A stretch of DNA of 64,000 nt from Macrostomum lignano (Eukaryota): NCBI GenBank assembly GCA_002269645.1, contig NIVC01002050.1:124001-188000 (forward strand). Reading direction: 5' to 3'. Numbering within the stretch: position 1 is the first letter of the stretch; every line of letters begins with the position of its first letter. Below the pieces are notes generated by a model. It had not been told where the DNA came from, made no database searches, and was given only the letters and a program-made list of their open reading frames with translations. This document shows, one piece after another, positions 1-64,000 of this stretch. A program made the position numbers and the translations under genes.

Positions 1-91
1 ATGCGTCACTGGAAGTCACTAGATTAGTCACTTAACCGAATCGTCACCAGATGCAGCCACTAACTGCTTCACAGTACAATACGCCGCTTAC

Positions 92-320
92 GGTTAGTGA
101 GGACCAGTCGGACGCAGGACTCTCCTTGCCATTCGTATACCTGCATGCCGTCAATGGAGTCTAGCAAGTCTTCCAATGATTTAAAATTAAACTGTTGCCA
201 TCGCAACGGACCAACGCAGCGAGCGTACTCGCTGGCAAGGGCCGCGCAAGTGACATTTTGCTGACGTTTTAAATTTGGAACGCGCATGCATAGGCGCAGA
301 TTGACGGCCACCTGCTCCAT
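92..320 (-). CDS. First coding exon of a LOTUS (OST-HTH) domain gene, TDRD5/TDRD7-like N-terminus; gene continues off the left edge
   Basis: ALASEYARCVGPLRWQQFNFKSLEDLLDSIDG fits the LOTUS pattern (Y..G..l....f.sl..lL..i). ATG at 320 is preceded by a pyrimidine tract plus AG. Donor AACC|gtaagc at 92/91. Confidence 0.7.
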
Positions 321-1167
321 CTTAGCGGCTCTGCTGAAAAAAGCAGATCATTTTACTGTTTCTACGTGACTTCGAACTATGAGCAATCTTAGACAAACTT
401 ACTTAATTACTCGTATCTTTTATTAAAAAAATAAATTTTAATAAATTTTAAAGTGGGTGGTTTTGAACTATTAAAACAGACAGTGCTTACTAACCTGCGT
501 ATATTTCAAACTATTTTTATATTTATATAAAAATATCTATTATCACAGTCGTTTAGAAGGTGGAGAAGCACTGCAGACTTTATAGAATAGTGAATGAATT
601 TATATAGAGAATCAATAAACAGGTCAGGAAGGTGGTGCAGTCACGTGATGCGATGCGCAACGGAGTAAAGTACATTTTACTAAGGCGAATAGGCACAGTA
701 TCTAAAAACCAATTCCGTTTAAAGATAACGGATCAAGACACAGCGGAGTTCAAGTGGATGCATCTTGTGAGTATAAAAAATCGCCTACTGAAGAGTAGCA
801 AAGAACTTTGAACGTGTGTGTCCACTCGCAAAAATGCGCTTATGTACTCTTTTCAGTAGCAGCTTAGGGTTTTTGCCTTTTAATAAGAAGTAAAAGTAAA
901 TATTATTCTTAATATTTTACTATTATTTTCTGTTTTTAAGACTGCAACAATCGCGTTTGGCTTTCTACAAGCAGACGCAATAAATTAGCTTCTTCATCCT
1001 GTTTTAGAGACTTCAGAGTCAGACTAACTCAAACTCGAAATTACTCGTATTTGAAAAGGAATTATTTCAAAACCGGATTGCAAGAAAACTTGAAAAAAAA
1101 TCCGCGAGCAAAAAAGATAAACAGTTGGGCTTCCCTCTTGTCGGCTTGTGACGGACTTTGGTCTTAT

Positions 1168-1696
1168 TTCCTTACTGCTCTGATTGGCTGAGCTAGATTG
1201 GGCCTGCCTCCTAGACTGAGTTTCGTCCGTCTGATTTTGCCCTCTCCTTACTGCTCTCTTATTGGCTGAGCTAGATTGGGCCTGCCCCCTAGACTGAGTT
1301 TCGTCCGTCTGATTTTGCCCTCTCTCCTTACTGCTCTCTCATTGGCTGAGCTAGATTGGGCCTGCCCCCTAGACTGAGTTTCGTCCGTCTGATTTTGCCC
1401 TCTCTCCTTACTGCTCTCTCATTGGCTGAGCTAGATTGGGCCTGCCCCCTAGACTGAGTTTCGTCCGTCTGATTTTGCCCTCTCTCCTTACTGCTCTCTC
1501 ATTGGCTGAGCTAGATTGGGCCTGCCTCCTAGACTGAGTTTTGTCCGTCTGATTTTGCCCTCTCTCCTTACTGCTCTCTCATTGGTTGAGCTAGATTGGG
1601 CCTGCCCCCTAGACTGAGTTTCGTCCGTTTGATTTTGCCCTCTCTCCTTACTGCTCTCTCATTGGCTGAGCTAGATTGGGCCTGCCTCCTAGACTG
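1168..1696. repeat. Tandem repeat, ~80-bp unit, ~6.5 copies
   Basis: tttcgtccgtctgattttgccc...ctagactgag recurs at 1221, 1299, 1379 and onward. Confidence 0.95.
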
Positions 1697-1999
1697 TTCC
1701 AAGCCTAAGTCTGCCATGTACATTTCAGATGGCACTGGCTAATGAACATTACGGCTGCACCAATTATCTGATAGCAACTTGTTTGCGCCTGCAATCTTAC
1801 TTTTGAAAACTCAAATGTTCGAATACAGAAAATCGTATACTATCTAGTACTCGTATTTATCTACAGTCCATATTGAAAGCCTTCAGTAATTTTTTTTCAA
1901 CTCAACAACAATTCTGTTGCTCAATAACCGCTAGAAATGAAACTGAATTTATGCTCGTAGTTAATGTGAATAACAGATAGTTTCGTTGATTATCTAACA

Positions 2000-4388
2000 C
2001 TACTCGTTCTTCGAGCTCAAATCCTCAACCAGAAGGCGCACCAGCCGTGTCAGCTCGGCCAGCCGCTCAGGCGGAGTCTCCGGCAGCAGGCCGGCGCCAA
2101 CGTTGCACACGTAGCGCTTGGCGCCGAAAGCGCGCAGCATCCGTCTGACGTGATCGCGCAGCACCTCGCTGGGCGCATAGGCCAGCAGGGCCGGGTCGAG
2201 GTTGCCCTGGACGGCAACCCCTGCCGCGGCGGCCACCCGACGGCAGTGCTCCGGCCGCATCGTGTGGTCAACGCCCAGCACGTCGAAGCCGCTACACGCG
2301 AGCTCCTCCAGAACGCTGTGGCAGGAGGGAGCAAACAAAATCAGCGGCACGCCTGGTCCAATCCGGGCGCGAACCTCCGACGCCAGCCGGCGCAGTCTGG
2401 GCAACGCGAACTGGCAGAACAGGTTTGGCGACAGGCGGCCCGCCAACGGCTCAACCACCTGCAGAGCCTGCGGCATGGGATAGCGCGACATTGGCATGAA
2501 GCACGATTGCGCGTCCGCCCAGTTCCATCTGCCTAATCCCATCTGCTCAGTTCCATCTGCCTAATCCCATCTGCTCAGTCCCATCTACCTAATCACATTA
2601 GCTCAGTCCCATCTGCCTAATCCCATCTGCTCAGTCCCATCTGCCTAATCCCATCTGCTCAGTTCCATCTGCCTAATCCCATCTACTCAGTCCCATCTGC
2701 CTAATCCCATCTGCTCAGTTCCATCTGCCCAATCCCATCTACTCAGTCCCATCTGCCTAATCCCATCTGCTCAGTTCCACCTGCCTAATCCCACCTGCTC
2801 AGTTCCATCTGCTCAGTTCCATCTGCCTAATCCCATCTGCTCAGTTCCATCTGCTCAGTTCCATCTGCCTAATCCCATCTGCTCAGTTCCATCTGCTCAG
2901 TTCCATCTGCCTAATCCCATCTGCTCAGTTCCATCTGCTCAGTTCCATCTGCCTAATCCCATCTGCTCAGTTCCATCTGCCCTAATCCCATCTGCTCAGT
3001 TCCACCTGCCTAATCCCATCTGCTCATTTCCATCTGCTCAGTTCCATCTGCCTAATCCCATCTGCTCAGTTCCATCTGCCTAATCCCATCTGCTCAGTTC
3101 CATCTGCCTAATCCCATCTGCTCAGTTCCATCTGCCCTAATCCCATCTGCTCAGTTCCACCTGCCTAATCCCATCTGCTCAGTTTCATCTGCTCAGTTCC
3201 ATCTGCCCTAATCCCATCTACTCAGTCCTATCTGCCTAATCCCATCTACTCAGTCCTATCTGCTAAGTCCCATCTGCACGACTGCACCATTCATTGAATT
3301 CATCCAGTGTAAAATATGAATAGCATGCTTGGGCGCAACCTAGGGATTCACCCGGCCGTTTCTATTGGCAACACACACATGTAAGTCGCTATTGGACGGA
3401 ATAGTAGTCACGTGACTCTCAGCCAATGGTGACTTACATGTGTGTGTTGCCAATAGAAACGGCCGAGTGATTTCCAAAGTTGCGCATGTATGATGAATAG
3501 CCTGAGTTACCCAGTCCTCCACAATCGGTGAGAATCCACAGTAACCCATTCATTTTATATGTAATTCACCATTATCCATTTAGCTTCCAGCCGCTTTACC
3601 TGAGCTCCGGCAGCCACCTGATCAACTAGAAAGTCAACCAGCAGGCCAGTCAGCTTGTCTAAGAGCCTCTCGCACGCTTCTGGCTGACTGTAGAGCCACC
3701 CGACGGCCAGCCCGGGGTCGCCAGCCATGCGAGCCAGCAGCGTCCATGGCGCTCCAGCCAGGCCCAGCAGGACGGCGCGGCCCATTAACCTACGCCTGGC
3801 CAGATTAAGCGCCTCCAGTACGCAGTGCAGCCGGCCACGAGCGGCCCCAAATTCCAGCGCCAATGCCGCTCTGTCTGCCGGGCCGGTCAGCGGCTCCGAC
3901 ACAATCAGACCGGCGCGTTGATTGACACCGCCGACGCTTTGCTTAGCAACTAATCCCAAAGCTATTGGTACCAGTATGATGTCTGTAAAGATTGGCGCCG
4001 CGTCAAGTTCGCAACGAGTCAAGGGTAGAACAGTCAGCTCGCTGGCCAGCTCAGGATTTCGGCACAGCTCGGCGTGACCGTGGTGCGCCAGCAGCTGCCG
4101 GTATTCGGGCAGGTGCGGCCCGGCCTGGCGCAACAGCCACAAGGGGACGCGCAGGCCAGTTGCGGGTTCGCCGAAAACGGCGCGCAACAGGATGTCGTTA
4201 AGCAGAGGCGGCAGATCCCCGACATCGGCGACAAAGTCGGCCGAGACGGCTTGGACGCGATTGAAGCCGGACAGACCTTGCTGCTGCTTTTTCTTGTTCC
4301 TCTGCTGCTCAGACAATGGCTGAGTCCGCCACAGCTGAGATCGAGCCGACTGGCCCGCGCTGGAGCTGGGATTCGGCAGGGACAGCAT
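2000..4388 (-). CDS. UROD: Uroporphyrinogen decarboxylase-like protein (~418 aa, 2 exons) with several active-site substitutions
   Basis: Exon 1 4388-3600 (donor CAG|gtaaag), exon 2 2467-2000 (acceptor ccgcag|GCT). Motifs LNDILLRA, WLLRQAGxxLPEY, LDAAPIFTDI, GLAGAPWTL, QVAAGAQ|ALQ, VQGNLDP, RYVCNVGxGL match URO-D. The intron falls at the AQ|ALQ position, as I recall for human UROD (after codon 212). Confidence 0.92.
2519..3280. repeat. Intronic minisatellite, 28-bp unit built from 14-bp subunits (cagttccatctgcctaatcccatctgct)
   Basis: Direct reading; lies in the UROD-like intron. Confidence 0.95.
3353..3465. other. Perfect 35-bp inverted repeat with 43-bp spacer (MITE-like or hairpin)
   Basis: 3353-3387 cggccgtttctattggcaacacacacatgtaagtc is the exact reverse complement of 3431-3465. 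The spacer contains the palindrome gtcacgtgac. Confidence 0.85.
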
Positions 4389-4560
4389 GAAGGCAGCAGG
4401 TCATTGAACCAATTTCTACTCTAAACTAAGCTAGCCCACTGACTTAGAAAACCTATTGAATGTTGCTAGCAGCGTGGCTAGAGGTGTACCTACATACGAG
4501 CTCGTAAGTATACCACAATGAGGCAAAGACATACATACTCAGAGACGAAACATATTTAGG

Positions 4561-6502
4561 GACACAGCAGTATACATAACCAGAGACCGGAGACACAGCA
4601 TACATGCCCAGAGACCGGAGACACAGCATACATGCCCAGAGACCGGAGACACAGCATACATGCCCAGAGACCGGAGACACAGCATACATACACAGAGACC
4701 GGAGACACAGCATATATACACAGAGACCGGAGACACAGCATACATACACAGAGACCGGAGACACAGCATACATACACAGAGACCGGAGACACAGCATACA
4801 TACACAGAGACCGGAGACACAGCATATATACACAGAGACCGGAGACACAGCATACATACACAGAGACCGGAGACACAGCATACATACACAGAGACCGGAG
4901 ACACAGCATACATACACAGAGACCGGAGACACAGCATACATACACAGAGACCGGAGACACAGCATACATACACAGAGACCGGAGACACAGCATACATACA
5001 CAGAGACCGGAGACACAGCATACATACACAGAGACCGGAGACACAGCATACATACACAGAGACCGGAGACACAGCATATATACACAGAGACCGGAGACAC
5101 AGCATATATACACAGAGACCGGAGACACAGCATACATACACAGAGACCGGAGACACAGCATATATACACAGAGACCGGAGACACAGCATACATACACAGA
5201 GACCGGAGACACAGCATATATACACAGAGACCGGAGACACAGCATATATACACAGAGACCGGAGACACAGCATACATGCCCAGAGACCGGAGACACAGCA
5301 TACATGCCCAGAGACCGGAGACACAGCATACATGCCCAGAGACCGGAGACACAGCATACATGCCCAGAGACCGGAGACACAGCATACATGCCCAGAGACC
5401 GGAGACACAGCATACATGCCCAGAGACCGGAGACACAGCATACATACACAGAGACCGGAGACACAGCATACATACACAGAGACCGGAGACACAGCATACA
5501 TACACAGAGACCGGAGACACAGCATACATACACAGAGACCGGAGACACAGCATACATACACAGAGACCGGAGACACAGCATATATACACAGAGACCGGAG
5601 ACACAGCATATATACACAGAGACCGGAGACACAGCATACATGCCCAGAGACCGGAGACACAGCATACATGCCCAGAGACCGGAGACACAGCATACATGCC
5701 CAGAGACCGGAGACACAGCATACATGCCCAGAGACCGGAGACACAGCATATATACACAGAGACCGGAGACACAGCATACATACACAGAGACCGGAGACAC
5801 AGCATACATACACAGAGACCGGAGACACAGCATATATACACAGAGACCGGAGACACAGCATATATACACAGAGACCGGAGACACAGCATACATACACAGA
5901 GACCGGAGACACAGCATATATACACAGAGACCGGAGACACAGCATACATACACAGAGACCGGAGACACAGCATATATACACAGAGACCGGAGACACAGCA
6001 TATATACACAGAGACCGGAGACACAGCATACATGCCCAGAGACCGGAGACACAGCATACATGCCCAGAGACCGGAGACACAGCATACATGCCCAGAGACC
6101 GGAGACACAGCATACATGCCCAGAGACCGGAGACACAGCATACATGCCCAGAGACCGGAGACACAGCATACATGCCCAGAGACCGGAGACACAGCATACA
6201 TACACAGAGACCGGAGACACAGCATACATACACAGAGACCGGAGACACAGCATACATACACAGAGACCGGAGACACAGCATACATACACAGAGACCGGAG
6301 ACACAGCATACATACACAGAGACCGGAGACACAGCATATATACACAGAGACCGGAGACACAGCATATATACACAGAGACCGGAGACACAGCATACATGCC
6401 CAGAGACCGGAGACACAGCATACATGCCCAGAGACCGGAGACACAGCATACATGCCCAGAGACCGGAGACACAGCATACATACACAGAGACCGGAGACAC
6501 AG
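4561..6502. repeat. 28-bp minisatellite (cagagaccggagacacagcatacataca), ~69 copies, three sequence variants, with a higher-order duplication
   Basis: Variants catacataca, catatataca and catacatgcc. The variant order starting at 5075 is repeated starting at 5831 (756 bp = 27 units). Confidence 0.97.
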
Positions 6503-6999
6503 CATACATATACAGGACTCTAAGCAGGAATAACTGTAAACATAACCACAAAATGTATAAAACATAAAGACAAAGTGCACGGCTGCTAAAACTGCAGCAT
6601 CAGGAATTGAATATATTATAAAAAGATGACCAGCAAGTCAACAGTAATGTTTAATGATACAAGCACACTTACTATTAGGTTCGAAATTGAACTTGAAGAT
6701 GTATTAACACACCGATACTGTAATGCTTTTGCGCCCTGAGGAAGCCAGATTTTACAAAACTGTTATTCTAGAGATCCATCGGTAAAAGCTCAAATGGACT
6801 GAAGGTTTCTTTTTACAGGGATATGAAAATGCCAGACTAGCCGATAGTACTAAGAGCGCATAGGCTTACACTAAAATAGCAAATGCATAATATCTGTTTA
6901 AAGAAGACAAAGTACTATTATTAACCGGTGTAGGCGCGGCACAAAGTTGCACTGATTAGTTATTAGAAAGTAAACAGATCTCGCCTAGGACGTGCGATC

Positions 7000-9900
7000 T
7001 TATTGCTGCCACCAATAATCCATCTGATAGATAGAAGCGCCTTGAAAGTTATAAGCATGTTGCTGCTGTAATTGCTGTTGCTGCTGCTGCTGCGGTTGTA
7101 AGGCGCTAGTAGACCAGTTGGCCGGCCAGACTGGCGGCGGCTGAGGCGCGGCCGGCATAAGCGGCCGGACGAACGCCGTCGAGATGCCCATTGCGCCCCT
7201 AGAATGGAGCGGCTGTGGCTGCTGGTGCATAAACAAATGCGGCGGAAACGGCGGCTGCGGTGGAAACGGCGACTGCGGAGGAAACGGCGACTGCGGCATG
7301 AAGCCTGGCGTGTTTGATGGCCAATTCATCAGTGATGGCGGCGGGCCCATTGGGGGGCCGGCAGAGGACGCGGCGGAACTTTCTGCGGACTGCGAATCCG
7401 ATTGCATTGGCAGCAAGGGACGCAGTGGACGAGGCGAAGGTAAAGCAACGATTTGCTGTTGCTCATCCAGCTGCCGCTGCTCTTCATCACGCTGCCGCTG
7501 CTCATTAATCTGTTTCGCCGCGAATCGAGGAGGCACAGTGGGAGCAAAGAATGACACAGCGTTTGGATCCAGCGCAGCGGAGACAGATTGCTCTGCAAAG
7601 TTAATGATGGGTTGAAACGGCATCGAAGTTTGACTAATATTATTTATCCTTCATATATTTATTAATGTATACATGTAAATAATAGGAACAAAAACAAACT
7701 ACATAGACCAACAAAAAGCAGAAAACAGAAAGAAAAGGGTGTGAGTATGTGCGCAAGCGAGTGAGAAGCTGCTAAACTAGGAGTAGACGTTGGGGCGAGG
7801 CATTGGAACTCACTCTGCTGAGTCTGACAGGGCAAGTCAGACTCGCTGCTGCTGCTGCTGGCATCGGAGCCCTGCTCAGGTTCTTCCAAGCAGAACAGCT
7901 GCAGCTGAACTGAGCAGCGAGTCAGCCTGGCCCTGGCTGAGCTGAGCAGCCCGCTGCAGGCCGGCTGTCGCACCGAGGCCAAATCGGCTCGGATGCCGGC
8001 CAGGGCGCCGGCCGCGAGGGAGACCCTCTGGCGGATGCTGAGTCTGGACTTCTTCATCTGAGCGTCGCTCCGTCTCATGGAATCGCAATTTGCCGCTGCA
8101 AGCATTTTTGCAGATTTTACTAAATATGATTTCAGATTACCTTTTTTTCTCCGACTCTTTTGTTGTACCTGCCGCCATAGCCAGGGGATTTGAATAAAAA
8201 GCGAAGGGATTTGGGAATGTTATGTCACAGAAAAATAACGCCAATCTAGGATGAAAAACAAACTGAATATACAGATAAATAAAATACATTGTTAGCTGTT
8301 TTTCTTAGAACTAAGCCGACCCACCGCAAGAGCGCATTTCAGACTCTTAATCTCTGACTCTGCCCCTCTTGTAAGTTTATTATCGATCGGCCCTCAGTTC
8401 AACCCTCTTGTAAATTTATTATCGATCGGCCCTCAGTTCAGCCCCTCTTGTAAATTTATTATCGATCGGCCCTCAGTTCAACCCTCTTGTAAGTTTATTA
8501 TCGATCGGCCCTCAGTTCAACCCCTTTTGTAAATTTATTATCGATCGGCCCTCAGTAAACAACCCCTCTTGTAAGTTTATTATCGATCGGCCCTCAGTTC
8601 AACCCCTCTTGTAAGTTTATTATCGATCGGCCCTCAGTTCAACCCCTCTTGTAAGTTTATTATCGATCGGGCCTCAGTTCAACCCCTCTTGTAAGTTTAT
8701 TATCGATCGGCCCTCAGTTCAACCCCTCTTGTAAGTTTATTATCGATCGGCCCTCAGTTCAACCCCTCTTGTAAGTTTATTATCGATCGGGCCTCAGTTC
8801 AACCCCTCTTGTAAGTTTATTATCGATCGGCCCTCAGTTCAACCCCTCTTGTATATTTATTATCGATCGGCCCTCAGTTCAACCCCTCCTGAACATTTAT
8901 TATCGATCGGCTCTCAGTTCAAACCTCCTGTACATTTTTTATCGATCGCCCCAAAAAGTCAATCCAACCACACTGGTTCAGCCTTCTTTATCGTTCCATC
9001 CACTGGATTTGCCTAGCTCAACTTATCCTCCCTATCTTTGCGACTCTCATTTCGATTGATAATCAGATTTTTATCATAAACTACCTGTACTTTCGGCATT
9101 GTGCCCATCTGACATCTCCTGTCCTAACCTAAACTAAGTTGCCCTGTTCGTATTCATTTCCACTAGTAATAACATATATTTCATGAGACTGGTTGAAGTC
9201 CAAAGCATAGTCAATTAGATTTAGTCATAAGCAATCCGAACGTGAGCAGTACCATACTGCTTAAAGCTTAACTACGTATTAGGAACAAAAACTCCCCTTC
9301 CCGTTTGGGAACTTGGAACTCACGAATTCCAATTAAAAACAAACACAACACAAACAACAAGACAAAGATGCAATGCAATTATGCATCCTAGAAAGTGTAA
9401 AGCTTAAATTATTCCACTTTACAGGCACAATACTTACTCTGTAAATCCGTGGCTTTAACCCGTCTAGTCAGATCACTACACCGGTTTGCGACCGCAAATG
9501 ATCTTTTTTCGCCTGGGGCTTCATTCATGTTGAAGGTTAGTTTATCGCCGACTTCAGACGGGAATCTTATTGGTTCGGAACACGGCTGCTCACAACACTG
9601 CCGCTCAAAATCCTGCTGCTGCTCATAATCCTGATGCTGCTCATCATCGGCCTGCGGCTCATAATCCTGCCACTCATTATCAGCCTGATGCTCATAGCCC
9701 TGCTGCTCATAATATTGACGCTCATAGTCCTCCTGCTGCTCATAATCTTGACGCTCATAGTTCTGCTGCTCATAATCTTGACGCTCATAGTCCTGCTGCT
9801 CATAATCTTGACGCTCATAGTTCTGCTGCTCATAATCTTGACGCTCATAGTTCTGCTGCTCATAATCTTGACGTTCATAGTGCTGCTGCTCATAATCTTG

Positions 9901-11988
9901 GTTATGATTATATTCCTGCAGGTTCTCGTCGAGGTCATCGCCAGCTTCGCTGCCGGGCGTCATGGCGCGGCTGCTGCCCGCTTCCGCATCGGTGCCGACC
10001 TCTTCGATGTCGGAGTGGCCGCCGGTGCGCACGCTGGCCTCGGGCTCGCATTGAGCGGCTACGGGACCGGGGAATGACAAACATTGTCCGACTTTGCAAA
10101 AGTAGGCAGAGTTTCAATATAAATCCCCACTGAGGCCTACAGGCCCAATACAAAACTCATTATTTACCCTTCTTGCCGTCTGGCTTGCAGAGCCTGTCCA
10201 CCTTGCCCAGCGGTGCGAAAGCCTTCTGCTTGAAGTCAATCTGAAGTTTCAGCACGAAGCGGTATTATACATTGTCAAGCGCTTTTAACTACCAGCAATC
10301 ACCTGTACAACAGTAATAAATCACTCACCTGAATCGGCAGCAGTCCGAGCGACTGTCTGCTGAAAAATTCCAAGAAAGAGCCCATCTCTCCATCCAGATA
10401 CACAGAGTAGGGCGCGTGCGGCTGAAGAGCAAAGTTGCAGACCCATCAATCAATGTAATAACTTGCAGATTAAATATGACAGCAAAGGAACCAACCTGAT
10501 CAGCTGGGGGCTCAAGATCCACAGTCAGCTTGAGCAGCACGTCCTGAGTGATTCGGTGGAACTCTTTCACGGCGGCCTCATCAAACTGGGCGGCTCCGCC
10601 ATTCGGAATCAGAAAGGCCAGTCGGCACAGAATTGCGTGGGCGGGGACTCCCTCCGCGAACCTCCGGTGCATGCAGCGCAGGTCGGACACGCCAACAGTC
10701 AGCAGCTCTCCGTAGTCGACATCCTCCACCAGCCGTCGGTCAGCGGAGCCGTCGGCAGCATGACTGACGATTCTCACCCGCCGACAGCCCTGCTTGGTGA
10801 TGGCCACGCACAGCTGATCAGGCCTGGTGTACACCTCCGGCATTGGCGGGTGCTCAGCCGAGTCCAGCTGCTCCATCAGCTTGTCAAGGCGGTTCGACAC
10901 CTCGCCGTGTGGAATCACGAAGAAGCGGCCCGGGCCCGAGTTTGAGGCCAGCGGCACCAGCACGTTGTACTGCTGCTGCAGCAGGTAGTGCGCGCTCACT
11001 TCGGTGCCAACAGCGGGCTGCCGCGGCCGCCGCATGCGCTCGACGGGCAGCCGGTAGCCGGGAGGCACGCAGTTCTCGGGAAACGGCGGCGCCTTCGGCA
11101 GGTTGGGCAGCCGCGTGCCGTACACGGCGATGCGGAGATCCGGGTCAATGGGATTTTTCATCAGCACTATGCCCGGGATTTGGCGCAGCAGATCCAACAG
11201 ATTGTTGCAGCCCATGCTGGAGAAGCTGGGCAGCTGGCAGTTGAAACTGCGGGATAAAGGCAGCAGCAGTTTCACTGTGGCGTCCGCAGATAGTTACAAA
11301 TCAGAGTGGAAAGCGTGAGATGAGATTAATGCCGAATGAAAGCGGCGTCAATACTAAATATGCGCAAAGAATATTAAAAGAGGAAAATAATTCAGAAAAA
11401 TATCAAGGCAAAGTTTATGCCACTAGGCAAGGCTAGTCGCACTCACTCCTCCCGGTACTTCTCGGGCAGCAGGAGAACTGGCAGGCCGGGATAAACGTAG
11501 GCGATGCACAGCAGCCGCTTTTTCACCTCAGCAGGCAGACTCAGCTGCCGCTTTGACGCCGATGCGCTGCACTTTGCCGACTCGACCATGGCGTTGCTGG
11601 CGACCCGCAGGCACCGCTTCGAGTCCAAGACGAGCCGACCGGACAGCGCCAGGTTGACGGCCACCTCCTCGGCCGAGCTGCGGTCGAACAGGTCCAGCGG
11701 AAACGGCTGCTTGTAGAAGATCTCGAAGGATTGGGCCAAGTGGGCTGGACGCAGCGGCATCGACAGGCGCTCGGCGGCCACGCGCACCAGCTCGACAATC
11801 GACTCGACGGCCTCCGCCTGCTTCGCCGAGCGTTCGGCATCGCGCTGCCCCTGCAGCTGCAGCTGGTGCTGACGCTCGCGCTCCTCCTTTCGCTGGCGCT
11901 CGCGCTCTAGCTTAGTGTCCTGCTCTGACGGGCACTTTTGATCCTTGATCCGCTCCCAAACCGATTGCTTCATATTTGCTTTTGACAT
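7000..11988 (-). CDS. TDRD5: TDRD5/Tejas-like protein: 2 LOTUS domains + extended Tudor + long low-complexity C-terminus
   Basis: Predicted phase-compatible exons 11988-11447, 11246-10496, 10421-10329, 10240-10168, 10058-9438, 8095-7814, 7592-7000, all GT-AG. Splicing restores the LOTUS motif LPEKYRED|FNCQLPSFSSMGCNNLLDLLRQIP. Tudor segments PMPEVYTRPDQLCVA and VPAHAILCRLAFLIP resemble TDRD5 MPECFIQPGHLCCV and LPAQAIPCSLAWVRP. The 3' exon model is less certain. Confidence 0.8.
8363..8950. repeat. Intronic 40-bp minisatellite, ~14 copies
   Basis: cccctcttgtaagtttattatcgatcggccctcagttcaa; tatcgatcgg recurs at 8581, 8621, 8661, 8701. Confidence 0.95.
9580..9905 (-). repeat. Coding 30-bp tandem repeat (YEQQxYERQD decapeptide) within the TDRD5-like exon
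   Basis: ctcataatcttgacgctcatagt(t/c)ctgctg repeated in frame in the 9409-10080 ORF. Confidence 0.85.
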
Positions 11989-12929
11989 GACTAAAACGAA
12001 CGAGGTCACATTTACAGTTTCCTCTGCAATATTATATTAGGCTCAACAGTACTATATTAAAAATAGATCCTGCAATCTCATAGTTTCAAGCATTGTATCT
12101 GCTATCAAAATCTATTTATCTGTATGTAGATATGGAGTTTCTACAATTTTTGTAGATCAGAGACACATACAAGCTATACACAACCTCCTAAATTCTATTG
12201 TACGAGCATCATAGAAGCCTTTGGAAACATAGTTAAGCATTTGCTCTCTCTTTGGTTTGAATTTATTGATGCTCTTTTTTGACAGTTGCTTGTTTTTTGG
12301 TCACTTGTATAAGTTTTTGGTCCTCTTTGATTCTAGTAAATTGCTTTTGTTTCAAATTTTAAATCATTTTATTAATGCCTACTGGCATCGTGGCTTTTAA
12401 TTTGTTATCTTCAGTTGCAAATTTAATACGTGAAAAACTAGGGTTTAGGTCTAGGCTTGACTATTTTTTACTCAAAAATACATATTGCCACATTAATAAT
12501 AAAAAACAAACAGTGATTTTTACCATATAATATAATAATAATAGTACAAAAACTTTTGAATTGGGTACTTTAAACTATAAATTGTCTTGACATAGCTAAA
12601 TATGCCTTATATTAAGTAAGCCATTTTCATAATTTTCATTTCAATAATATATCTTCTACAATATAATTAACTCAATAAATTGTATAAAGCCTAAAAGCTT
12701 GCTTTTTATTACATTAAGGCTTGAAAGTAAGCAATTGAATAGTTAAATTTGCTATAGATTCTTTATATTATAATACATCTAGGAATAAGATCAAAGTTTA
12801 CCTAAATGCTTAGTACATTTTTATATATTTTCATAGGTTTCTATACTTTAAAGGTTTAAGCAAAAAAATGCCAAGTTAAAGATTATTGGGAAAAACAACT
12901 TTTTATAAAAAGAAAAATAGAAATTTATA

Positions 12930-14030
12930 TTCCCGTTGGGGAGCCAAAGAAATGCAACACACATTTTTTAATAAGCTACATGTATCCTTGAAATCTTAAA
13001 AAATCTCTTGTCAAACCTTGTAAGCCTTGACATGTCAGTAATTCCCCCCCACAAACTTTAACATATCAACTTCCCCCCTTGACATCTCAGCAATGCCCCC
13101 AATAAGCCTGGGAAATCTAAAAATATCTGTCAACCTTCTAACCCTAACCCTAGCCTAACCCTAGCTTAACCCTAACCCTAGCCCTAGCCTAACCCTAGCC
13201 TAACCCTAACCCTAACCCTAGCCTAACCCTAAAGCATTAACATTTCAGTAATTCTCTCTAAGAGTCATTACAGCACTACTGCAGTATTTATATTGATTCC
13301 CTGCAAGCCTTGACATTGTAGGGATTCCTAAATGAATCTCTTAACTTCGACATGAAGCTTCTTTTATTTTTTTACATTATGCTTTTTTATCAGTGATCCC
13401 TCCCCTGAGGAGTCATCAAATAATGTAATAAAAACTTTTCAATAAACTACATGTAGCTTCTGACTTTAGCCTTGAAATCTCATTTATACCCCCGTGAGCC
13501 TTGACATCTCAGCTATTCCCCCCGTAAGCCTTGACATGTCAGTGATGCCCCCCATAAACCTTGAAATCTAAAAAATCCCCTGTTAACCTTGAAACCTGAT
13601 AGAATACAACCCTCAACCCAAACCTGACCTAAATCTAACTTTAACCCAACCTAAAGCCTTGAAATCTCAGCAATTCTTCTCCCCTAAGCCTTGACATTTT
13701 ATTGATTCCTTCTTTAAGAATCACAGCACTATAACAATTTCCACCAAGCTTTGACATCATAGCAATTCCCAAATGAATCTTTTAACTTCGACATGACTTT
13801 TCTTTTATGTATACATAGTGCTACTTTTATTTTTTACATGACTCTTCTTCTATCAGCGCCCCTTGTGGCAAGCCAACAAAGAATGCAATAAAAAATTGAG
13901 TAAAGTACATGAAGTTTGAAGTAGCTTCTGACTTTTGCTTTGACATCTCAGAAACCCCCCCCCCTATAATCTCAGTTATTCTCTGAGAACCTTGACGTCT
14001 CAGTTTTTTCTCCCCAGCACAGCATTATAG
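12930..14030. repeat. Old diverged tandem copies (~450-470 bp unit, 2-3 copies) with internal agccttgacat subrepeats
   Basis: Blocks such as aaatgaatct(c/t)ttaacttcgacatga occur at ~13330 and ~13770; tacatg...ccttgaaatc occurs at ~12978 and ~13448. Confidence 0.6.
13132..13231. repeat. Degenerate interstitial telomere-like tract (CCCTAA/CCCTAG/GCCTAA)
   Basis: accctaaccctagcctaaccctagcttaaccctaaccctagccc... Confidence 0.75.
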
Positions 14031-14039
14031 CTTTATTTA

Positions 14040-14595
14040 ATTTTTACATGACACCCTTCATGTCTGACATGATGCTTCTTTTATTCTACCATGATGCTTC
14101 TTAATTTTTAAATGACACTTTCATTAGTTTTTAAATGAGGCTTCTATGATTTTTTCATGACACTTTTATGATTTTTTCATGACGCTTCTATGATTTTTTA
14201 TGACACTCCTATGATTTTTTCATGACGCTTCTATGACTATTTAGATGATGCTTTGATGATTGTTTACATGACGCTTCTATGATTTTTTACATAAAGCTTC
14301 TATGATTGTTTATATGACGCTTCTATGATTGTTTACATGACGCTTCTATGATTGTTTACATGATGCTTCTATGATTTTTTACATGATGCTTCTATGATTT
14401 TTTACATGACGCTTCTATGATTGTTTATATGACGCTTCTATGATTTTCATATGACACTTCTACGATTTTTTATATGACGCTTCTATGATTGTTTACATGA
14501 TGCTTTTATGATTGTTTACATGACGCTTCTATGATTTTTTACATGACGCTTCTATGATTGTTTACATGATGCTTCTATGATTTTTAAATGACACT
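14040..14595. repeat. 23-bp minisatellite (acatgacgcttctatgattgttt), degenerate toward the left
   Basis: tgacgcttc at 14315, 14338 and onward. Confidence 0.9.
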
Positions 14596-14663
14596 TCTTT
14601 TTAAAAAGTCTTTTAGTTTTCCTGACGTTGAAAAGCTTGAATTAAAAAAATATACTCTATGAA

Positions 14664-17600
14664 AAGGGGATGTGAACTTAAGAGTCAGAATGGAGCCTGA
14701 AGCATTGGGTTCCGATTTCTCTACGCCAATCCCTTCATTTGGAGCCAAATAGCTCCCGTTATGCCGAAAACCCGACCACTTTAGCGTTTGGGGATCTCTG
14801 TGGGGAGAAAGGGGATAAATGGGGATTTCATGTGAACTTAAGGCTCTAGAATGGAGCCTGAAGCATTAGGTCCCGATTACTCTACGCCAATCCCTTCATT
14901 TGGAGCCAAATAGCTCCCGTTATGCCAAAAACCCGACCACTTTAGCGTTTGGGGATCTCTGTGGGGAGAAAGGGGATAAATGGGGATTTCATGTGAACTT
15001 AAGGCTCTAGAATGGAGCCTGAAGCATTGGGTCCCGATTTCTCTACGCCAATCCCTTCATTTGGAGCTAAATGGCTCCCGTTATGCCGAAAACCCGACCA
15101 CTTTAGCGTTTGGGGATCTCTGTGGGGAGAAAGGGGATAAATGGGGATTTCATGTGAACTTAAGAGTCAGAATGGAGCCTGAAGCATTGGGTCCCGATTT
15201 CTCTATGCCAATCCCTTCATTTGGAGCCAAATAGCTCCCGTTATGCCGAAAACCCGACCACTTTAGCGTTTGGGGATCTCTGTGGGGAGAAAGGGGATAA
15301 ATGGGGATTTCATGTGAACTTAAGGCTCTAGAATGGAGCCTGAAGCATTGGGTCCCGATTTCTCTACGCCAATCCCTTCATTTGGAGCCAAATAGCTCCC
15401 GTTATGCCGAAAACCCGACCACTTTAGCGTTTGGGGATCTCTGTGGGGAGAAAGGGGATAAATGGGGATTTCATGTGAACTTAAGGCTCTAGAATGGAGC
15501 CTGAAGCATTAGGTCCCGATTACTCTACGCCAATCTCTTCATTTGGAGCCAAATAGCTCCCGTTATGCCGAAAACCCGACCACTTTAGCGTTTGGGGATC
15601 TCTGTGGGGAGAAAGGGGATAAATGGGGATTTCATGTGAACTTAAGGCTCTAGAATGGAGCCTGAAGCATTGGGTCCCGATTTCTCTACGCCAATCCCTT
15701 CATTTGGAGCTAAATGGCTCCCGTTATGCCGAAAACCCGACCACTTTAGCGTTTGGGGATCTCTGTGGGGAGAAAGGGGATAAATGGGGATTTCATGTGA
15801 ACTTAAGAGTCAGAATGGAGCCTGAAGCATTGGGTCCCGATTTCTCTATGCCAATCCCTTCATTTGGAGCCAAATAGCTCCCGTTATGCCGAAAACCCGA
15901 CCACTTTAGCGTTTGGGGATCTCTGTGGGGAGAAAGGGGATAAATGGGGATTTCATGTGAACTTAAGGCTCTAGAATGGAGCCTGAAGCATTGGGTCCCG
16001 ATTACTCTACGCCAATCCCTTCATTTGGAGCCAAATAGCTCCCGTTATGCCGAAAACCCGACCACTTTAGCGTTTGGGGATCTCTGTGGGGAGAAAGGGG
16101 ATAAATGGGGATTTCATGTGAACTTAAGGCTCTAGAATGGAGCCTGAAGCATTGGGTCCCGATTTCTCTACGCCAATCCCTTCATTTGGAGCTAAATGGC
16201 TCCCGTTATGCCGAAAACCCGACCACTTTAGCGTTTGGGGATCTCTGTGGGGAGAAAGGGGATAAATGGGGATTTCATGTGAACTTAAGGCTCTAGAATG
16301 GAGCCTGAAGCATTGGGTTCCGATTTTTCTACGCCAATCCCTTCATTTGGAGCCAAATAGCTCCCGTTATGCCGAAAACCCGACCACTTTAGCGTTTGGG
16401 GATCTCTGTGGGGAGAAAGGGGATAAATGGGGATTTCATGTGAACTTAAGGCTCTAGAATGGAGCCTGAAGCATTGGGTTCCGATTTCTCTACGCCAATC
16501 CCTTCATTTGGAGCCAAATAGCTCCCGTTATGCCGAAAACCCGACCACTTTAGCGTTTGGGGATCTCTGTGGGGAGAAAGGGGATAAATGGGGATTTCAT
16601 GTGAACTTAAGGCTCTAGAATGGAGCCTGAAGCATTGGGTCCCGATTTCTCTACGCCAATCCCTTCATTTGGAGCTAAATGGCTCCCGTTATGCCGAAAA
16701 CCCGACCACTTTAGCGTTTGGGGATCTCTGTGGGGAGAAAGGGGATAAATGGGGATTTCATGTGAACTTAAGAGTCAGAATGGAGCCTGAAGCATTGGGT
16801 CCCGATTTCTCTACGCCAATCCCTTCATTTGGAGCCAAATAGCTCCCGTTATGCCGAAAACCCGACCACTTTAGCGTTTGGGGATCTCTGTAAGGAGAAA
16901 GGGGATAAATGGGGATTTCATGTGAACTTAAGGCTCTAGAATGGAGCCTGAAGCATTGGGTCCCGATTACTCTACGCCAATCCCTTCATTTGGAGCCAAA
17001 TAGCTCCCGTTATGCCGAAAACCCGACCACTTTAGCGTTTGGGGATCTCTGTGGGGAGAAAGGGGATAAATGGGGATTTCATGTGAACTTAAGGCTCTAG
17101 AATGGAGCCTGAAGCATTGGGTCCCGATTTCTCTACGCCAATCCTTCATTTGGAGCCAAATAGCTCCCGTTATGCCGAAAACCCGACCACTTTAGCGTTT
17201 GGGGATCTCTGTGGGGAGAAAGGGGATAAATGGGGATTTCATGTGAACTTAAGGCTCTAGAATGGAGCCTGAAGCATTGGGTTCCGATTTCTCTACGCCA
17301 ATCCCTTCATTTGGAGCCAAATAGCTCCCGTTATGCCGAAAACCCGACCACTTTAGCGTTTGGGGATCTCTGTGGGGAGAAAGGGGATAAATGGGGATTT
17401 CATGTGAACTTAAGGCTCTAGAATGGAGCCTGAAGCATTGGGTCCGATTTCTCTACGCCAATCCCTTCATTTGGAGCTAAATGGCTCCCGTTATGCCGAA
17501 AACCCGACCACTTTAGCGTTTGGGGATCTCTGTGGGGAGAAAGGGGATAAATGGGGATTTCATGTGAACTTAAGGCTCTAGAATGGAGCCTGAAGCATTG

Positions 17601-18700
17601 GGTCCCGATTTCTCTACGCCAATCCCTTCATTTGGAGCCAAATAGCTCCCGTTATGCCGAAAACCCGACCACTTTAGCGTTTGGGGATCTCTGTGGGGAG
17701 AAAGGGGATAAATGGGGATTTCATGTGAACTTAAGGCTCTAGAATGGAGCCTGAAGCATTGGGTCCCGATTTCTCTACGCCAATCCTTTCATTTGGAGCC
17801 AAATAGCTCCCGTTATGCCGAAAACCCGACCACTTTAGCGTTTGGGGATCTCTGTGGGGAGAAAGGGGATAAATGGGGATTTCATGTGAACTTAAGGCTC
17901 TAGAATGGAGCCTGAAGCATTGGGTCCCGATTTCTCTACGCCAATCCTTTCATTTGGAGCCAAATAGCTCCCGTTATGCCGAAAACCCGACCACTTTAGC
18001 GTTTGGGGATCTCTGTGGGGAGAAAGGGGATAAATGGGGATTTCATGTGAACTTAAGGCTCTAGAATGGAGCCTGAAGCATTGGGTCCCGATTTCTCTAC
18101 GCCAATCCCTTCATTTGGAGCTAAATGGCTCCCGTTATGCCGAAAACCCGACCACTTTAGCGTTTGGGGATCTCTGTGGGGAGAAAGGGGATAAATGGGG
18201 ATTTCATGTGAACTTAAGGCTCTAGAATGGAGCCTGAAGCATTGGGTCCCGATTTCTCTACGCCAATCCCTTCATTTGGAGCCAAATAGCTCCCGTTATG
18301 CCGAAAACCCGACCACTTTAGCGTTTGGGGATCTCTGTGGGGAGAAAGGGGATAAATGGGGATTTCATGTGAACTTAAGGCTCTAGAATGGAGCCTGAAG
18401 CATTGGGTCCCGATTTCTCTACGCCAATCCCTTCATTTGGAGCCAAATAGCTCCCGTTATGCCGAAAACCCGACCACTTTAGCGTTTGGGGATCTCTGTG
18501 GGGAGAAAGGGGATAAATGGGGATTTCATGTGAACTTAAGGCTCTAGAATGGAGCCTGAAGCATTGGGTCCCGATTTCTCTACGCCAATCCCTTCATTTG
18601 GAGCCAAATAGCTCCCGTTATGCCGAAAACCCGACCACTTTAGCGTTTGGGGATCTCTGTGGGGAGAAAGGGGATAAATGGGGATTTAATGTGAACTTAA
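14664..18700 (+). repeat. 161-bp satellite, ~25 copies (left arm)
   Basis: Near-identical 160-161 bp monomers; the repeated 63-aa pseudo-ORFs are spaced 161 bp apart. Confidence 0.98.
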
Positions 18701-18759
18701 GACTTTAGGAGCTTCAAATCCTTAAATGACGAGGTGAACAGATTACCTGAGCATTAGCA

Positions 18760-20610
18760 TGGTCATCACGCGATGAACGACTGACCCATCTGGCGACCAG
18801 ATCCATCAATCCCAGGACGACCACACCACAGCCTCTGCTGAAGCGGCCTGCCGCGGGGCAGCCGCAAATCAAACCCAGCGGCCCACCGCCTGCAACGTCA
18901 GGTGCCCCCGACTATGGATCCTCCCGTGTCATCCTCGAACACTGCCTCATCACCTGCTGCACCTGTCATCGACGTTAACGCCCTCCTCACCTCCATGACT
19001 GCGATGATGCAGCAGAATCAGTTGCTCATAGAACAGCTCGCCGCTATATTTATCCTGCCACGACATCAGCGTCGTCGTTCGCTACTAGTGATTGCGATCC
19101 GGCCGCTCTCATCCGCTCCAATGTCCTCCAGAAAGTTCGTCTCCCGACATTCGACGGCATCGACCCTGCCGCATTCCCTGGGTTCTGGGACGCCTTCCTC
19201 TACCGCGTCGACCAATCCAGTCTCAACGTCGACAAGTTCGAACCACTCCGCGGTCTGCTATTCGGCCCCGCCCTCAGAAAGCTGGGCGCCCTCGATGCCT
19301 GCCAACCCATCGCTTACGCTGAGGCCTGCCGCGTCCTCCAGGCTAACTGCGCCGACGCCCAAGAATGCTTGCTTTCAACGCCTCGCGCTATAATGCAGCT
19401 TCGCTTTCGACGTAGACGAGTTAAGCGACGTAGGGCGCTAACCCCTCTCCTCGTCCCTCCGAATGCTTCGCTTCCACCGCCAACCAGCAGCAGCAGAAGC
19501 CCAGCCTCCCATGCCTCTATTGCGACACTTCCGACCATGCCACCATGTCTTGCTGCAATATCCGCAAGCCCGATGACCGGCTTAAAATAGTTCTGAACAA
19601 AAACCTTTGCGACAATTGCTTTCGCCAACACCACAACACAACACGCCCTGCCGTTCCTGCCGCGACACCCGACACTGTCTTGTGTGTGCGACGACCACAT
19701 CGCACCTCGCTGCTCTAGCCATCGCTCGCCTAAGACAGGCCAAAATTCCCACGTTAATTCGGGCTGACGCCGACTCCAAAGAAACAGCCAACTCCCAAGT
19801 CTCTGCCGCAGCCGACGGAGGTCTCGTGCCGACCATCATGGCTACTTTCCGGGCGAAGGCCGTCAACCCGAAAGATGGCCGCTCCGTCGACTGCACAATT
19901 TTTCTCGATTCTCGACTCTGGCTGCTCATACTCGCATCTCGACGGCACTGTTGCCCACAACCTTGGTCTCAAAGCCGCTAAGAGACTCACGATAGCCGCC
20001 TCCACCTTACACTCGTACTCGTACTTCCGCGTTAGATTACTGCGGACCTCGTCAGTTTTGACCTCCAGGCCCCAGACAGCCGTCGCTGGACAAATCACAT
20101 CCCTCGCCTCCGACTAGCAGCTAGCAGCCCCGATCCATATACCGGCCGTTAAGCTCCCTGAAGATGTCCTTAACACCCTCAGCAGTGTCAACAACGGCGT
20201 CTGCAACCTTCCGCCTGATTATGATACAGACGGTACTCTTGACCTCATCCTCGGTGGTGACTGAACCAGTTACTCATCGGCCCTGCCGTTCCTGCCCTCG
20301 CTCCGACTCTAACAGCCTACTTGACGCCCTTCGAAGCCATCCTCAACAATGCTATCACTGACACGGATGCCGTGTCACGGACGCAGCATAAACAGCTTCC
20401 TCGGGTCCTCGCAGGCCTTTCAGGTCCTTATCGCTAACACCTGCCTCAACATGAACAACGATAATGGCTCCTCGAAGTTCTCAGAATCGCGAAGGACGCA
20501 GGAAGCATGGCCCCAAAGACAACGAGCTGACTTGACGCCTTCTCGCGTCCATTACCCGTGACTAAGATGGCCGCATCTCCGTCAACCCGCCATTCAAAGA
20601 CGGCGATGCT
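18760..20610 (+). mobile_element. Decayed BEL/Pao LTR-retrotransposon gag-protease fragment (frameshifts and stops)
   Basis: Manual translation gives KVRLPTFDGIDPAAFPGFWDAFLYRVDQSSLNVDKFEPLRGLLFGPALRKL (DUF1759-like Gag), CLYCDTSDHATMSC..CDNCFRQHH..CRSC..CLVC (Pao zinc knuckles), F/ILDSGCSYSHLDGTVAHNLGL (aspartic protease), LDLILGGD, and DGRISVNPPFK. Confidence 0.85.
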
Positions 20611-21822
20611 TTGGTTCCAAATGAAAGGATTGGCGTAGAGAAATCGGGACCCAATGCTTCAGGCTCCATTCTAGAGCCTTAAGTTCACATGAAATCCCCA
20701 TTTATCCCCTTTCTCCCCACAGAGATCCCCAAACGCTAAAGTGGTCGGGTTTTCGGCATAACGGGAGCTATTTGGCTCCAAATGAAGGGATTGGCGTAGA
20801 GTAATCGGGACCTAATGCTTCAGGCTCCATTCTAGAGCCTTAAGTTCACATGAAATCCCCATTTATCCCCTTTCTCCCCACAGAGATCCCCAAACGCTAA
20901 AGTGGTCGGGTTTTCGGCATAACGGGAGCCATTTGGCTCCAAATGAAGGGATTGGCGTAGAGAAATCGGGACCCAATGCTTCAGGCTCCATTCTAGAGCC
21001 TTAAGTTCACATGAAATCCCCATTTATCCCCTTTCTCCCCACAGAGATCCCCAAAAGCTAAAGCGGTCGGGTTTTCGGCATAACGGGAGCCATTTAGCTC
21101 CAAATGAAAGGATTGGCGTAGAGAAATCGGGACCCAATGCTTCAGGCTCCATTCTAGAGCCTTAAGTTCACATGAAATCCCCATTTATCCCCTTTCTCCC
21201 CACAGAGATCCCCAAACGCTAAAGTGGTCGGGTTTTCGGCATAACGGGAGCTATTTGGCTCCAAATGAAGGGATTGGCGTAGAGTAATCGGGACCTAATG
21301 CTTCAGGCTCCATTCTAGAGCCTTAAGTTCACATGAAATCCCCATTTATCCCCTTTCTCCCCACAGAGATCCCCAAACGCTAAAGTGGTCGGGTTTTCGG
21401 CATAATGGGAGCCATTTAGCTCCAAATGAAGGGATTGGCGTAGAGAAATCGGGACCCAATGCTTCAGGCTCCATTCTAGAGCCTTAAGTTCACATGAAAT
21501 CCCCATTTATCCCCTTTCTCCCCACAGAGATCCCCAAACGCTAAAGTGGTCGGGTTTTCGGCATAACGGGAGCTATTTGGCTCCAAATGAAAGGATTGGC
21601 GTAGAGAAATCGGGACCCAATGCTTCAGGCTCCATTCTAGAGCCTTAAGTTCACATGAAATCCCCATTTATCCCCTTTCTCCCCACAGAGATCCCCAAAT
21701 GCTAAAGTGGTCGGGTTTTCGGCATAACGGGAGCCATTTGGCTCCAAATGAAGGGATTGGCGTAGAGAAATCGGGACCCAATGCTTCAGGCTCCATTCTG
21801 ACTCTTAAGTTCACATCCCCTT
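20603..21822 (-). repeat. 161-bp satellite, ~7.5 copies in inverted orientation (right arm)
   Basis: Reverse complement of the 14664-18700 monomer. Confidence 0.98.
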
Positions 21823-22193
21823 TGAACCATTGTTGCTGCATTTAGCAGTTCAGTTTGTTCACCTCTCTAGGCTAGGCCTAGCTTTCTCGTTTCGATAACA
21901 TCAAATTTTGCACTTATATAATTCAACACTTTAAAATCCAAGCATAGAGTAAATCATACGAAGCAGTTATGATAATCAATTTCTCAGTCAGTCAGTATCA
22001 GTTAACAATATGGTTACGCAATTTAAATCAAGTCTGGTGCTGCTGCCAGGATTTTCTTTTTTACCCGAGACAAGGTGAAAAATTGCACCCTATACTTTCA
22101 TGGTGCAATTTTAAGGCTCAAAGTGCAATTTCTCTTTTTTCTTATTTAAAGGCAGTGCAAATGAGACTTTAATAGAAAAATAGGTTATGAGAC

Positions 22194-22384
22194 CAGTGGC
22201 GTAGGGAGGGGGGGATCAGGGGGGATGTATCCCCCCCCCCCGAAGAGCCTGACCAAAACTTTTTTGTTGCACTTTTTCGCTATACATGCTACCATGTGAG
22301 CACTTTTACCTTGGTGTATCCCCCCCTGTAGGAAATTCACCTTGGTTTATCCCCCCCCGTAGGAAATTCCTGGCTACGCCCCTG
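22194..22384. mobile_element. hAT-type MITE (191 bp) with 8-bp TSD
   Basis: Ends cagtggcgtag...ctacgcccctg; TSD tatgagac at 22186-22193 and 22385-22392. Confidence 0.88.
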
Positions 22385-25092
22385 TATGAGACCACATCTA
22401 AACTGCACCTGTTTCAATTTTAGGGTGCAATTTTAAAATTTAAGGTGCATACGCTAGATACGCACACTTTACACAAAAAATAAACCTAGGCTGCTGCTAT
22501 TTGTACTTTCTGGCCTAATGGGCAGATTACAGGAAAATGAAGCACCATAAATCAAATATGCAGGTGCTTGGTAGCTTTGAATGGCCAGTCAAGTTTCCAA
22601 TTCTATGAAAATACCAAACTGCAAACACTCAAATTCAGAATATAGAGAAAATTAGAAAAAAAACTTCTTTTTATTGATTGTTTTACTAAATGAAAATTTT
22701 TTTGAAATGCAAGTCTATTAGTTAATTTTTGACTTGCACTAATATGCACTATGCTTTCTATAGTCAGCACTAGCCTAATCAATTTTTTACACCCACTGAC
22801 TAGGCCCACAAGGGGGGATAATATCTTCACTTACTCTATGCTACTGCCTATGGTGCTAAAATGAGTATCTGCAACACTAAAATAAGTGCCTATGGCACTA
22901 TTAGTACTGTAAACAAGAAACTGTAAACAAGACTTGTCACCGAAGTATCCAAACTTGTCACCTAAGTTTCCAAAATTGTCACCGAAATGTCTTGTCACCG
23001 ACTTGACCAGTAACCTAATCAAGCATAATAATAATACTAAAGTGGAACATTTTTTTGCTATAAATGTGAAGAAGACTAATAAATGCACTTTTTTATCTTT
23101 GTAGTGTATTTTTTCATAGAGCCTTAGGCTCTCCAAAGATTTGCTTAGAAAAAAGGTTCCTCGACCCCTTGGAGGTTTTTATATATGAAGCAACGAGTTA
23201 AGCAGTACTAAAAGTAATTGGTTCGAATAGTTACTTTTTGTTTGACGATTCCGAATAATTCTTAAGCTATATAGCCAATCAATTAGCTAAACTTAACTTA
23301 TTATAAGAATCAACTTCAACGTTAAATTTTTTCACTTTAGAAGGCTCAAACTAATGTTCGTTTAAAAAACATAACAAAGTTTATGTTGCTATTTAGTATT
23401 AAAAGGCATAATCACTATATGAATATATGCGTAACATTACTGGTATTTTTTACGTTGTCTTGATTACCTTCTATTTGAGAACATTGTTGAGAACATTGAG
23501 AAGAATGTTGAGAACATTGATGCAGCTGGGCCTCGAATGACGTCAAATAAGTTTTACAAGTCGCGACGACGAAAGAATTTTCGAGACCTCGAAGTCGAAT
23601 TAATGACGTCAAACACGATCGAAAAGCGATCGACGCCAAAAAAATTCGAAAATTCGACATCAAAAGCCCAAGAAGGACTACCCCCCCCCCAACATTGGGG
23701 GGGGGGGTTTACTGTATATTTTGCCCAGACCAAAAGTCTAGCTGCTTCTGTATGATTGATAACTGCTTACATGTATGTAGGTATCCCAGTTATAGATGTA
23801 CATGTACAGTACATGGCACATGATAACCAGAACGTTGCGACCAGTTCCAGCAGCTAGGGACACTTCTTTAACCAGGAATTCATCAATCGTCAAATCGCGA
23901 TATTTCTTCATCGGACTGGCGTTTAACTCTGAACTCTGAAAAATTTTCAAATTCAAGTTTCAATACATTCAATAAAATATTCATGCATGTGATATTGATA
24001 ATATTTTAGGTTTTATTAAAATAATTATGCAATAATTTCCCTTTTGTTTAAAGAGAGCTTGTTGCCATGACGAATTTTTCATTACGTACATTTTCTTTAA
24101 AACGTTGGTATTTAAGTGTACGGTCTGCCCACTTGCGCTCGATCATTTTCAGTAATCAACCTCAAATTATTAAAGACTACATTCTACAATAAATTGGCAA
24201 TAACCGTAACTAGCTCATTAGCGTTGTAATTGTAACATAAATTTTCGTACTTTCACTGTGCTATGTATCTATGAAACTGTGACATATAAAACTATATAAA
24301 CCACAAGTTGAAAGAATGACTTAATTTTTTCTAAAAATCTGAAATAATTATTGTAAACCTGCACTTTTGACTTTATTTTTTATTAAGTTTTTGCAATTGT
24401 AACTAACTTTGTTTTTTATATCAATAGTCAACTAAAACACTATATGCTGCCAGTGCTACATATAAGTGTTACATAAAATTTAATTTGAAAACACTGAGAC
24501 ACAAATAGTTTAATCGGAGTCTGCAATTTTTTACTGTCTCATTTTTGTTTACGGTTCGTATTATAAATTTGTATCTTATTAAGCAAGGAAGGCTATGTAT
24601 TCTCTGCACATTATTTCCTGTGATAAAACGGTTGAAAACTATATCAAATCGATTTTGTTTTCTGTCGACATTTAATCATCTATTTACTATTTCTTTGGAA
24701 ACCTCTTTGCAATGACTTTTGCTTTCAGTGTATTTCCATATGACATCTATTTACTAACAGTTTTTTTAAAGATTTGCCAAAAATTTACACAATATTTTTA
24801 GCTTTTAAAATTAAACTTTATTTGCTTCAAATTTTCTATTCTTCACACTCAAAAATAGCCACTATAAAAAATTTAAAAATTTAAAAAGTTAAAAATTTTA
24901 TAGTATAGAATGTAAGATTAGTGGAAATTATTATCATGTATATAATCATTTTTTTAATTCAGAACCACATACTTGTTTTCTAATAGACTAGCTGATATGA
25001 ATGTCTGAAGCACATTTATTAAATATAAATTCTTTGTCTCTCAGAATCAGTTATTTCATACCTTTATAACCATCATCTTTGCAGCCAACGCA

Positions 25093-26037
25093 ATGGCTAA
25101 ATTAGCCGCCAATGAGTCACTTGAATCCCAGAGCAAGTCAAAAACTAGCGCAAATCTCACTAACGCCTGGCGCGAGCACATGCAGAGCCGCAGCTTCACC
25201 ACCGAGCCGCATCACCTGCACAGGCTTGGCATCTTGGCCTACTTCTACTGCCTCCTTGCCACCCCGGCCCTCTTCTTAACCCGCGTGCTGCCGCAACTCT
25301 CACCAGCTGACAGCGGTTGGTGGGCCGCCGGCTTGGCCACTGCCTTCCTGGTGGCGGAGAATTTTCTCAACTATCGGGCCTGCATAATTGGGCATCACGA
25401 GCACAATGTGGTGCACTGCTTCCACTGCCAGCGGACCAGCCCCGCCGTCCTGGCCTGGCAGGCTGGGGGCGACAGACACCAGAGATGCCTCGCCTGCCAG
25501 ACGGAGTCGCCGCCGCGATCCGAGCACTGCCGCCTGTGCAACCTGTGCGTCATGAGGCGCCACTTTCACTGCTACCTGCTCTGCTGCTGCATCGGGCACC
25601 GGACTCACGGCCACTTCCTTGCGCTATGCCTGTACAGCACCGTCGGCCTGGCGACCAGCTCGCTGGCCTTCGCCATCTACGCCTTCGATGTTGGCGGCGG
25701 CTGGTCCGGCCTGCTGCTGCCGGCGGCCGCTCTCCGGTTCGCCGCTGGCTCAGCGCCGGCCGCCCTGCCCGCCGCGGTGTTCAGCCTCTACATCCAGCTG
25801 ACCTGCCTGGCCATCGCCGCCATCTACGGCTTCCTGCAGTTGCAGCTGCTGTTGCGCAATCAGACTCCGGCCGAGATTGCCGCCATGGACCGGCGCTACC
25901 GCCTGGATAGTTGCTATGACAACCTGCGCGCTTCGCTTGGCCCGGCTCGGTACTGGCCGCTGTTATTACTTTATCCGATTAGAATTGAGCCGGACTCTGA
26001 CGGCTGCAACTGGCGGCTCAGATCAAAGAGAAGTTGA
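25093..26037 (+). CDS. ZDHHC-family palmitoyltransferase-like protein (ZDHHC22/24-like), intronless, with HFHC in place of DHHC
   Basis: CLACQTESPPRSEHCRLCNLCVMRRHFHCYLLCCCIGHRTHGHFL matches the DHHC cysteine-rich domain. Two predicted TM helices on each side; TPAE at the TTxE position. Confidence 0.88.
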   Translation: MAKLAANESLESQSKSKTSANLTNAWREHMQSRSFTTEPHHLHRLGILAYFYCLLATPALFLTRVLPQLSPADSGWWAAGLATAFLVAENFLNYRACIIGHHEHNVVHCFHCQRTSPAVLAWQAGGDRHQRCLACQTESPPRSEHCRLCNLCVMRRHFHCYLLCCCIGHRTHGHFLALCLYSTVGLATSSLAFAIYAFDVGGGWSGLLLPAAALRFAAGSAPAALPAAVFSLYIQLTCLAIAAIYGFLQLQLLLRNQTPAEIAAMDRRYRLDSCYDNLRASLGPARYWPLLLLYPIRIEPDSDGCNWRLRSKRS

Positions 26038-26329
26038 CTAATTATTATAATTAGATACGACTCTCCCCTCCCTGGCAAGTAATATCGATGCTGCTGCATT
26101 AGCTGTAGGCGAAACAGAGACTTAAAAGTACAATAAGTTTATGCAACAATATTCTGCTACTAGTGGTCCTTGCTAATTCCTTAACTTTCCAAACAAAAAT
26201 TCCTAAACCCACTAAAAATTCTCATAGACAAACCGAGACAGTTTTTAACATATCCGAGGTGTCGTTTCTGCAGTACTGTGTCACCATATCTCTCTGTTTG
26301 AGAGCTCCCTCTTCTCTCTCCTGACCATT

Positions 26330-26620
26330 TCTGACCAGTTTCTCAATCTGTCTGTTTGAGATCTCCGTCTCCTCTCTCTTTCCTCCTGACCAATTCTCAA
26401 TCTGTCTGTTTGAGATCTCCGTCTCCTCTCTCTTTCCTCCTGACCAGTTTCTCAATCTGTCTGTTTGAGATCTCCGTCTCCTCTCTCTTTCCTCCTGACC
26501 AATTTCTGAAATCTCTGTTTGAGATCTCCGTCTCCTCTCTCTTTCCTGAACAGTTTCTCAATCTGTCTGTTTGAATCTCTGTCCCTCTCTCTCCTCTTTC
26601 TCCTTCTGACCAATTTCTCA
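26330..26620. repeat. 54-55 bp pyrimidine-rich tandem repeat, ~5 copies
   Basis: tctcaatctgtctgtttgagatctcc at 26341, 26395, 26450. Confidence 0.9.
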
Positions 26621-27327
26621 ATATAAATTTTTAATACATGCCTTCTCTCTAGGTGTAACAAATTTTCTAGATCAATTTTCAATCGTACTAAATTGATTTT
26701 TTAATTTAAATTTTTGCATCTGAGTTTTCGCAGCAGGACTTTGAGATCTTTGCGCAGGACTTAAGCGTCCGCAGCATATTTTTTAACGTTATCGTTGTGT
26801 TTCTAAGAATAGCGCTCCTATAAATCCAATAGTATCCCACAAGCAATTGTATTTAAATTGTACCTTATATTTGTTCGTTTCAATGCTAGTCAAAAGTCAG
26901 TTTTTGTTTAACTGCGCTCTGAAGTTTACACTTCAATTTAATTTTTTTAATTTGTTTTTTAGTCCACTTTACTGTTATATTACTGTACTGCATCACATTT
27001 TCTATCGATTCAATTCCTTTTGCTTTCTAGTCCGGAAATATATTCGTTATTGTTGACTTATTATTCATAAACTTCTATTCCTCTCGCAATTGACAGGCTT
27101 GCCTAGACTCGGATATAAGTCTGTCTGAAACAGTGGCTTCTGTAGTTTCTTGCTGTCGTTGCTTCCTACCCTCCCACCCCAATTCCCACCCTCCAACCCT
27201 AATTCCTATCCTTTCAACCGAATTCCTACCCCAACCCAAATTCCTACCCCAAACCCAATTCCTACGCCCCAACCTCAATGCCTGTCATGCTAACCAGCAC
27301 ATCTGCACTTAAATTAACCGGGGGGGG

Positions 27328-27675
27328 CATCACAAACCCGAAAAATCACAACTCCGAAAAGCGCTTTCCATCATAAACCCGAAATATCACAAACCCGAAA
27401 TATCACAAACCCGAAATATCACAAACCCGAAATATCACAAACCCGAAATATCACAAACCCGAAATATCACAAACCCGAAATATCACAAACCCGAAATATC
27501 ATAACTCCGAAAGTTCTAGCAATGTCCAACACTATTTTGGTTTTCGGAGTTATGATATTTCGGGTTTGTGATGGGCGTTGCTATTAATTTCGGAGTTGTA
27601 ATTTTTCGGGTTTCTGATATTTCGGGTTTATGATGGGAAGTGCTTTCGGAGTTGTGATTTTTCGGGTTTATGATG
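27328..27675. mobile_element. Small foldback/MITE (~350 bp) with ~70-bp imperfect TIRs and internal 16-bp subrepeats
   Basis: catcacaaacccgaaaaatcacaactccgaaa... mirrors ...tttcggagttgtgatttttcgggtttatgatg; (tatcacaaacccgaaa)n in the left arm. No clear TSD. Confidence 0.75.
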
Positions 27676-27832
27676 GCGAGCAATAGGTAAAACTATATGT
27701 GTTGATTAGTAGTGTTCAAATTACGGAATTCTTCAGACATTTTAAATTTACGCTGATTTTGACACAAGTGAAGCAACTGCAAAAGCAGATTTAACAAGTT
27801 GAGCATCTCATTAAAATGGATTCAAAATCATT

Positions 27833-28354
27833 TTACACGTTGCTTTCCCGGTCGACAATATTCTCTTCGAAAACCACCTTTCCGTCGGCCTCCTTGTTGT
27901 CAGTCTTCTTAACCTGAGGCCGCGCCGCCAGCTCCAGCTCTCTGGACTCAGACGGCTTGCAGGTGAGAAACGGTCGGCCCTCCAGTGCATCCTGAATGGC
28001 GTCGGCGATGCTCTTCGGGTCCGGATAGAAGCGCGTCTCCAGGCGCGAGTAGACCAGCTTGTGCTGCAGCCGGATCTCGAAGGACCTGTAGCGGCCGGCC
28101 AGCCCGGTGACCAGCAGCTGCTTGTGCCGGCCGTCTCCGGCCAGTCGCTGGTAGATCTCCTTGCGCAGCTGGAGAAACACGGCCCGGCCAATGTAGCGGT
28201 CGTACTCTACAGTGACAATTAGCAGCACTGGCCCGTTGCTCAGGTACTCCTGTCCGAGCGCTTGATCCGACTTCTCGCTGACTGGGCCAGGACCAGGGAG
28301 CTCCGGACCAATCACCAGCGACTCTGTAGTGCTCATCCTATCCCTATTATACAT
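27833..28354 (-). CDS. Rdx-family (MIEN1/SelW/SelT-like thioredoxin-fold) protein lacking the CxxC/U motif
   Basis: LIVTVEYDRYIG...GRYRSFEIRLQHKLVYSRLETRFYPDPKSIADAI parallels MIEN1 IVVEYCEPCG...[31 protein letters not shown]. The start could be M at 28336. Confidence 0.75.
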   Translation of the reverse strand: MYNRDRMSTTESLVIGPELPGPGPVSEKSDQALGQEYLSNGPVLLIVTVEYDRYIGRAVFLQLRKEIYQRLAGDGRHKQLLVTGLAGRYRSFEIRLQHKLVYSRLETRFYPDPKSIADAIQDALEGRPFLTCKPSESRELELAARPQVKKTDNKEADGKVVFEENIVDRESNV

Positions 28355-28592
28355 TGCTATGCTTCTCAGCTGACCTACTGGGCATGTGTGAAGCTTATTT
28401 ATTCACTTAGCTTAGCCTAGGGAAAGTGCATGAGACGTGACTTAGTCAGTCAGCATTTACTATTATTCGACCATAGACAATTGCCAGGCATTGTCAAGTA
28501 CTTTTGTAACTTTGCTAAATCCCCTAGCTCAATAGGTTTGATTCCAAGCTGTTGAATACTCTTCTCTCTGTTTAAAAGACAATAAAATAAAC

Positions 28593-28674
28593 AAGAATCG
28601 CCTGATACTAGGAGATTCCGAGCGACGCGAGGAGATACTGTCTATTGCTCATCTCCTAGTATCAGGCGATTCTT
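28593..28674. other. Perfect 24-bp inverted repeat with 34-nt loop (82-nt hairpin)
   Basis: aagaatcgcctgatactaggagat (28593-28616) and atctcctagtatcaggcgattctt (28651-28674). Confidence 0.85.
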
Positions 28675-29019
28675 TGTATGTAATCCACGGCATGTGCGAC
28701 CTGAATATAAAGCCTTATCTCCGCCGGAGATACATGTAATGAGTTAACTCCGCTATCGATGTCTATCCATCTCGTTGGTTTGTCTATGGTAGCAGAGTTA
28801 CGCTACTGATTATCACCGCTCATTTAACACTGGGGGAATAGACGAGGCGCACAGGTAAATTGGATTACATAGAGAATTTTAAATCAAGCATTCTGGGATT
28901 TAATAGGATTATCAACTTCACTTCCCGTCCTGAGTGATTAAAAAGTCCTTGGCTTTTTATTATCAACTTACGAGTGATTGGCTTCTTTGTCTATGGCCGA
29001 GTGCAGTTTAGTGGCAGTG

Positions 29020-29330
29020 GCTGCTTCTTCTTCATAACGCCCCATGCACCGCAGGAGCGAGAGCCCGGGCCATCCTTAAGGAGGCGCTCGGTGTCGTTGC
29101 CGACCAGGCGCCGACCGTCTCCACGGGGCAACGAAACAAGACGTGCTCGCTGTCGTCAGCCTCCCCACAGTCCAAGAATTGCGGGGAGTCGGTCAGAGCC
29201 AGACGATGTCGAATGTCGGCACAGGTCGCCAACAGCTGTTGCTGCAGCGAATGGGGATGCTCCAACACTCACCAACATTGTCAACTCTCTAGTCACCAAC
29301 ACTCCGTGCCACAACTGCAGTCTACCATTA
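29020..29330 (-). mobile_element. Degenerate 3' fragment of a non-LTR retrotransposon ORF2 (C-terminal CCHC knuckle region)
   Basis: RELTMLVS followed (after a frameshift) by RHRLALTDSPQFLDCGEADDSEHVLFRCP resembles the T..ltGHG..sp.C..C...dt.eHvlf.Cp tail of R1/I-type LINEs. Confidence 0.55.
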
Positions 29331-29955
29331 ATAAAAGCTACGATATAGTTAATAGTTAAGCAGCTGCAGGATCCATGCAACCCCAACGAACATTTGACAC
29401 GCTCTCAAGACTTAAAAAGAAACTTCCTGCTGCAAAAATATTTCTCTCTGCCTCTGTATATTCTGATGGGTTTCGCGCTGCTGCTTTTAGCATAGGAGTC
29501 GAAATAATTCGCCAATTATGAAAATATATCGCAAACTTGTAAATAAAAACCTTCCGTGCTTTGAGCAAAACTGGGCTGAAAAATTCACAGAACTTCTGGT
29601 AGCATTTTAGGTGGCCACCTTAGCGCATAAAAAAGGAAAAAATAGATCGCACGTTTCTTGGTACACTTTGCAGCAAAATCCTGGCTTATTTTGCCCAAAA
29701 CTTAAATGATGATATTTTAAAATTTAAATTAGCGCCAAAAGTTTGTTTGTTTTAGTCAAAAAACTATTATTGAAATTTAAGCTCGCATTCTCTGTATTTC
29801 AATTTTTCTTGAACATAAACTTGAATTTAAACTGCATGGACTTTCATTTAAAACAATGAAACCTTTCTTTCTACCGTAATCTATTTTTGGCGCGAATTCA
29901 AAATTCAAGCGAAAGAAAAGCAAGCACGCATGCTATATGTCAAATCGCTGGCCGC

Positions 29956-32887
29956 TCACTCCGCTCGGTCGGGCAGCTTGAGGCCGGCCGGGAAGCTGGC
30001 AAAGTCGGTCAGCAGCATGCGCACAATCTCGGCCAGGATGGCGTGAAAATTCACCAGAGCCGGCGCAGTCAGCTGGGGCACATTGTGCCGCATGAAGAAC
30101 AGCCTCCGGCACAGCTCCTTCAGCTGGCAATGCAGGCTTTGAGTTGCTCGAAGCATCAAAGGCGTCACTTCTTCCAGCAGCATGCCGTGCGTGTGGCCCG
30201 CGCCTCTGTTAGTGCGGCGAGAGGTGCTCCTTCATTTCATATACCTGAATCCTTCATTTCATATACCTGAATCCTTCATTTCATATACCTGAATCCTTCA
30301 TTTCATATACCTGAATCCTTCATTTCATATACCTGAATCCTTCATTTCATATACCTGAATCCTTCATTTCATATACCTGAATCCTTCATTTCATATACCT
30401 GAATCCTTCATTTCATATACCTGAATCCTTCATTTCATATACCTGAATCCTTCATTTCATATACCTGAATCCTTTATTTTATATACCTGAATCCTTCATT
30501 TCATATACCTGAATCCTTCATTTCATATACCTGAATCCTTCATTTCATATACCTGAATCCTTCATTTCATATATTGATACCTGAATCCTTCATTTCATAT
30601 ACCTGAATCCTTCATTTCATATACTTGAATCCTTCATTTCATATACCTGAATCCTTCATTTCATATACCTGAATCCTTCATTTCATATACCTGAATCCTT
30701 TATTTTATATACCTGAATCCTACATTTCATATACCTGAATCCTACATTTCATATACCTGAATCCTTCATTTCATATACCTGAATCCTTCATTTCATATAC
30801 CTGAATCCTTCATTTCATATACCTGAATCCTTCATTTCATATACCTGAATCCTTTATTTTATATACCTGAATCCTACATTTCATATACCTGAATCCTACA
30901 TTTCATATACCTGAATCCTTCATTTCATATACCTGAATCCTTCATTTCATATACCTGAATCCTTCATTTCATATACCCGAATTCTACATTGCTCACCTGA
31001 ACCCTACATTTTTCATCGGAACTCTACATTTCTTACCCAACTTCAGACAAAGCATGAGCTTCTATGGAACCCGGAATCGCTAACTTACAAGTGCTACTTA
31101 GTCAGTAGTCTATACTGAAAAATCTCCCCACAAAAACAAGAATTCTCATCCCAGCTCACAAATTCGGACAGAGCTGCGTCTGCACCGCATCGCACTCGTC
31201 CGTTTTCGGCTCGCACCACTTGATCTTCCGGCCGCCGCCGCCGCCGCCAGCAGCGGGAGCACCGGTCCGCAGGTGCCGCCGGCCTCGCCGACGCTGGCCG
31301 CCGGTTTTGGCCAACAGGCGCCGGAAGGTGTCCGTCTTCAGCGAGGCGTACGGATTGTCGCCCTGGCAGCCCCTGCGCCCGGTGGCCCGCAGCCGCTCTG
31401 CCTGTTTGGCCGTGGCGTCAGCGCAGGCCGACATCAGGTTGGCCGCCTTAGCCGCCGCCGCAGCCGGTTTTTTATGCCGGACCGCCGGCCGGGCTTTCGG
31501 CTTGGCCGCATAGATGGCGGCGCTGCCGCAGGCGTCCTTCTTGGAGCAGCGGCCGCCGCTGCCCGGAGTGCTGTTGTTCTCGCTCTTGTTCAGCTGCCGC
31601 GGCTTCGTCGGCGCCGACTGCTGGCTGCTGCAAATGTTTGATGTAGAAGGACGGGAGACTTGGTTTCTTAGAAAATCTTTTGAAGGCTGGCTTGCTAAAA
31701 GATGAATTTTCTGTCCTATTTAAGAAGTTCTTTCGCAAATCTTGATATTGGTTCAACTTCAGCTTGACTTTTAGCTTAAATTCATCTTAACTTCAGCTTA
31801 ACTTCAGCTTGACTTTTAGCTTAAATTCATCTTAACTTCAGCTTAACTTCAGCTTGACTTTTAGCTTAAATTCAGCTTGACTTCAGCCTAATTTCAGCTT
31901 GACTTCAGCTTGACTTCAGCTTGACTTCAGCCTAATTTCAGCTTGACTTCAGCTTGACTTCAGCTTGACTTCAGCCTAATTTCAGCTTGACTTCAGCTTA
32001 ACTTCAGCTTAACTTCAGCTTGACTTCAGCTTAACTTCAGCTTAACTTCAGCTTAACTTCAGCTTGACTTCAGCTTGACTTCAGCTTGACTTCAGCTTGA
32101 CTGCAGCTTAACTTCAGCTTAACTTCAGCTTGACTTCAGCTTAACTTCAGCTTGATTTCAGCTTGACTTCAGCTTGACTTCAGCTTGACTTCAGCCTAAT
32201 TTCAGCTTAACTTCAGCTTGACTTCAGCTTAACTTCAGCTTAACTTCAGCTTAACTTCAGCTTAACTTCAGCTTGACTGCAGCTTAACTTCAGCTTAACT
32301 TCAGCTTGACTTCAGCTTAACTTCAGCTTGATTTCAGCTTGACTTCAGCTTGACTTCAGCTTGATTTCAGCTTGACTTCAGCTTGACTTCAGCTTGACTT
32401 CAGCCTAATTTCAGCTTGACTTCAGCTTGACTTCAGCTTGACTTCAGCCTAATTTCAGCTTGATTTCAGCTTGACTTCAGCTTGACTTTTAGCTTAAATT
32501 CAGCTTGACTGCGGCTTGACTTCATCTCCAGGGCAACTCAGATTTGCCCGGAGAAAAGACAACATTCACAGTGGAATGTTGAAAAATTTTAAAAGCATTA
32601 CATGCTTCTATCGCATACACTCGTATTTGAACTGATTTATAGAGGCCGACTCACAAGCAGCTGCCAGCCATGCCAGTGAGAGTGGACGAGCCGCCATAGA
32701 GTCTGCTGCTGCTGCTGCTGCTCTGTCTGCTGACTGTCCGGCCAACCTCTCTGATCTTCCGTTGGACTTGCTTTCTGTCGGAGAGTTTGGGAAAATAGCA
32801 GTTGGCATTCACTTTGGCGTGACTTCTGTATTGGTGAATGATTCATCTTGAGACTTACCCATGCGCCTGCGACACGCTATGACCCAT
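29956..32887 (-). CDS. Orphan protein, ~305 aa, 4 exons, with N-terminal MGxxxS myristoylation motif
   Basis: Exons 32887-32859, 32825-32655, 31627-31160, 30205-29956, all GT-AG and phase 2, total 918 nt, reading MGHSVSQAHG|SHAKVNANCYFPKL...LCPNL|GAGHTHGMLLEEV...LPDRAE*. No family recognised. The first intron is only 33 nt. Confidence 0.6.
30229..30985. repeat. Intronic 22-bp minisatellite (ttcatttcatatacctgaatcc), ~34 copies
   Basis: Period 22, read directly. Confidence 0.97.
31756..32522. repeat. Intronic 11-bp minisatellite ((g/a)acttcagctt), ~70 copies
   Basis: Period 11, read directly. Confidence 0.97.
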
Positions 32888-33510
32888 TGTAGAAATCTTA
32901 GCCATACTATAAAAATGTTTTAGATATCTATGACCCATTTTAGACATCTATGGCCCATTTTAGATATCTATGACCCATTTTAGATATCTATGACCCATTT
33001 TAGATAGCTATGACCCATTTTAGATGTATATGATCCACTGTAGATATCTATGACCCATTGTAGATATCTATGACCCATTGTAGACATCTATGACCTATTT
33101 TAGATATCTGTGACCTATTTTAAATATATATGACCCATTGTAGACATCTATGACCCATTGTAGACATCTATAACCCATTGTAGATATCTATGACCCATTG
33201 TAGACATCTATGACCCATTGTAGACATCTATGACCCATTGTATACATCTATGACCCATTGTAGACATTTATAACCCATTGTAGATATCTATGACCCATTG
33301 TAGACATCTATGACCCATTGTAGATATATTTGACCCATTGTAGATATCTATGCCCCATTGTAGACATCTATGACCCATTGTAGACATCTATGACCCATTG
33401 TAGACATCTATGACCCATTGTAGACATGTAGACATCTATGACCCATTGTAGACATGTAGACATCTATGACCCATTGTAGATATCTACGACCAACTGTCGA
33501 TGTCTATGAC
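32878..33510. repeat. 20-bp minisatellite (tatgacccattgtagatatc), ~28 copies, overlapping the predicted start codon of the orphan gene
   Basis: Period 20. The minus-strand unit contains tctacaATGGGTCATa, identical to the context of the ATG at 32887. Confidence 0.93.
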
Positions 33511-34054
33511 TCATAATAGATGACTCACTTCTGTATTTACCTATACTATTCACTTTTGACAATTGCCAACCGCAGAAGTGCTTAAAAGTGACAGCAATCA
33601 AAGCATGGTACTTTTTTAGTTCTCACATATAATATGGCGATGAGTTCTGTGCACCAGAATCGCTGGAATAATTGGAATTATTTGTTCGACTAGTGCTGCT
33701 GCTTCTGCTTCTGCTGCTGCTGCTGTTGCTGCATTCAGGGGTTAGCGAGCTACGGGTCATGTTGCTGGCACTGCTAGCCTGGGACTTCTTCATTTTTAGT
33801 GTTGTCGTACCTGATACGCTAGTTTATTGAGCAATTTAGAAACTAGTTCTGTCGCTTTAATTAGAACCGGTTTATTCGGGTGCATTTTTATCTTGTCTAT
33901 GGCAGAATAGCTTTGAAAAACTCATGGCAACCGTATAATGTATTCATGCGGCGTCTTATACTTACGAGTATTGGCGATATTAGCCCATGGATGAATTCGA
34001 GCTATAACCATCCATCTATGTATTTGACGGAACTTATATGCTGAGCTATTACTG

Positions 34055-34355
34055 GTGATGAAGGGAGGCTGGGCTGTCACCCTGTCTCTCTCTCTCTCTG
34101 GTGATGAAGGGAGGCTGGGCTGTCACCCTGTCTCTCTCTGGTGATGAAGGGAGGCTGGGCTGTCACCCTGTCTCTCTCTCTCTCTCTCTAGTGATGAAGG
34201 GAGGCTGGGCTGTCACCCTGTCTCTCTCTGGTGATGAAGGGACGCTGGGCTGTCACCCTGTCTCTCTCTCTCTCTCTAGTGATGAAGGGAGGCTGGGCTG
34301 TCACCCTCTCTCTCTCTCTCTCTCTCTCTAGTGATGAAGGGAGGCTGGGCTGTCA

Positions 34356-34390
<35 letters not shown>

Positions 34391-34693
34391 GTGATGAAGG
34401 GAGGCTGGGCTGTCACCCTGTCTCTCTCTCTCTCTGGTGATGAAGGGAGGCTGGGCTGTCACCCTGTCTCTCTCTCTCTCTCTGGTGATGAAGGGAGGCT
34501 GGGCTGTCACCCTGTCTCTCTCTCTCTCTCTCTCTGGTGATGAAGGGAGGCTGGGCTGTCACCCTGTCTTTCTCTCTAGTGATGAAGGGAGGCTGGGCTG
34601 TCACCCTGTCTCTCTCTCTCTCTCTCTCTCTCTGGTGATGAAGGGAGGCTGGGCTGTCACCCTGTCTCTCTAGTGATGAAGGGAGGCTGGGCT
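34055..34693. repeat. Compound repeat: constant ~30-bp unit (gtgatgaagggaggctgggctgtcaccctg) separated by variable-length (TC)n
   Basis: About 15 copies with TC runs of differing length. Confidence 0.95.
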
Positions 34694-35527
34694 CATTATC
34701 AGCAATTTTTTAATCAAAAAATTAGGCCAAGAGAAATGACTTATTTTTTATCGAACAAAACAAAAATCAATGGAAATATACTATTTAGCAGTGCAAATTC
34801 TCATCTTGCTACTGCATTAACTAGTAGTATATATTTGCACGCAAACCATTGGATGATACAGATGAATATTATATACAAATTGTATAACAAGGAGACAAAA
34901 ATTGCATAGACACCCATTAAATATACGAGGCGAGGACATTACAACTGAATCAGACTGACAGCCTGGCCAGGGAAAGTGTGATATTAATGCAGAAGCGATT
35001 AACTGTAACGAGATTAATTTGCTGCTCCTTAGTTTCACAACAAGCTGATTCCGCAGTGTGCTGTGAAATGCGCAAATCAAAGCAGCTGCAGAAATCAGTG
35101 GAGAACAGTGTTAACTCTCTGACAAACAAATATTGCACTGCATGGCCGTGGAATTCATGAATGCCTGAATTGCTAGAATATATGCTGTAATAAAAACACA
35201 TTTTGATGAGGATAATTCTCTTCGAGAACTCGCTGTCGGACGCGGCCGGTTGCTCTGAGGGAGCAGAGGGCCTCGCTGTAAACAGCTTTGAACGCTGCGG
35301 TGGGGCCAGAAGCAGAAATTGGAATGCAATTTTGACAGAACTCCCTAACAGCATGTTTATAATTTGTTAATAATGAGGTGCTCTGATTGCTGGGAAAAAC
35401 TATTTTAGCGCTACTAAATTGCCAGGATATACTGCCTGTCCTTTGTAGTTTCAAACACGAGTAGCATCTGGGAACGCGCGGCTGGGTTCAACGGGTGCGG
35501 AGTCCGGTGGAGGCGGGACAGGGGCAG

Positions 35528-36622
35528 TCAGGGTGAGGCGCCGCCGCCGCCGCCGCAGCAGCCGGCTCCGCGATGCTTCGCCAGCAGTCCCATCCGGCTG
35601 AAGGTCTTGCCGCAGACTTGGCATCGGTACTTCTTCACCTCCGAGTGCGTCTGCATGTGCGCCCGCAGGTTGGACCGGTCGGCGAAGGCCCGCTGGCACA
35701 CCTGGCACTGGAACGGTTTCTCCCCCGTGTGCGTCCGCAGGTGGCCGTTGAGCAGCCACATCCGGCTGAAGGCCTTGCCGCACACCCGGCACTGGCACGG
35801 CAGGGTGTGAGTCCTGATGTGCATCTTCAGCGCGCTCAGGCTGCAGTACTCCTTGTGGCAGCGGGTGCAGCTGAATCGGCGAGCCTCGCCGCCGCAGCTG
35901 CCGGACTCCAGGTGCTTCAGCAGGCCGGACGGCGTGGTGTACACCCGGCCGCAGCGGTCGCAAGACAGACCGGACGGCCTCTTGGCCGGCTGCAGGTCAG
36001 CGGCCGGGGTTGGCGGCAGCGAGGCCTGCGGGGACGCCGAAGGAGGCGGCAGGCGGTCGGCCGAGCCGTCAGCGGAGGCGTCGGATGAGCCGAGCGGCGA
36101 CGAACGGCAAGACGACGGGACGATGAGTCGCGGCGGCTGCGGAGGCGGCGGCGGCGGCGGCGGCGGCAACGGAGGAACCGACAGGTGCTGCAGCTGCGGC
36201 AGCGACAGCTGCGAGCTGCCCAGCGCCACGCCTGTCGGCAGCCGGTGAGGGCCCGGGGGCCAACACAGCGGAGGCGGCAGCGGCAGTGGCGGCAAAGTCG
36301 ATGGGCAGCTGCCGCCGTCGCTGCCGCCGCCACCGCCACCGACACGATGGCCAGCAGTCTTAGCCAGCTCCTGGGCCTTCGCCATGGCGCGCATCTGGAA
36401 ATCAGCGAACAGTCCAGGATAGGCGCAGATGTTCTCCAGCGTTGGCTTCATCTCGTCAGGGCGCCAGGCAAACAGCGGCACCAGCGGCAGATGCTGGAGA
36501 TGCTGGTGCGGAAGCTGATGATGGCGAGGCAGGCAGCCCGAGGCGGCAGCGGCCGCGGCTGCTGCGGCGGCTGCAGCGAACACGGAATGTGCAGGCGGAA
36601 GCTGCTGTGGCTGTTGTTGCAT
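35528..36622 (-). CDS. snail: Snail-family C2H2 zinc-finger transcription factor (5 fingers)
   Basis: [83 protein letters not shown] is the Snail/Slug/Escargot signature. First ATG is at 36622 with an in-frame TAA upstream. Confidence 0.93.
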
Positions 36623-36854
36623 CTTGCTGCACAATTAACCTGGGAAATGCATGCAGGTGCAGCGGTCATAATGCTTGCAGACTTTGAGCAAAGATTTTGT
36701 TCAATTTCAAACAGCAACTGCAGAATGCCGAGTTCAACAGACTTTCCAGCCGTTTAATGCAATGCTCTATGGTAATAATTGGTCTTAATAGGATTGTAGC
36801 AGTACGAATACACGTCTGCAGCATTGGTGGCTGGTTGGCGCAAGTTGAGGCGCC

Positions 36855-37016
36855 ATCGGGGGGCGCGCCAGCGGGTAGCAAACGGGGCGCCATCGGGGGG
36901 CGCCATCGGGGGGCGCCATCGGGGGGTGTGCCATCGGGGGGCGCCATCGGGGGGGCGCCATCAGGGGGTGTGCCATCGGGGGGCGCCATCGGGGGCATCG
37001 GGGGCGCATAGGGGGG
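36855..37016. repeat. G-rich ~15-bp repeat (gggggcgccatcggg), potential G-quadruplex, just upstream of snail
   Basis: Direct reading. Confidence 0.8.
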
Positions 37017-37884
37017 TCCATCAGGTGGCAAACAAACAATAATCAAGCAGCAAACTTGCTCAGGAAAAGAGCCATATAACAATGACTAATCAAATGCGCC
37101 TGCAACCTGTTGAGGCAAATCTCAATTCTTAGAATGTGTAAATTCCCCAGCAAATGCTTGTATGGCTTAGCCCACGTGTATACACAAATATGAGCCAATG
37201 GTTTGATACCAGAAATTATGTATGTTTGGCCCAATACTAAAGTCCCTACACGTTGCCCAACAAAACCATTCCTTGATTCCCCGTGGCGATGGCCCCGAGC
37301 ACCTGATGGTTGTTAATTCCCATGGTATATGTTTAGCGATCAACTGGTAGTTCGGCCTCATGCATGGGACATACAGGAATTTAACAATAAATTGTGAGCG
37401 TAGAATGAGTATTAAGTTTTGTTTCTGAGATGTGTAAAGACTGCAGACTATATACAAGAGCGGCAGAGCCCCACGTGCCTTCGAACTTTTTTGGAGTTCG
37501 AATGATTAGAATTTTGATGGCCGACTCCATGTGACCGCGCGAGTGTTTAAACTTTTTTTCAGAAAACTTTACACGCGGAGCAGAGTAAATCCCCGCAATC
37601 CAGATGGCTCTATCCTGTTGCTACGCTCAAAAATCTAATAATATTAATAATAATTATTATTCTCAACTTTCCGTTTCTTTGAATGTCTCGGATTTTTTCA
37701 GGGCGACTGGCGGGTGGCTGCGCGGTGCTAGAAACAATAGGGACATTGAAACAACAACCGTAATCTTCCCCCCTGTTGCTTTTTTATTCAATAATTTGCC
37801 TCGATTTCTCTCCTTTGTTTCAACCTTCTGCTCCCTCTCGGATAAAAAAGCATCCCTAGGCCCTAGCAATTTTATTTTTATATT

Positions 37885-38340
37885 TGCGCATGCGTAAAAT
37901 TACTGGTTAAACTCTCCAAGTCTATGCAGCCTCTGAGCCTCATCAGATAAGGCGCCTGAGCCTGCAGTTTTTAGGCAATCGACAAGAAGTGGCCAGAAGA
38001 AGGGGCCACTTTAAAAAATCCTACTAGACACAAATAAGCTCTTCCTTCTTACCTGATTTCACCACACTTTTGACGCAGTTGCGGGGCAGTATTGCGCTTG
38101 CGAAACTTCCGCGTTAGTTGCTAGGCTATAGGCGGTGCTGCTTGTCCAGAGAATAATTTTAAGTAGCCAAAGGTGTCCAGGATCCTCTCTCAGTTTGTCT
38201 TTAAAAGGGTTTTTAAGGCCGAGGTCTATTAAAGCTTAAAATGCAGGGGGGTGGCAAAATATTGGCGGCCGGGCACCCCCCCCCCGGCAGCCAGTTCTGC
38301 CCCAGCCAATGGCGTGACAGGCAGCTCCGCTCCATTGGCT
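37885..38340. promoter_or_regulatory. Possible promoter/enhancer motifs upstream of snail (NRF1-like TGCGCATGCG; inverted CCAAT pair)
   Basis: tgcgcatgcg at 37885-37894; agccaatgg at 38304-38312 and ccattggct at 38332-38340. Confidence 0.3.
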
Positions 38341-38970
38341 GAGACCTACCTGGCTCGGGCTGAGAACTGTAGCCACGAACTTCCCACGCAAATCCATTGC
38401 ACAGCGCCCGACCGTCTCCGGGGCTCAATAATGACTTTTCCCACGGGAGAAAATGCAATGCGATATGCGAGACAGGCAAGGGGAGACGGCAGCGGCCATC
38501 TGATTAACAGTGTCAGGTGGCACTCAAGGATAGCCAGTAGCAGCAATGTTTGTCCACTATGCGCCCGAGCAGCTGCCACCGCTTTGAAGGGTCTGGCTGA
38601 TGGCATGTGCTCTGTGCTGTTGTTGTTGAAACACACTGCCGCGTAAGAGCGGATACACTGACTGCCGCGGTCCGAATGCCCGTTGTTGATGCTGATGAGC
38701 TGTCAGGCCTGTTGCTAGGGGGGTTTCCTACAAGTTTTCTTTTCCTGCTTCAGCTGGGCGCTGGCATTGAAGAAGGGCGAATGACGGGGAAGCAGCAGCT
38801 GCCGCATCCCCTTCATCTCCATTCTTTCAAGTTTCACGATGCCATTTGGTGCGTGCGATATGCCACTGAGGCAAAACACAAGTTGTAGCGCTTCTAATGG
38901 GCAAGTAAGCATAATATTGCCCCCTGCTGGGAATTATGAAAATTGCTGAAAGTAAGTGCTGGAGTGATGC

Positions 38971-40625
38971 AAGGCTAAGGCCAAGGCTAAGGCCAAGGCT
39001 AAGGCCAAGGCTAAGGCCAAGGCTAAGGCCAAGGCTAAGGCCAAGGCTAAGGCCAAGGCTAAGGCCAAGGCTAAGGCCAAGGCTAAGGCCAAGGCTAAGG
39101 CCAAGGCTAAGGCCAAGGCTAAGGCCAAGGCTAAGGCCAAGGCTAAGGCCAAGGCTAAGGCCAAGGCTAAGGCCAAGGCTAAGGCCAAGGCTAAGGCCAA
39201 GGCTAAGGCCAAGGCTAAGGCCAAGGCTAAGGCCAAGGCTAAGGCCAAGGCTAAGGCCAAGGCTAAGGCCAAGGCTAAGGCCAAGGCTAAGGCCAAGGCT
39301 AAGGCCAAGGCTAAGGCCAAGGCTAAGGCCAAGGCTAAGGCCAAGGCTAAGGCCAAGGCTAAGGCCAAGGCTAAGGCCAAGGCTAAGGCCAAGGCTAAGG
39401 CCAAGGCTAAGGCCAAGGCTAAGGCCAAGGCTAAGGCCAAGGCTAAGGCCAAGGCTAAGGCCAAGGCTAAGGCCAAGGCTAAGGCCAAGGCTAAGGCCAA
39501 GGCTAAGGCCAAGGCTAAGGCCAAGGCTAAGGCCAAGGCTAAGGCCAAGGCTAAGGCCAAGGCTAAGGCCAAGGCTAAGGCCAAGGCTAAGGCCAAGGCT
39601 AAGGCCAAGGCTAAGGCCAAGGCTAAGGCCAAGGCTAAGGCCAAGGCTAAGGCCAAGGCTAAGGCCAAGGCTAAGGCCAAGGCTAAGGCCAAGGCTAAGG
39701 CCAAGGCTAAGGCCAAGGCTAAGGCCAAGGCTAAGGCCAAGGCTAAGGCCAAGGCTAAGGCCAAGGCTAAGGCCAAGGCTAAGGCCAAGGCTAAGGCCAA
39801 GGCTAAGGCCAAGGCTAAGGCCAAGGCTAAGGCCAAGGCTAAGGCCAAGGCTAAGGCCAAGGCTAAGGCCAAGGCTAAGGCCAAGGCTAAGGCCAAGGCT
39901 AAGGCCAAGGCTAAGGCCAAGGCTAAGGCCAAGGCTAAGGCCAAGGCTAAGGCCAAGGCTAAGGCCAAGGCTAAGGCCAAGGCTAAGGCCAAGGCTAAGG
40001 CCAAGGCTAAGGCCAAGGCTAAGGCCAAGGCTAAGGCCAAGGCTAAGGCCAAGGCTAAGGCCAAGGCTAAGGCCAAGGCTAAGGCCAAGGCTAAGGCCAA
40101 GGCTAAGGCCAAGGCTAAGGCCAAGGCTAAGGCCAAGGCTAAGGCCAAGGCTAAGGCCAAGGCTAAGGCCAAGGCTAAGGCCAAGGCTAAGGCCAAGGCT
40201 AAGGCCAAGGCTAAGGCCAAGGCTAAGGCCAAGGCTAAGGCCAAGGCTAAGGCCAAGGCTAAGGCCAAGGCTAAGGCCAAGGCTAAGGCCAAGGCTAAGG
40301 CCAAGGCTAAGGCCAAGGCTAAGGCCAAGGCTAAGGCCAAGGCTAAGGCCAGGCTAAGGCCAAGGCTAAGGCCAGGCTAAGGCCAAGGCTAAGGCCAAGG
40401 CTAAGGCCAAGGCTAAGGCCAAGGCTAAGGCCAAGGCTAAGGCCAAGGCTAAGGCCAAGGCTAAGGCCAAGGCTAAGGCCAAGGCTAAGGCCAAGGCTAA
40501 GGCCAAGGCTAAGGCCAAGGCTAAGGCCAAGGCTAAGGCCAAGGCTAAGGCCAAGGCTAAGGCCAAGGCTAAGGCCAAGGCTAAGGCCAAGGCTAAGGCC
40601 AAGGCTAAGGCCAAGGCAAGGCTAA
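38971..40625. repeat. Nearly perfect 12-bp satellite (AAGGCTAAGGCC)n, ~137 copies
   Basis: Uninterrupted except for two single-base deletions near 40350-40375. Confidence 0.99.
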
Positions 40626-41229
40626 GATATAGCCTTAGTCTTGGAAAGAGAACCATCTTGGAAAAAATCATTTTTGGCGCGTCTCCCATGCAGGTGTCCA
40701 AATCTGAATTGCATCATCACTTGTGGCAAATTTTTGTGGGGATAAATACATGGGACATGGGCGAGACAGAGAGACTCCACTGTGGCTGTGTGTTGCGTTC
40801 CGCAGACCCGGTCGAGATGGGGCGTTGGGAGGCTGGGCCCGCGTATTCCAGGTGACCTCTCGCCTATGTAATTTGGCAAAACTGTTGCCCACGTTTTTAC
40901 TGCGCGCTTTAATAATCTCTCAGCTGATCGAATTTCAGTACGGCTTAGCCCAGCCAGCAAGCATAATTGATTTATGACAGTAATTGACCCGCAGAAGCAG
41001 CTCATCAGCCAGGTGGCCTGAGGCGGGGCTGAACAGAGAAATGCGAGACCTTGAAGCATGCTCAATATGAGGGAGAAAGCGATTGAGCAGTCTGGGGCTG
41101 AATGGCAGTTTAGAGAATTTGGTCGGACGATGCAAAAGTTGACAGAAGCCGTGAGAAACTGCGGGTTGAGAAAGGCTGGGGCTTCGAGATTGAAGTTTTG
41201 GGACTCCTCTGGAGGCCAGGAGGTCGTAG

Positions 41230-42498
41230 ATTCTTCAGGGTGTTATGGGATTCTTCAGGGTGAGATGGGATTCTTCAGGGTGAGATGGGATTCTTCAGGG
41301 TGTTATGGGATTCTTCAGGGTGAGATGGAGATTCTTCAGGGTGAGATGGGGATTCTTCAGGTTGAGATGAGGTTCTTCAGGGTGAGATGGGGTTCTTCAG
41401 GGTAAGATGGGGATTCTTAAGGGTGAGATGAGGATTCTTCAGGGTGAGATGGGGTTCTTCAGGGTGAGATGGGGATTCTTCAGGGTGAGATGGGGATTCT
41501 TCAGGTTGAGATGAGGTTCTTCAGGGTGAGATGGGGTTCTTCAGGGTGAGATGGGGATTCTTAAGGGTGAGATGAGGATTCTTCAGGGTGAGATGGGGTT
41601 CTTCAGGGTGAGATGACGATTCTTCAGGTTGAGATGAGGTTCTTCAGGTTGAGATGAGGTTCTTCAGGGTGAGATGGGGTTCTTCAGGGTAAGATGGGGA
41701 TTCTTAAGGGTGAGATGAGGATTCTTCAGGGTGAGATGGGGTTCTTCAGGGTGAGATGGGGATTCTTCAGGGTGAGATGGGGATTCTTCAGGTTGAGATG
41801 AGGTTCTTCAGGGTGAGATGGGGTTCTTCAGGGTGAGATGGGGATTCTTAAGGGTGAGATGAGGATTCTTCAGGGTGAGATGGGGTTCTTCAGGGTGAGA
41901 TGACGATTCTTCAGGTTGAGATGAGGTTCTTCAGGTTGAGATGAGGTTCTTCAGGGTGAGATGGGGTTCTTCAGGGTGAGATGGGGATTCTTCAGGGTGA
42001 GATGGGGATTCTTCAGGTTGAGATGAGGTTCTTCAGGGTGAGATGGGGTTCTTCAGGGTGAGATGGGGATTCTTAAGGGTGAGATGAGGATTCTTCAGGG
42101 TGAGATGGGGTTCTTCAGGGTGAGATGACGATTCTTCAGGTTGAGATGAGGTTCTTCAGGTTGAGATGAGGTTCTTCAGGGTGAGATGGGGTTCTTCAGG
42201 GTGAGATGGGGATTCTTCAGGTTGAGATGAGGTTCTTCAGGGTGAGATGGGGTTCTTCAGGGTGAGATGGGGATTCTTAAGGGTGAGATGAGGATTCTTC
42301 AGGGTGAGATGGGGTTCTTCAGGGTGAGATGACGATTCTTCAGGTTGAGATGAGGTTCTTCAGGTTGAGATGGGGATTCTTCAGGTTGAGATGAGGTTCT
42401 TCAGGGTGAGATGGGGTTCTTCAGGGTGCGATGGGATTCTTCAGGGTGCGATGGGATTCTTCAGGGTTAGATGGGATTCTTCAGGGTGAAATGGGATT
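41230..42498. repeat. 19-20 bp minisatellite (ttcttcagggtgagatgggg) with variant blocks
   Basis: The diagnostic variant cttaaggg recurs at ~41417, 41561, 41704, 41848, 42073, 42277. Confidence 0.95.
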
Positions 42499-43344
42499 TT
42501 ACTTCATGCACAGTGAGCAAAGAGTAATCTGTAAAGAGCAATTGAGCAGAATTTCGCGTACGCAATAGATGCGCAGACCGATGGAACAAGTGTATGCTGC
42601 ACCCAAGTCAGTTCCCAGGCAGTGCTGACCTGCACACTGCATTTATCATTCGCATTCACAAAGCAGCACCGTTGTAAACTGTTAAAAGAAAATTCAGGTG
42701 AAATGATGAAGCTGTCTCTGTCTCTCTGTCTCTCTCTCAGTCCGCAGCTCGCGCCGCTTTCACCGCAATCAACGGCAAGTGTCGGTGGCCACGGCTTGTA
42801 TACACCAGACTTGCTCGTGAGCAATCCATCATGCCGAATCTCTGTAAACATTGGCGACTGGGGGCTCCGCAACCTGCAACAAGTGCTTCTTCATCGTATT
42901 GCCATCCAAGCCTCCCGCCGCTTCCCCTGCGCACACTGTTGCCATGGGGGCGGCTTTAAAAAGCGCGACTGCGATTCAGTATATACGAGGTGGAAGGTTG
43001 CGATCCAAAGTGACAGATGAGGCAGTTGAGAGTCTGGCCCCGGATGCTGAGAAAGTCAGAATTTTAATATTGGAACTCTCGGGCACCCCGCTGGGATCTG
43101 CAGATCAACTGCCCAGACAGCTGCGGTTGAACCGATTCCCTCAATTCCTTTTTAGTGTTGAGTGATTTGGAATGCAGGTATTTGGCTCCTGTGCGATCGT
43201 CTTGGACTGTCGGCCTCGCGCACTTCAGGTTAAGTTGGATTTCCTGTGGGTCAGGGGGTGATCTGGGTCCGGGCCGATTTCAAACCAACCATTTCCAATT
43301 CCACTGTGGTCACCTCGCTTAAACCTGCTTCTTCCCTATAGTTT

Positions 43345-44615
43345 CCCCTCCCCGTTTCCGCCCCTTACAACTCGTTTCCGCCCCTTACAACTCGTTTCCG
43401 CCCATTACAACTCGTTTCCGCCCCTTCTAACTCGTTTCCGTCCCTTCTAACTCGTTTCCGCCCCTTCCAACTCGTTTCCGCCCCTTCTAACTCGTTTCCG
43501 TCCCTTCCAACTCGTTTGCGCCCCTTCCAACTCGTTTCCGCCCCTTCCAACTCGTTTCCGCCCCTTCTAACTCGTTTCCGTCCCTTCCAACTCGTTTCCG
43601 CCCCTTCCAACTCGTTTCCGCCCCTTCTAACTCGTTTCCGTCCCTTCCAACTCGTTTGCGCCCTTCCAACTCGTTTGCGCCCTTCCAACTCGTTTCCGCC
43701 CCTTCCAACTCGTTTCCGCCCCTTCTAACTCGTTTCCGTCCCTTCCAACTCGTTTGCGCCCTTCCAACTCGTTTCCGCCCCTTCCAACTCGTTTCCGCCC
43801 CTTCTAACTCGTTTCCGTCCCTTCCAACTCGTTTGCGCCCTTCCAACTCGTTTCCGCCCCTTCCAACTCGTTTCCGTCCCTTCCAACTCGTTTCCGCCCC
43901 TTCTAACTCGTTTGCGCCCTTCTAACTGGTTTCCGCCCCTTCCAACTCGTTTCCGCCCCTTCCAACTCGTTTCCGCCCCTTCCAACTCGTTTCCGCCCCT
44001 TCTAACTCGTTTCCGCCCCTTCCAACTCGTTTCCGCCCCTTCCAACTCGTTTCCGCCCCTTCCAACTCGTTTCCGCCCCTTCCAACTCGTTTCCGCCCCT
44101 TCTAACTCGTTTCCGCCCCTTCTAACTCGTTTCCGTCCCTTCCAACTCGTTTGCGCCCTTCCAACTCGTTTCCGCCCCTTCCAACTCGTTTCCGTCCCTT
44201 CCAACTCGTTTCCGCCCCTTCTAACTCGTTTCCGTCCCTTCCAACTCGTTTCCGCCCCTTCTAACTCGTTTGCGCCCTTCTAACTGGTTTCCGCCCCTTC
44301 CAACTCGTTTCCGCCCCTTCCAACTCGTTTCCGCCCCTTCCAACTCGTTTCCGCCCCTTCCAACTCGTTTCCGCCCCTTCTAACTCGTTTCCGTCCCTTC
44401 CAACTCGTTTGCGCCCTTCCAACTCGTTTCCGCCCCTTCCAACTCGTTTCCGTCCCTTCCAACTCGTTTCCGCCCCTTCTAACTCGTTTCCGTCCCTTCC
44501 AACTCGTTTCCGCCCCTTCTAACTCGTTTGCGCCCTTCTAACTGGTTTCCGCCCCTTCCAACTCGTTTCCGCCCCTTCCAACTCGTTTTCGCCACTTCCA
44601 ACTCGTTTCCGCCCC
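43345..44615. repeat. 20-bp minisatellite (aactcgtttccgccccttcc)
   Basis: Direct reading, ~63 copies. Confidence 0.97.
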
Positions 44616-45193
44616 CTCCAACCTCCAAATCCACCTTTTTTGCCCCGTAATTTTCGCCTCATCTGACAGACACAACTTCCAGTCCTCAGTTCACAATTGT
44701 CAGTGAAGAGCACACGAAGCATAATCTGCGGCCCTCATCAAGTTGCCCTCCCACTAAGCCAGCTTCACACTAATTCAATGCAGCGCATCGAAGCACCTGC
44801 AGTTGGTTTTCTCTCACCTGCTCTCTTTCTCTTCTTCTGTCTTCCTGCTCGCCTCTTGGCCTGTCTGCAACAGCAGAGAGAGTCTTTAGAACTCTCGCTA
44901 GAAGCAATTGCCAACCAGACGATAGGGTGAGTGCCGAAGCGCAATCATGCGCCTTGAGCACACTAAGACTGCGTGTGTGTATGTATGTATGTGTGTCTGT
45001 GTGTGTGGCACCTCCTTCAAGCGCCACCAGGTGGGTCGAGGGTGCAGCTCTCACACCTTTTTCGAGCGTGCAAACACACTTGTCCCGTCGGTCTTATCAC
45101 AATGGACAATACCGAATCGGAGACTGTGGAGTTACTTAATAAATGCACTGCATCTATGAGGGGTGGGGGAATGGCTCTTAGCTTTTCTCATTC

Positions 45194-45196
<3 letters not shown>

Positions 45197-45239
<43 letters not shown>

Positions 45240-45240
45240 A
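45197..45240. repeat. (CA)n microsatellite
   Basis: cacacacaca run. Confidence 0.95.
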
Positions 45241-45884
45241 CCTATATCTCTGTGAACCTGCACGCGCACGGTCTAGGGACCAACCTGAGAATCTCGCACA
45301 GTTACAGGGGCTATGGAAAAAGCAAAGAAAAGCTATTTAAGCTTGTCTGGGACCACCCACCGGATTTCTTCTCATCAGCAAAAAGGGGCAGGGAGGCAGA
45401 ATGCGTCCAGCTCTGAGGCTCTGTGTGTCGCTCGGACACTCCCCGGTGAGACCTGCGGCCCAGCAGTGAAAGCTGGCCTTGGGCCAAGCATAAGCCACTT
45501 TCATTGGAGCAGCAAGTGCAGCTGCAGAGAGGCGATGAAGCCCCTGGCTGTCAGTCAGTCAGGCAATTATACTGGCAGGTTGAACTCGGCTTCCCACACT
45601 TTTGCCACCCGGCGCTGAAGCTTGCGATTCGGCCGTGTTATTTTTAGCGTGAGAACTGCCTCACTGTTATTAACTAAAATGCGCTTATTTGAGCACACAC
45701 TGGCTTCAGCTTTTAATAGCACAGTTTTAATAGCATTTATGATGCAGATGGCAAGGTGACTGCAGCTCTTTACAGCTGATAATTTATTTTGGGGGTGCTC
45801 AAAACAAATTATACTTACACTTGAATGGCATAGTTTCATTCTTCAGATTAAATCGGTACGCTTCGGGTTCAGAATAGCAGTTTC

Positions 45885-46392
45885 CGGTTCAAAATGGTAG
45901 CTTCAGGTTCAAAATGGTAGCTTCAGGTTCAAAATGGTAGCTTCAGGTTCAAAATGGTAGCTTCAGGTTCAAAATGGCAGCTTCAGGTTCAAAATGGTAG
46001 CTTTAGGTTCAGAATGACAGCTTCAGGTTCAGCATGGCAGTTTCAGATTGAACATGGCAGCTTCAAATTCAACATGGCAGCTTCAGGTTCAGCATGGCAG
46101 TTTCAGATTCAACATGGCAGCTTCAAATTCAACATGGCAGCTTCAGATTCAACATGGCAGCTTCAGATTCAACATGGCAGCTTCAGATTGAATATGGCAG
46201 CTTCAGATTGAATATGGCAGCTTCAAATTGAATATGGCAGCTTCAGATTGAATATGGCAGCTTCAGATTCAACATGGCAGCTTCAGATTGAATATGGCAG
46301 TTTCAGATTGAATATGGCAGCTTCAGATTCAACATGGCAGCTTCAGATTGAATATGGCAGTTTCAGATTGAATATGGCAGCTTCAGATTCAA
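45885..46392. repeat. 20-bp minisatellite drifting from aaaatggtagcttcaggttc to aa(c/t)atggcagcttcagatt(c/g)
   Basis: Direct reading; gradual change of the unit along the array. Confidence 0.92.
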
Positions 46393-47292
46393 AGCAACAT
46401 ATTAATACGCTCGTATTAAAAATGAGAGTTTGAAATAAAAAAATGGCGTCTTCAGGTTACAAATGGCACCGTCTAAATTAAAAATGAAATTAAAAAAGCA
46501 ATAAAAAGGATATACTTATAAGCAATTAAGAAATACGCTAAAATATTGCAACAATTTAAATTGACGCCAAAAATAATAAAAATTGTCAAATAGTAATAAG
46601 ATTCTAAAACGCCATTTTTTGACAAATACGGCTGCCTTGTTCACCCTCAGCAACCCTAGCAAGTGCCGGAACGGAGGTTTCCGGTCAGATAAATTTGCTC
46701 AAGTTTGGCCACAACTGCCAGCGCCTGTGCTCACACAGCGGCAGCTCAGCAGAACAAACAGCCTCAGCCGAGCAAGCAGTGGAGCAAACAGTGGAGCAAA
46801 CACTGCATGCACTGGGGGGTGCACCTCATCGCAGCACCGCACCAAAGTGTTATGATCATCTGCTGGCCAACTGGCAGAGACAGTTTGAAACACGAATTTC
46901 GCGCGCTTTTGCAGGTAACACAGCATGCCTCCCCCCCCCCCCCGGTTCCGTGCTCAATGCGATTTCGTCTGCTCAAACTTTCTTCTCCCTGGCAATTGCT
47001 GAGCGGCAATGCATTTTCACTGTTGCGTAACAGCTTGTCTCTTAATTGCTGCTCAGTTTTTGTAGGCTAAAAAGCATAATTGTGCCTTTCGGGTAATAAT
47101 GGGGGAATTTTGTCCTGGCTCTTGAATTACACAGCTCAAGGTGTGTTTCTGCAAATATCAGTATTGGTACCTCTGGACGGATAGGAGCGGGTGGGGCGGA
47201 TCGGGGCGGATAAGAGTGAATCGGGGTGGATGGGGCGGATAGGGTGGATAGCGCGAATGGGATAGGGCGGATGGGACGGAAAAGGTAGTTTA

Positions 47293-47637
47293 GGGGCGGA
47301 ATCGGTGGTGTAGGGGCGGAATCGGTGGTGTATAGGGGCGGAATCGGTGGTGTAGGGGCGGAATCGGTAGTGTAGGGGCGGAATCGGTAGTGTAGGGGCG
47401 GAATCGGTAGTGTAGGGGCGGAATCGATGGTGTAGGGGCGGAATTGGTGGTGTAGGGGCGGAATCGGTGGTGTAGGGGCGGAATCGGTAGTGTAGGGGCG
47501 GAATCGGTAGTGTAGGGGCGGAATCGGTGGTGTAGGGGCGGAATCGGTGGTGTAGGGGCGGAATCGGTAGTGTAGGGGCGGAATCGGTGGTGTAGGGGCG
47601 GAATCGGTGGTGTAGGGGCGGAATCGGTGGTGTAGGG
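47293..47637. repeat. 20-bp G-rich minisatellite (tgtaggggcggaatcggt(g/a)g)
   Basis: Direct reading, ~17 copies. Confidence 0.95.
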
Positions 47638-49971
47638 CGGATAGGATGCTCCAAGCAAGTGCGGATGTGTGTGCACAGTGAGGTGTCCAAGGCCAAATCT
47701 GTCCAGGATTTTAAGATCTGTTAAAAGGAGCTTGCATGTGTAGGCATTTGGACATTCAAACATTCTCAAAGTCTGAAAATGCCGCTACAATTCCAGCTTG
47801 AGCCTCAAGTCCCATCATCCCCAAATTCTCATGCTCTAATGGCGATTTCAGAGGCTGGGAAGTGTTAAGTGTTTGGGTTACTGCCGTTGCGTGTGTGCGG
47901 GTGGGGGAAATTCCATTAATTATAAATGGGATCGCCCGACAGGACAGGAGATGCATGCAAATAAATGCAGCTAAAAGGGGCGGAGAAGTCAAAAGTTGAC
48001 AGGACTATAAGGAGATATCTTTTGTTCAAATTAATTTCACTCAACGGACCGTCAGTAAATAGCTGTGCTTACTATCTCACACACCCGACCACCCAGCCTC
48101 TCCATCGCCTCCCAATCTGACTGGTTGGCAATTCATTTTGCCCAAGCAGTGAGGCGCGAGTGTAAACACAAGGGATCTGTAAGTAGTTCGCTATCCCCCG
48201 GTCTGCAAAAAAAGGAATCCCATTATTATTCTGGGAGGCAAATGTGCAACGCAATTGCATCTTATCAATTTGAAAGTGACCGATCGCTGACAGTTCACGT
48301 TGGCCCGAATCAACATCGAGTTTGAGGAGGCCCTGGGATGATACCTGCTGACAAGTTGAGCAGGCAGTTGTGAATAAATTTTGTTTGGCTTCAATCTTGA
48401 CCTGACCAGCTTAGTTAATCCAGCTGTCCAGATTGAAAGCTTAATCCTTGGGCCAGGCGTGACTGACTGATGGGGAGATGAGGCTTCCTAGTCAGCAGCT
48501 TGGTTTTTCGGTCAGCAACAGAGTTGCGACACCTCCTCCACTCTGATTGGCATCGGCGCTACACAAAGGAAATGCGTGAATTTTGGCACATTTTGGCGCA
48601 TCGATGTTGAAGCCCGCTGTTTGATAAGAGGAGCTCGGGAGCAGACTTCACGGCAGCGAGCCGAGATCTCCCGCTGCGAGGGAATCTGTCAGCTTCGGGA
48701 GGATCAAGAGAGATAAGAGACAAAGTCTCAATACGATTTTTTAACAACTGCTGAACTCGCTTGCCCCCCATATCGTACATGTAGTTGATGGCGCAACTAG
48801 CGAAGATACGCCCCATCCCTGCGGATCTGAAATTACCAGCTTAATAAAATGACTCAAATTAACTGAGCAAAGTATGGACCGAAGACCAAAACAGCAGAGA
48901 TAATTTTATTATAGAAAACTTGGCCTGCAACCGGGGCTGCTCTCTCACCTCTGATTTAGCATCTGCATGCGCAACAATGGTTTAAATAATCTTTCAAGCT
49001 TGTTCATCCGGCCCTAATAAAACAAACTGCGCGGGTGAAAGTGATCTGTGCTGGGCGAGAGGTTCTCCTTTTTTGGTTAATTGGCCATGCAGTTTTTGAG
49101 CATAAAATAGAGATAGCTTAATTAACAGTATTGAGCACTCGCCGCCTTTGCCAAAACTCTTGGGTAGGTGCGAGTATGATTGTTGTTCCTGAGTCAGTCT
49201 CGTGTGTCCTACGCGCATAGCAACTGAGATGCTCATATTGCTCTCCAGACGGTTAATCCCTTATGCCCGTGCTTTATGACTTTGCATTTGCACAGCTGGG
49301 AGACACGGCGCTTTGTCTTAAATAGCATCATCATCACTCCTCCGCTCAACCTCCGAAACATGGCCCGCCTGCGGTCGGTGTGTAAAATATGAATGCTAGC
49401 AGCCACAGTAATATTCTGTATATCGAACAATTGACTCAGACTTTCTGCTCAATAAATGACGCATGCAGTCACGCAGCGAGGCGTGTTGGCCAGCGCTGTC
49501 CAGGCGATCTGCTCGATGGGGTTGAGCAGTTCAGCCCTTTAACTGCGCCACTCTGTTACTTTCCGCTGCTCCAGCTCTTGTCTGATTTAACTTTTTTATT
49601 CCTAAGGATCCGTTAACTGGGCCAGCAGCGCTAATCAGTTCTGGCAGAGTTCCACACAATTCGATGATGATGGCCGTTGAGGACCTACCAGTAATTTTAA
49701 AAGTTTACATTGTGATGTTGCACACATGTACATGAATGAGTGCATGAGGTATGCCGCAAGACATATTGACCCGTGTCAAAGAGTTGTTTGGTTTAAGTTG
49801 ACTTTAGATCAACAAAACTACCAATTAATGTTTTTAAACACACTCAAGCGTTCGGTCCACTTAGCCACTGGTTCTCACTCGTCGAACAGCGCCTGACTAA
49901 AGTGCTTTGCTCAATAGGGGAATATTTAAATACTTAATGTTGGGAAGAACGAAAATTGACTGCGAAAGATT

Positions 49972-50050
49972 TTGGTTTGGGTTAGGGTTTACGAGCTAAG
50001 GAGCTAAGGTTTAGGTTAGGTTTAGGTTTATGAGGTTTGGGCTTGGGTTT
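49972..50050. repeat. Degenerate telomere-like tract (ggttagggtt/ggtttaggtt)
   Basis: ggtttggtttgggttagggttt...ggtttaggttaggtttaggttt. Confidence 0.55.
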
Positions 50051-51078
50051 CGCCGTCAATCTGTGGCAGCCGATTGTCGCAGACCCTCAATACCATCTGT
50101 CATTGACCCCCCTGTCTATAGTCCTGACTAGAAAGACGGATGGGATGTTTCGTTTCTTAGAAAATCTTTGACAATTGGCTCCGTGCAGAAAAAATTCGGA
50201 ATTAGGATTTCTCTTTTTTCTCTTAAAATTACGACCGGCTTTTATAAGACCAGAGATTAAATCATCTGTTTAGCATATGCTTTGCCTCTTTTGCTGCTTC
50301 ATTGGATTCTTTTAAAAGCTTACTTTCTGGGAAATAGCCTTAGCACAACAGTACGTTGGCCCTTGACGCGAACAAAAATTTATTGCTCTTTTTTAGTGTA
50401 AAAACAACATAAATTCATCTAAAGCAAATTAAAAATGCATTTGACTGAATTTATCCTGTGAAAAATCCGTTTTTATTTTTTGTCAACTGACAAAGATGGA
50501 TTAGTTGCATGTTCTAAATTTACTACTATCAGTAGAATCTAAATGTTAAATAGCCTAATATTCCAAGTGTGCATGTATGAATAGTTGAAGCCTAATATGA
50601 GGCCTATAATGATGAATTGCTATATTTTCTTAAGTCGATGTCTGCAACAATCAGCGCGCGCGACGGCAGAAATTTTGTGTATTTGAAAATTTCCATAAAC
50701 TTATACAACTCTGTTGACAGACGTGGCAGCGGAAAGAAGGTAAGGAAAAATACAATGAAAAATTCCAGATTCTGCACAGCGAGCACAATAGAACTACATA
50801 CATGCCAGACCCCGAACAGTCCAACAGCAAATGAAGAGTGCAAAAAGAGGTTAAAAAATCTCAATTGGGGGCGCGCCAATGACAAACATGGATAAAAAAT
50901 GTGTACTTTATCTATCCCATACCTAGATTTTGATGTCTCATTTCCTCATGAGACAATCGAGTAATTTTGCTTACGGTATATGCAAAAAGGAAAGCAGAAA
51001 CAGAAATACGTCTCATTTTGTTATTGTGCGGCCTATAGGGCACGAAATAGGCAGGCAGCTTGGACATACATCAGTGAA

Positions 51079-52008
51079 TCAGTAGGACATGACGCTCTGT
51101 ACACTCTTGTAGTTGCTGGAGTTGACAGACCTGGTCACGTTCTGGTGCAGCACCGAAGTCTGAAGTGTGGTCTTCGGGCCAGAGTTGGGCACGAAGGTCT
51201 TGCCGGAACTGTTCACCACTTGCACAGGTCTGGTGAGCGACTTTTTCTGATACTTTTCGCTCGAGTAAGTCGGGAAGCTGTCGAAGGTTCCCGCCTTCAT
51301 GCCGCCGTCCTTTTTGCCAGGATTTGACGGCTTGAACGGCCTGGCGATCGGTTCGGCTTTGGCCTCGGATTTGGTCAGCGCCGAGCCGCCTTTGTACGGA
51401 TTGGCGTCGAAGAAGTCAGCCGGGTGAGTGCTCAGCTTGAATGCTCCTTTGCCAGCCACCTTCTGCTTGTGCTGTTCATTCTCTCGCTTCTGAATGTCCT
51501 TGTACTTTTCATAGGTGTCGCTCTTGTAGTCCGGATACTTGTTCAAAGTCACGAAGGCGTAACCGTAGCCGGTGCCCTTCTTGGGCGGATTTGTCAGAAT
51601 GTTTTTTCCCTCGGGTGCAGCCTTGCCTTTCGATGACGAGAAGGCATTGAAATATTGTACAGGTCCAGAAAATGTTCCATAGTGGCTTCCAGTACCGCTG
51701 CCTACTTTCGGGAAGCTAGTGGGGTTCCAGCTCCGGGAAAGGTTCCGGGAGCTTGCTTTCTGTCTCTCCTGACGCCGAGTCTTGATAGGATCAGAGTAGC
51801 CTTCGCCTTCAAAAACACGACCAAATTCAGACATGTATCCTTGCGACAAGCCAGACTTCTTTTTTGTTCCTCCAGGCAGCATTTGTCGACCTTTGTAAGC
51901 AGATGTATTAAACTGGAAGTTGCCTGGATTCTTGTAGGGATCGCCAACTGTATGGTAGGACATCTCCTTAAAGATGCCAATCCGATCCATATCTGATTTT
52001 GTTCCCAT
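51079..52008 (-). CDS. CFAP96: Cilia- and flagella-associated protein 96 (C4orf47/UPF0602 family), intronless CDS
   Basis: KSDMDRIGIFKEMSYHTVGDPY, KGRQMLPGG, RVFEGEGY, GSHYGTFSG, NILTNPPKKGTGYGY match C4orf47 (KTDMERIGLFSEMEYITVGDKY, KQMLPGGS, RIFEGEGY). Confidence 0.92.
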   Translation of the reverse strand: MGTKSDMDRIGIFKEMSYHTVGDPYKNPGNFQFNTSAYKGRQMLPGGTKKKSGLSQGYMSEFGRVFEGEGYSDPIKTRRQERQKASSRNLSRSWNPTSFPKVGSGTGSHYGTFSGPVQYFNAFSSSKGKAAPEGKNILTNPPKKGTGYGYAFVTLNKYPDYKSDTYEKYKDIQKRENEQHKQKVAGKGAFKLSTHPADFFDANPYKGGSALTKSEAKAEPIARPFKPSNPGKKDGGMKAGTFDSFPTYSSEKYQKKSLTRPVQVVNSSGKTFVPNSGPKTTLQTSVLHQNVTRSVNSSNYKSVQSVMSY

Positions 52009-53222
52009 CTTTGATGTCTACTAAGTTAAATAGCTACAAAAATGACAGTATTTTACGAATCTGCCAATGAGAAGCAAACTAATATTTCTTCCAAATGGTG
52101 CGAAGAAGATAAGAGCAAATTAATGAGCAAAAGCTTACATTCAAAACAACTTATGTTTCAATGGTGTCCATAGAAAAAATGCTTAGCAGCCGTACGCCTT
52201 TAATATTAAAAGCATACCAAGCATATTTACTGTATCTTATTTTGATTATAAGCCCGTTATTGCAGCTGTAGAAGTATTGAAAAATTTATTTTGTTATTTC
52301 TCATAAAATTTTTTAAACTGGCACGTTTTCAAACTGTTGACTAAACGGGATCACGTCAAAATTACAAAAATAAATAACCAGCTTAATAAGTGCCAGCCGT
52401 CCTTCTCATGTTTGCCTATATCAATTGACTTCAGAATCTGGTTGTCAAATTTTATTTAATTTTAACTTACAATGCAAGAGCAGCTTTATTATTAGAATTT
52501 TAAGTGAGAATATTAGTCTAGTCTATGATTATGAGTTTTAATTAAAAACACGAAATGTTCAGTATTCAGTATAAACTTGTCTTAATTAAATTATTCAGGC
52601 CGACGTTCTTATTAGTATATTTATATCGCAGTAATAATCGCATGGCTGTTATGATGTTTTAATTATATTATATAGCACCTAGCGGCTAATGTATTTTTAG
52701 AAGATAGGGGCATACTTTATTTAGGTTTAGAAAAGACCTAGCTAGATATTATAAATTTAAAAGGATCCAAGATTTTTTGTCACTATCACTATCATATCAG
52801 CCTAGCCCTTAATCAATAATAGTATAATATATCACCCCATCAATATCCCTCCTTCGCAGTTAAACCAAACAATTGTTTAGTTTCTAAATTTATTAGCATA
52901 AAGGAATTGATCAAAATAAAATTGACTACTATTGAATTTTTTGTAAATTAGGCCTAAATTGCTTGAAATAAATTATATGAATATATAAAATATATACTGT
53001 TGCTTTATCTTAAAAGTTTTTTGGCTACGTATAGGAGAAACATTTTTTCTTAACCTAAGACTAAGTTATTAGGAAATTAATTATCTATTTTAATAGTAAA
53101 TTAATAATTTTGTTTTATAAATTATATTGAATTGAATTGAATTTATTATTCAATAATATTGTTAAAATATAAAATCCTCAATTTCCTAGTTTTAAAAAAT
53201 ATCTATATCTTAAATATTTGCT

Positions 53223-53410
53223 TAGTAGTGCAACCAGAAACTTTTGAAGAGAGGGGGGGCAGATTCTAGAAAGTAAAGTCCTAGGAGAGGGGCAGAGGGG
53301 TGGCTCTGTTTTTGGCAAAAATTTGCTTGGTCCCCCCCTTTGATTTTTTGGGTCTTTGCCCAAGGGGGAGGGCAACTGTCTCCCTCCCACCCCCCTTGGT
53401 TGTGCCACTG
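53223..53410. mobile_element. hAT-type MITE (188 bp) with 8-bp TSD
   Basis: Imperfect TIRs tagtagtgcaacc / ggttgtgccactg; TSD tatttgct at 53215-53222 and 53411-53418. Confidence 0.8.
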
Positions 53411-53475
53411 TATTTGCTTTATAAGTTAAGCCTACTTTTTGAGTATTTCTAACTAAAATAAATAAACTAAACCTA

Positions 53476-53510
<35 letters not shown>

Positions 53511-54151
53511 TATGCTTTGGCTATAGGCCATAATTTGGAAAGCAAAATGTTTGCCAGGATCCTGGTGTATAACAAGGGTCTTACCATTTTCAGCATACAT
53601 TAGGGCATATCTTGGTATATATGACATAGCAAATACATTGTGTTCTTTGTATTGGCGCATAAATCTAGCATATAAACAAGGTCTTATCATTTTTTCTGGC
53701 ATTAAACCCGTGTACACTAATATGCAATCAAAACTGTAGGTTATAGGCCTTAGGCTTTTTATAAATTGAATATTAACTTGACTATATTTTTATTTCTAAT
53801 ATCAAATAAGCAAGCAAGCTAAATTATATATATAATATATTAGAAATTATATTTTAAAAATTAATAAAAAATTAACCTGACCAAAAAACCCCTTTAAGTC
53901 ATTATATAAACTCATTTATAATAAATGCAATCAAATTCCTAGTGTTTAAAGTTTCTATTTGTTATTTTTAAATTTTTCAAAAATAATGTAATTCAATATA
54001 CATCTAACTTGTCTTAGACCAAAGACTAAAAAACAGTTTGCATATTGCCAAATTTTTATATATTTTGGAATTTCTGCTTCAATCAATCAAGTGTGGCAAA
54101 ATCAATCAATTGGTTATTATAAAGATCAAGCATTAATTGCACTGCACAAGC

Positions 54152-56655
54152 ATGCAATTAAATGAGAGCAATGCATCAGCTGATCCACCATCATTGAGCA
54201 GTCCAGATAAATGCAGTGGTGTCACAGCACCTGTTCAGCTTGTAGCAGCTGCCTCATCTAAGCCAAATTTGTCTGGTTATAACCCACCAGCTAGACAGAT
54301 TTCTGTGAAAATTCTTCCAAAATCAACTAGCCAGTCTGCTATAGACAATTCTGAGCAGAACTCTGGCCCTAGTAAGCTGACTCCGCCATCGCCAGGTGCC
54401 ACTGCTCTGGAGAGTGGGAGGAAACCAACTAGCGAACAGCCGCCAAAGCCAGTTTTGAAAGTGACCTGCCAGCCAATGCCAACTCCAATTATCCAACCGA
54501 AAGTGCAGTCTGCTCCAGTTTTTAAAGTAACTTCTCAGCCAATCTCGGTGACAGCCCCTCAGCAGCAGCCAGCAAAACCTATTTTCAAAGTTGCCCGTCA
54601 GTCATTGTCAATTGTAAATCCCCAGCAGCAGCCGCAACGGCAGCAGTCAACAACACCCATAATAAAATTAAACTGCCAGCCAATGACTGTATCTCAGATG
54701 CGACAGCCTCAGCCACAGCAGCAAGCAACGCAGTCAGGCAACCCCAGTAAGTTGCCAGACGCTCCACCATCATTTGGTAAGCCCAGCCAGAAGCGGCAGT
54801 CAAGAAAACAGCAAGTACTTGGCCAGCAGCAGTCCCAGCCTCAGGCAGGACAGCGCTCGTCTAAAACAGACTCCGCCATCATGTGGAAGCGACTGTCTGC
54901 GTCAGAAATGTTGAAGAAGCAGCAACAGTTAAAGCAGCAGAACAGCAATGAGCTGTTCCCGCCTGGTCCGTGCTCGCACATCTGCTCGGCCGCAGCGCCA
55001 GCGCATTCAGTAAGCGATAGCGGCGCTACATCAAAGCCGTGCGGGCCGCAATGTTTTCCTAGCGGTGCTCTTCCTAGCACAGAGTGCAAGCACTGCTACC
55101 TGTTGTTTCACCGGCGCTGCATCAAGTCCAACGATGCCAAGCGCCAAGGCCTGTGCAATTCGTGCTTGCAGAAGCAGCCAAGCCCAGCTAACAGCAACAG
55201 TACGCGCAAGAGATCTCACAATAGCAGTGAAAATGAAAAACACGGTGGCACTGAAACAAAAGAGGACACCGAATCCTGCTCAAGTGCTTCCGCTAGTGCC
55301 GATTTTGAGCAGACGCCAGCAAGCAAAAAAGCCAAAACGTCACTTAACACTCCCCCAGCTAGTAGCTCCACTAGGCCTCAGGTCTCAGGTGACCTTACTG
55401 AACCTGCTCAAACAGCTGCTAAAAAGCCACTTCAAATCTCCCTAGTCAGAGCCGTCTCCAAAGTGGACGGTAAGAAACCGGCCGACGCCGCTTCGCCGGA
55501 GCTAGCTGGCTACGGAAACAAAGCCAACTATTTTAGTCAAGTAGGCCTGACTAGCGGCCCTAAACTATCAATTAGTAGTGACTCCGGCAAACAGAAGGAG
55601 CAGCAGCAGATTTATAAAATCCAACTAAATTCAAATGGCTCGAAGAGAACTTCCACTAATAAAACTAGTATTCCAGAAGCTAATTTGGAGCAAGAATCCG
55701 ATGCAGATAAGGAAGCTGACAGTGCAACGCCGCTGACCCAAAAGAGGAAACCAGAAGTTCAAATGGCGCCCGCCGAGGCCCCTCGTCAAAAGCCGTCCAC
55801 GCGCACCGTTAAAGTTCAAGCGCGCTGTCGATTCCGATTGAAAATGTCGGAAAAATTCGCTAAATACTACTCACCGCTCGGTAACATCTCAACGCTTAGT
55901 TTCCGCATTCTAGAGCGAATATTCGATCAGCTTGAACTGGCCGACCTACTTACCTGTCGCCTTGTCTGCTCCGAGTGGCGCCGTCTAGTTGACTGTCATC
56001 GCACCTTTTCCAGCCTGTGCCTGTCTAGCGACTGTTGCAGTACCATCAACTGGCGCCTGCTAGGCGATCAATTGGCTCGCTGCCAGACCCGCTCGTTGGA
56101 TCTGCGCAAGCTGAGCGGCGCAGTCAGCGCCACAGCCGCCAGAGCCGTGCACGAGTCGCTCTGCTCGCGCAGTCTGACCAGCGTCCGGCTGGCAACTCTC
56201 GAGTCCGCCACCCTCGCCCGGCTGCTCAGCCTGGGCCGCCAGCTGGATCTCAGCTGGCTGGAGTTCACCATCAACTGCCTAGTTGACTCCGCCGAGCCGG
56301 CCGCTCCAGCCGGTTTCGATCTAGTCCAGTGCTTGCAATCCTTGAGCCGGCTCCAGCGCCTGTCTGTTGGTGCCACAGCCGGCCTTCGACTCGACTGTCT
56401 GGTGGCCAGCGGCGCCGAATTCCCGCTGACCCGACTGGCGCTCCGAAATCTGGCCGCCAATTCCCGGCCGCCGCCGGTGTTGCTGCCGGCGCTGGCCCGG
56501 ATCACCGTCAGCGGGCAGTCCGCCTGTCTGGCCGCCTGGGTGGCCGCCGCGGCCGGTCGGGCCTGCCGTCAGCTCAAACTGTTGGGCCCGAGATCCACCG
56601 CCGATCTGGCCGACCTGGGGCTGGCCTGGCGCGAGACTCTGGCCAGTCTGACTGC
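54152..56655 (+). CDS. PHD-finger + F-box + LRR protein (FBXL19/KDM2-like), large exon
   Basis: PHD-like CGPQC..ECKHC..FHRRC..CNSC; F-box LSFRILERIFDQLELADLLTCRLVCSEWRRLV; following LARCQTRSLDL parallels KDM2 IIRRQPVSLDL. First ATG at 54152; likely donor GC|gtaagt at 56655/56656. Confidence 0.75.
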
Positions 56656-57114
56656 GTAAGTTCAGCTGCTCTTTGACTGGAGACACTGATGCATGGTCCT
56701 CAGAACAGGGGCGCATCCTCTTTGGCAAAGACCTGAAAAAATTAAAGGGGGAACCAAGCGCATTTTCGCCAAAATTCAAACCCACCCCCCTTTTGGGTCT
56801 TTATCTTCGAGAATCCACCCCCCTCTCAACAAATATATATGTACACAAATTAAACTGGAATGATCATGATGTATACAGAATACATGTACATGCATTATCG
56901 TTACAGTACCCATCAAGTTTTGCGTATACTAGCTTTATTAAATTGGCTATGCATGGTTGAATTGGTTTTCAATTCAATTAATTCTCAATTAGACATTTGT
57001 TTGCACCAGGTACGATTTCAAATTCTGATACATCAGTTCGATCGGCTTTCGCCGAAATAACTTTCGCCCAAATGTCTTTTCGCCGATGTGACCTGCACCC
57101 GCGCGTAAAAGGTC

Positions 57115-57798
57115 CTCTGGACTGACACATACAGGGTCCTCAGAACTGACACATACAGGGTCCTCAGAACTGACACATACAGGGTCCTCAGAACTGACAC
57201 ATACAGGGCCCTCAGAACTGACACATACAGGACCCTCAGAACTGACACATACAGGACCCTCAGAACTGACACATACAGGACCCTCAGAACTGACACATAC
57301 AGGACCCTCAGAACTGACACATACAGGACCCTCAGAACTGACACATACAGGACCCTCAGAACTGACACATACAGGACCCTCAGAACTGACACATACAGGA
57401 CCCTCAGAACTGACACATACAGGACCCTCAGAACTGACACATACAGGACCCTCAGAACTGACACATACAGGACCCTCAGAACTGACACATACAGAACCCT
57501 CAGAACTGACACATACAGGACCCTCAGAACTGACACATACAGGACCCTCAGAACTGACACATACAGGACCCTCAGAACTGACACATACAGGACCCTCAGA
57601 ACTGACACATACAGGGCCCTCAGAACTGACACATACAGGGCCCTCAGAACTGACACATACATGACCCTCAGAACTGACACATACAGGGCCCTCAGAACTG
57701 ACACATACAGGACCCTCAGAACTGACACATACAGGACCCTCAGAACTGACACATATAGGACCCTCAGAACTGACACATACAGGACCCTCTGAACTCAG
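57115..57798. repeat. 24-bp minisatellite (ctcagaactgacacatacaggacc), ~28 copies, probably intronic
   Basis: Period 24, read directly. Confidence 0.97.
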
Positions 57799-57808
57799 AA
57801 CGACTTAG

Positions 57809-58066
57809 AAGCTTCTCAAATTGTTCAACCATTGCTCCGCCTCATCCGACAGTCTGGAGTCGCTCACCATTGGCGTCGACCGGCTGCCGCTGCCGGCCCA
57901 GCTGGTGGACTGGCTGCCTGCCGGCCTGCCCAGCCTTATCCTGGCCATAGCGGCGGCCGCTGGCTGCGATCAGCAGCAGCAGCGAATGCATCAGCAGCTG
58001 ACAGCTCGGCTGCTGGCACAGCAGCTGAGTAACCGAGGCACCAAGCTCACAGTGATTGGTCGCTGA
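57809..58066 (+). CDS. Probable terminal exon of the F-box/LRR gene
   Basis: GC-rich, Leu-rich ORF (SLESLTIGVDRLPLPAQLVDWLPAGLPSLIL) on the same strand after the intronic repeat. The exact splice phase was not resolved. Confidence 0.5.
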   Translation, partial: KLLKLFNHCSASSDSLESLTIGVDRLPLPAQLVDWLPAGLPSLILAIAAAAGCDQQQQRMHQQLTARLLAQQLSNRGTKLTVIGR

Positions 58067-58827
58067 CTTCAAGATCATTGATTTAAGCATGAAGACTTGA
58101 CTGAGTTTTTTTAGAAAATCTCTGAGAAGCGGCAGTCTCCACGCCTAAAATACAGTAGGGTGACAAACTTCATTTTTGTAATTTAGCTTAGAAAATTGTG
58201 TAAAATATTTTAGAAAATGGTCTGTCAAATCTCTTATGTTTCTCGTATTGCCAGCCTCCTAAAGATTTTCTAAGAAACGAAGTCCCCCACCATTCTATTT
58301 AAGCCGTCTCTGACTGCATGTGCTTCTTGGACATTTCAACCTGATCAATCGAGTTTACACTTACGAAGGGTTGAGTTGAAGTTGAGAGTTTTTAAAAATT
58401 AATCTAGACTAAGTTTTTCTCCTTTTCTTTTATGTACCTGCAGTGATTATTTCATCATAGCTTAGTGTCTGTTAAATAAATGCTAACAAAATCCAAGGAT
58501 ATACAGACAGCAATGATCGCATTTTAACGTACTACTTGATCTACTGCGGTTAAGCAGTGAGTGCATTTTCACCCCATAAATTCATGTATATATATTGTTT
58601 AGTTTGTATTTGCGAAGTATTTGCGAAAGTGCTGAAATACTAGCTAATAAATTCCTTGCAATATTGCTCCTAGACTACTAACAAGTAACAGAATACACAC
58701 ATTTCAGCTATTACACGTGTTGCTTTTTCACTACTGTTCCACAACATCTGCCATTAATATAAGTTATTCGAGATTTTCTCTTCCAATGTTATTTCTCTCA
58801 ATATCTAATAGTCCGCATTTAATAACT

Positions 58828-60128
58828 TATAGATAGCTGACAACCCATGTTAGATATAGCTGACAACCCATGTTAGATATAGCTGACAACCCATATTAGA
58901 TAGCTGACAACCCATGTTAGATATAGCTGACAACCCATGTTAGATATAGCTGACAACCCAGATTAGATAGCTGACAACCCATATTAAATAGCTGACAACC
59001 CAGATTAAATAGCTGACAACCCATGTTAGATATAGCTGACAACCCAGATTAGATAGCTGACAACCCATGTTAGATATAGCTAACAACCCAGATTAGATAG
59101 CTGACAACCCATGTTAGATATAGCTAACAACCCAGATTAGATAGCTGACAACCCAGGTTAGATAGCTGACAACCCAGATTAGATAGCTGACAACCCAGAT
59201 TAGATAGCTGACAACCCAGATTAGATAGCTGACAACCCAGATTAGATAGCTGACAACCCAGATTAAATAGCTGACAACCCATGTTAGATATAGCTGACAA
59301 CCCAGATTAGATAGCTGACAACCGAGATTAAATAGCTGACAACCCAGATTAAATAGCTGACAACCCAGATTAAATAGCTGACAACCCATGTTAGATATAG
59401 CTGACAACCCAGATTAGATAGCTGACAACCCAGATTAAATAGCTAACAACCCAGATTAGATAGCTGACAACCCATGTTAGATATAGCTGACAACCCAGAT
59501 TAGATAGCTGACAACCCAGGTTAGATAGCTGACAACCCAGATTAGATAGCTGACAACCCAGATTAGATAGCTGACAACCCAGGTTAGATATAGCTGACAA
59601 CCCAGATTAAATAGCAGACAACCCAGATTAGATAGCAGACAACCCAGATTAGATAGCTGACAACCCAGATTAGATAGCTGACAACCCAGATTAGATAGCT
59701 GACAACCCAGATTAGATAGCTGACAACCCAGATTAGATAGCAGACAACCCATATTAGATAGCAGACAACCCAGATTAAATAGCAGACAACCCAGATTAGA
59801 TAGCTGACAACCCAGATTAGATAGCTGACAACCCAGATTAGATAGCTGACAACCCAGATTAGATAGCTGACAACCCATGTTAGATATAGCAGACAACCCA
59901 GATTAGATAGCTGACAACCCAGATTAGATAGCTGACAACCCAGATTAAATAGCTGACAACCCATGTTAGATATAGCTGACAACCCATGTTAGATATAGCT
60001 GACAACCCATGTTAGATATAGCTGACAACCCATGTTAGATATAGCTGACAACCCAGATTAGATAGCTGACAACCCAGATTAGATATAGCAGACAACCCAG
60101 ATTAGATAGCAGACAACCCAGGTTAGAT
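58828..60128. repeat. 21/23-bp minisatellite (tagatagctgacaacccagat / gttagatatagctgacaacccat)
   Basis: Direct reading. Confidence 0.97.
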
Positions 60129-61114
60129 AAGTTACGGTGCAGATTGAAAAGCTAAATTAGGTACAAGTTTGTGCCGAAATGCGTGCTTATAATTGCATTG
60201 CGAGTGAAATTCGGCACTTTCTTAAGCATTTATATTGCGTGGCGAAGTTTAGCCAATTTTTATTCTGCCTGTGCAGGTGATGCAGCAAGCTTTGGCGAGT
60301 ATCAACTTGATGAAATCCGGAAAAGATCTAAAATGGGAGTGCTGCTTCTCAAATAAAAACCCCGAACGGGCCTCTTTAAGCCGCGACCACCGCCTGCAGC
60401 AGCTTCTGTAGTGGATCTTCCGTTGGTCCGGAGTGTCCTCATTTAATAGACCGCCACTGCCGGGCCGGATCAATGCAATAAAAGTGCATTTCCGCCTGCC
60501 AAGTCAATAAATTGCCAACTCTGCTGTCTGGCACGCATATTTTACGAGTACTAGTTTAAACTTCTATAATTTACGAGGGTATTATAAATATACCCATACT
60601 ATATATACTACTCTAGCAAGCGGGACGACCTCGTTAGTAGCTCACTGTGCGAACTGCAGGGCAGAAGCTGGGCCACTTATTTGAGTACGAGCTCAAACTT
60701 ATACAGATTGTGGGTTTGCCATTGGCTTGTTACAGGACTTTGCCAAAAAAATTCCCAGCTCGGCTCAGAAATGAATCGAACGCGTCAGCCAGACCTATCC
60801 CAGATGAAGTAGAGAGGCTGCAGACACACGTGCCCGAGGCTACGGACGCAGTGATTAGGGATAGACGGCTTAGCAACACCGTGCAGTTGGAGGATTAAGG
60901 ATTAGTGCGAGACTCTCGGACTTCTCATTCGATGCGAGTTCAGATTTGGCGACTCTTTCACGTGGAGCCGGTTTGGCCAAATTTGATTTATTCTAATTCT
61001 GGCTGCGGCACGGATTCAGCCATCTGCAGAATCGGCTTCGTTATTTGTATAAAACTTCATTAGACAGTCCTACTGTTTCACCTGTTAGATGGACACGTTT
61101 GATCTTACCTGGCT

Positions 61115-61470
61115 CACTGCTGACACTAGCTTTACACTCAGCATCTGACACAGTAGCTTACCCTCAGCGCCTGACACTAGCTTACCCTTAACGCCTGACA
61201 CTAGCTTACCCTCAACACCTGACACTAGCTTACCCTCATCACCTGACACTAGCTTACCCTCAACACCTGACACTAGCTTACCCTCAACAGATGACACTAG
61301 CTTACCCTCAACACCTGACACTAGCTTACCCTCATCACCTGACACTAGCTTACCCTCAACACCTGACACTAGCTTACCCTCAACAGATGACACTAGCTTA
61401 CCCTCAACAGATGACACTAGCTTACCCTCAACAGATGACACTAGCTTACCCTCAACAGATGACACTAGAT
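61115..61470. repeat. 24-bp minisatellite (cctgacactagcttaccctcaaca)
   Basis: Period 24, ~14 copies. Confidence 0.93.
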
Positions 61471-61481
61471 TACACTCTTAG

Positions 61482-62842
61482 GACAGCTACAACAGGCACA
61501 GCAGGCACAGCTACAGCAGGCACAGCTACAACAGGCACAGCTACAACAGGCACAGCAGGCACAGCTACAGCAGGCACACCTACAACAGGCTCAGCTACAA
61601 CAGGCACAGCTACAGCAGGCACAGCTACAGCAGGCACAGCTAGAGCAGACACAGCTACAACAGGCACAGCTACAACAGGCACAGCTACAGCAGGCACAGC
61701 TACAGCAGGCACAGCTACAGCAGGCACAGCTAGAGCAGACACAGCTACAACAGGCACAGCTACAACAGGCACAGCTACAGCAGACAGCAGGCACAGCTAC
61801 AGCAGACAGCAGGCACAGCTACAGCAGGCACAGCTACAACAGGCACAGCTACAGCAGGCACAGCTACAGCAGGCACAGCTAGAGCAGACACAGCTACAAA
61901 GGCACAGCTACAAAGGCACAGCTACAGCAGGCACAGCTACAACAGGCACAGCTACAACAGGCACAGCTACAGCAGACACAGCAGGCACAGCTACAGCAGA
62001 CACAACAGGCACAGCTACAGCAGGCACAGCTACAGCAGGCACAGCTACAGCAGGCACAGCTACAACAGGCACAGCAGACACAACAGGCACAGCTACAGCA
62101 GACACAGCAGGCACAGCTACAGCAGACACAACAGGCACAGCTACAGCAGACACAACAGGCACAGCTACAGCAGACACAACAGGCACAGCTACAGCAGACA
62201 CAACAGGCACAGCTACAGCAGACACAGCAGGCACAGCTACAGCAGACACAACAGGCACAGCTACAGCAGACACAGCAGGCACAGCTACAGCAGACACAAC
62301 AGGCACAGCTACAGCAGACACAGCAGACACAGCAGGCACAGCTACAGCAGACACAACAGGCACAGCTACAGCAGACACAACAGGCACAGCTACAGCAGAC
62401 ACAACAGGCACAGCTACAGCAGACACAACAGGCACAGCTACAGCAGACACAACAGGCACAGCTACAGCAGACACAACAGGCACAGCTACAGCAGACACAA
62501 CAGGCACAGCTACAGCAGACACAGCAGGCACAGCTACAGCAGACACAGCAGGCACAGCTACAGCAGACACAGCAGGCACAGCTACAGCAGACACAACAGG
62601 CACAGCTACAGCAGACACAGCAGACACAGCAGGCACAGCTACAGCAGACACAACAGGCACAGCTACAGCAGACACAACAGGCACAGCTACAGCAGACACA
62701 ACAGGCACAGCTACAGCAGACACAACAGGCACAGCTACAGCAGACACAACAGGCACAGCTACAGCAGACACAACAGGCACATCTACAGCAGACACAACAG
62801 GCACAGCTACAGCAGAAACAACAGGCACAGCTACAGCAGGCT
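61482..62842. repeat. Composite 9/15/24-bp repeat (acagctacagcaggc; acagctacagcagacacaacaggc), possibly coding
   Basis: The unit changes from 15 to 24 bp along the array; translates as TATAG/TATADTTG on + or PVVSAVAV on -. Confidence 0.9.
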
Positions 62843-63371
62843 GATGCTTTATTGGCTGTTGAGCAGAATCTGCCGCCTTCAGAATTATTTGTGCCGGACA
62901 AAAATTTCTTCAATTTTTCCTTTTCACTTTAGTAGATAGATTTTGGACTAATCTACCCGCGCCTTTCCCGAGCTTGGGATTCGAATAATCCGCCGGGGAT
63001 TTGATGAGGCTCAGAGGATTCTGGAGTCGTCTTAGTCGAGCCACATCTGTGAATAGCGAATTTGGAAAGGCAGAATGCGGCACCAACAGCAGAGACATCT
63101 GCTCGAGGCGGGCCGGGCCAGAAATCAATTTAACTCGAGGTCCTCAGCGGGCGGCCAGCGAACCGCAGCCTGTCTGCCAGTTGGAATTGGCCCGCGGCCA
63201 CCGCTGCAAGTGCCGAACATCAATTAATTATTCGTATAGCCGAGCTCTGCATTTGCTTGCCTTAGATCGAAATTCCATGGCACCGTAAATTTTACACGAC
63301 CATACGAGTGAGTACACGCGGTCGGTTAAGGTCAGCTATTTTATTCACTTTTTACGCTTTTGATGTTCACG

Positions 63372-64000
63372 GTGGTGTGTTCTACATCCTCTGGTGTGTT
63401 CTACACCCTCTGGTGTGTTCTACACCCTCTGGTGTGTTTAACACCCTCTGGTGTGTTTAACACCCTCTGGTGTGTTCTACACCCTCTGGTGTGTTCTACA
63501 CCCTCTGGTGTGTTCTACACCCTCTGGTGTGTTCTACATCCTCTGGTGTGTTCTACACCCTCTGGTGTGTTCTACACCCTCTGGTGTGTTTAACACCCTC
63601 TGGTGTGTTTAACACCCTCTGGTGTGTTCTACACCCTCTGGTGTGTTCTACACCCTCTGGTGTGTTCTACACCCTCTGGTGTGTTCTACATCCTCTGGTG
63701 TGTTCTACACCCTCTGGTGTGTTTAACACCCTCTGGTGTGTTCTACACCCTCTGGTGTGTTTAACACCCTCTGGTGTGTTCTACACCCTCTGGTGTGTTC
63801 TACACCCTCTGGTGTGTTTAACACCCTCTGGTGTGTTCTACACCCTCTGGTGTGTTTAACACCCTCTGGTGTGTTCTACACCCTCTGGTGTGTTCTACAC
63901 CCTCTGGTGTGTTTAACACCCTCTGGTGTGTTTAACACCCTCTGGTGTGTTCTACACCCTCTGGTGTGTTTAACACCCTCTGGTGTGTTCTACACCCTCT
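63372..64000. repeat. 19-bp minisatellite (acaccctctggtgtgtt(c/t)(t/a)), runs off the right edge
   Basis: Period 19; internal acacc/ggtgt mini-hairpin. Confidence 0.97.

What the first reader, a model, noticed from the sequence alone, without database searches (positions are those of the whole stretch)
14660..21826. 7-kb foldback element whose inverted arms are 161-bp satellite arrays, with a 4-bp TSD and a captured BEL/Pao core
Seen: ~25 monomers on + (14664-18700) and ~7.5 monomers on - (20603-21822). Both outer ends carry the same rearranged terminal junction (aaggggat|gtgaacttaagagtcagaatgg), which lacks the aaatggggatttcat segment present inside normal monomers. The ends are flanked by the direct repeat TGAA. 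Known: Drosophila FB/Galileo-type elements have long arms built of tandem subrepeats; 4-bp TSDs occur with Kolobok, Sola, piggyBac and Ginger superfamilies. Inference: the satellite moves as, and is amplified inside, a non-autonomous DNA transposon carrying a dead retroelement as cargo, giving a route for dispersing a nucleosome-length satellite. I cannot assign the superfamily.
Basis: partly seen in the sequence, partly recalled or inferred. Interest (0 to 1): 0.82.

Follow-up and report, generated by a model that had tools for sequence, protein, structure and literature searches.

The report
Satellite-armed foldback transposon, inserted without duplication
A 7.2-kb mobile DNA element in the flatworm Macrostomum lignano has inverted arms made of a 161-bp satellite, and a sister copy of the locus shows it slotted in exactly between AAA and TTT with no target-site duplication, which is the signature of Spy-type transposons and not of the 4-bp-duplication families first proposed.

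Summary
The structure is real. A 25-unit (+) array and a 7.5-unit (-) array of a 160/161-bp repeat flank a 1.9-kb dead retroelement piece, and both outer ends carry the same terminus.

The window comes from Macrostomum lignano (Mlig_3_7), a recent polyploid with about three copies of most loci. One sister copy (L004) is collinear with both flanks at 93-96% identity and lacks the element. Bases that are adjacent in L004 align to window 14665 and 21821.

The insertion is therefore 14666-21820 (7,155 bp, GGGGATGTGAAC...GTTCACATCCCC). It sits between GAAAA and TTTGAA with no target-site duplication.

TSD-free insertion at AAA|TTT is the published hallmark of Spy (PHIS) transposons. These have not been reported in flatworms, and their long TIRs are described as lacking subrepeats.

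Each arm is a 145-bp terminal unit followed by copies of that unit plus a 15-bp linker. The cargo is the Gag-protease third of a BEL/Pao element.

Only one copy was available and no transposase was found, so the Spy assignment is inferred.

The parts
14663..14665 (.). Host AAA half of the AAA|TTT target, immediately left of the element
   Evidence: L004 empty site reads ...TATGAAAA|TTTGAATC...; the blastn HSP ends at window 14665
14666..21820 (.). Whole inserted element, 7,155 bp, GGGGATGTGAAC...GTTCACATCCCC, with no TSD
   Evidence: Adjacent L004 bases (841/842 of the segment) align to window 14665 and 21821. The satellite is absent from L004
14666..14810 (+). Left terminal unit, 145 bp. This is the transposon end. 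It lacks the 15-bp linker found in internal units
   Evidence: The first 45 nt are identical to the right end, with 3 differences over the full 145 nt
14811..18708 (+). Left arm array: 24 full 160/161-bp units plus a 39-bp partial unit. Every unit boundary reads GAGAAA|GGGGAT
18709..20609 (+). Central cargo: degenerate BEL/Pao fragment (Gag DUF1759-like, zinc knuckle, aspartic protease), split over three frames by frameshifts and stops
   Evidence: phmmer hits to polyproteins that carry DUF1759 + Peptidase_A17 + DUF5641 + integrase. tblastn covers only residues ~16-685 of ~1,750-1,930 aa. Direct Pfam hits are weak
20610..21675 (-). Right arm array: 6 full 161-bp units plus a 100-bp partial inner unit
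21676..21820 (-). Right terminal unit, 145 bp, the mirror of the left terminal unit
21821..21823 (.). Host TTT half of the target
14067..14598 (-). 23-bp minisatellite of the dispersed host repeat into which the element inserted (left flank)
   Evidence: Collinear with L004. A paralogous uninterrupted copy lies at L002 4734-7679
21827..22043 (-). Unique part of the same host repeat (right flank)

Best explanation
Window 14666-21820 is a non-autonomous, foldback-type class II transposon.

Shown:
- It is a discrete 7,155-bp insertion, present in one of the three paralogous copies of this M. lignano locus and absent from another.
- It is bounded by identical inverted termini (GGGGATGTGAAC...).
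- It sits exactly between host AAA and TTT, with no duplication or loss of target bases.
- Each arm is a 145-bp terminal unit followed by tandem 160/161-bp units. These units are the terminal unit plus a 15-bp linker, so every unit repeats the end sequence behind an AAA|GGGGAT junction.
- The centre is a dead Gag-protease fragment of a BEL/Pao retroelement.

Inferred:
- The element is mobilised in trans by a Spy-like DDE transposase of the PHIS superfamily. That is the only described eukaryotic cut-and-paste group that integrates at AAA|TTT without a TSD.
- The arms arose by tandem duplication of the TIR end and changed length by unequal exchange, giving 25 versus 7.5 units. Exchange between arms keeps them equally similar.
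- As in Galileo and Tetris, the repeated ends may act as extra transposase-binding sites.
- The retroelement piece is passive cargo, or the remnant of a nested insertion in the loop.
For: - Empty site. L004 (NIVC01000974.1) aligns to window 13822-14665 at 93.4% and, from the very next base, to 21821-22185 at 95.4%. It is also collinear with window 12000-13900 at 96% and contains no satellite.
- Ancestral state is empty. A paralogous copy of the host repeat in L002 is also uninterrupted across the site (E=5e-28).
- Target. AAA|TTT positions make up only 0.09% of the window and 0.3% of the local intergenic DNA.
- Spy hallmarks from the literature. AAA|TTT target, no TSD, TIRs of 9-1,474 bp (PMC4122938), shown experimentally for cgSpy (PMC11304231).
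- Termini. Validated Spy ends start GGG, GGA, GAG or TCG after AAA; ours starts GGGG.
- Arms. Unit phasing and unit lengths are, the pseudo-ends. Divergence is 1.9% and 2.3% within the arms and 2.1% between them.
- Three-copy genome context: PMC10733133; DHHC paralogs are 99% identical.
Against: - Only one copy of the element could be examined, so target preference rests on n=1.
- No transposase is present in the element, the window or the fetched loci.
- The loosely conserved Spy terminal motif GGANNNNG is not fully met (GGGGATGT).
- Spy surveys report Arthropoda, Mollusca, Cnidaria and rotifers only. None report flatworms.
- Described long Spy TIRs have no subrepeat structure.
- A transposase-independent blunt integration cannot be formally excluded.
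Confidence: 0.6

Rival explanations
1. One reading: a foldback element of a superfamily that makes 4-bp TSDs (Kolobok, Sola, piggyBac or Ginger), with TGAA as the duplicated target.
For: TGAA lies directly outside AAGGGG...CCCCTT on both sides.
Against: The empty site in L004 already contains both TGAA copies (TGAAAATTTGAA). Removing 14666-21820 restores it base for base. Such a 4-mer arrangement occurs at about 0.9% of random sites. The target is not TTAA, so piggyBac and Kolobok do not fit.
Confidence: 0.02
2. Transposase-independent insertion. A palindromic or hairpin-capped piece of extrachromosomal satellite DNA, with a retroelement fragment in its loop, was captured at a double-strand break by blunt end-joining. 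The AAA|TTT context is coincidental.
For: Only one copy was seen and no transposase was found. Long inverted repeats readily form hairpin-ended linear molecules (general knowledge). The scan for other AAA|GG..CC|TTT TIR pairs in about 85 kb found none.
Against: Both junctions fall at the same nucleotide of two identical 145-bp terminal units that differ from all internal units. There is no loss, filler or microhomology at the target. The chance of landing on AAA|TTT is 0.1-0.3%.
Confidence: 0.12
3. A TSD-less element of another kind: a Helitron/Helentron-type rolling-circle element carrying a satellite, or an undescribed TIR transposase family that also makes no TSD.
For: Helitrons insert between A and T without a TSD, and Helentrons carry satellite-like arrays in oysters (PMC7492417, listed).
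Against: The ends are GGGG.../...CCCC with more than 500 bp of perfect-register inverted repeat. They are not 5'-TC...CTRR-3' with a 3' hairpin. Helentrons insert at T|T. The arrays are inverted rather than in one orientation.
Confidence: 0.1
4. Assembly artefact: a chimeric or palindromic long-read mis-join, or a satellite array that was collapsed or inverted in assembly.
For: Mlig_3_7 is a long-read assembly of a repeat-rich neopolyploid and is described as error-prone for copy number (PMC10733133). Inverted satellite arrays are hard to assemble.
Against: The arms are unequal (25 versus 7.5 units). They are separated by a non-palindromic 1.9-kb unique centre. They are joined on both sides to unique flanks that are contiguous in L004, and the breakpoints fall exactly at matching termini and at an AAA|TTT site. 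An artefact would not produce this.
Confidence: 0.04

Closest known systems
Spy transposons (PHIS superfamily: PIF/Harbinger-ISL2EU-Spy), e.g. Spy-6_BMo, cgSpy
   Same: [quoted passage not shown] TIRs can be very long (up to 1,474 bp). The terminus starts with GG/GGG directly after the host AAA, as in cgSpy AAA|GGGCCTGG. Non-autonomous derivatives are common.
   Different: The arms are kilobase tandem arrays of the end itself, whereas described long Spy TIRs have no subrepeat structure. GGANNNNG is not fully matched. No transposase was found. The host phylum (Platyhelminthes) is not among those reported. Only one copy was examined.
Foldback elements whose TIRs contain tandem repeats: Drosophila FB, Galileo (P superfamily), Tetris (D. 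virilis)
   Same: Long inverted arms built of tandem subrepeats, arms of unequal and variable length, a non-coding or unrelated middle domain, and non-autonomous copies. Tetris TIR-220 repeats also form satellite-like arrays, and Galileo repeats carry extra transposase-binding sites (PMC4079207).
   Different: Those elements make TSDs (Tetris 8-10 bp; from general knowledge FB 9 bp and Galileo 7 bp) and have a unique terminal flanking domain outside the repeats. Here the array starts at the very first nucleotide of the element and there is no TSD.
Helentron-borne satellite-like arrays in Crassostrea gigas
   Same: Nucleosome-length tandem repeats dispersed as part of a non-autonomous DNA element.
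   Different: A rolling-circle element with asymmetric ends and a single-orientation array inserted at T|T. It is not a TIR foldback inserted at AAA|TTT.
BEL/Pao LTR retrotransposons (applies to the cargo only)
   Same: The cargo's Gag stretch is 56-58% identical to polyproteins that carry DUF1759, Peptidase_A17, DUF5641 and integrase.
   Different: Only about the first third (Gag-protease) is present, it is frameshifted, and it has no LTRs, RT, RNase H or integrase. It is a dead fragment, not a 'core'.

Membership tests
Spy (PHIS superfamily) | Insertion precisely between host 5'-AAA and TTT-3' | tested here: met
   Filled site GAAAA|GGGG...CCCC|TTTGAA and empty site GAAAATTTGAA in L004. One insertion only. 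Chance of this target is 0.1-0.3%.
Spy (PHIS superfamily) | No target-site duplication or modification | tested here: met
   Adjacent L004 bases align to window 14665 and 21821. Removing 14666-21820 restores the empty site exactly.
Spy (PHIS superfamily) | Terminal inverted repeats, 9-1,474 bp | tested here: met
   The outermost inverted repeat is 502 nt at 98%, with 45 nt perfect at the tips. The arms total 4.0 and 1.2 kb, longer than any reported and built of subrepeats.
Spy (PHIS superfamily) | Terminal 5'-GGANNNNG-3' motif (relatively conserved) | tested here: inconclusive
   Ours is GGGGATGT. It matches GG, but position 3 is G and position 8 is T. Validated Spy ends also deviate: cgSpy GGGCCTGG, cvSpy GAGCCAAG, hsSpy TCGGGATT.
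Spy (PHIS superfamily) | A family master copy encodes a D(79-80)D(44-62)E transposase with an N-terminal HTH | not testable with these tools
   There is no transposase ORF in the element or window. The M. lignano genome could not be searched with an external transposase query.
Foldback elements (structural class: FB, Galileo, Tetris) | Long inverted arms made of tandem subrepeats around a variable middle domain | tested here: met
Foldback elements (FB/Tetris as MuDR-like; Galileo as P-like) | TSD of 7-10 bp | tested here: not met
   Zero TSD. The Tetris TSD of 8-10 bp comes from PMC4079207.
   Both TGAA copies pre-exist in the empty site, and no bases are duplicated.
Helitron | 5'-TC ... CTRR-3' ends, a 3' subterminal hairpin, no TIRs, insertion at A|T without a TSD | tested here: not met
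   Insertion at A|T without a TSD is met. The ends, however, are GGGGAT.../...ATCCCC and are long TIRs.
BEL/Pao LTR retrotransposon (cargo) | Gag (DUF1759), Pao-type protease, RT, RNase H and integrase between LTRs | tested here: inconclusive
   Gag-protease homology to true BEL/Pao polyproteins is clear (E down to 2e-24). RT, RNase H, integrase and LTRs are absent. So the cargo is a fragment derived from that family, not a functional member.
Satellite DNA | Long head-to-tail arrays present at many loci or in heterochromatin | not testable with these tools
   Only these two arrays were seen, and none in L002-L004. A metagenome scan gave 0 hits. No M. lignano satDNA literature was found.

The most novel reading that the evidence does not exclude
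M. lignano harbours a recently active Spy-type, TSD-less transposon lineage, the first in Platyhelminthes. Its TIRs have been converted into kilobase satellite arrays by tandem duplication of the transposon end itself. Every 161-bp monomer then carries an AAA|GGGGAT pseudo-terminus and is a potential transposase binding or cleavage site. Alternative end usage and transposition would both seed and disperse a nucleosome-length satellite.
Probability: 0.35. Interest if true: 0.72.

Novelty: new variant of a known kind. Interest (0 to 1): 0.55.

Why it matters
How satellite DNAs are born and spread to new loci is a long-standing question. Foldback transposons (Tetris, Galileo) are among the few documented sources.

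This locus offers an unusually clean case. The insertion has base-exact boundaries, verified by an empty sister locus in a neopolyploid genome. The satellite monomer is derived from the transposon end itself.

If the Spy-type assignment holds, it would do three things:
- Extend the only known TSD-less cut-and-paste group to flatworms.
- Show that this group's notoriously variable TIR length can arise by tandem amplification of the end.
- Flag a recently active DNA transposon in M. lignano, a model organism.

It is also a practical caution. Short direct repeats beside TIRs are not TSDs until an empty site has been seen.

Tried and rejected
- Protein search with the 84-aa ORF that runs through the satellite, to find other arrays in public assemblies: no candidates.
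- Exact look-up of the 314-aa DHHC ORF: not on record. It worked after the 316-aa gene model was recovered.
- L002/L003 (NIVC01002274.1) as an empty site: it is collinear with the window only from 23279 rightwards. It served only as a paralogous copy of the host repeat.
- Rfam on 13000-23500: no RNA family, so the monomer is not recognisably derived from a tRNA, 5S or snRNA. ARAGORN found no tRNA.
- Metagenome-collection scan with a 40-bp monomer core: 0 hits.
- Look-ups of P0003 and P0004 (M. lignano-like BEL/Pao Gag relatives), to reach other cargo copies: not on record.
- Scan of the window and L003 for other AAA|GG...CC|TTT TIR pairs: only this element and its internal pseudo-ends.
- Mirror-image test of the arms: the terminus-to-terminus register (97.1%) is no better than shifted registers (97.0-98.2%). 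The arms are therefore not a simple recent inverted duplication.
- An idea that 18709-18900 holds an LTR end plus a primer-binding site was dropped. tblastn shows coding similarity reaching back to 18759.
- Literature searches for an M. lignano satellite or for PHIS elements found nothing specific.
- L002 and L004 never appeared in the scripting folder, so their relevant segments were typed in.
Full report

Yes, in its descriptive part. Tandem Repeats Finder reports a 161-bp repeat at 14670-18708 (25.1 copies, 97% matches) and the reverse complement of the same unit at 20610-21816 (7.5 copies). The inverted-repeat search gives many registers at 97-99%. The outermost is 14663-15164 against 21322-21823 (502 nt, 98%).

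The 30-bp terminal string AAGGGGATGTGAACTTAAGAGTCAGAATGG occurs exactly twice in 64 kb, at 14664(+) and 21822(-), with none expected by chance. Splitting the arrays into units confirms that both outer ends lack the 15-bp AAATGGGGATTTCAT found at every internal unit junction. TGAA does lie outside AAGGGG...CCCCTT on both sides.

**2. Source and context**

The flanking DHHC palmitoyltransferase gene (25093-26037; Pfam E=8e-21) identified the window as Macrostomum lignano assembly Mlig_3_7 (GCA_002269645.1), contig NIVC01002050.1.

A protein 99% identical to it (4 differences in 316 aa) is encoded on two other contigs. This fits the published finding that this neopolyploid assembly holds about three paralogous copies of most loci, with roughly 2-2.6% SNP divergence and many large indels (PMC10733133).

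The window itself is gene-dense. It holds URO-D, Tudor, DHHC, Rdx-family, C2H2 zinc-finger, CFAP96 and F-box genes, and it is packed with minisatellites.

**3. The empty site**

L004 (NIVC01000974.1) was reached through the neighbouring Rdx-family gene. It carries the element's right-flank sequence and no 161-bp satellite.

Read in window orientation, it runs ...GTTGAAAAGCTTTAATTAAAAAAATTATACTCTATGAAAATTTGAATCATTGTTGTTGCATTTAGCAG....

- blastn aligns positions 1-841 of this 1,200-bp segment to window 13822-14665 (93.4%).
- Positions 842-1200 align to window 21821-22185 (95.4%).
- A further 1.9 kb to the left is collinear at 96%, including an interstitial telomere-like block.

The only large difference in this intergenic region is therefore window 14666-21820, 7,155 bp, GGGGATGTGAAC...GTTCACATCCCC. 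The filled site is GAAAA[element]TTTGAA and the empty site is GAAAATTTGAA. No base is duplicated or lost.

Such a 4-mer arrangement occurs at about 0.9% of random positions.

**4. Insertion or deletion?**

The flanks belong to a dispersed repeat: a unit of about 230 bp followed by a 23-bp minisatellite. A paralogous copy at a non-homologous position and in the opposite orientation (L002 4734-7679) aligns continuously across the reconstructed junction (E=5e-28).

So the uninterrupted state is ancestral, and the window carries an insertion.

The third copy of the locus (L002/L003) is collinear with the window only from 23279 rightwards. It says nothing about the site itself.

**5. Anatomy**

Phased from the true terminus, each arm begins with a 145-bp terminal unit. 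The two terminal units differ at 3 positions, and their first 45 nt are identical. After it come 160/161-bp units: 24 full units plus 39 bp on the left, and 6 full units plus 100 bp on the right.

An internal unit equals the terminal unit with AAATGGGGATTTCAT inserted after GGGGAT. The array therefore starts at the first nucleotide of the element, and every unit boundary reads GAGAAA|GGGGAT. That mimics the junction between host AAA and the terminus.

Units carrying the terminal-type variant (AAGAGTCAGAATGG, 160 bp) recur at units 3, 7 and 13 of the long arm.

The terminus-to-terminus register (97.1%) is no better than shifted registers (97.0-98.2%). Mean divergence is 1.9% and 2.3% within the arms and 2.1% between them. 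So the arms are not a simple recent mirror duplication. They have turned over by unequal exchange, with no arm-specific homogenisation.

The inner ends fall at different unit phases (39 and 100 nt).

**6. The centre**

Direct Pfam hits are sub-threshold: DUF1759 at E=0.3 and Asp_protease_2 at E=0.003-0.005.

An exhaustive phmmer search with the in-frame Gag stretch (19075-19389) found 13 proteins, with E-values down to 9e-35. The five long polyproteins tested all carry DUF1759, Peptidase_A17 (Pao), DUF5641 and integrase domains.

tblastn places the cargo on residues ~16-685 of these ~1,750-1,930-aa proteins. It lies on the + strand and is spread over three frames. Nothing beyond the protease is present, and there is no other BEL/Pao DNA in the window.

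So it is a dead Gag-protease fragment, not a 'core'. Whether it was captured, or is the remnant of a nested insertion that was later truncated, cannot be told from one copy.

**7. Mechanism**

Precise integration between AAA and TTT without a TSD is the published defining property of Spy transposons. It was established through paralogous and orthologous empty sites (PMC4122938) and confirmed experimentally for cgSpy in human cells (PMC11304231).

AAA|TTT positions make up 0.09% of this window and 0.3% of the local intergenic DNA.

The other PHIS groups make AT or TWA duplications (PMC4482050). Helitrons also lack TSDs and insert at A|T, but they have TC...CTRR ends and no TIRs.

Spy TIRs range from 5 to 1,474 bp. 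Validated termini after AAA begin GGGCCTGG, GGACCCCG, GGACAATG, GAGCCAAG or TCGGGATT. Ours, GGGGATGT, fits that loose pattern but not the full GGANNNNG consensus.

I therefore infer mobilisation in trans by a Spy-like DDE transposase. This step is not shown, for four reasons: only one copy was accessible, no transposase was found, Spy has not been reported in flatworms, and described long Spy TIRs lack subrepeats.

**8. Comparison and novelty**

Structurally this is a foldback element like FB, Galileo and Tetris. Tetris has 220-bp TIR repeats that seeded a satellite, but it makes 8-10-bp TSDs and has a unique outer TIR domain (PMC4079207).

By its integration chemistry the element looks like Spy. 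I did not find the combination described: satellite arms that start at the terminal nucleotide, TSD-free AAA|TTT integration, and a flatworm host.

I rate it a new variant of a known kind. Interest is moderate, and it is limited by n=1 and the missing transposase.

**9. Rivals**

- The 4-bp-TSD model is refuted by the empty site.
- Transposase-independent capture of a hairpin-ended satellite fragment is possible. It does not explain the identical specialised termini, the clean junction or the AAA|TTT target.
- Mis-assembly is unlikely, given the unequal arms, the unique centre and the exact junctions. Arm copy numbers should still be checked with long reads.

Noticed in passing
window 14067-14663 and 21827-22043 (both on -); L002 4734-7679 (+): The element inserted into a dispersed repeat made of a ~230-bp unique part, an A/T-rich spacer and a 23-bp minisatellite (window ATGTAAACAATCATAGAAGCGTC-like; L002 ATGTCAAACATTAAAGAGCCACC, ~116 copies). 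The L002 copy contains a tRNA-3'-end-like string (GGGTTCGAATCTTGGTAGCGCCA), although ARAGORN calls no tRNA. It may be a SINE-like or otherwise mobile minisatellite carrier.
   Followed up: partly
window 1-64000 (e.g. 4560-6515, 30228-31011, 38970-40626, 41229-42498, 43353-44622, 58830-60129, 61483-62841): Minisatellite density is extraordinary. More than 25 distinct arrays with periods of 11-109 bp, each often 0.5-2 kb, fill most intergenic spaces. The paralogous loci differ mainly in the lengths of these arrays.
   Followed up: partly
window 13138-13232; also conserved in L004: An interstitial telomere-like block, (CCCTAA/CCCTAG)n of about 95 bp, lies 1.4 kb left of the insertion and is shared by the sister locus.
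   Followed up: no
window 14811-18670 and 20709-21675 (every unit boundary): Each monomer carries GAGAAA|GGGGATAAATGGGGAT. This is an internal copy of the 'host AAA + terminus GGGGAT' junction, plus a second GGGGAT 10 bp later. Any left-arm/right-arm pair therefore forms an AAA|GG...CC|TTT pseudo-element (175 such pairs). It may reflect how the array was born, or it may allow alternative end usage.
   Followed up: partly
window 23279 / L002 8194 (= L003 reverse complement 4178): A sharp break of collinearity. Rightwards the two paralogs are 97-98% identical, and leftwards they are unrelated. L004 stays collinear with the window at least across 12000-14665 and 21821-22185. This points to a large rearrangement or insertion specific to contig NIVC01002274.1.
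   Followed up: no
L002 1621-2370: A GC-rich coding island encodes a family-B DNA polymerase-like peptide (…IYCDTDS… motif), interrupted by a short intron-like gap. It is probably a fragment of a Maverick/Polinton-type or similar element upstream of the DHHC paralog.
   Followed up: no
P0003 (UniProt A0A1I8HAS4, M. lignano, 358 aa): This annotated 'uncharacterized protein' contains a BEL/Pao Gag segment. It is 63-68% identical to the cargo and hits DUF1759 at E=4e-4. Unrelated sequence sits on either side, so it is probably a chimeric gene model over a retroelement fragment.
   Followed up: partly
window 14980-15234, 15623-15877, 16588-16842 (+): The satellite carries repeated 84-aa ATG-initiated ORFs that span 1.6 units. 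They have no homologues in the 5.8-billion-protein collection and are almost certainly not coding.
   Followed up: yes
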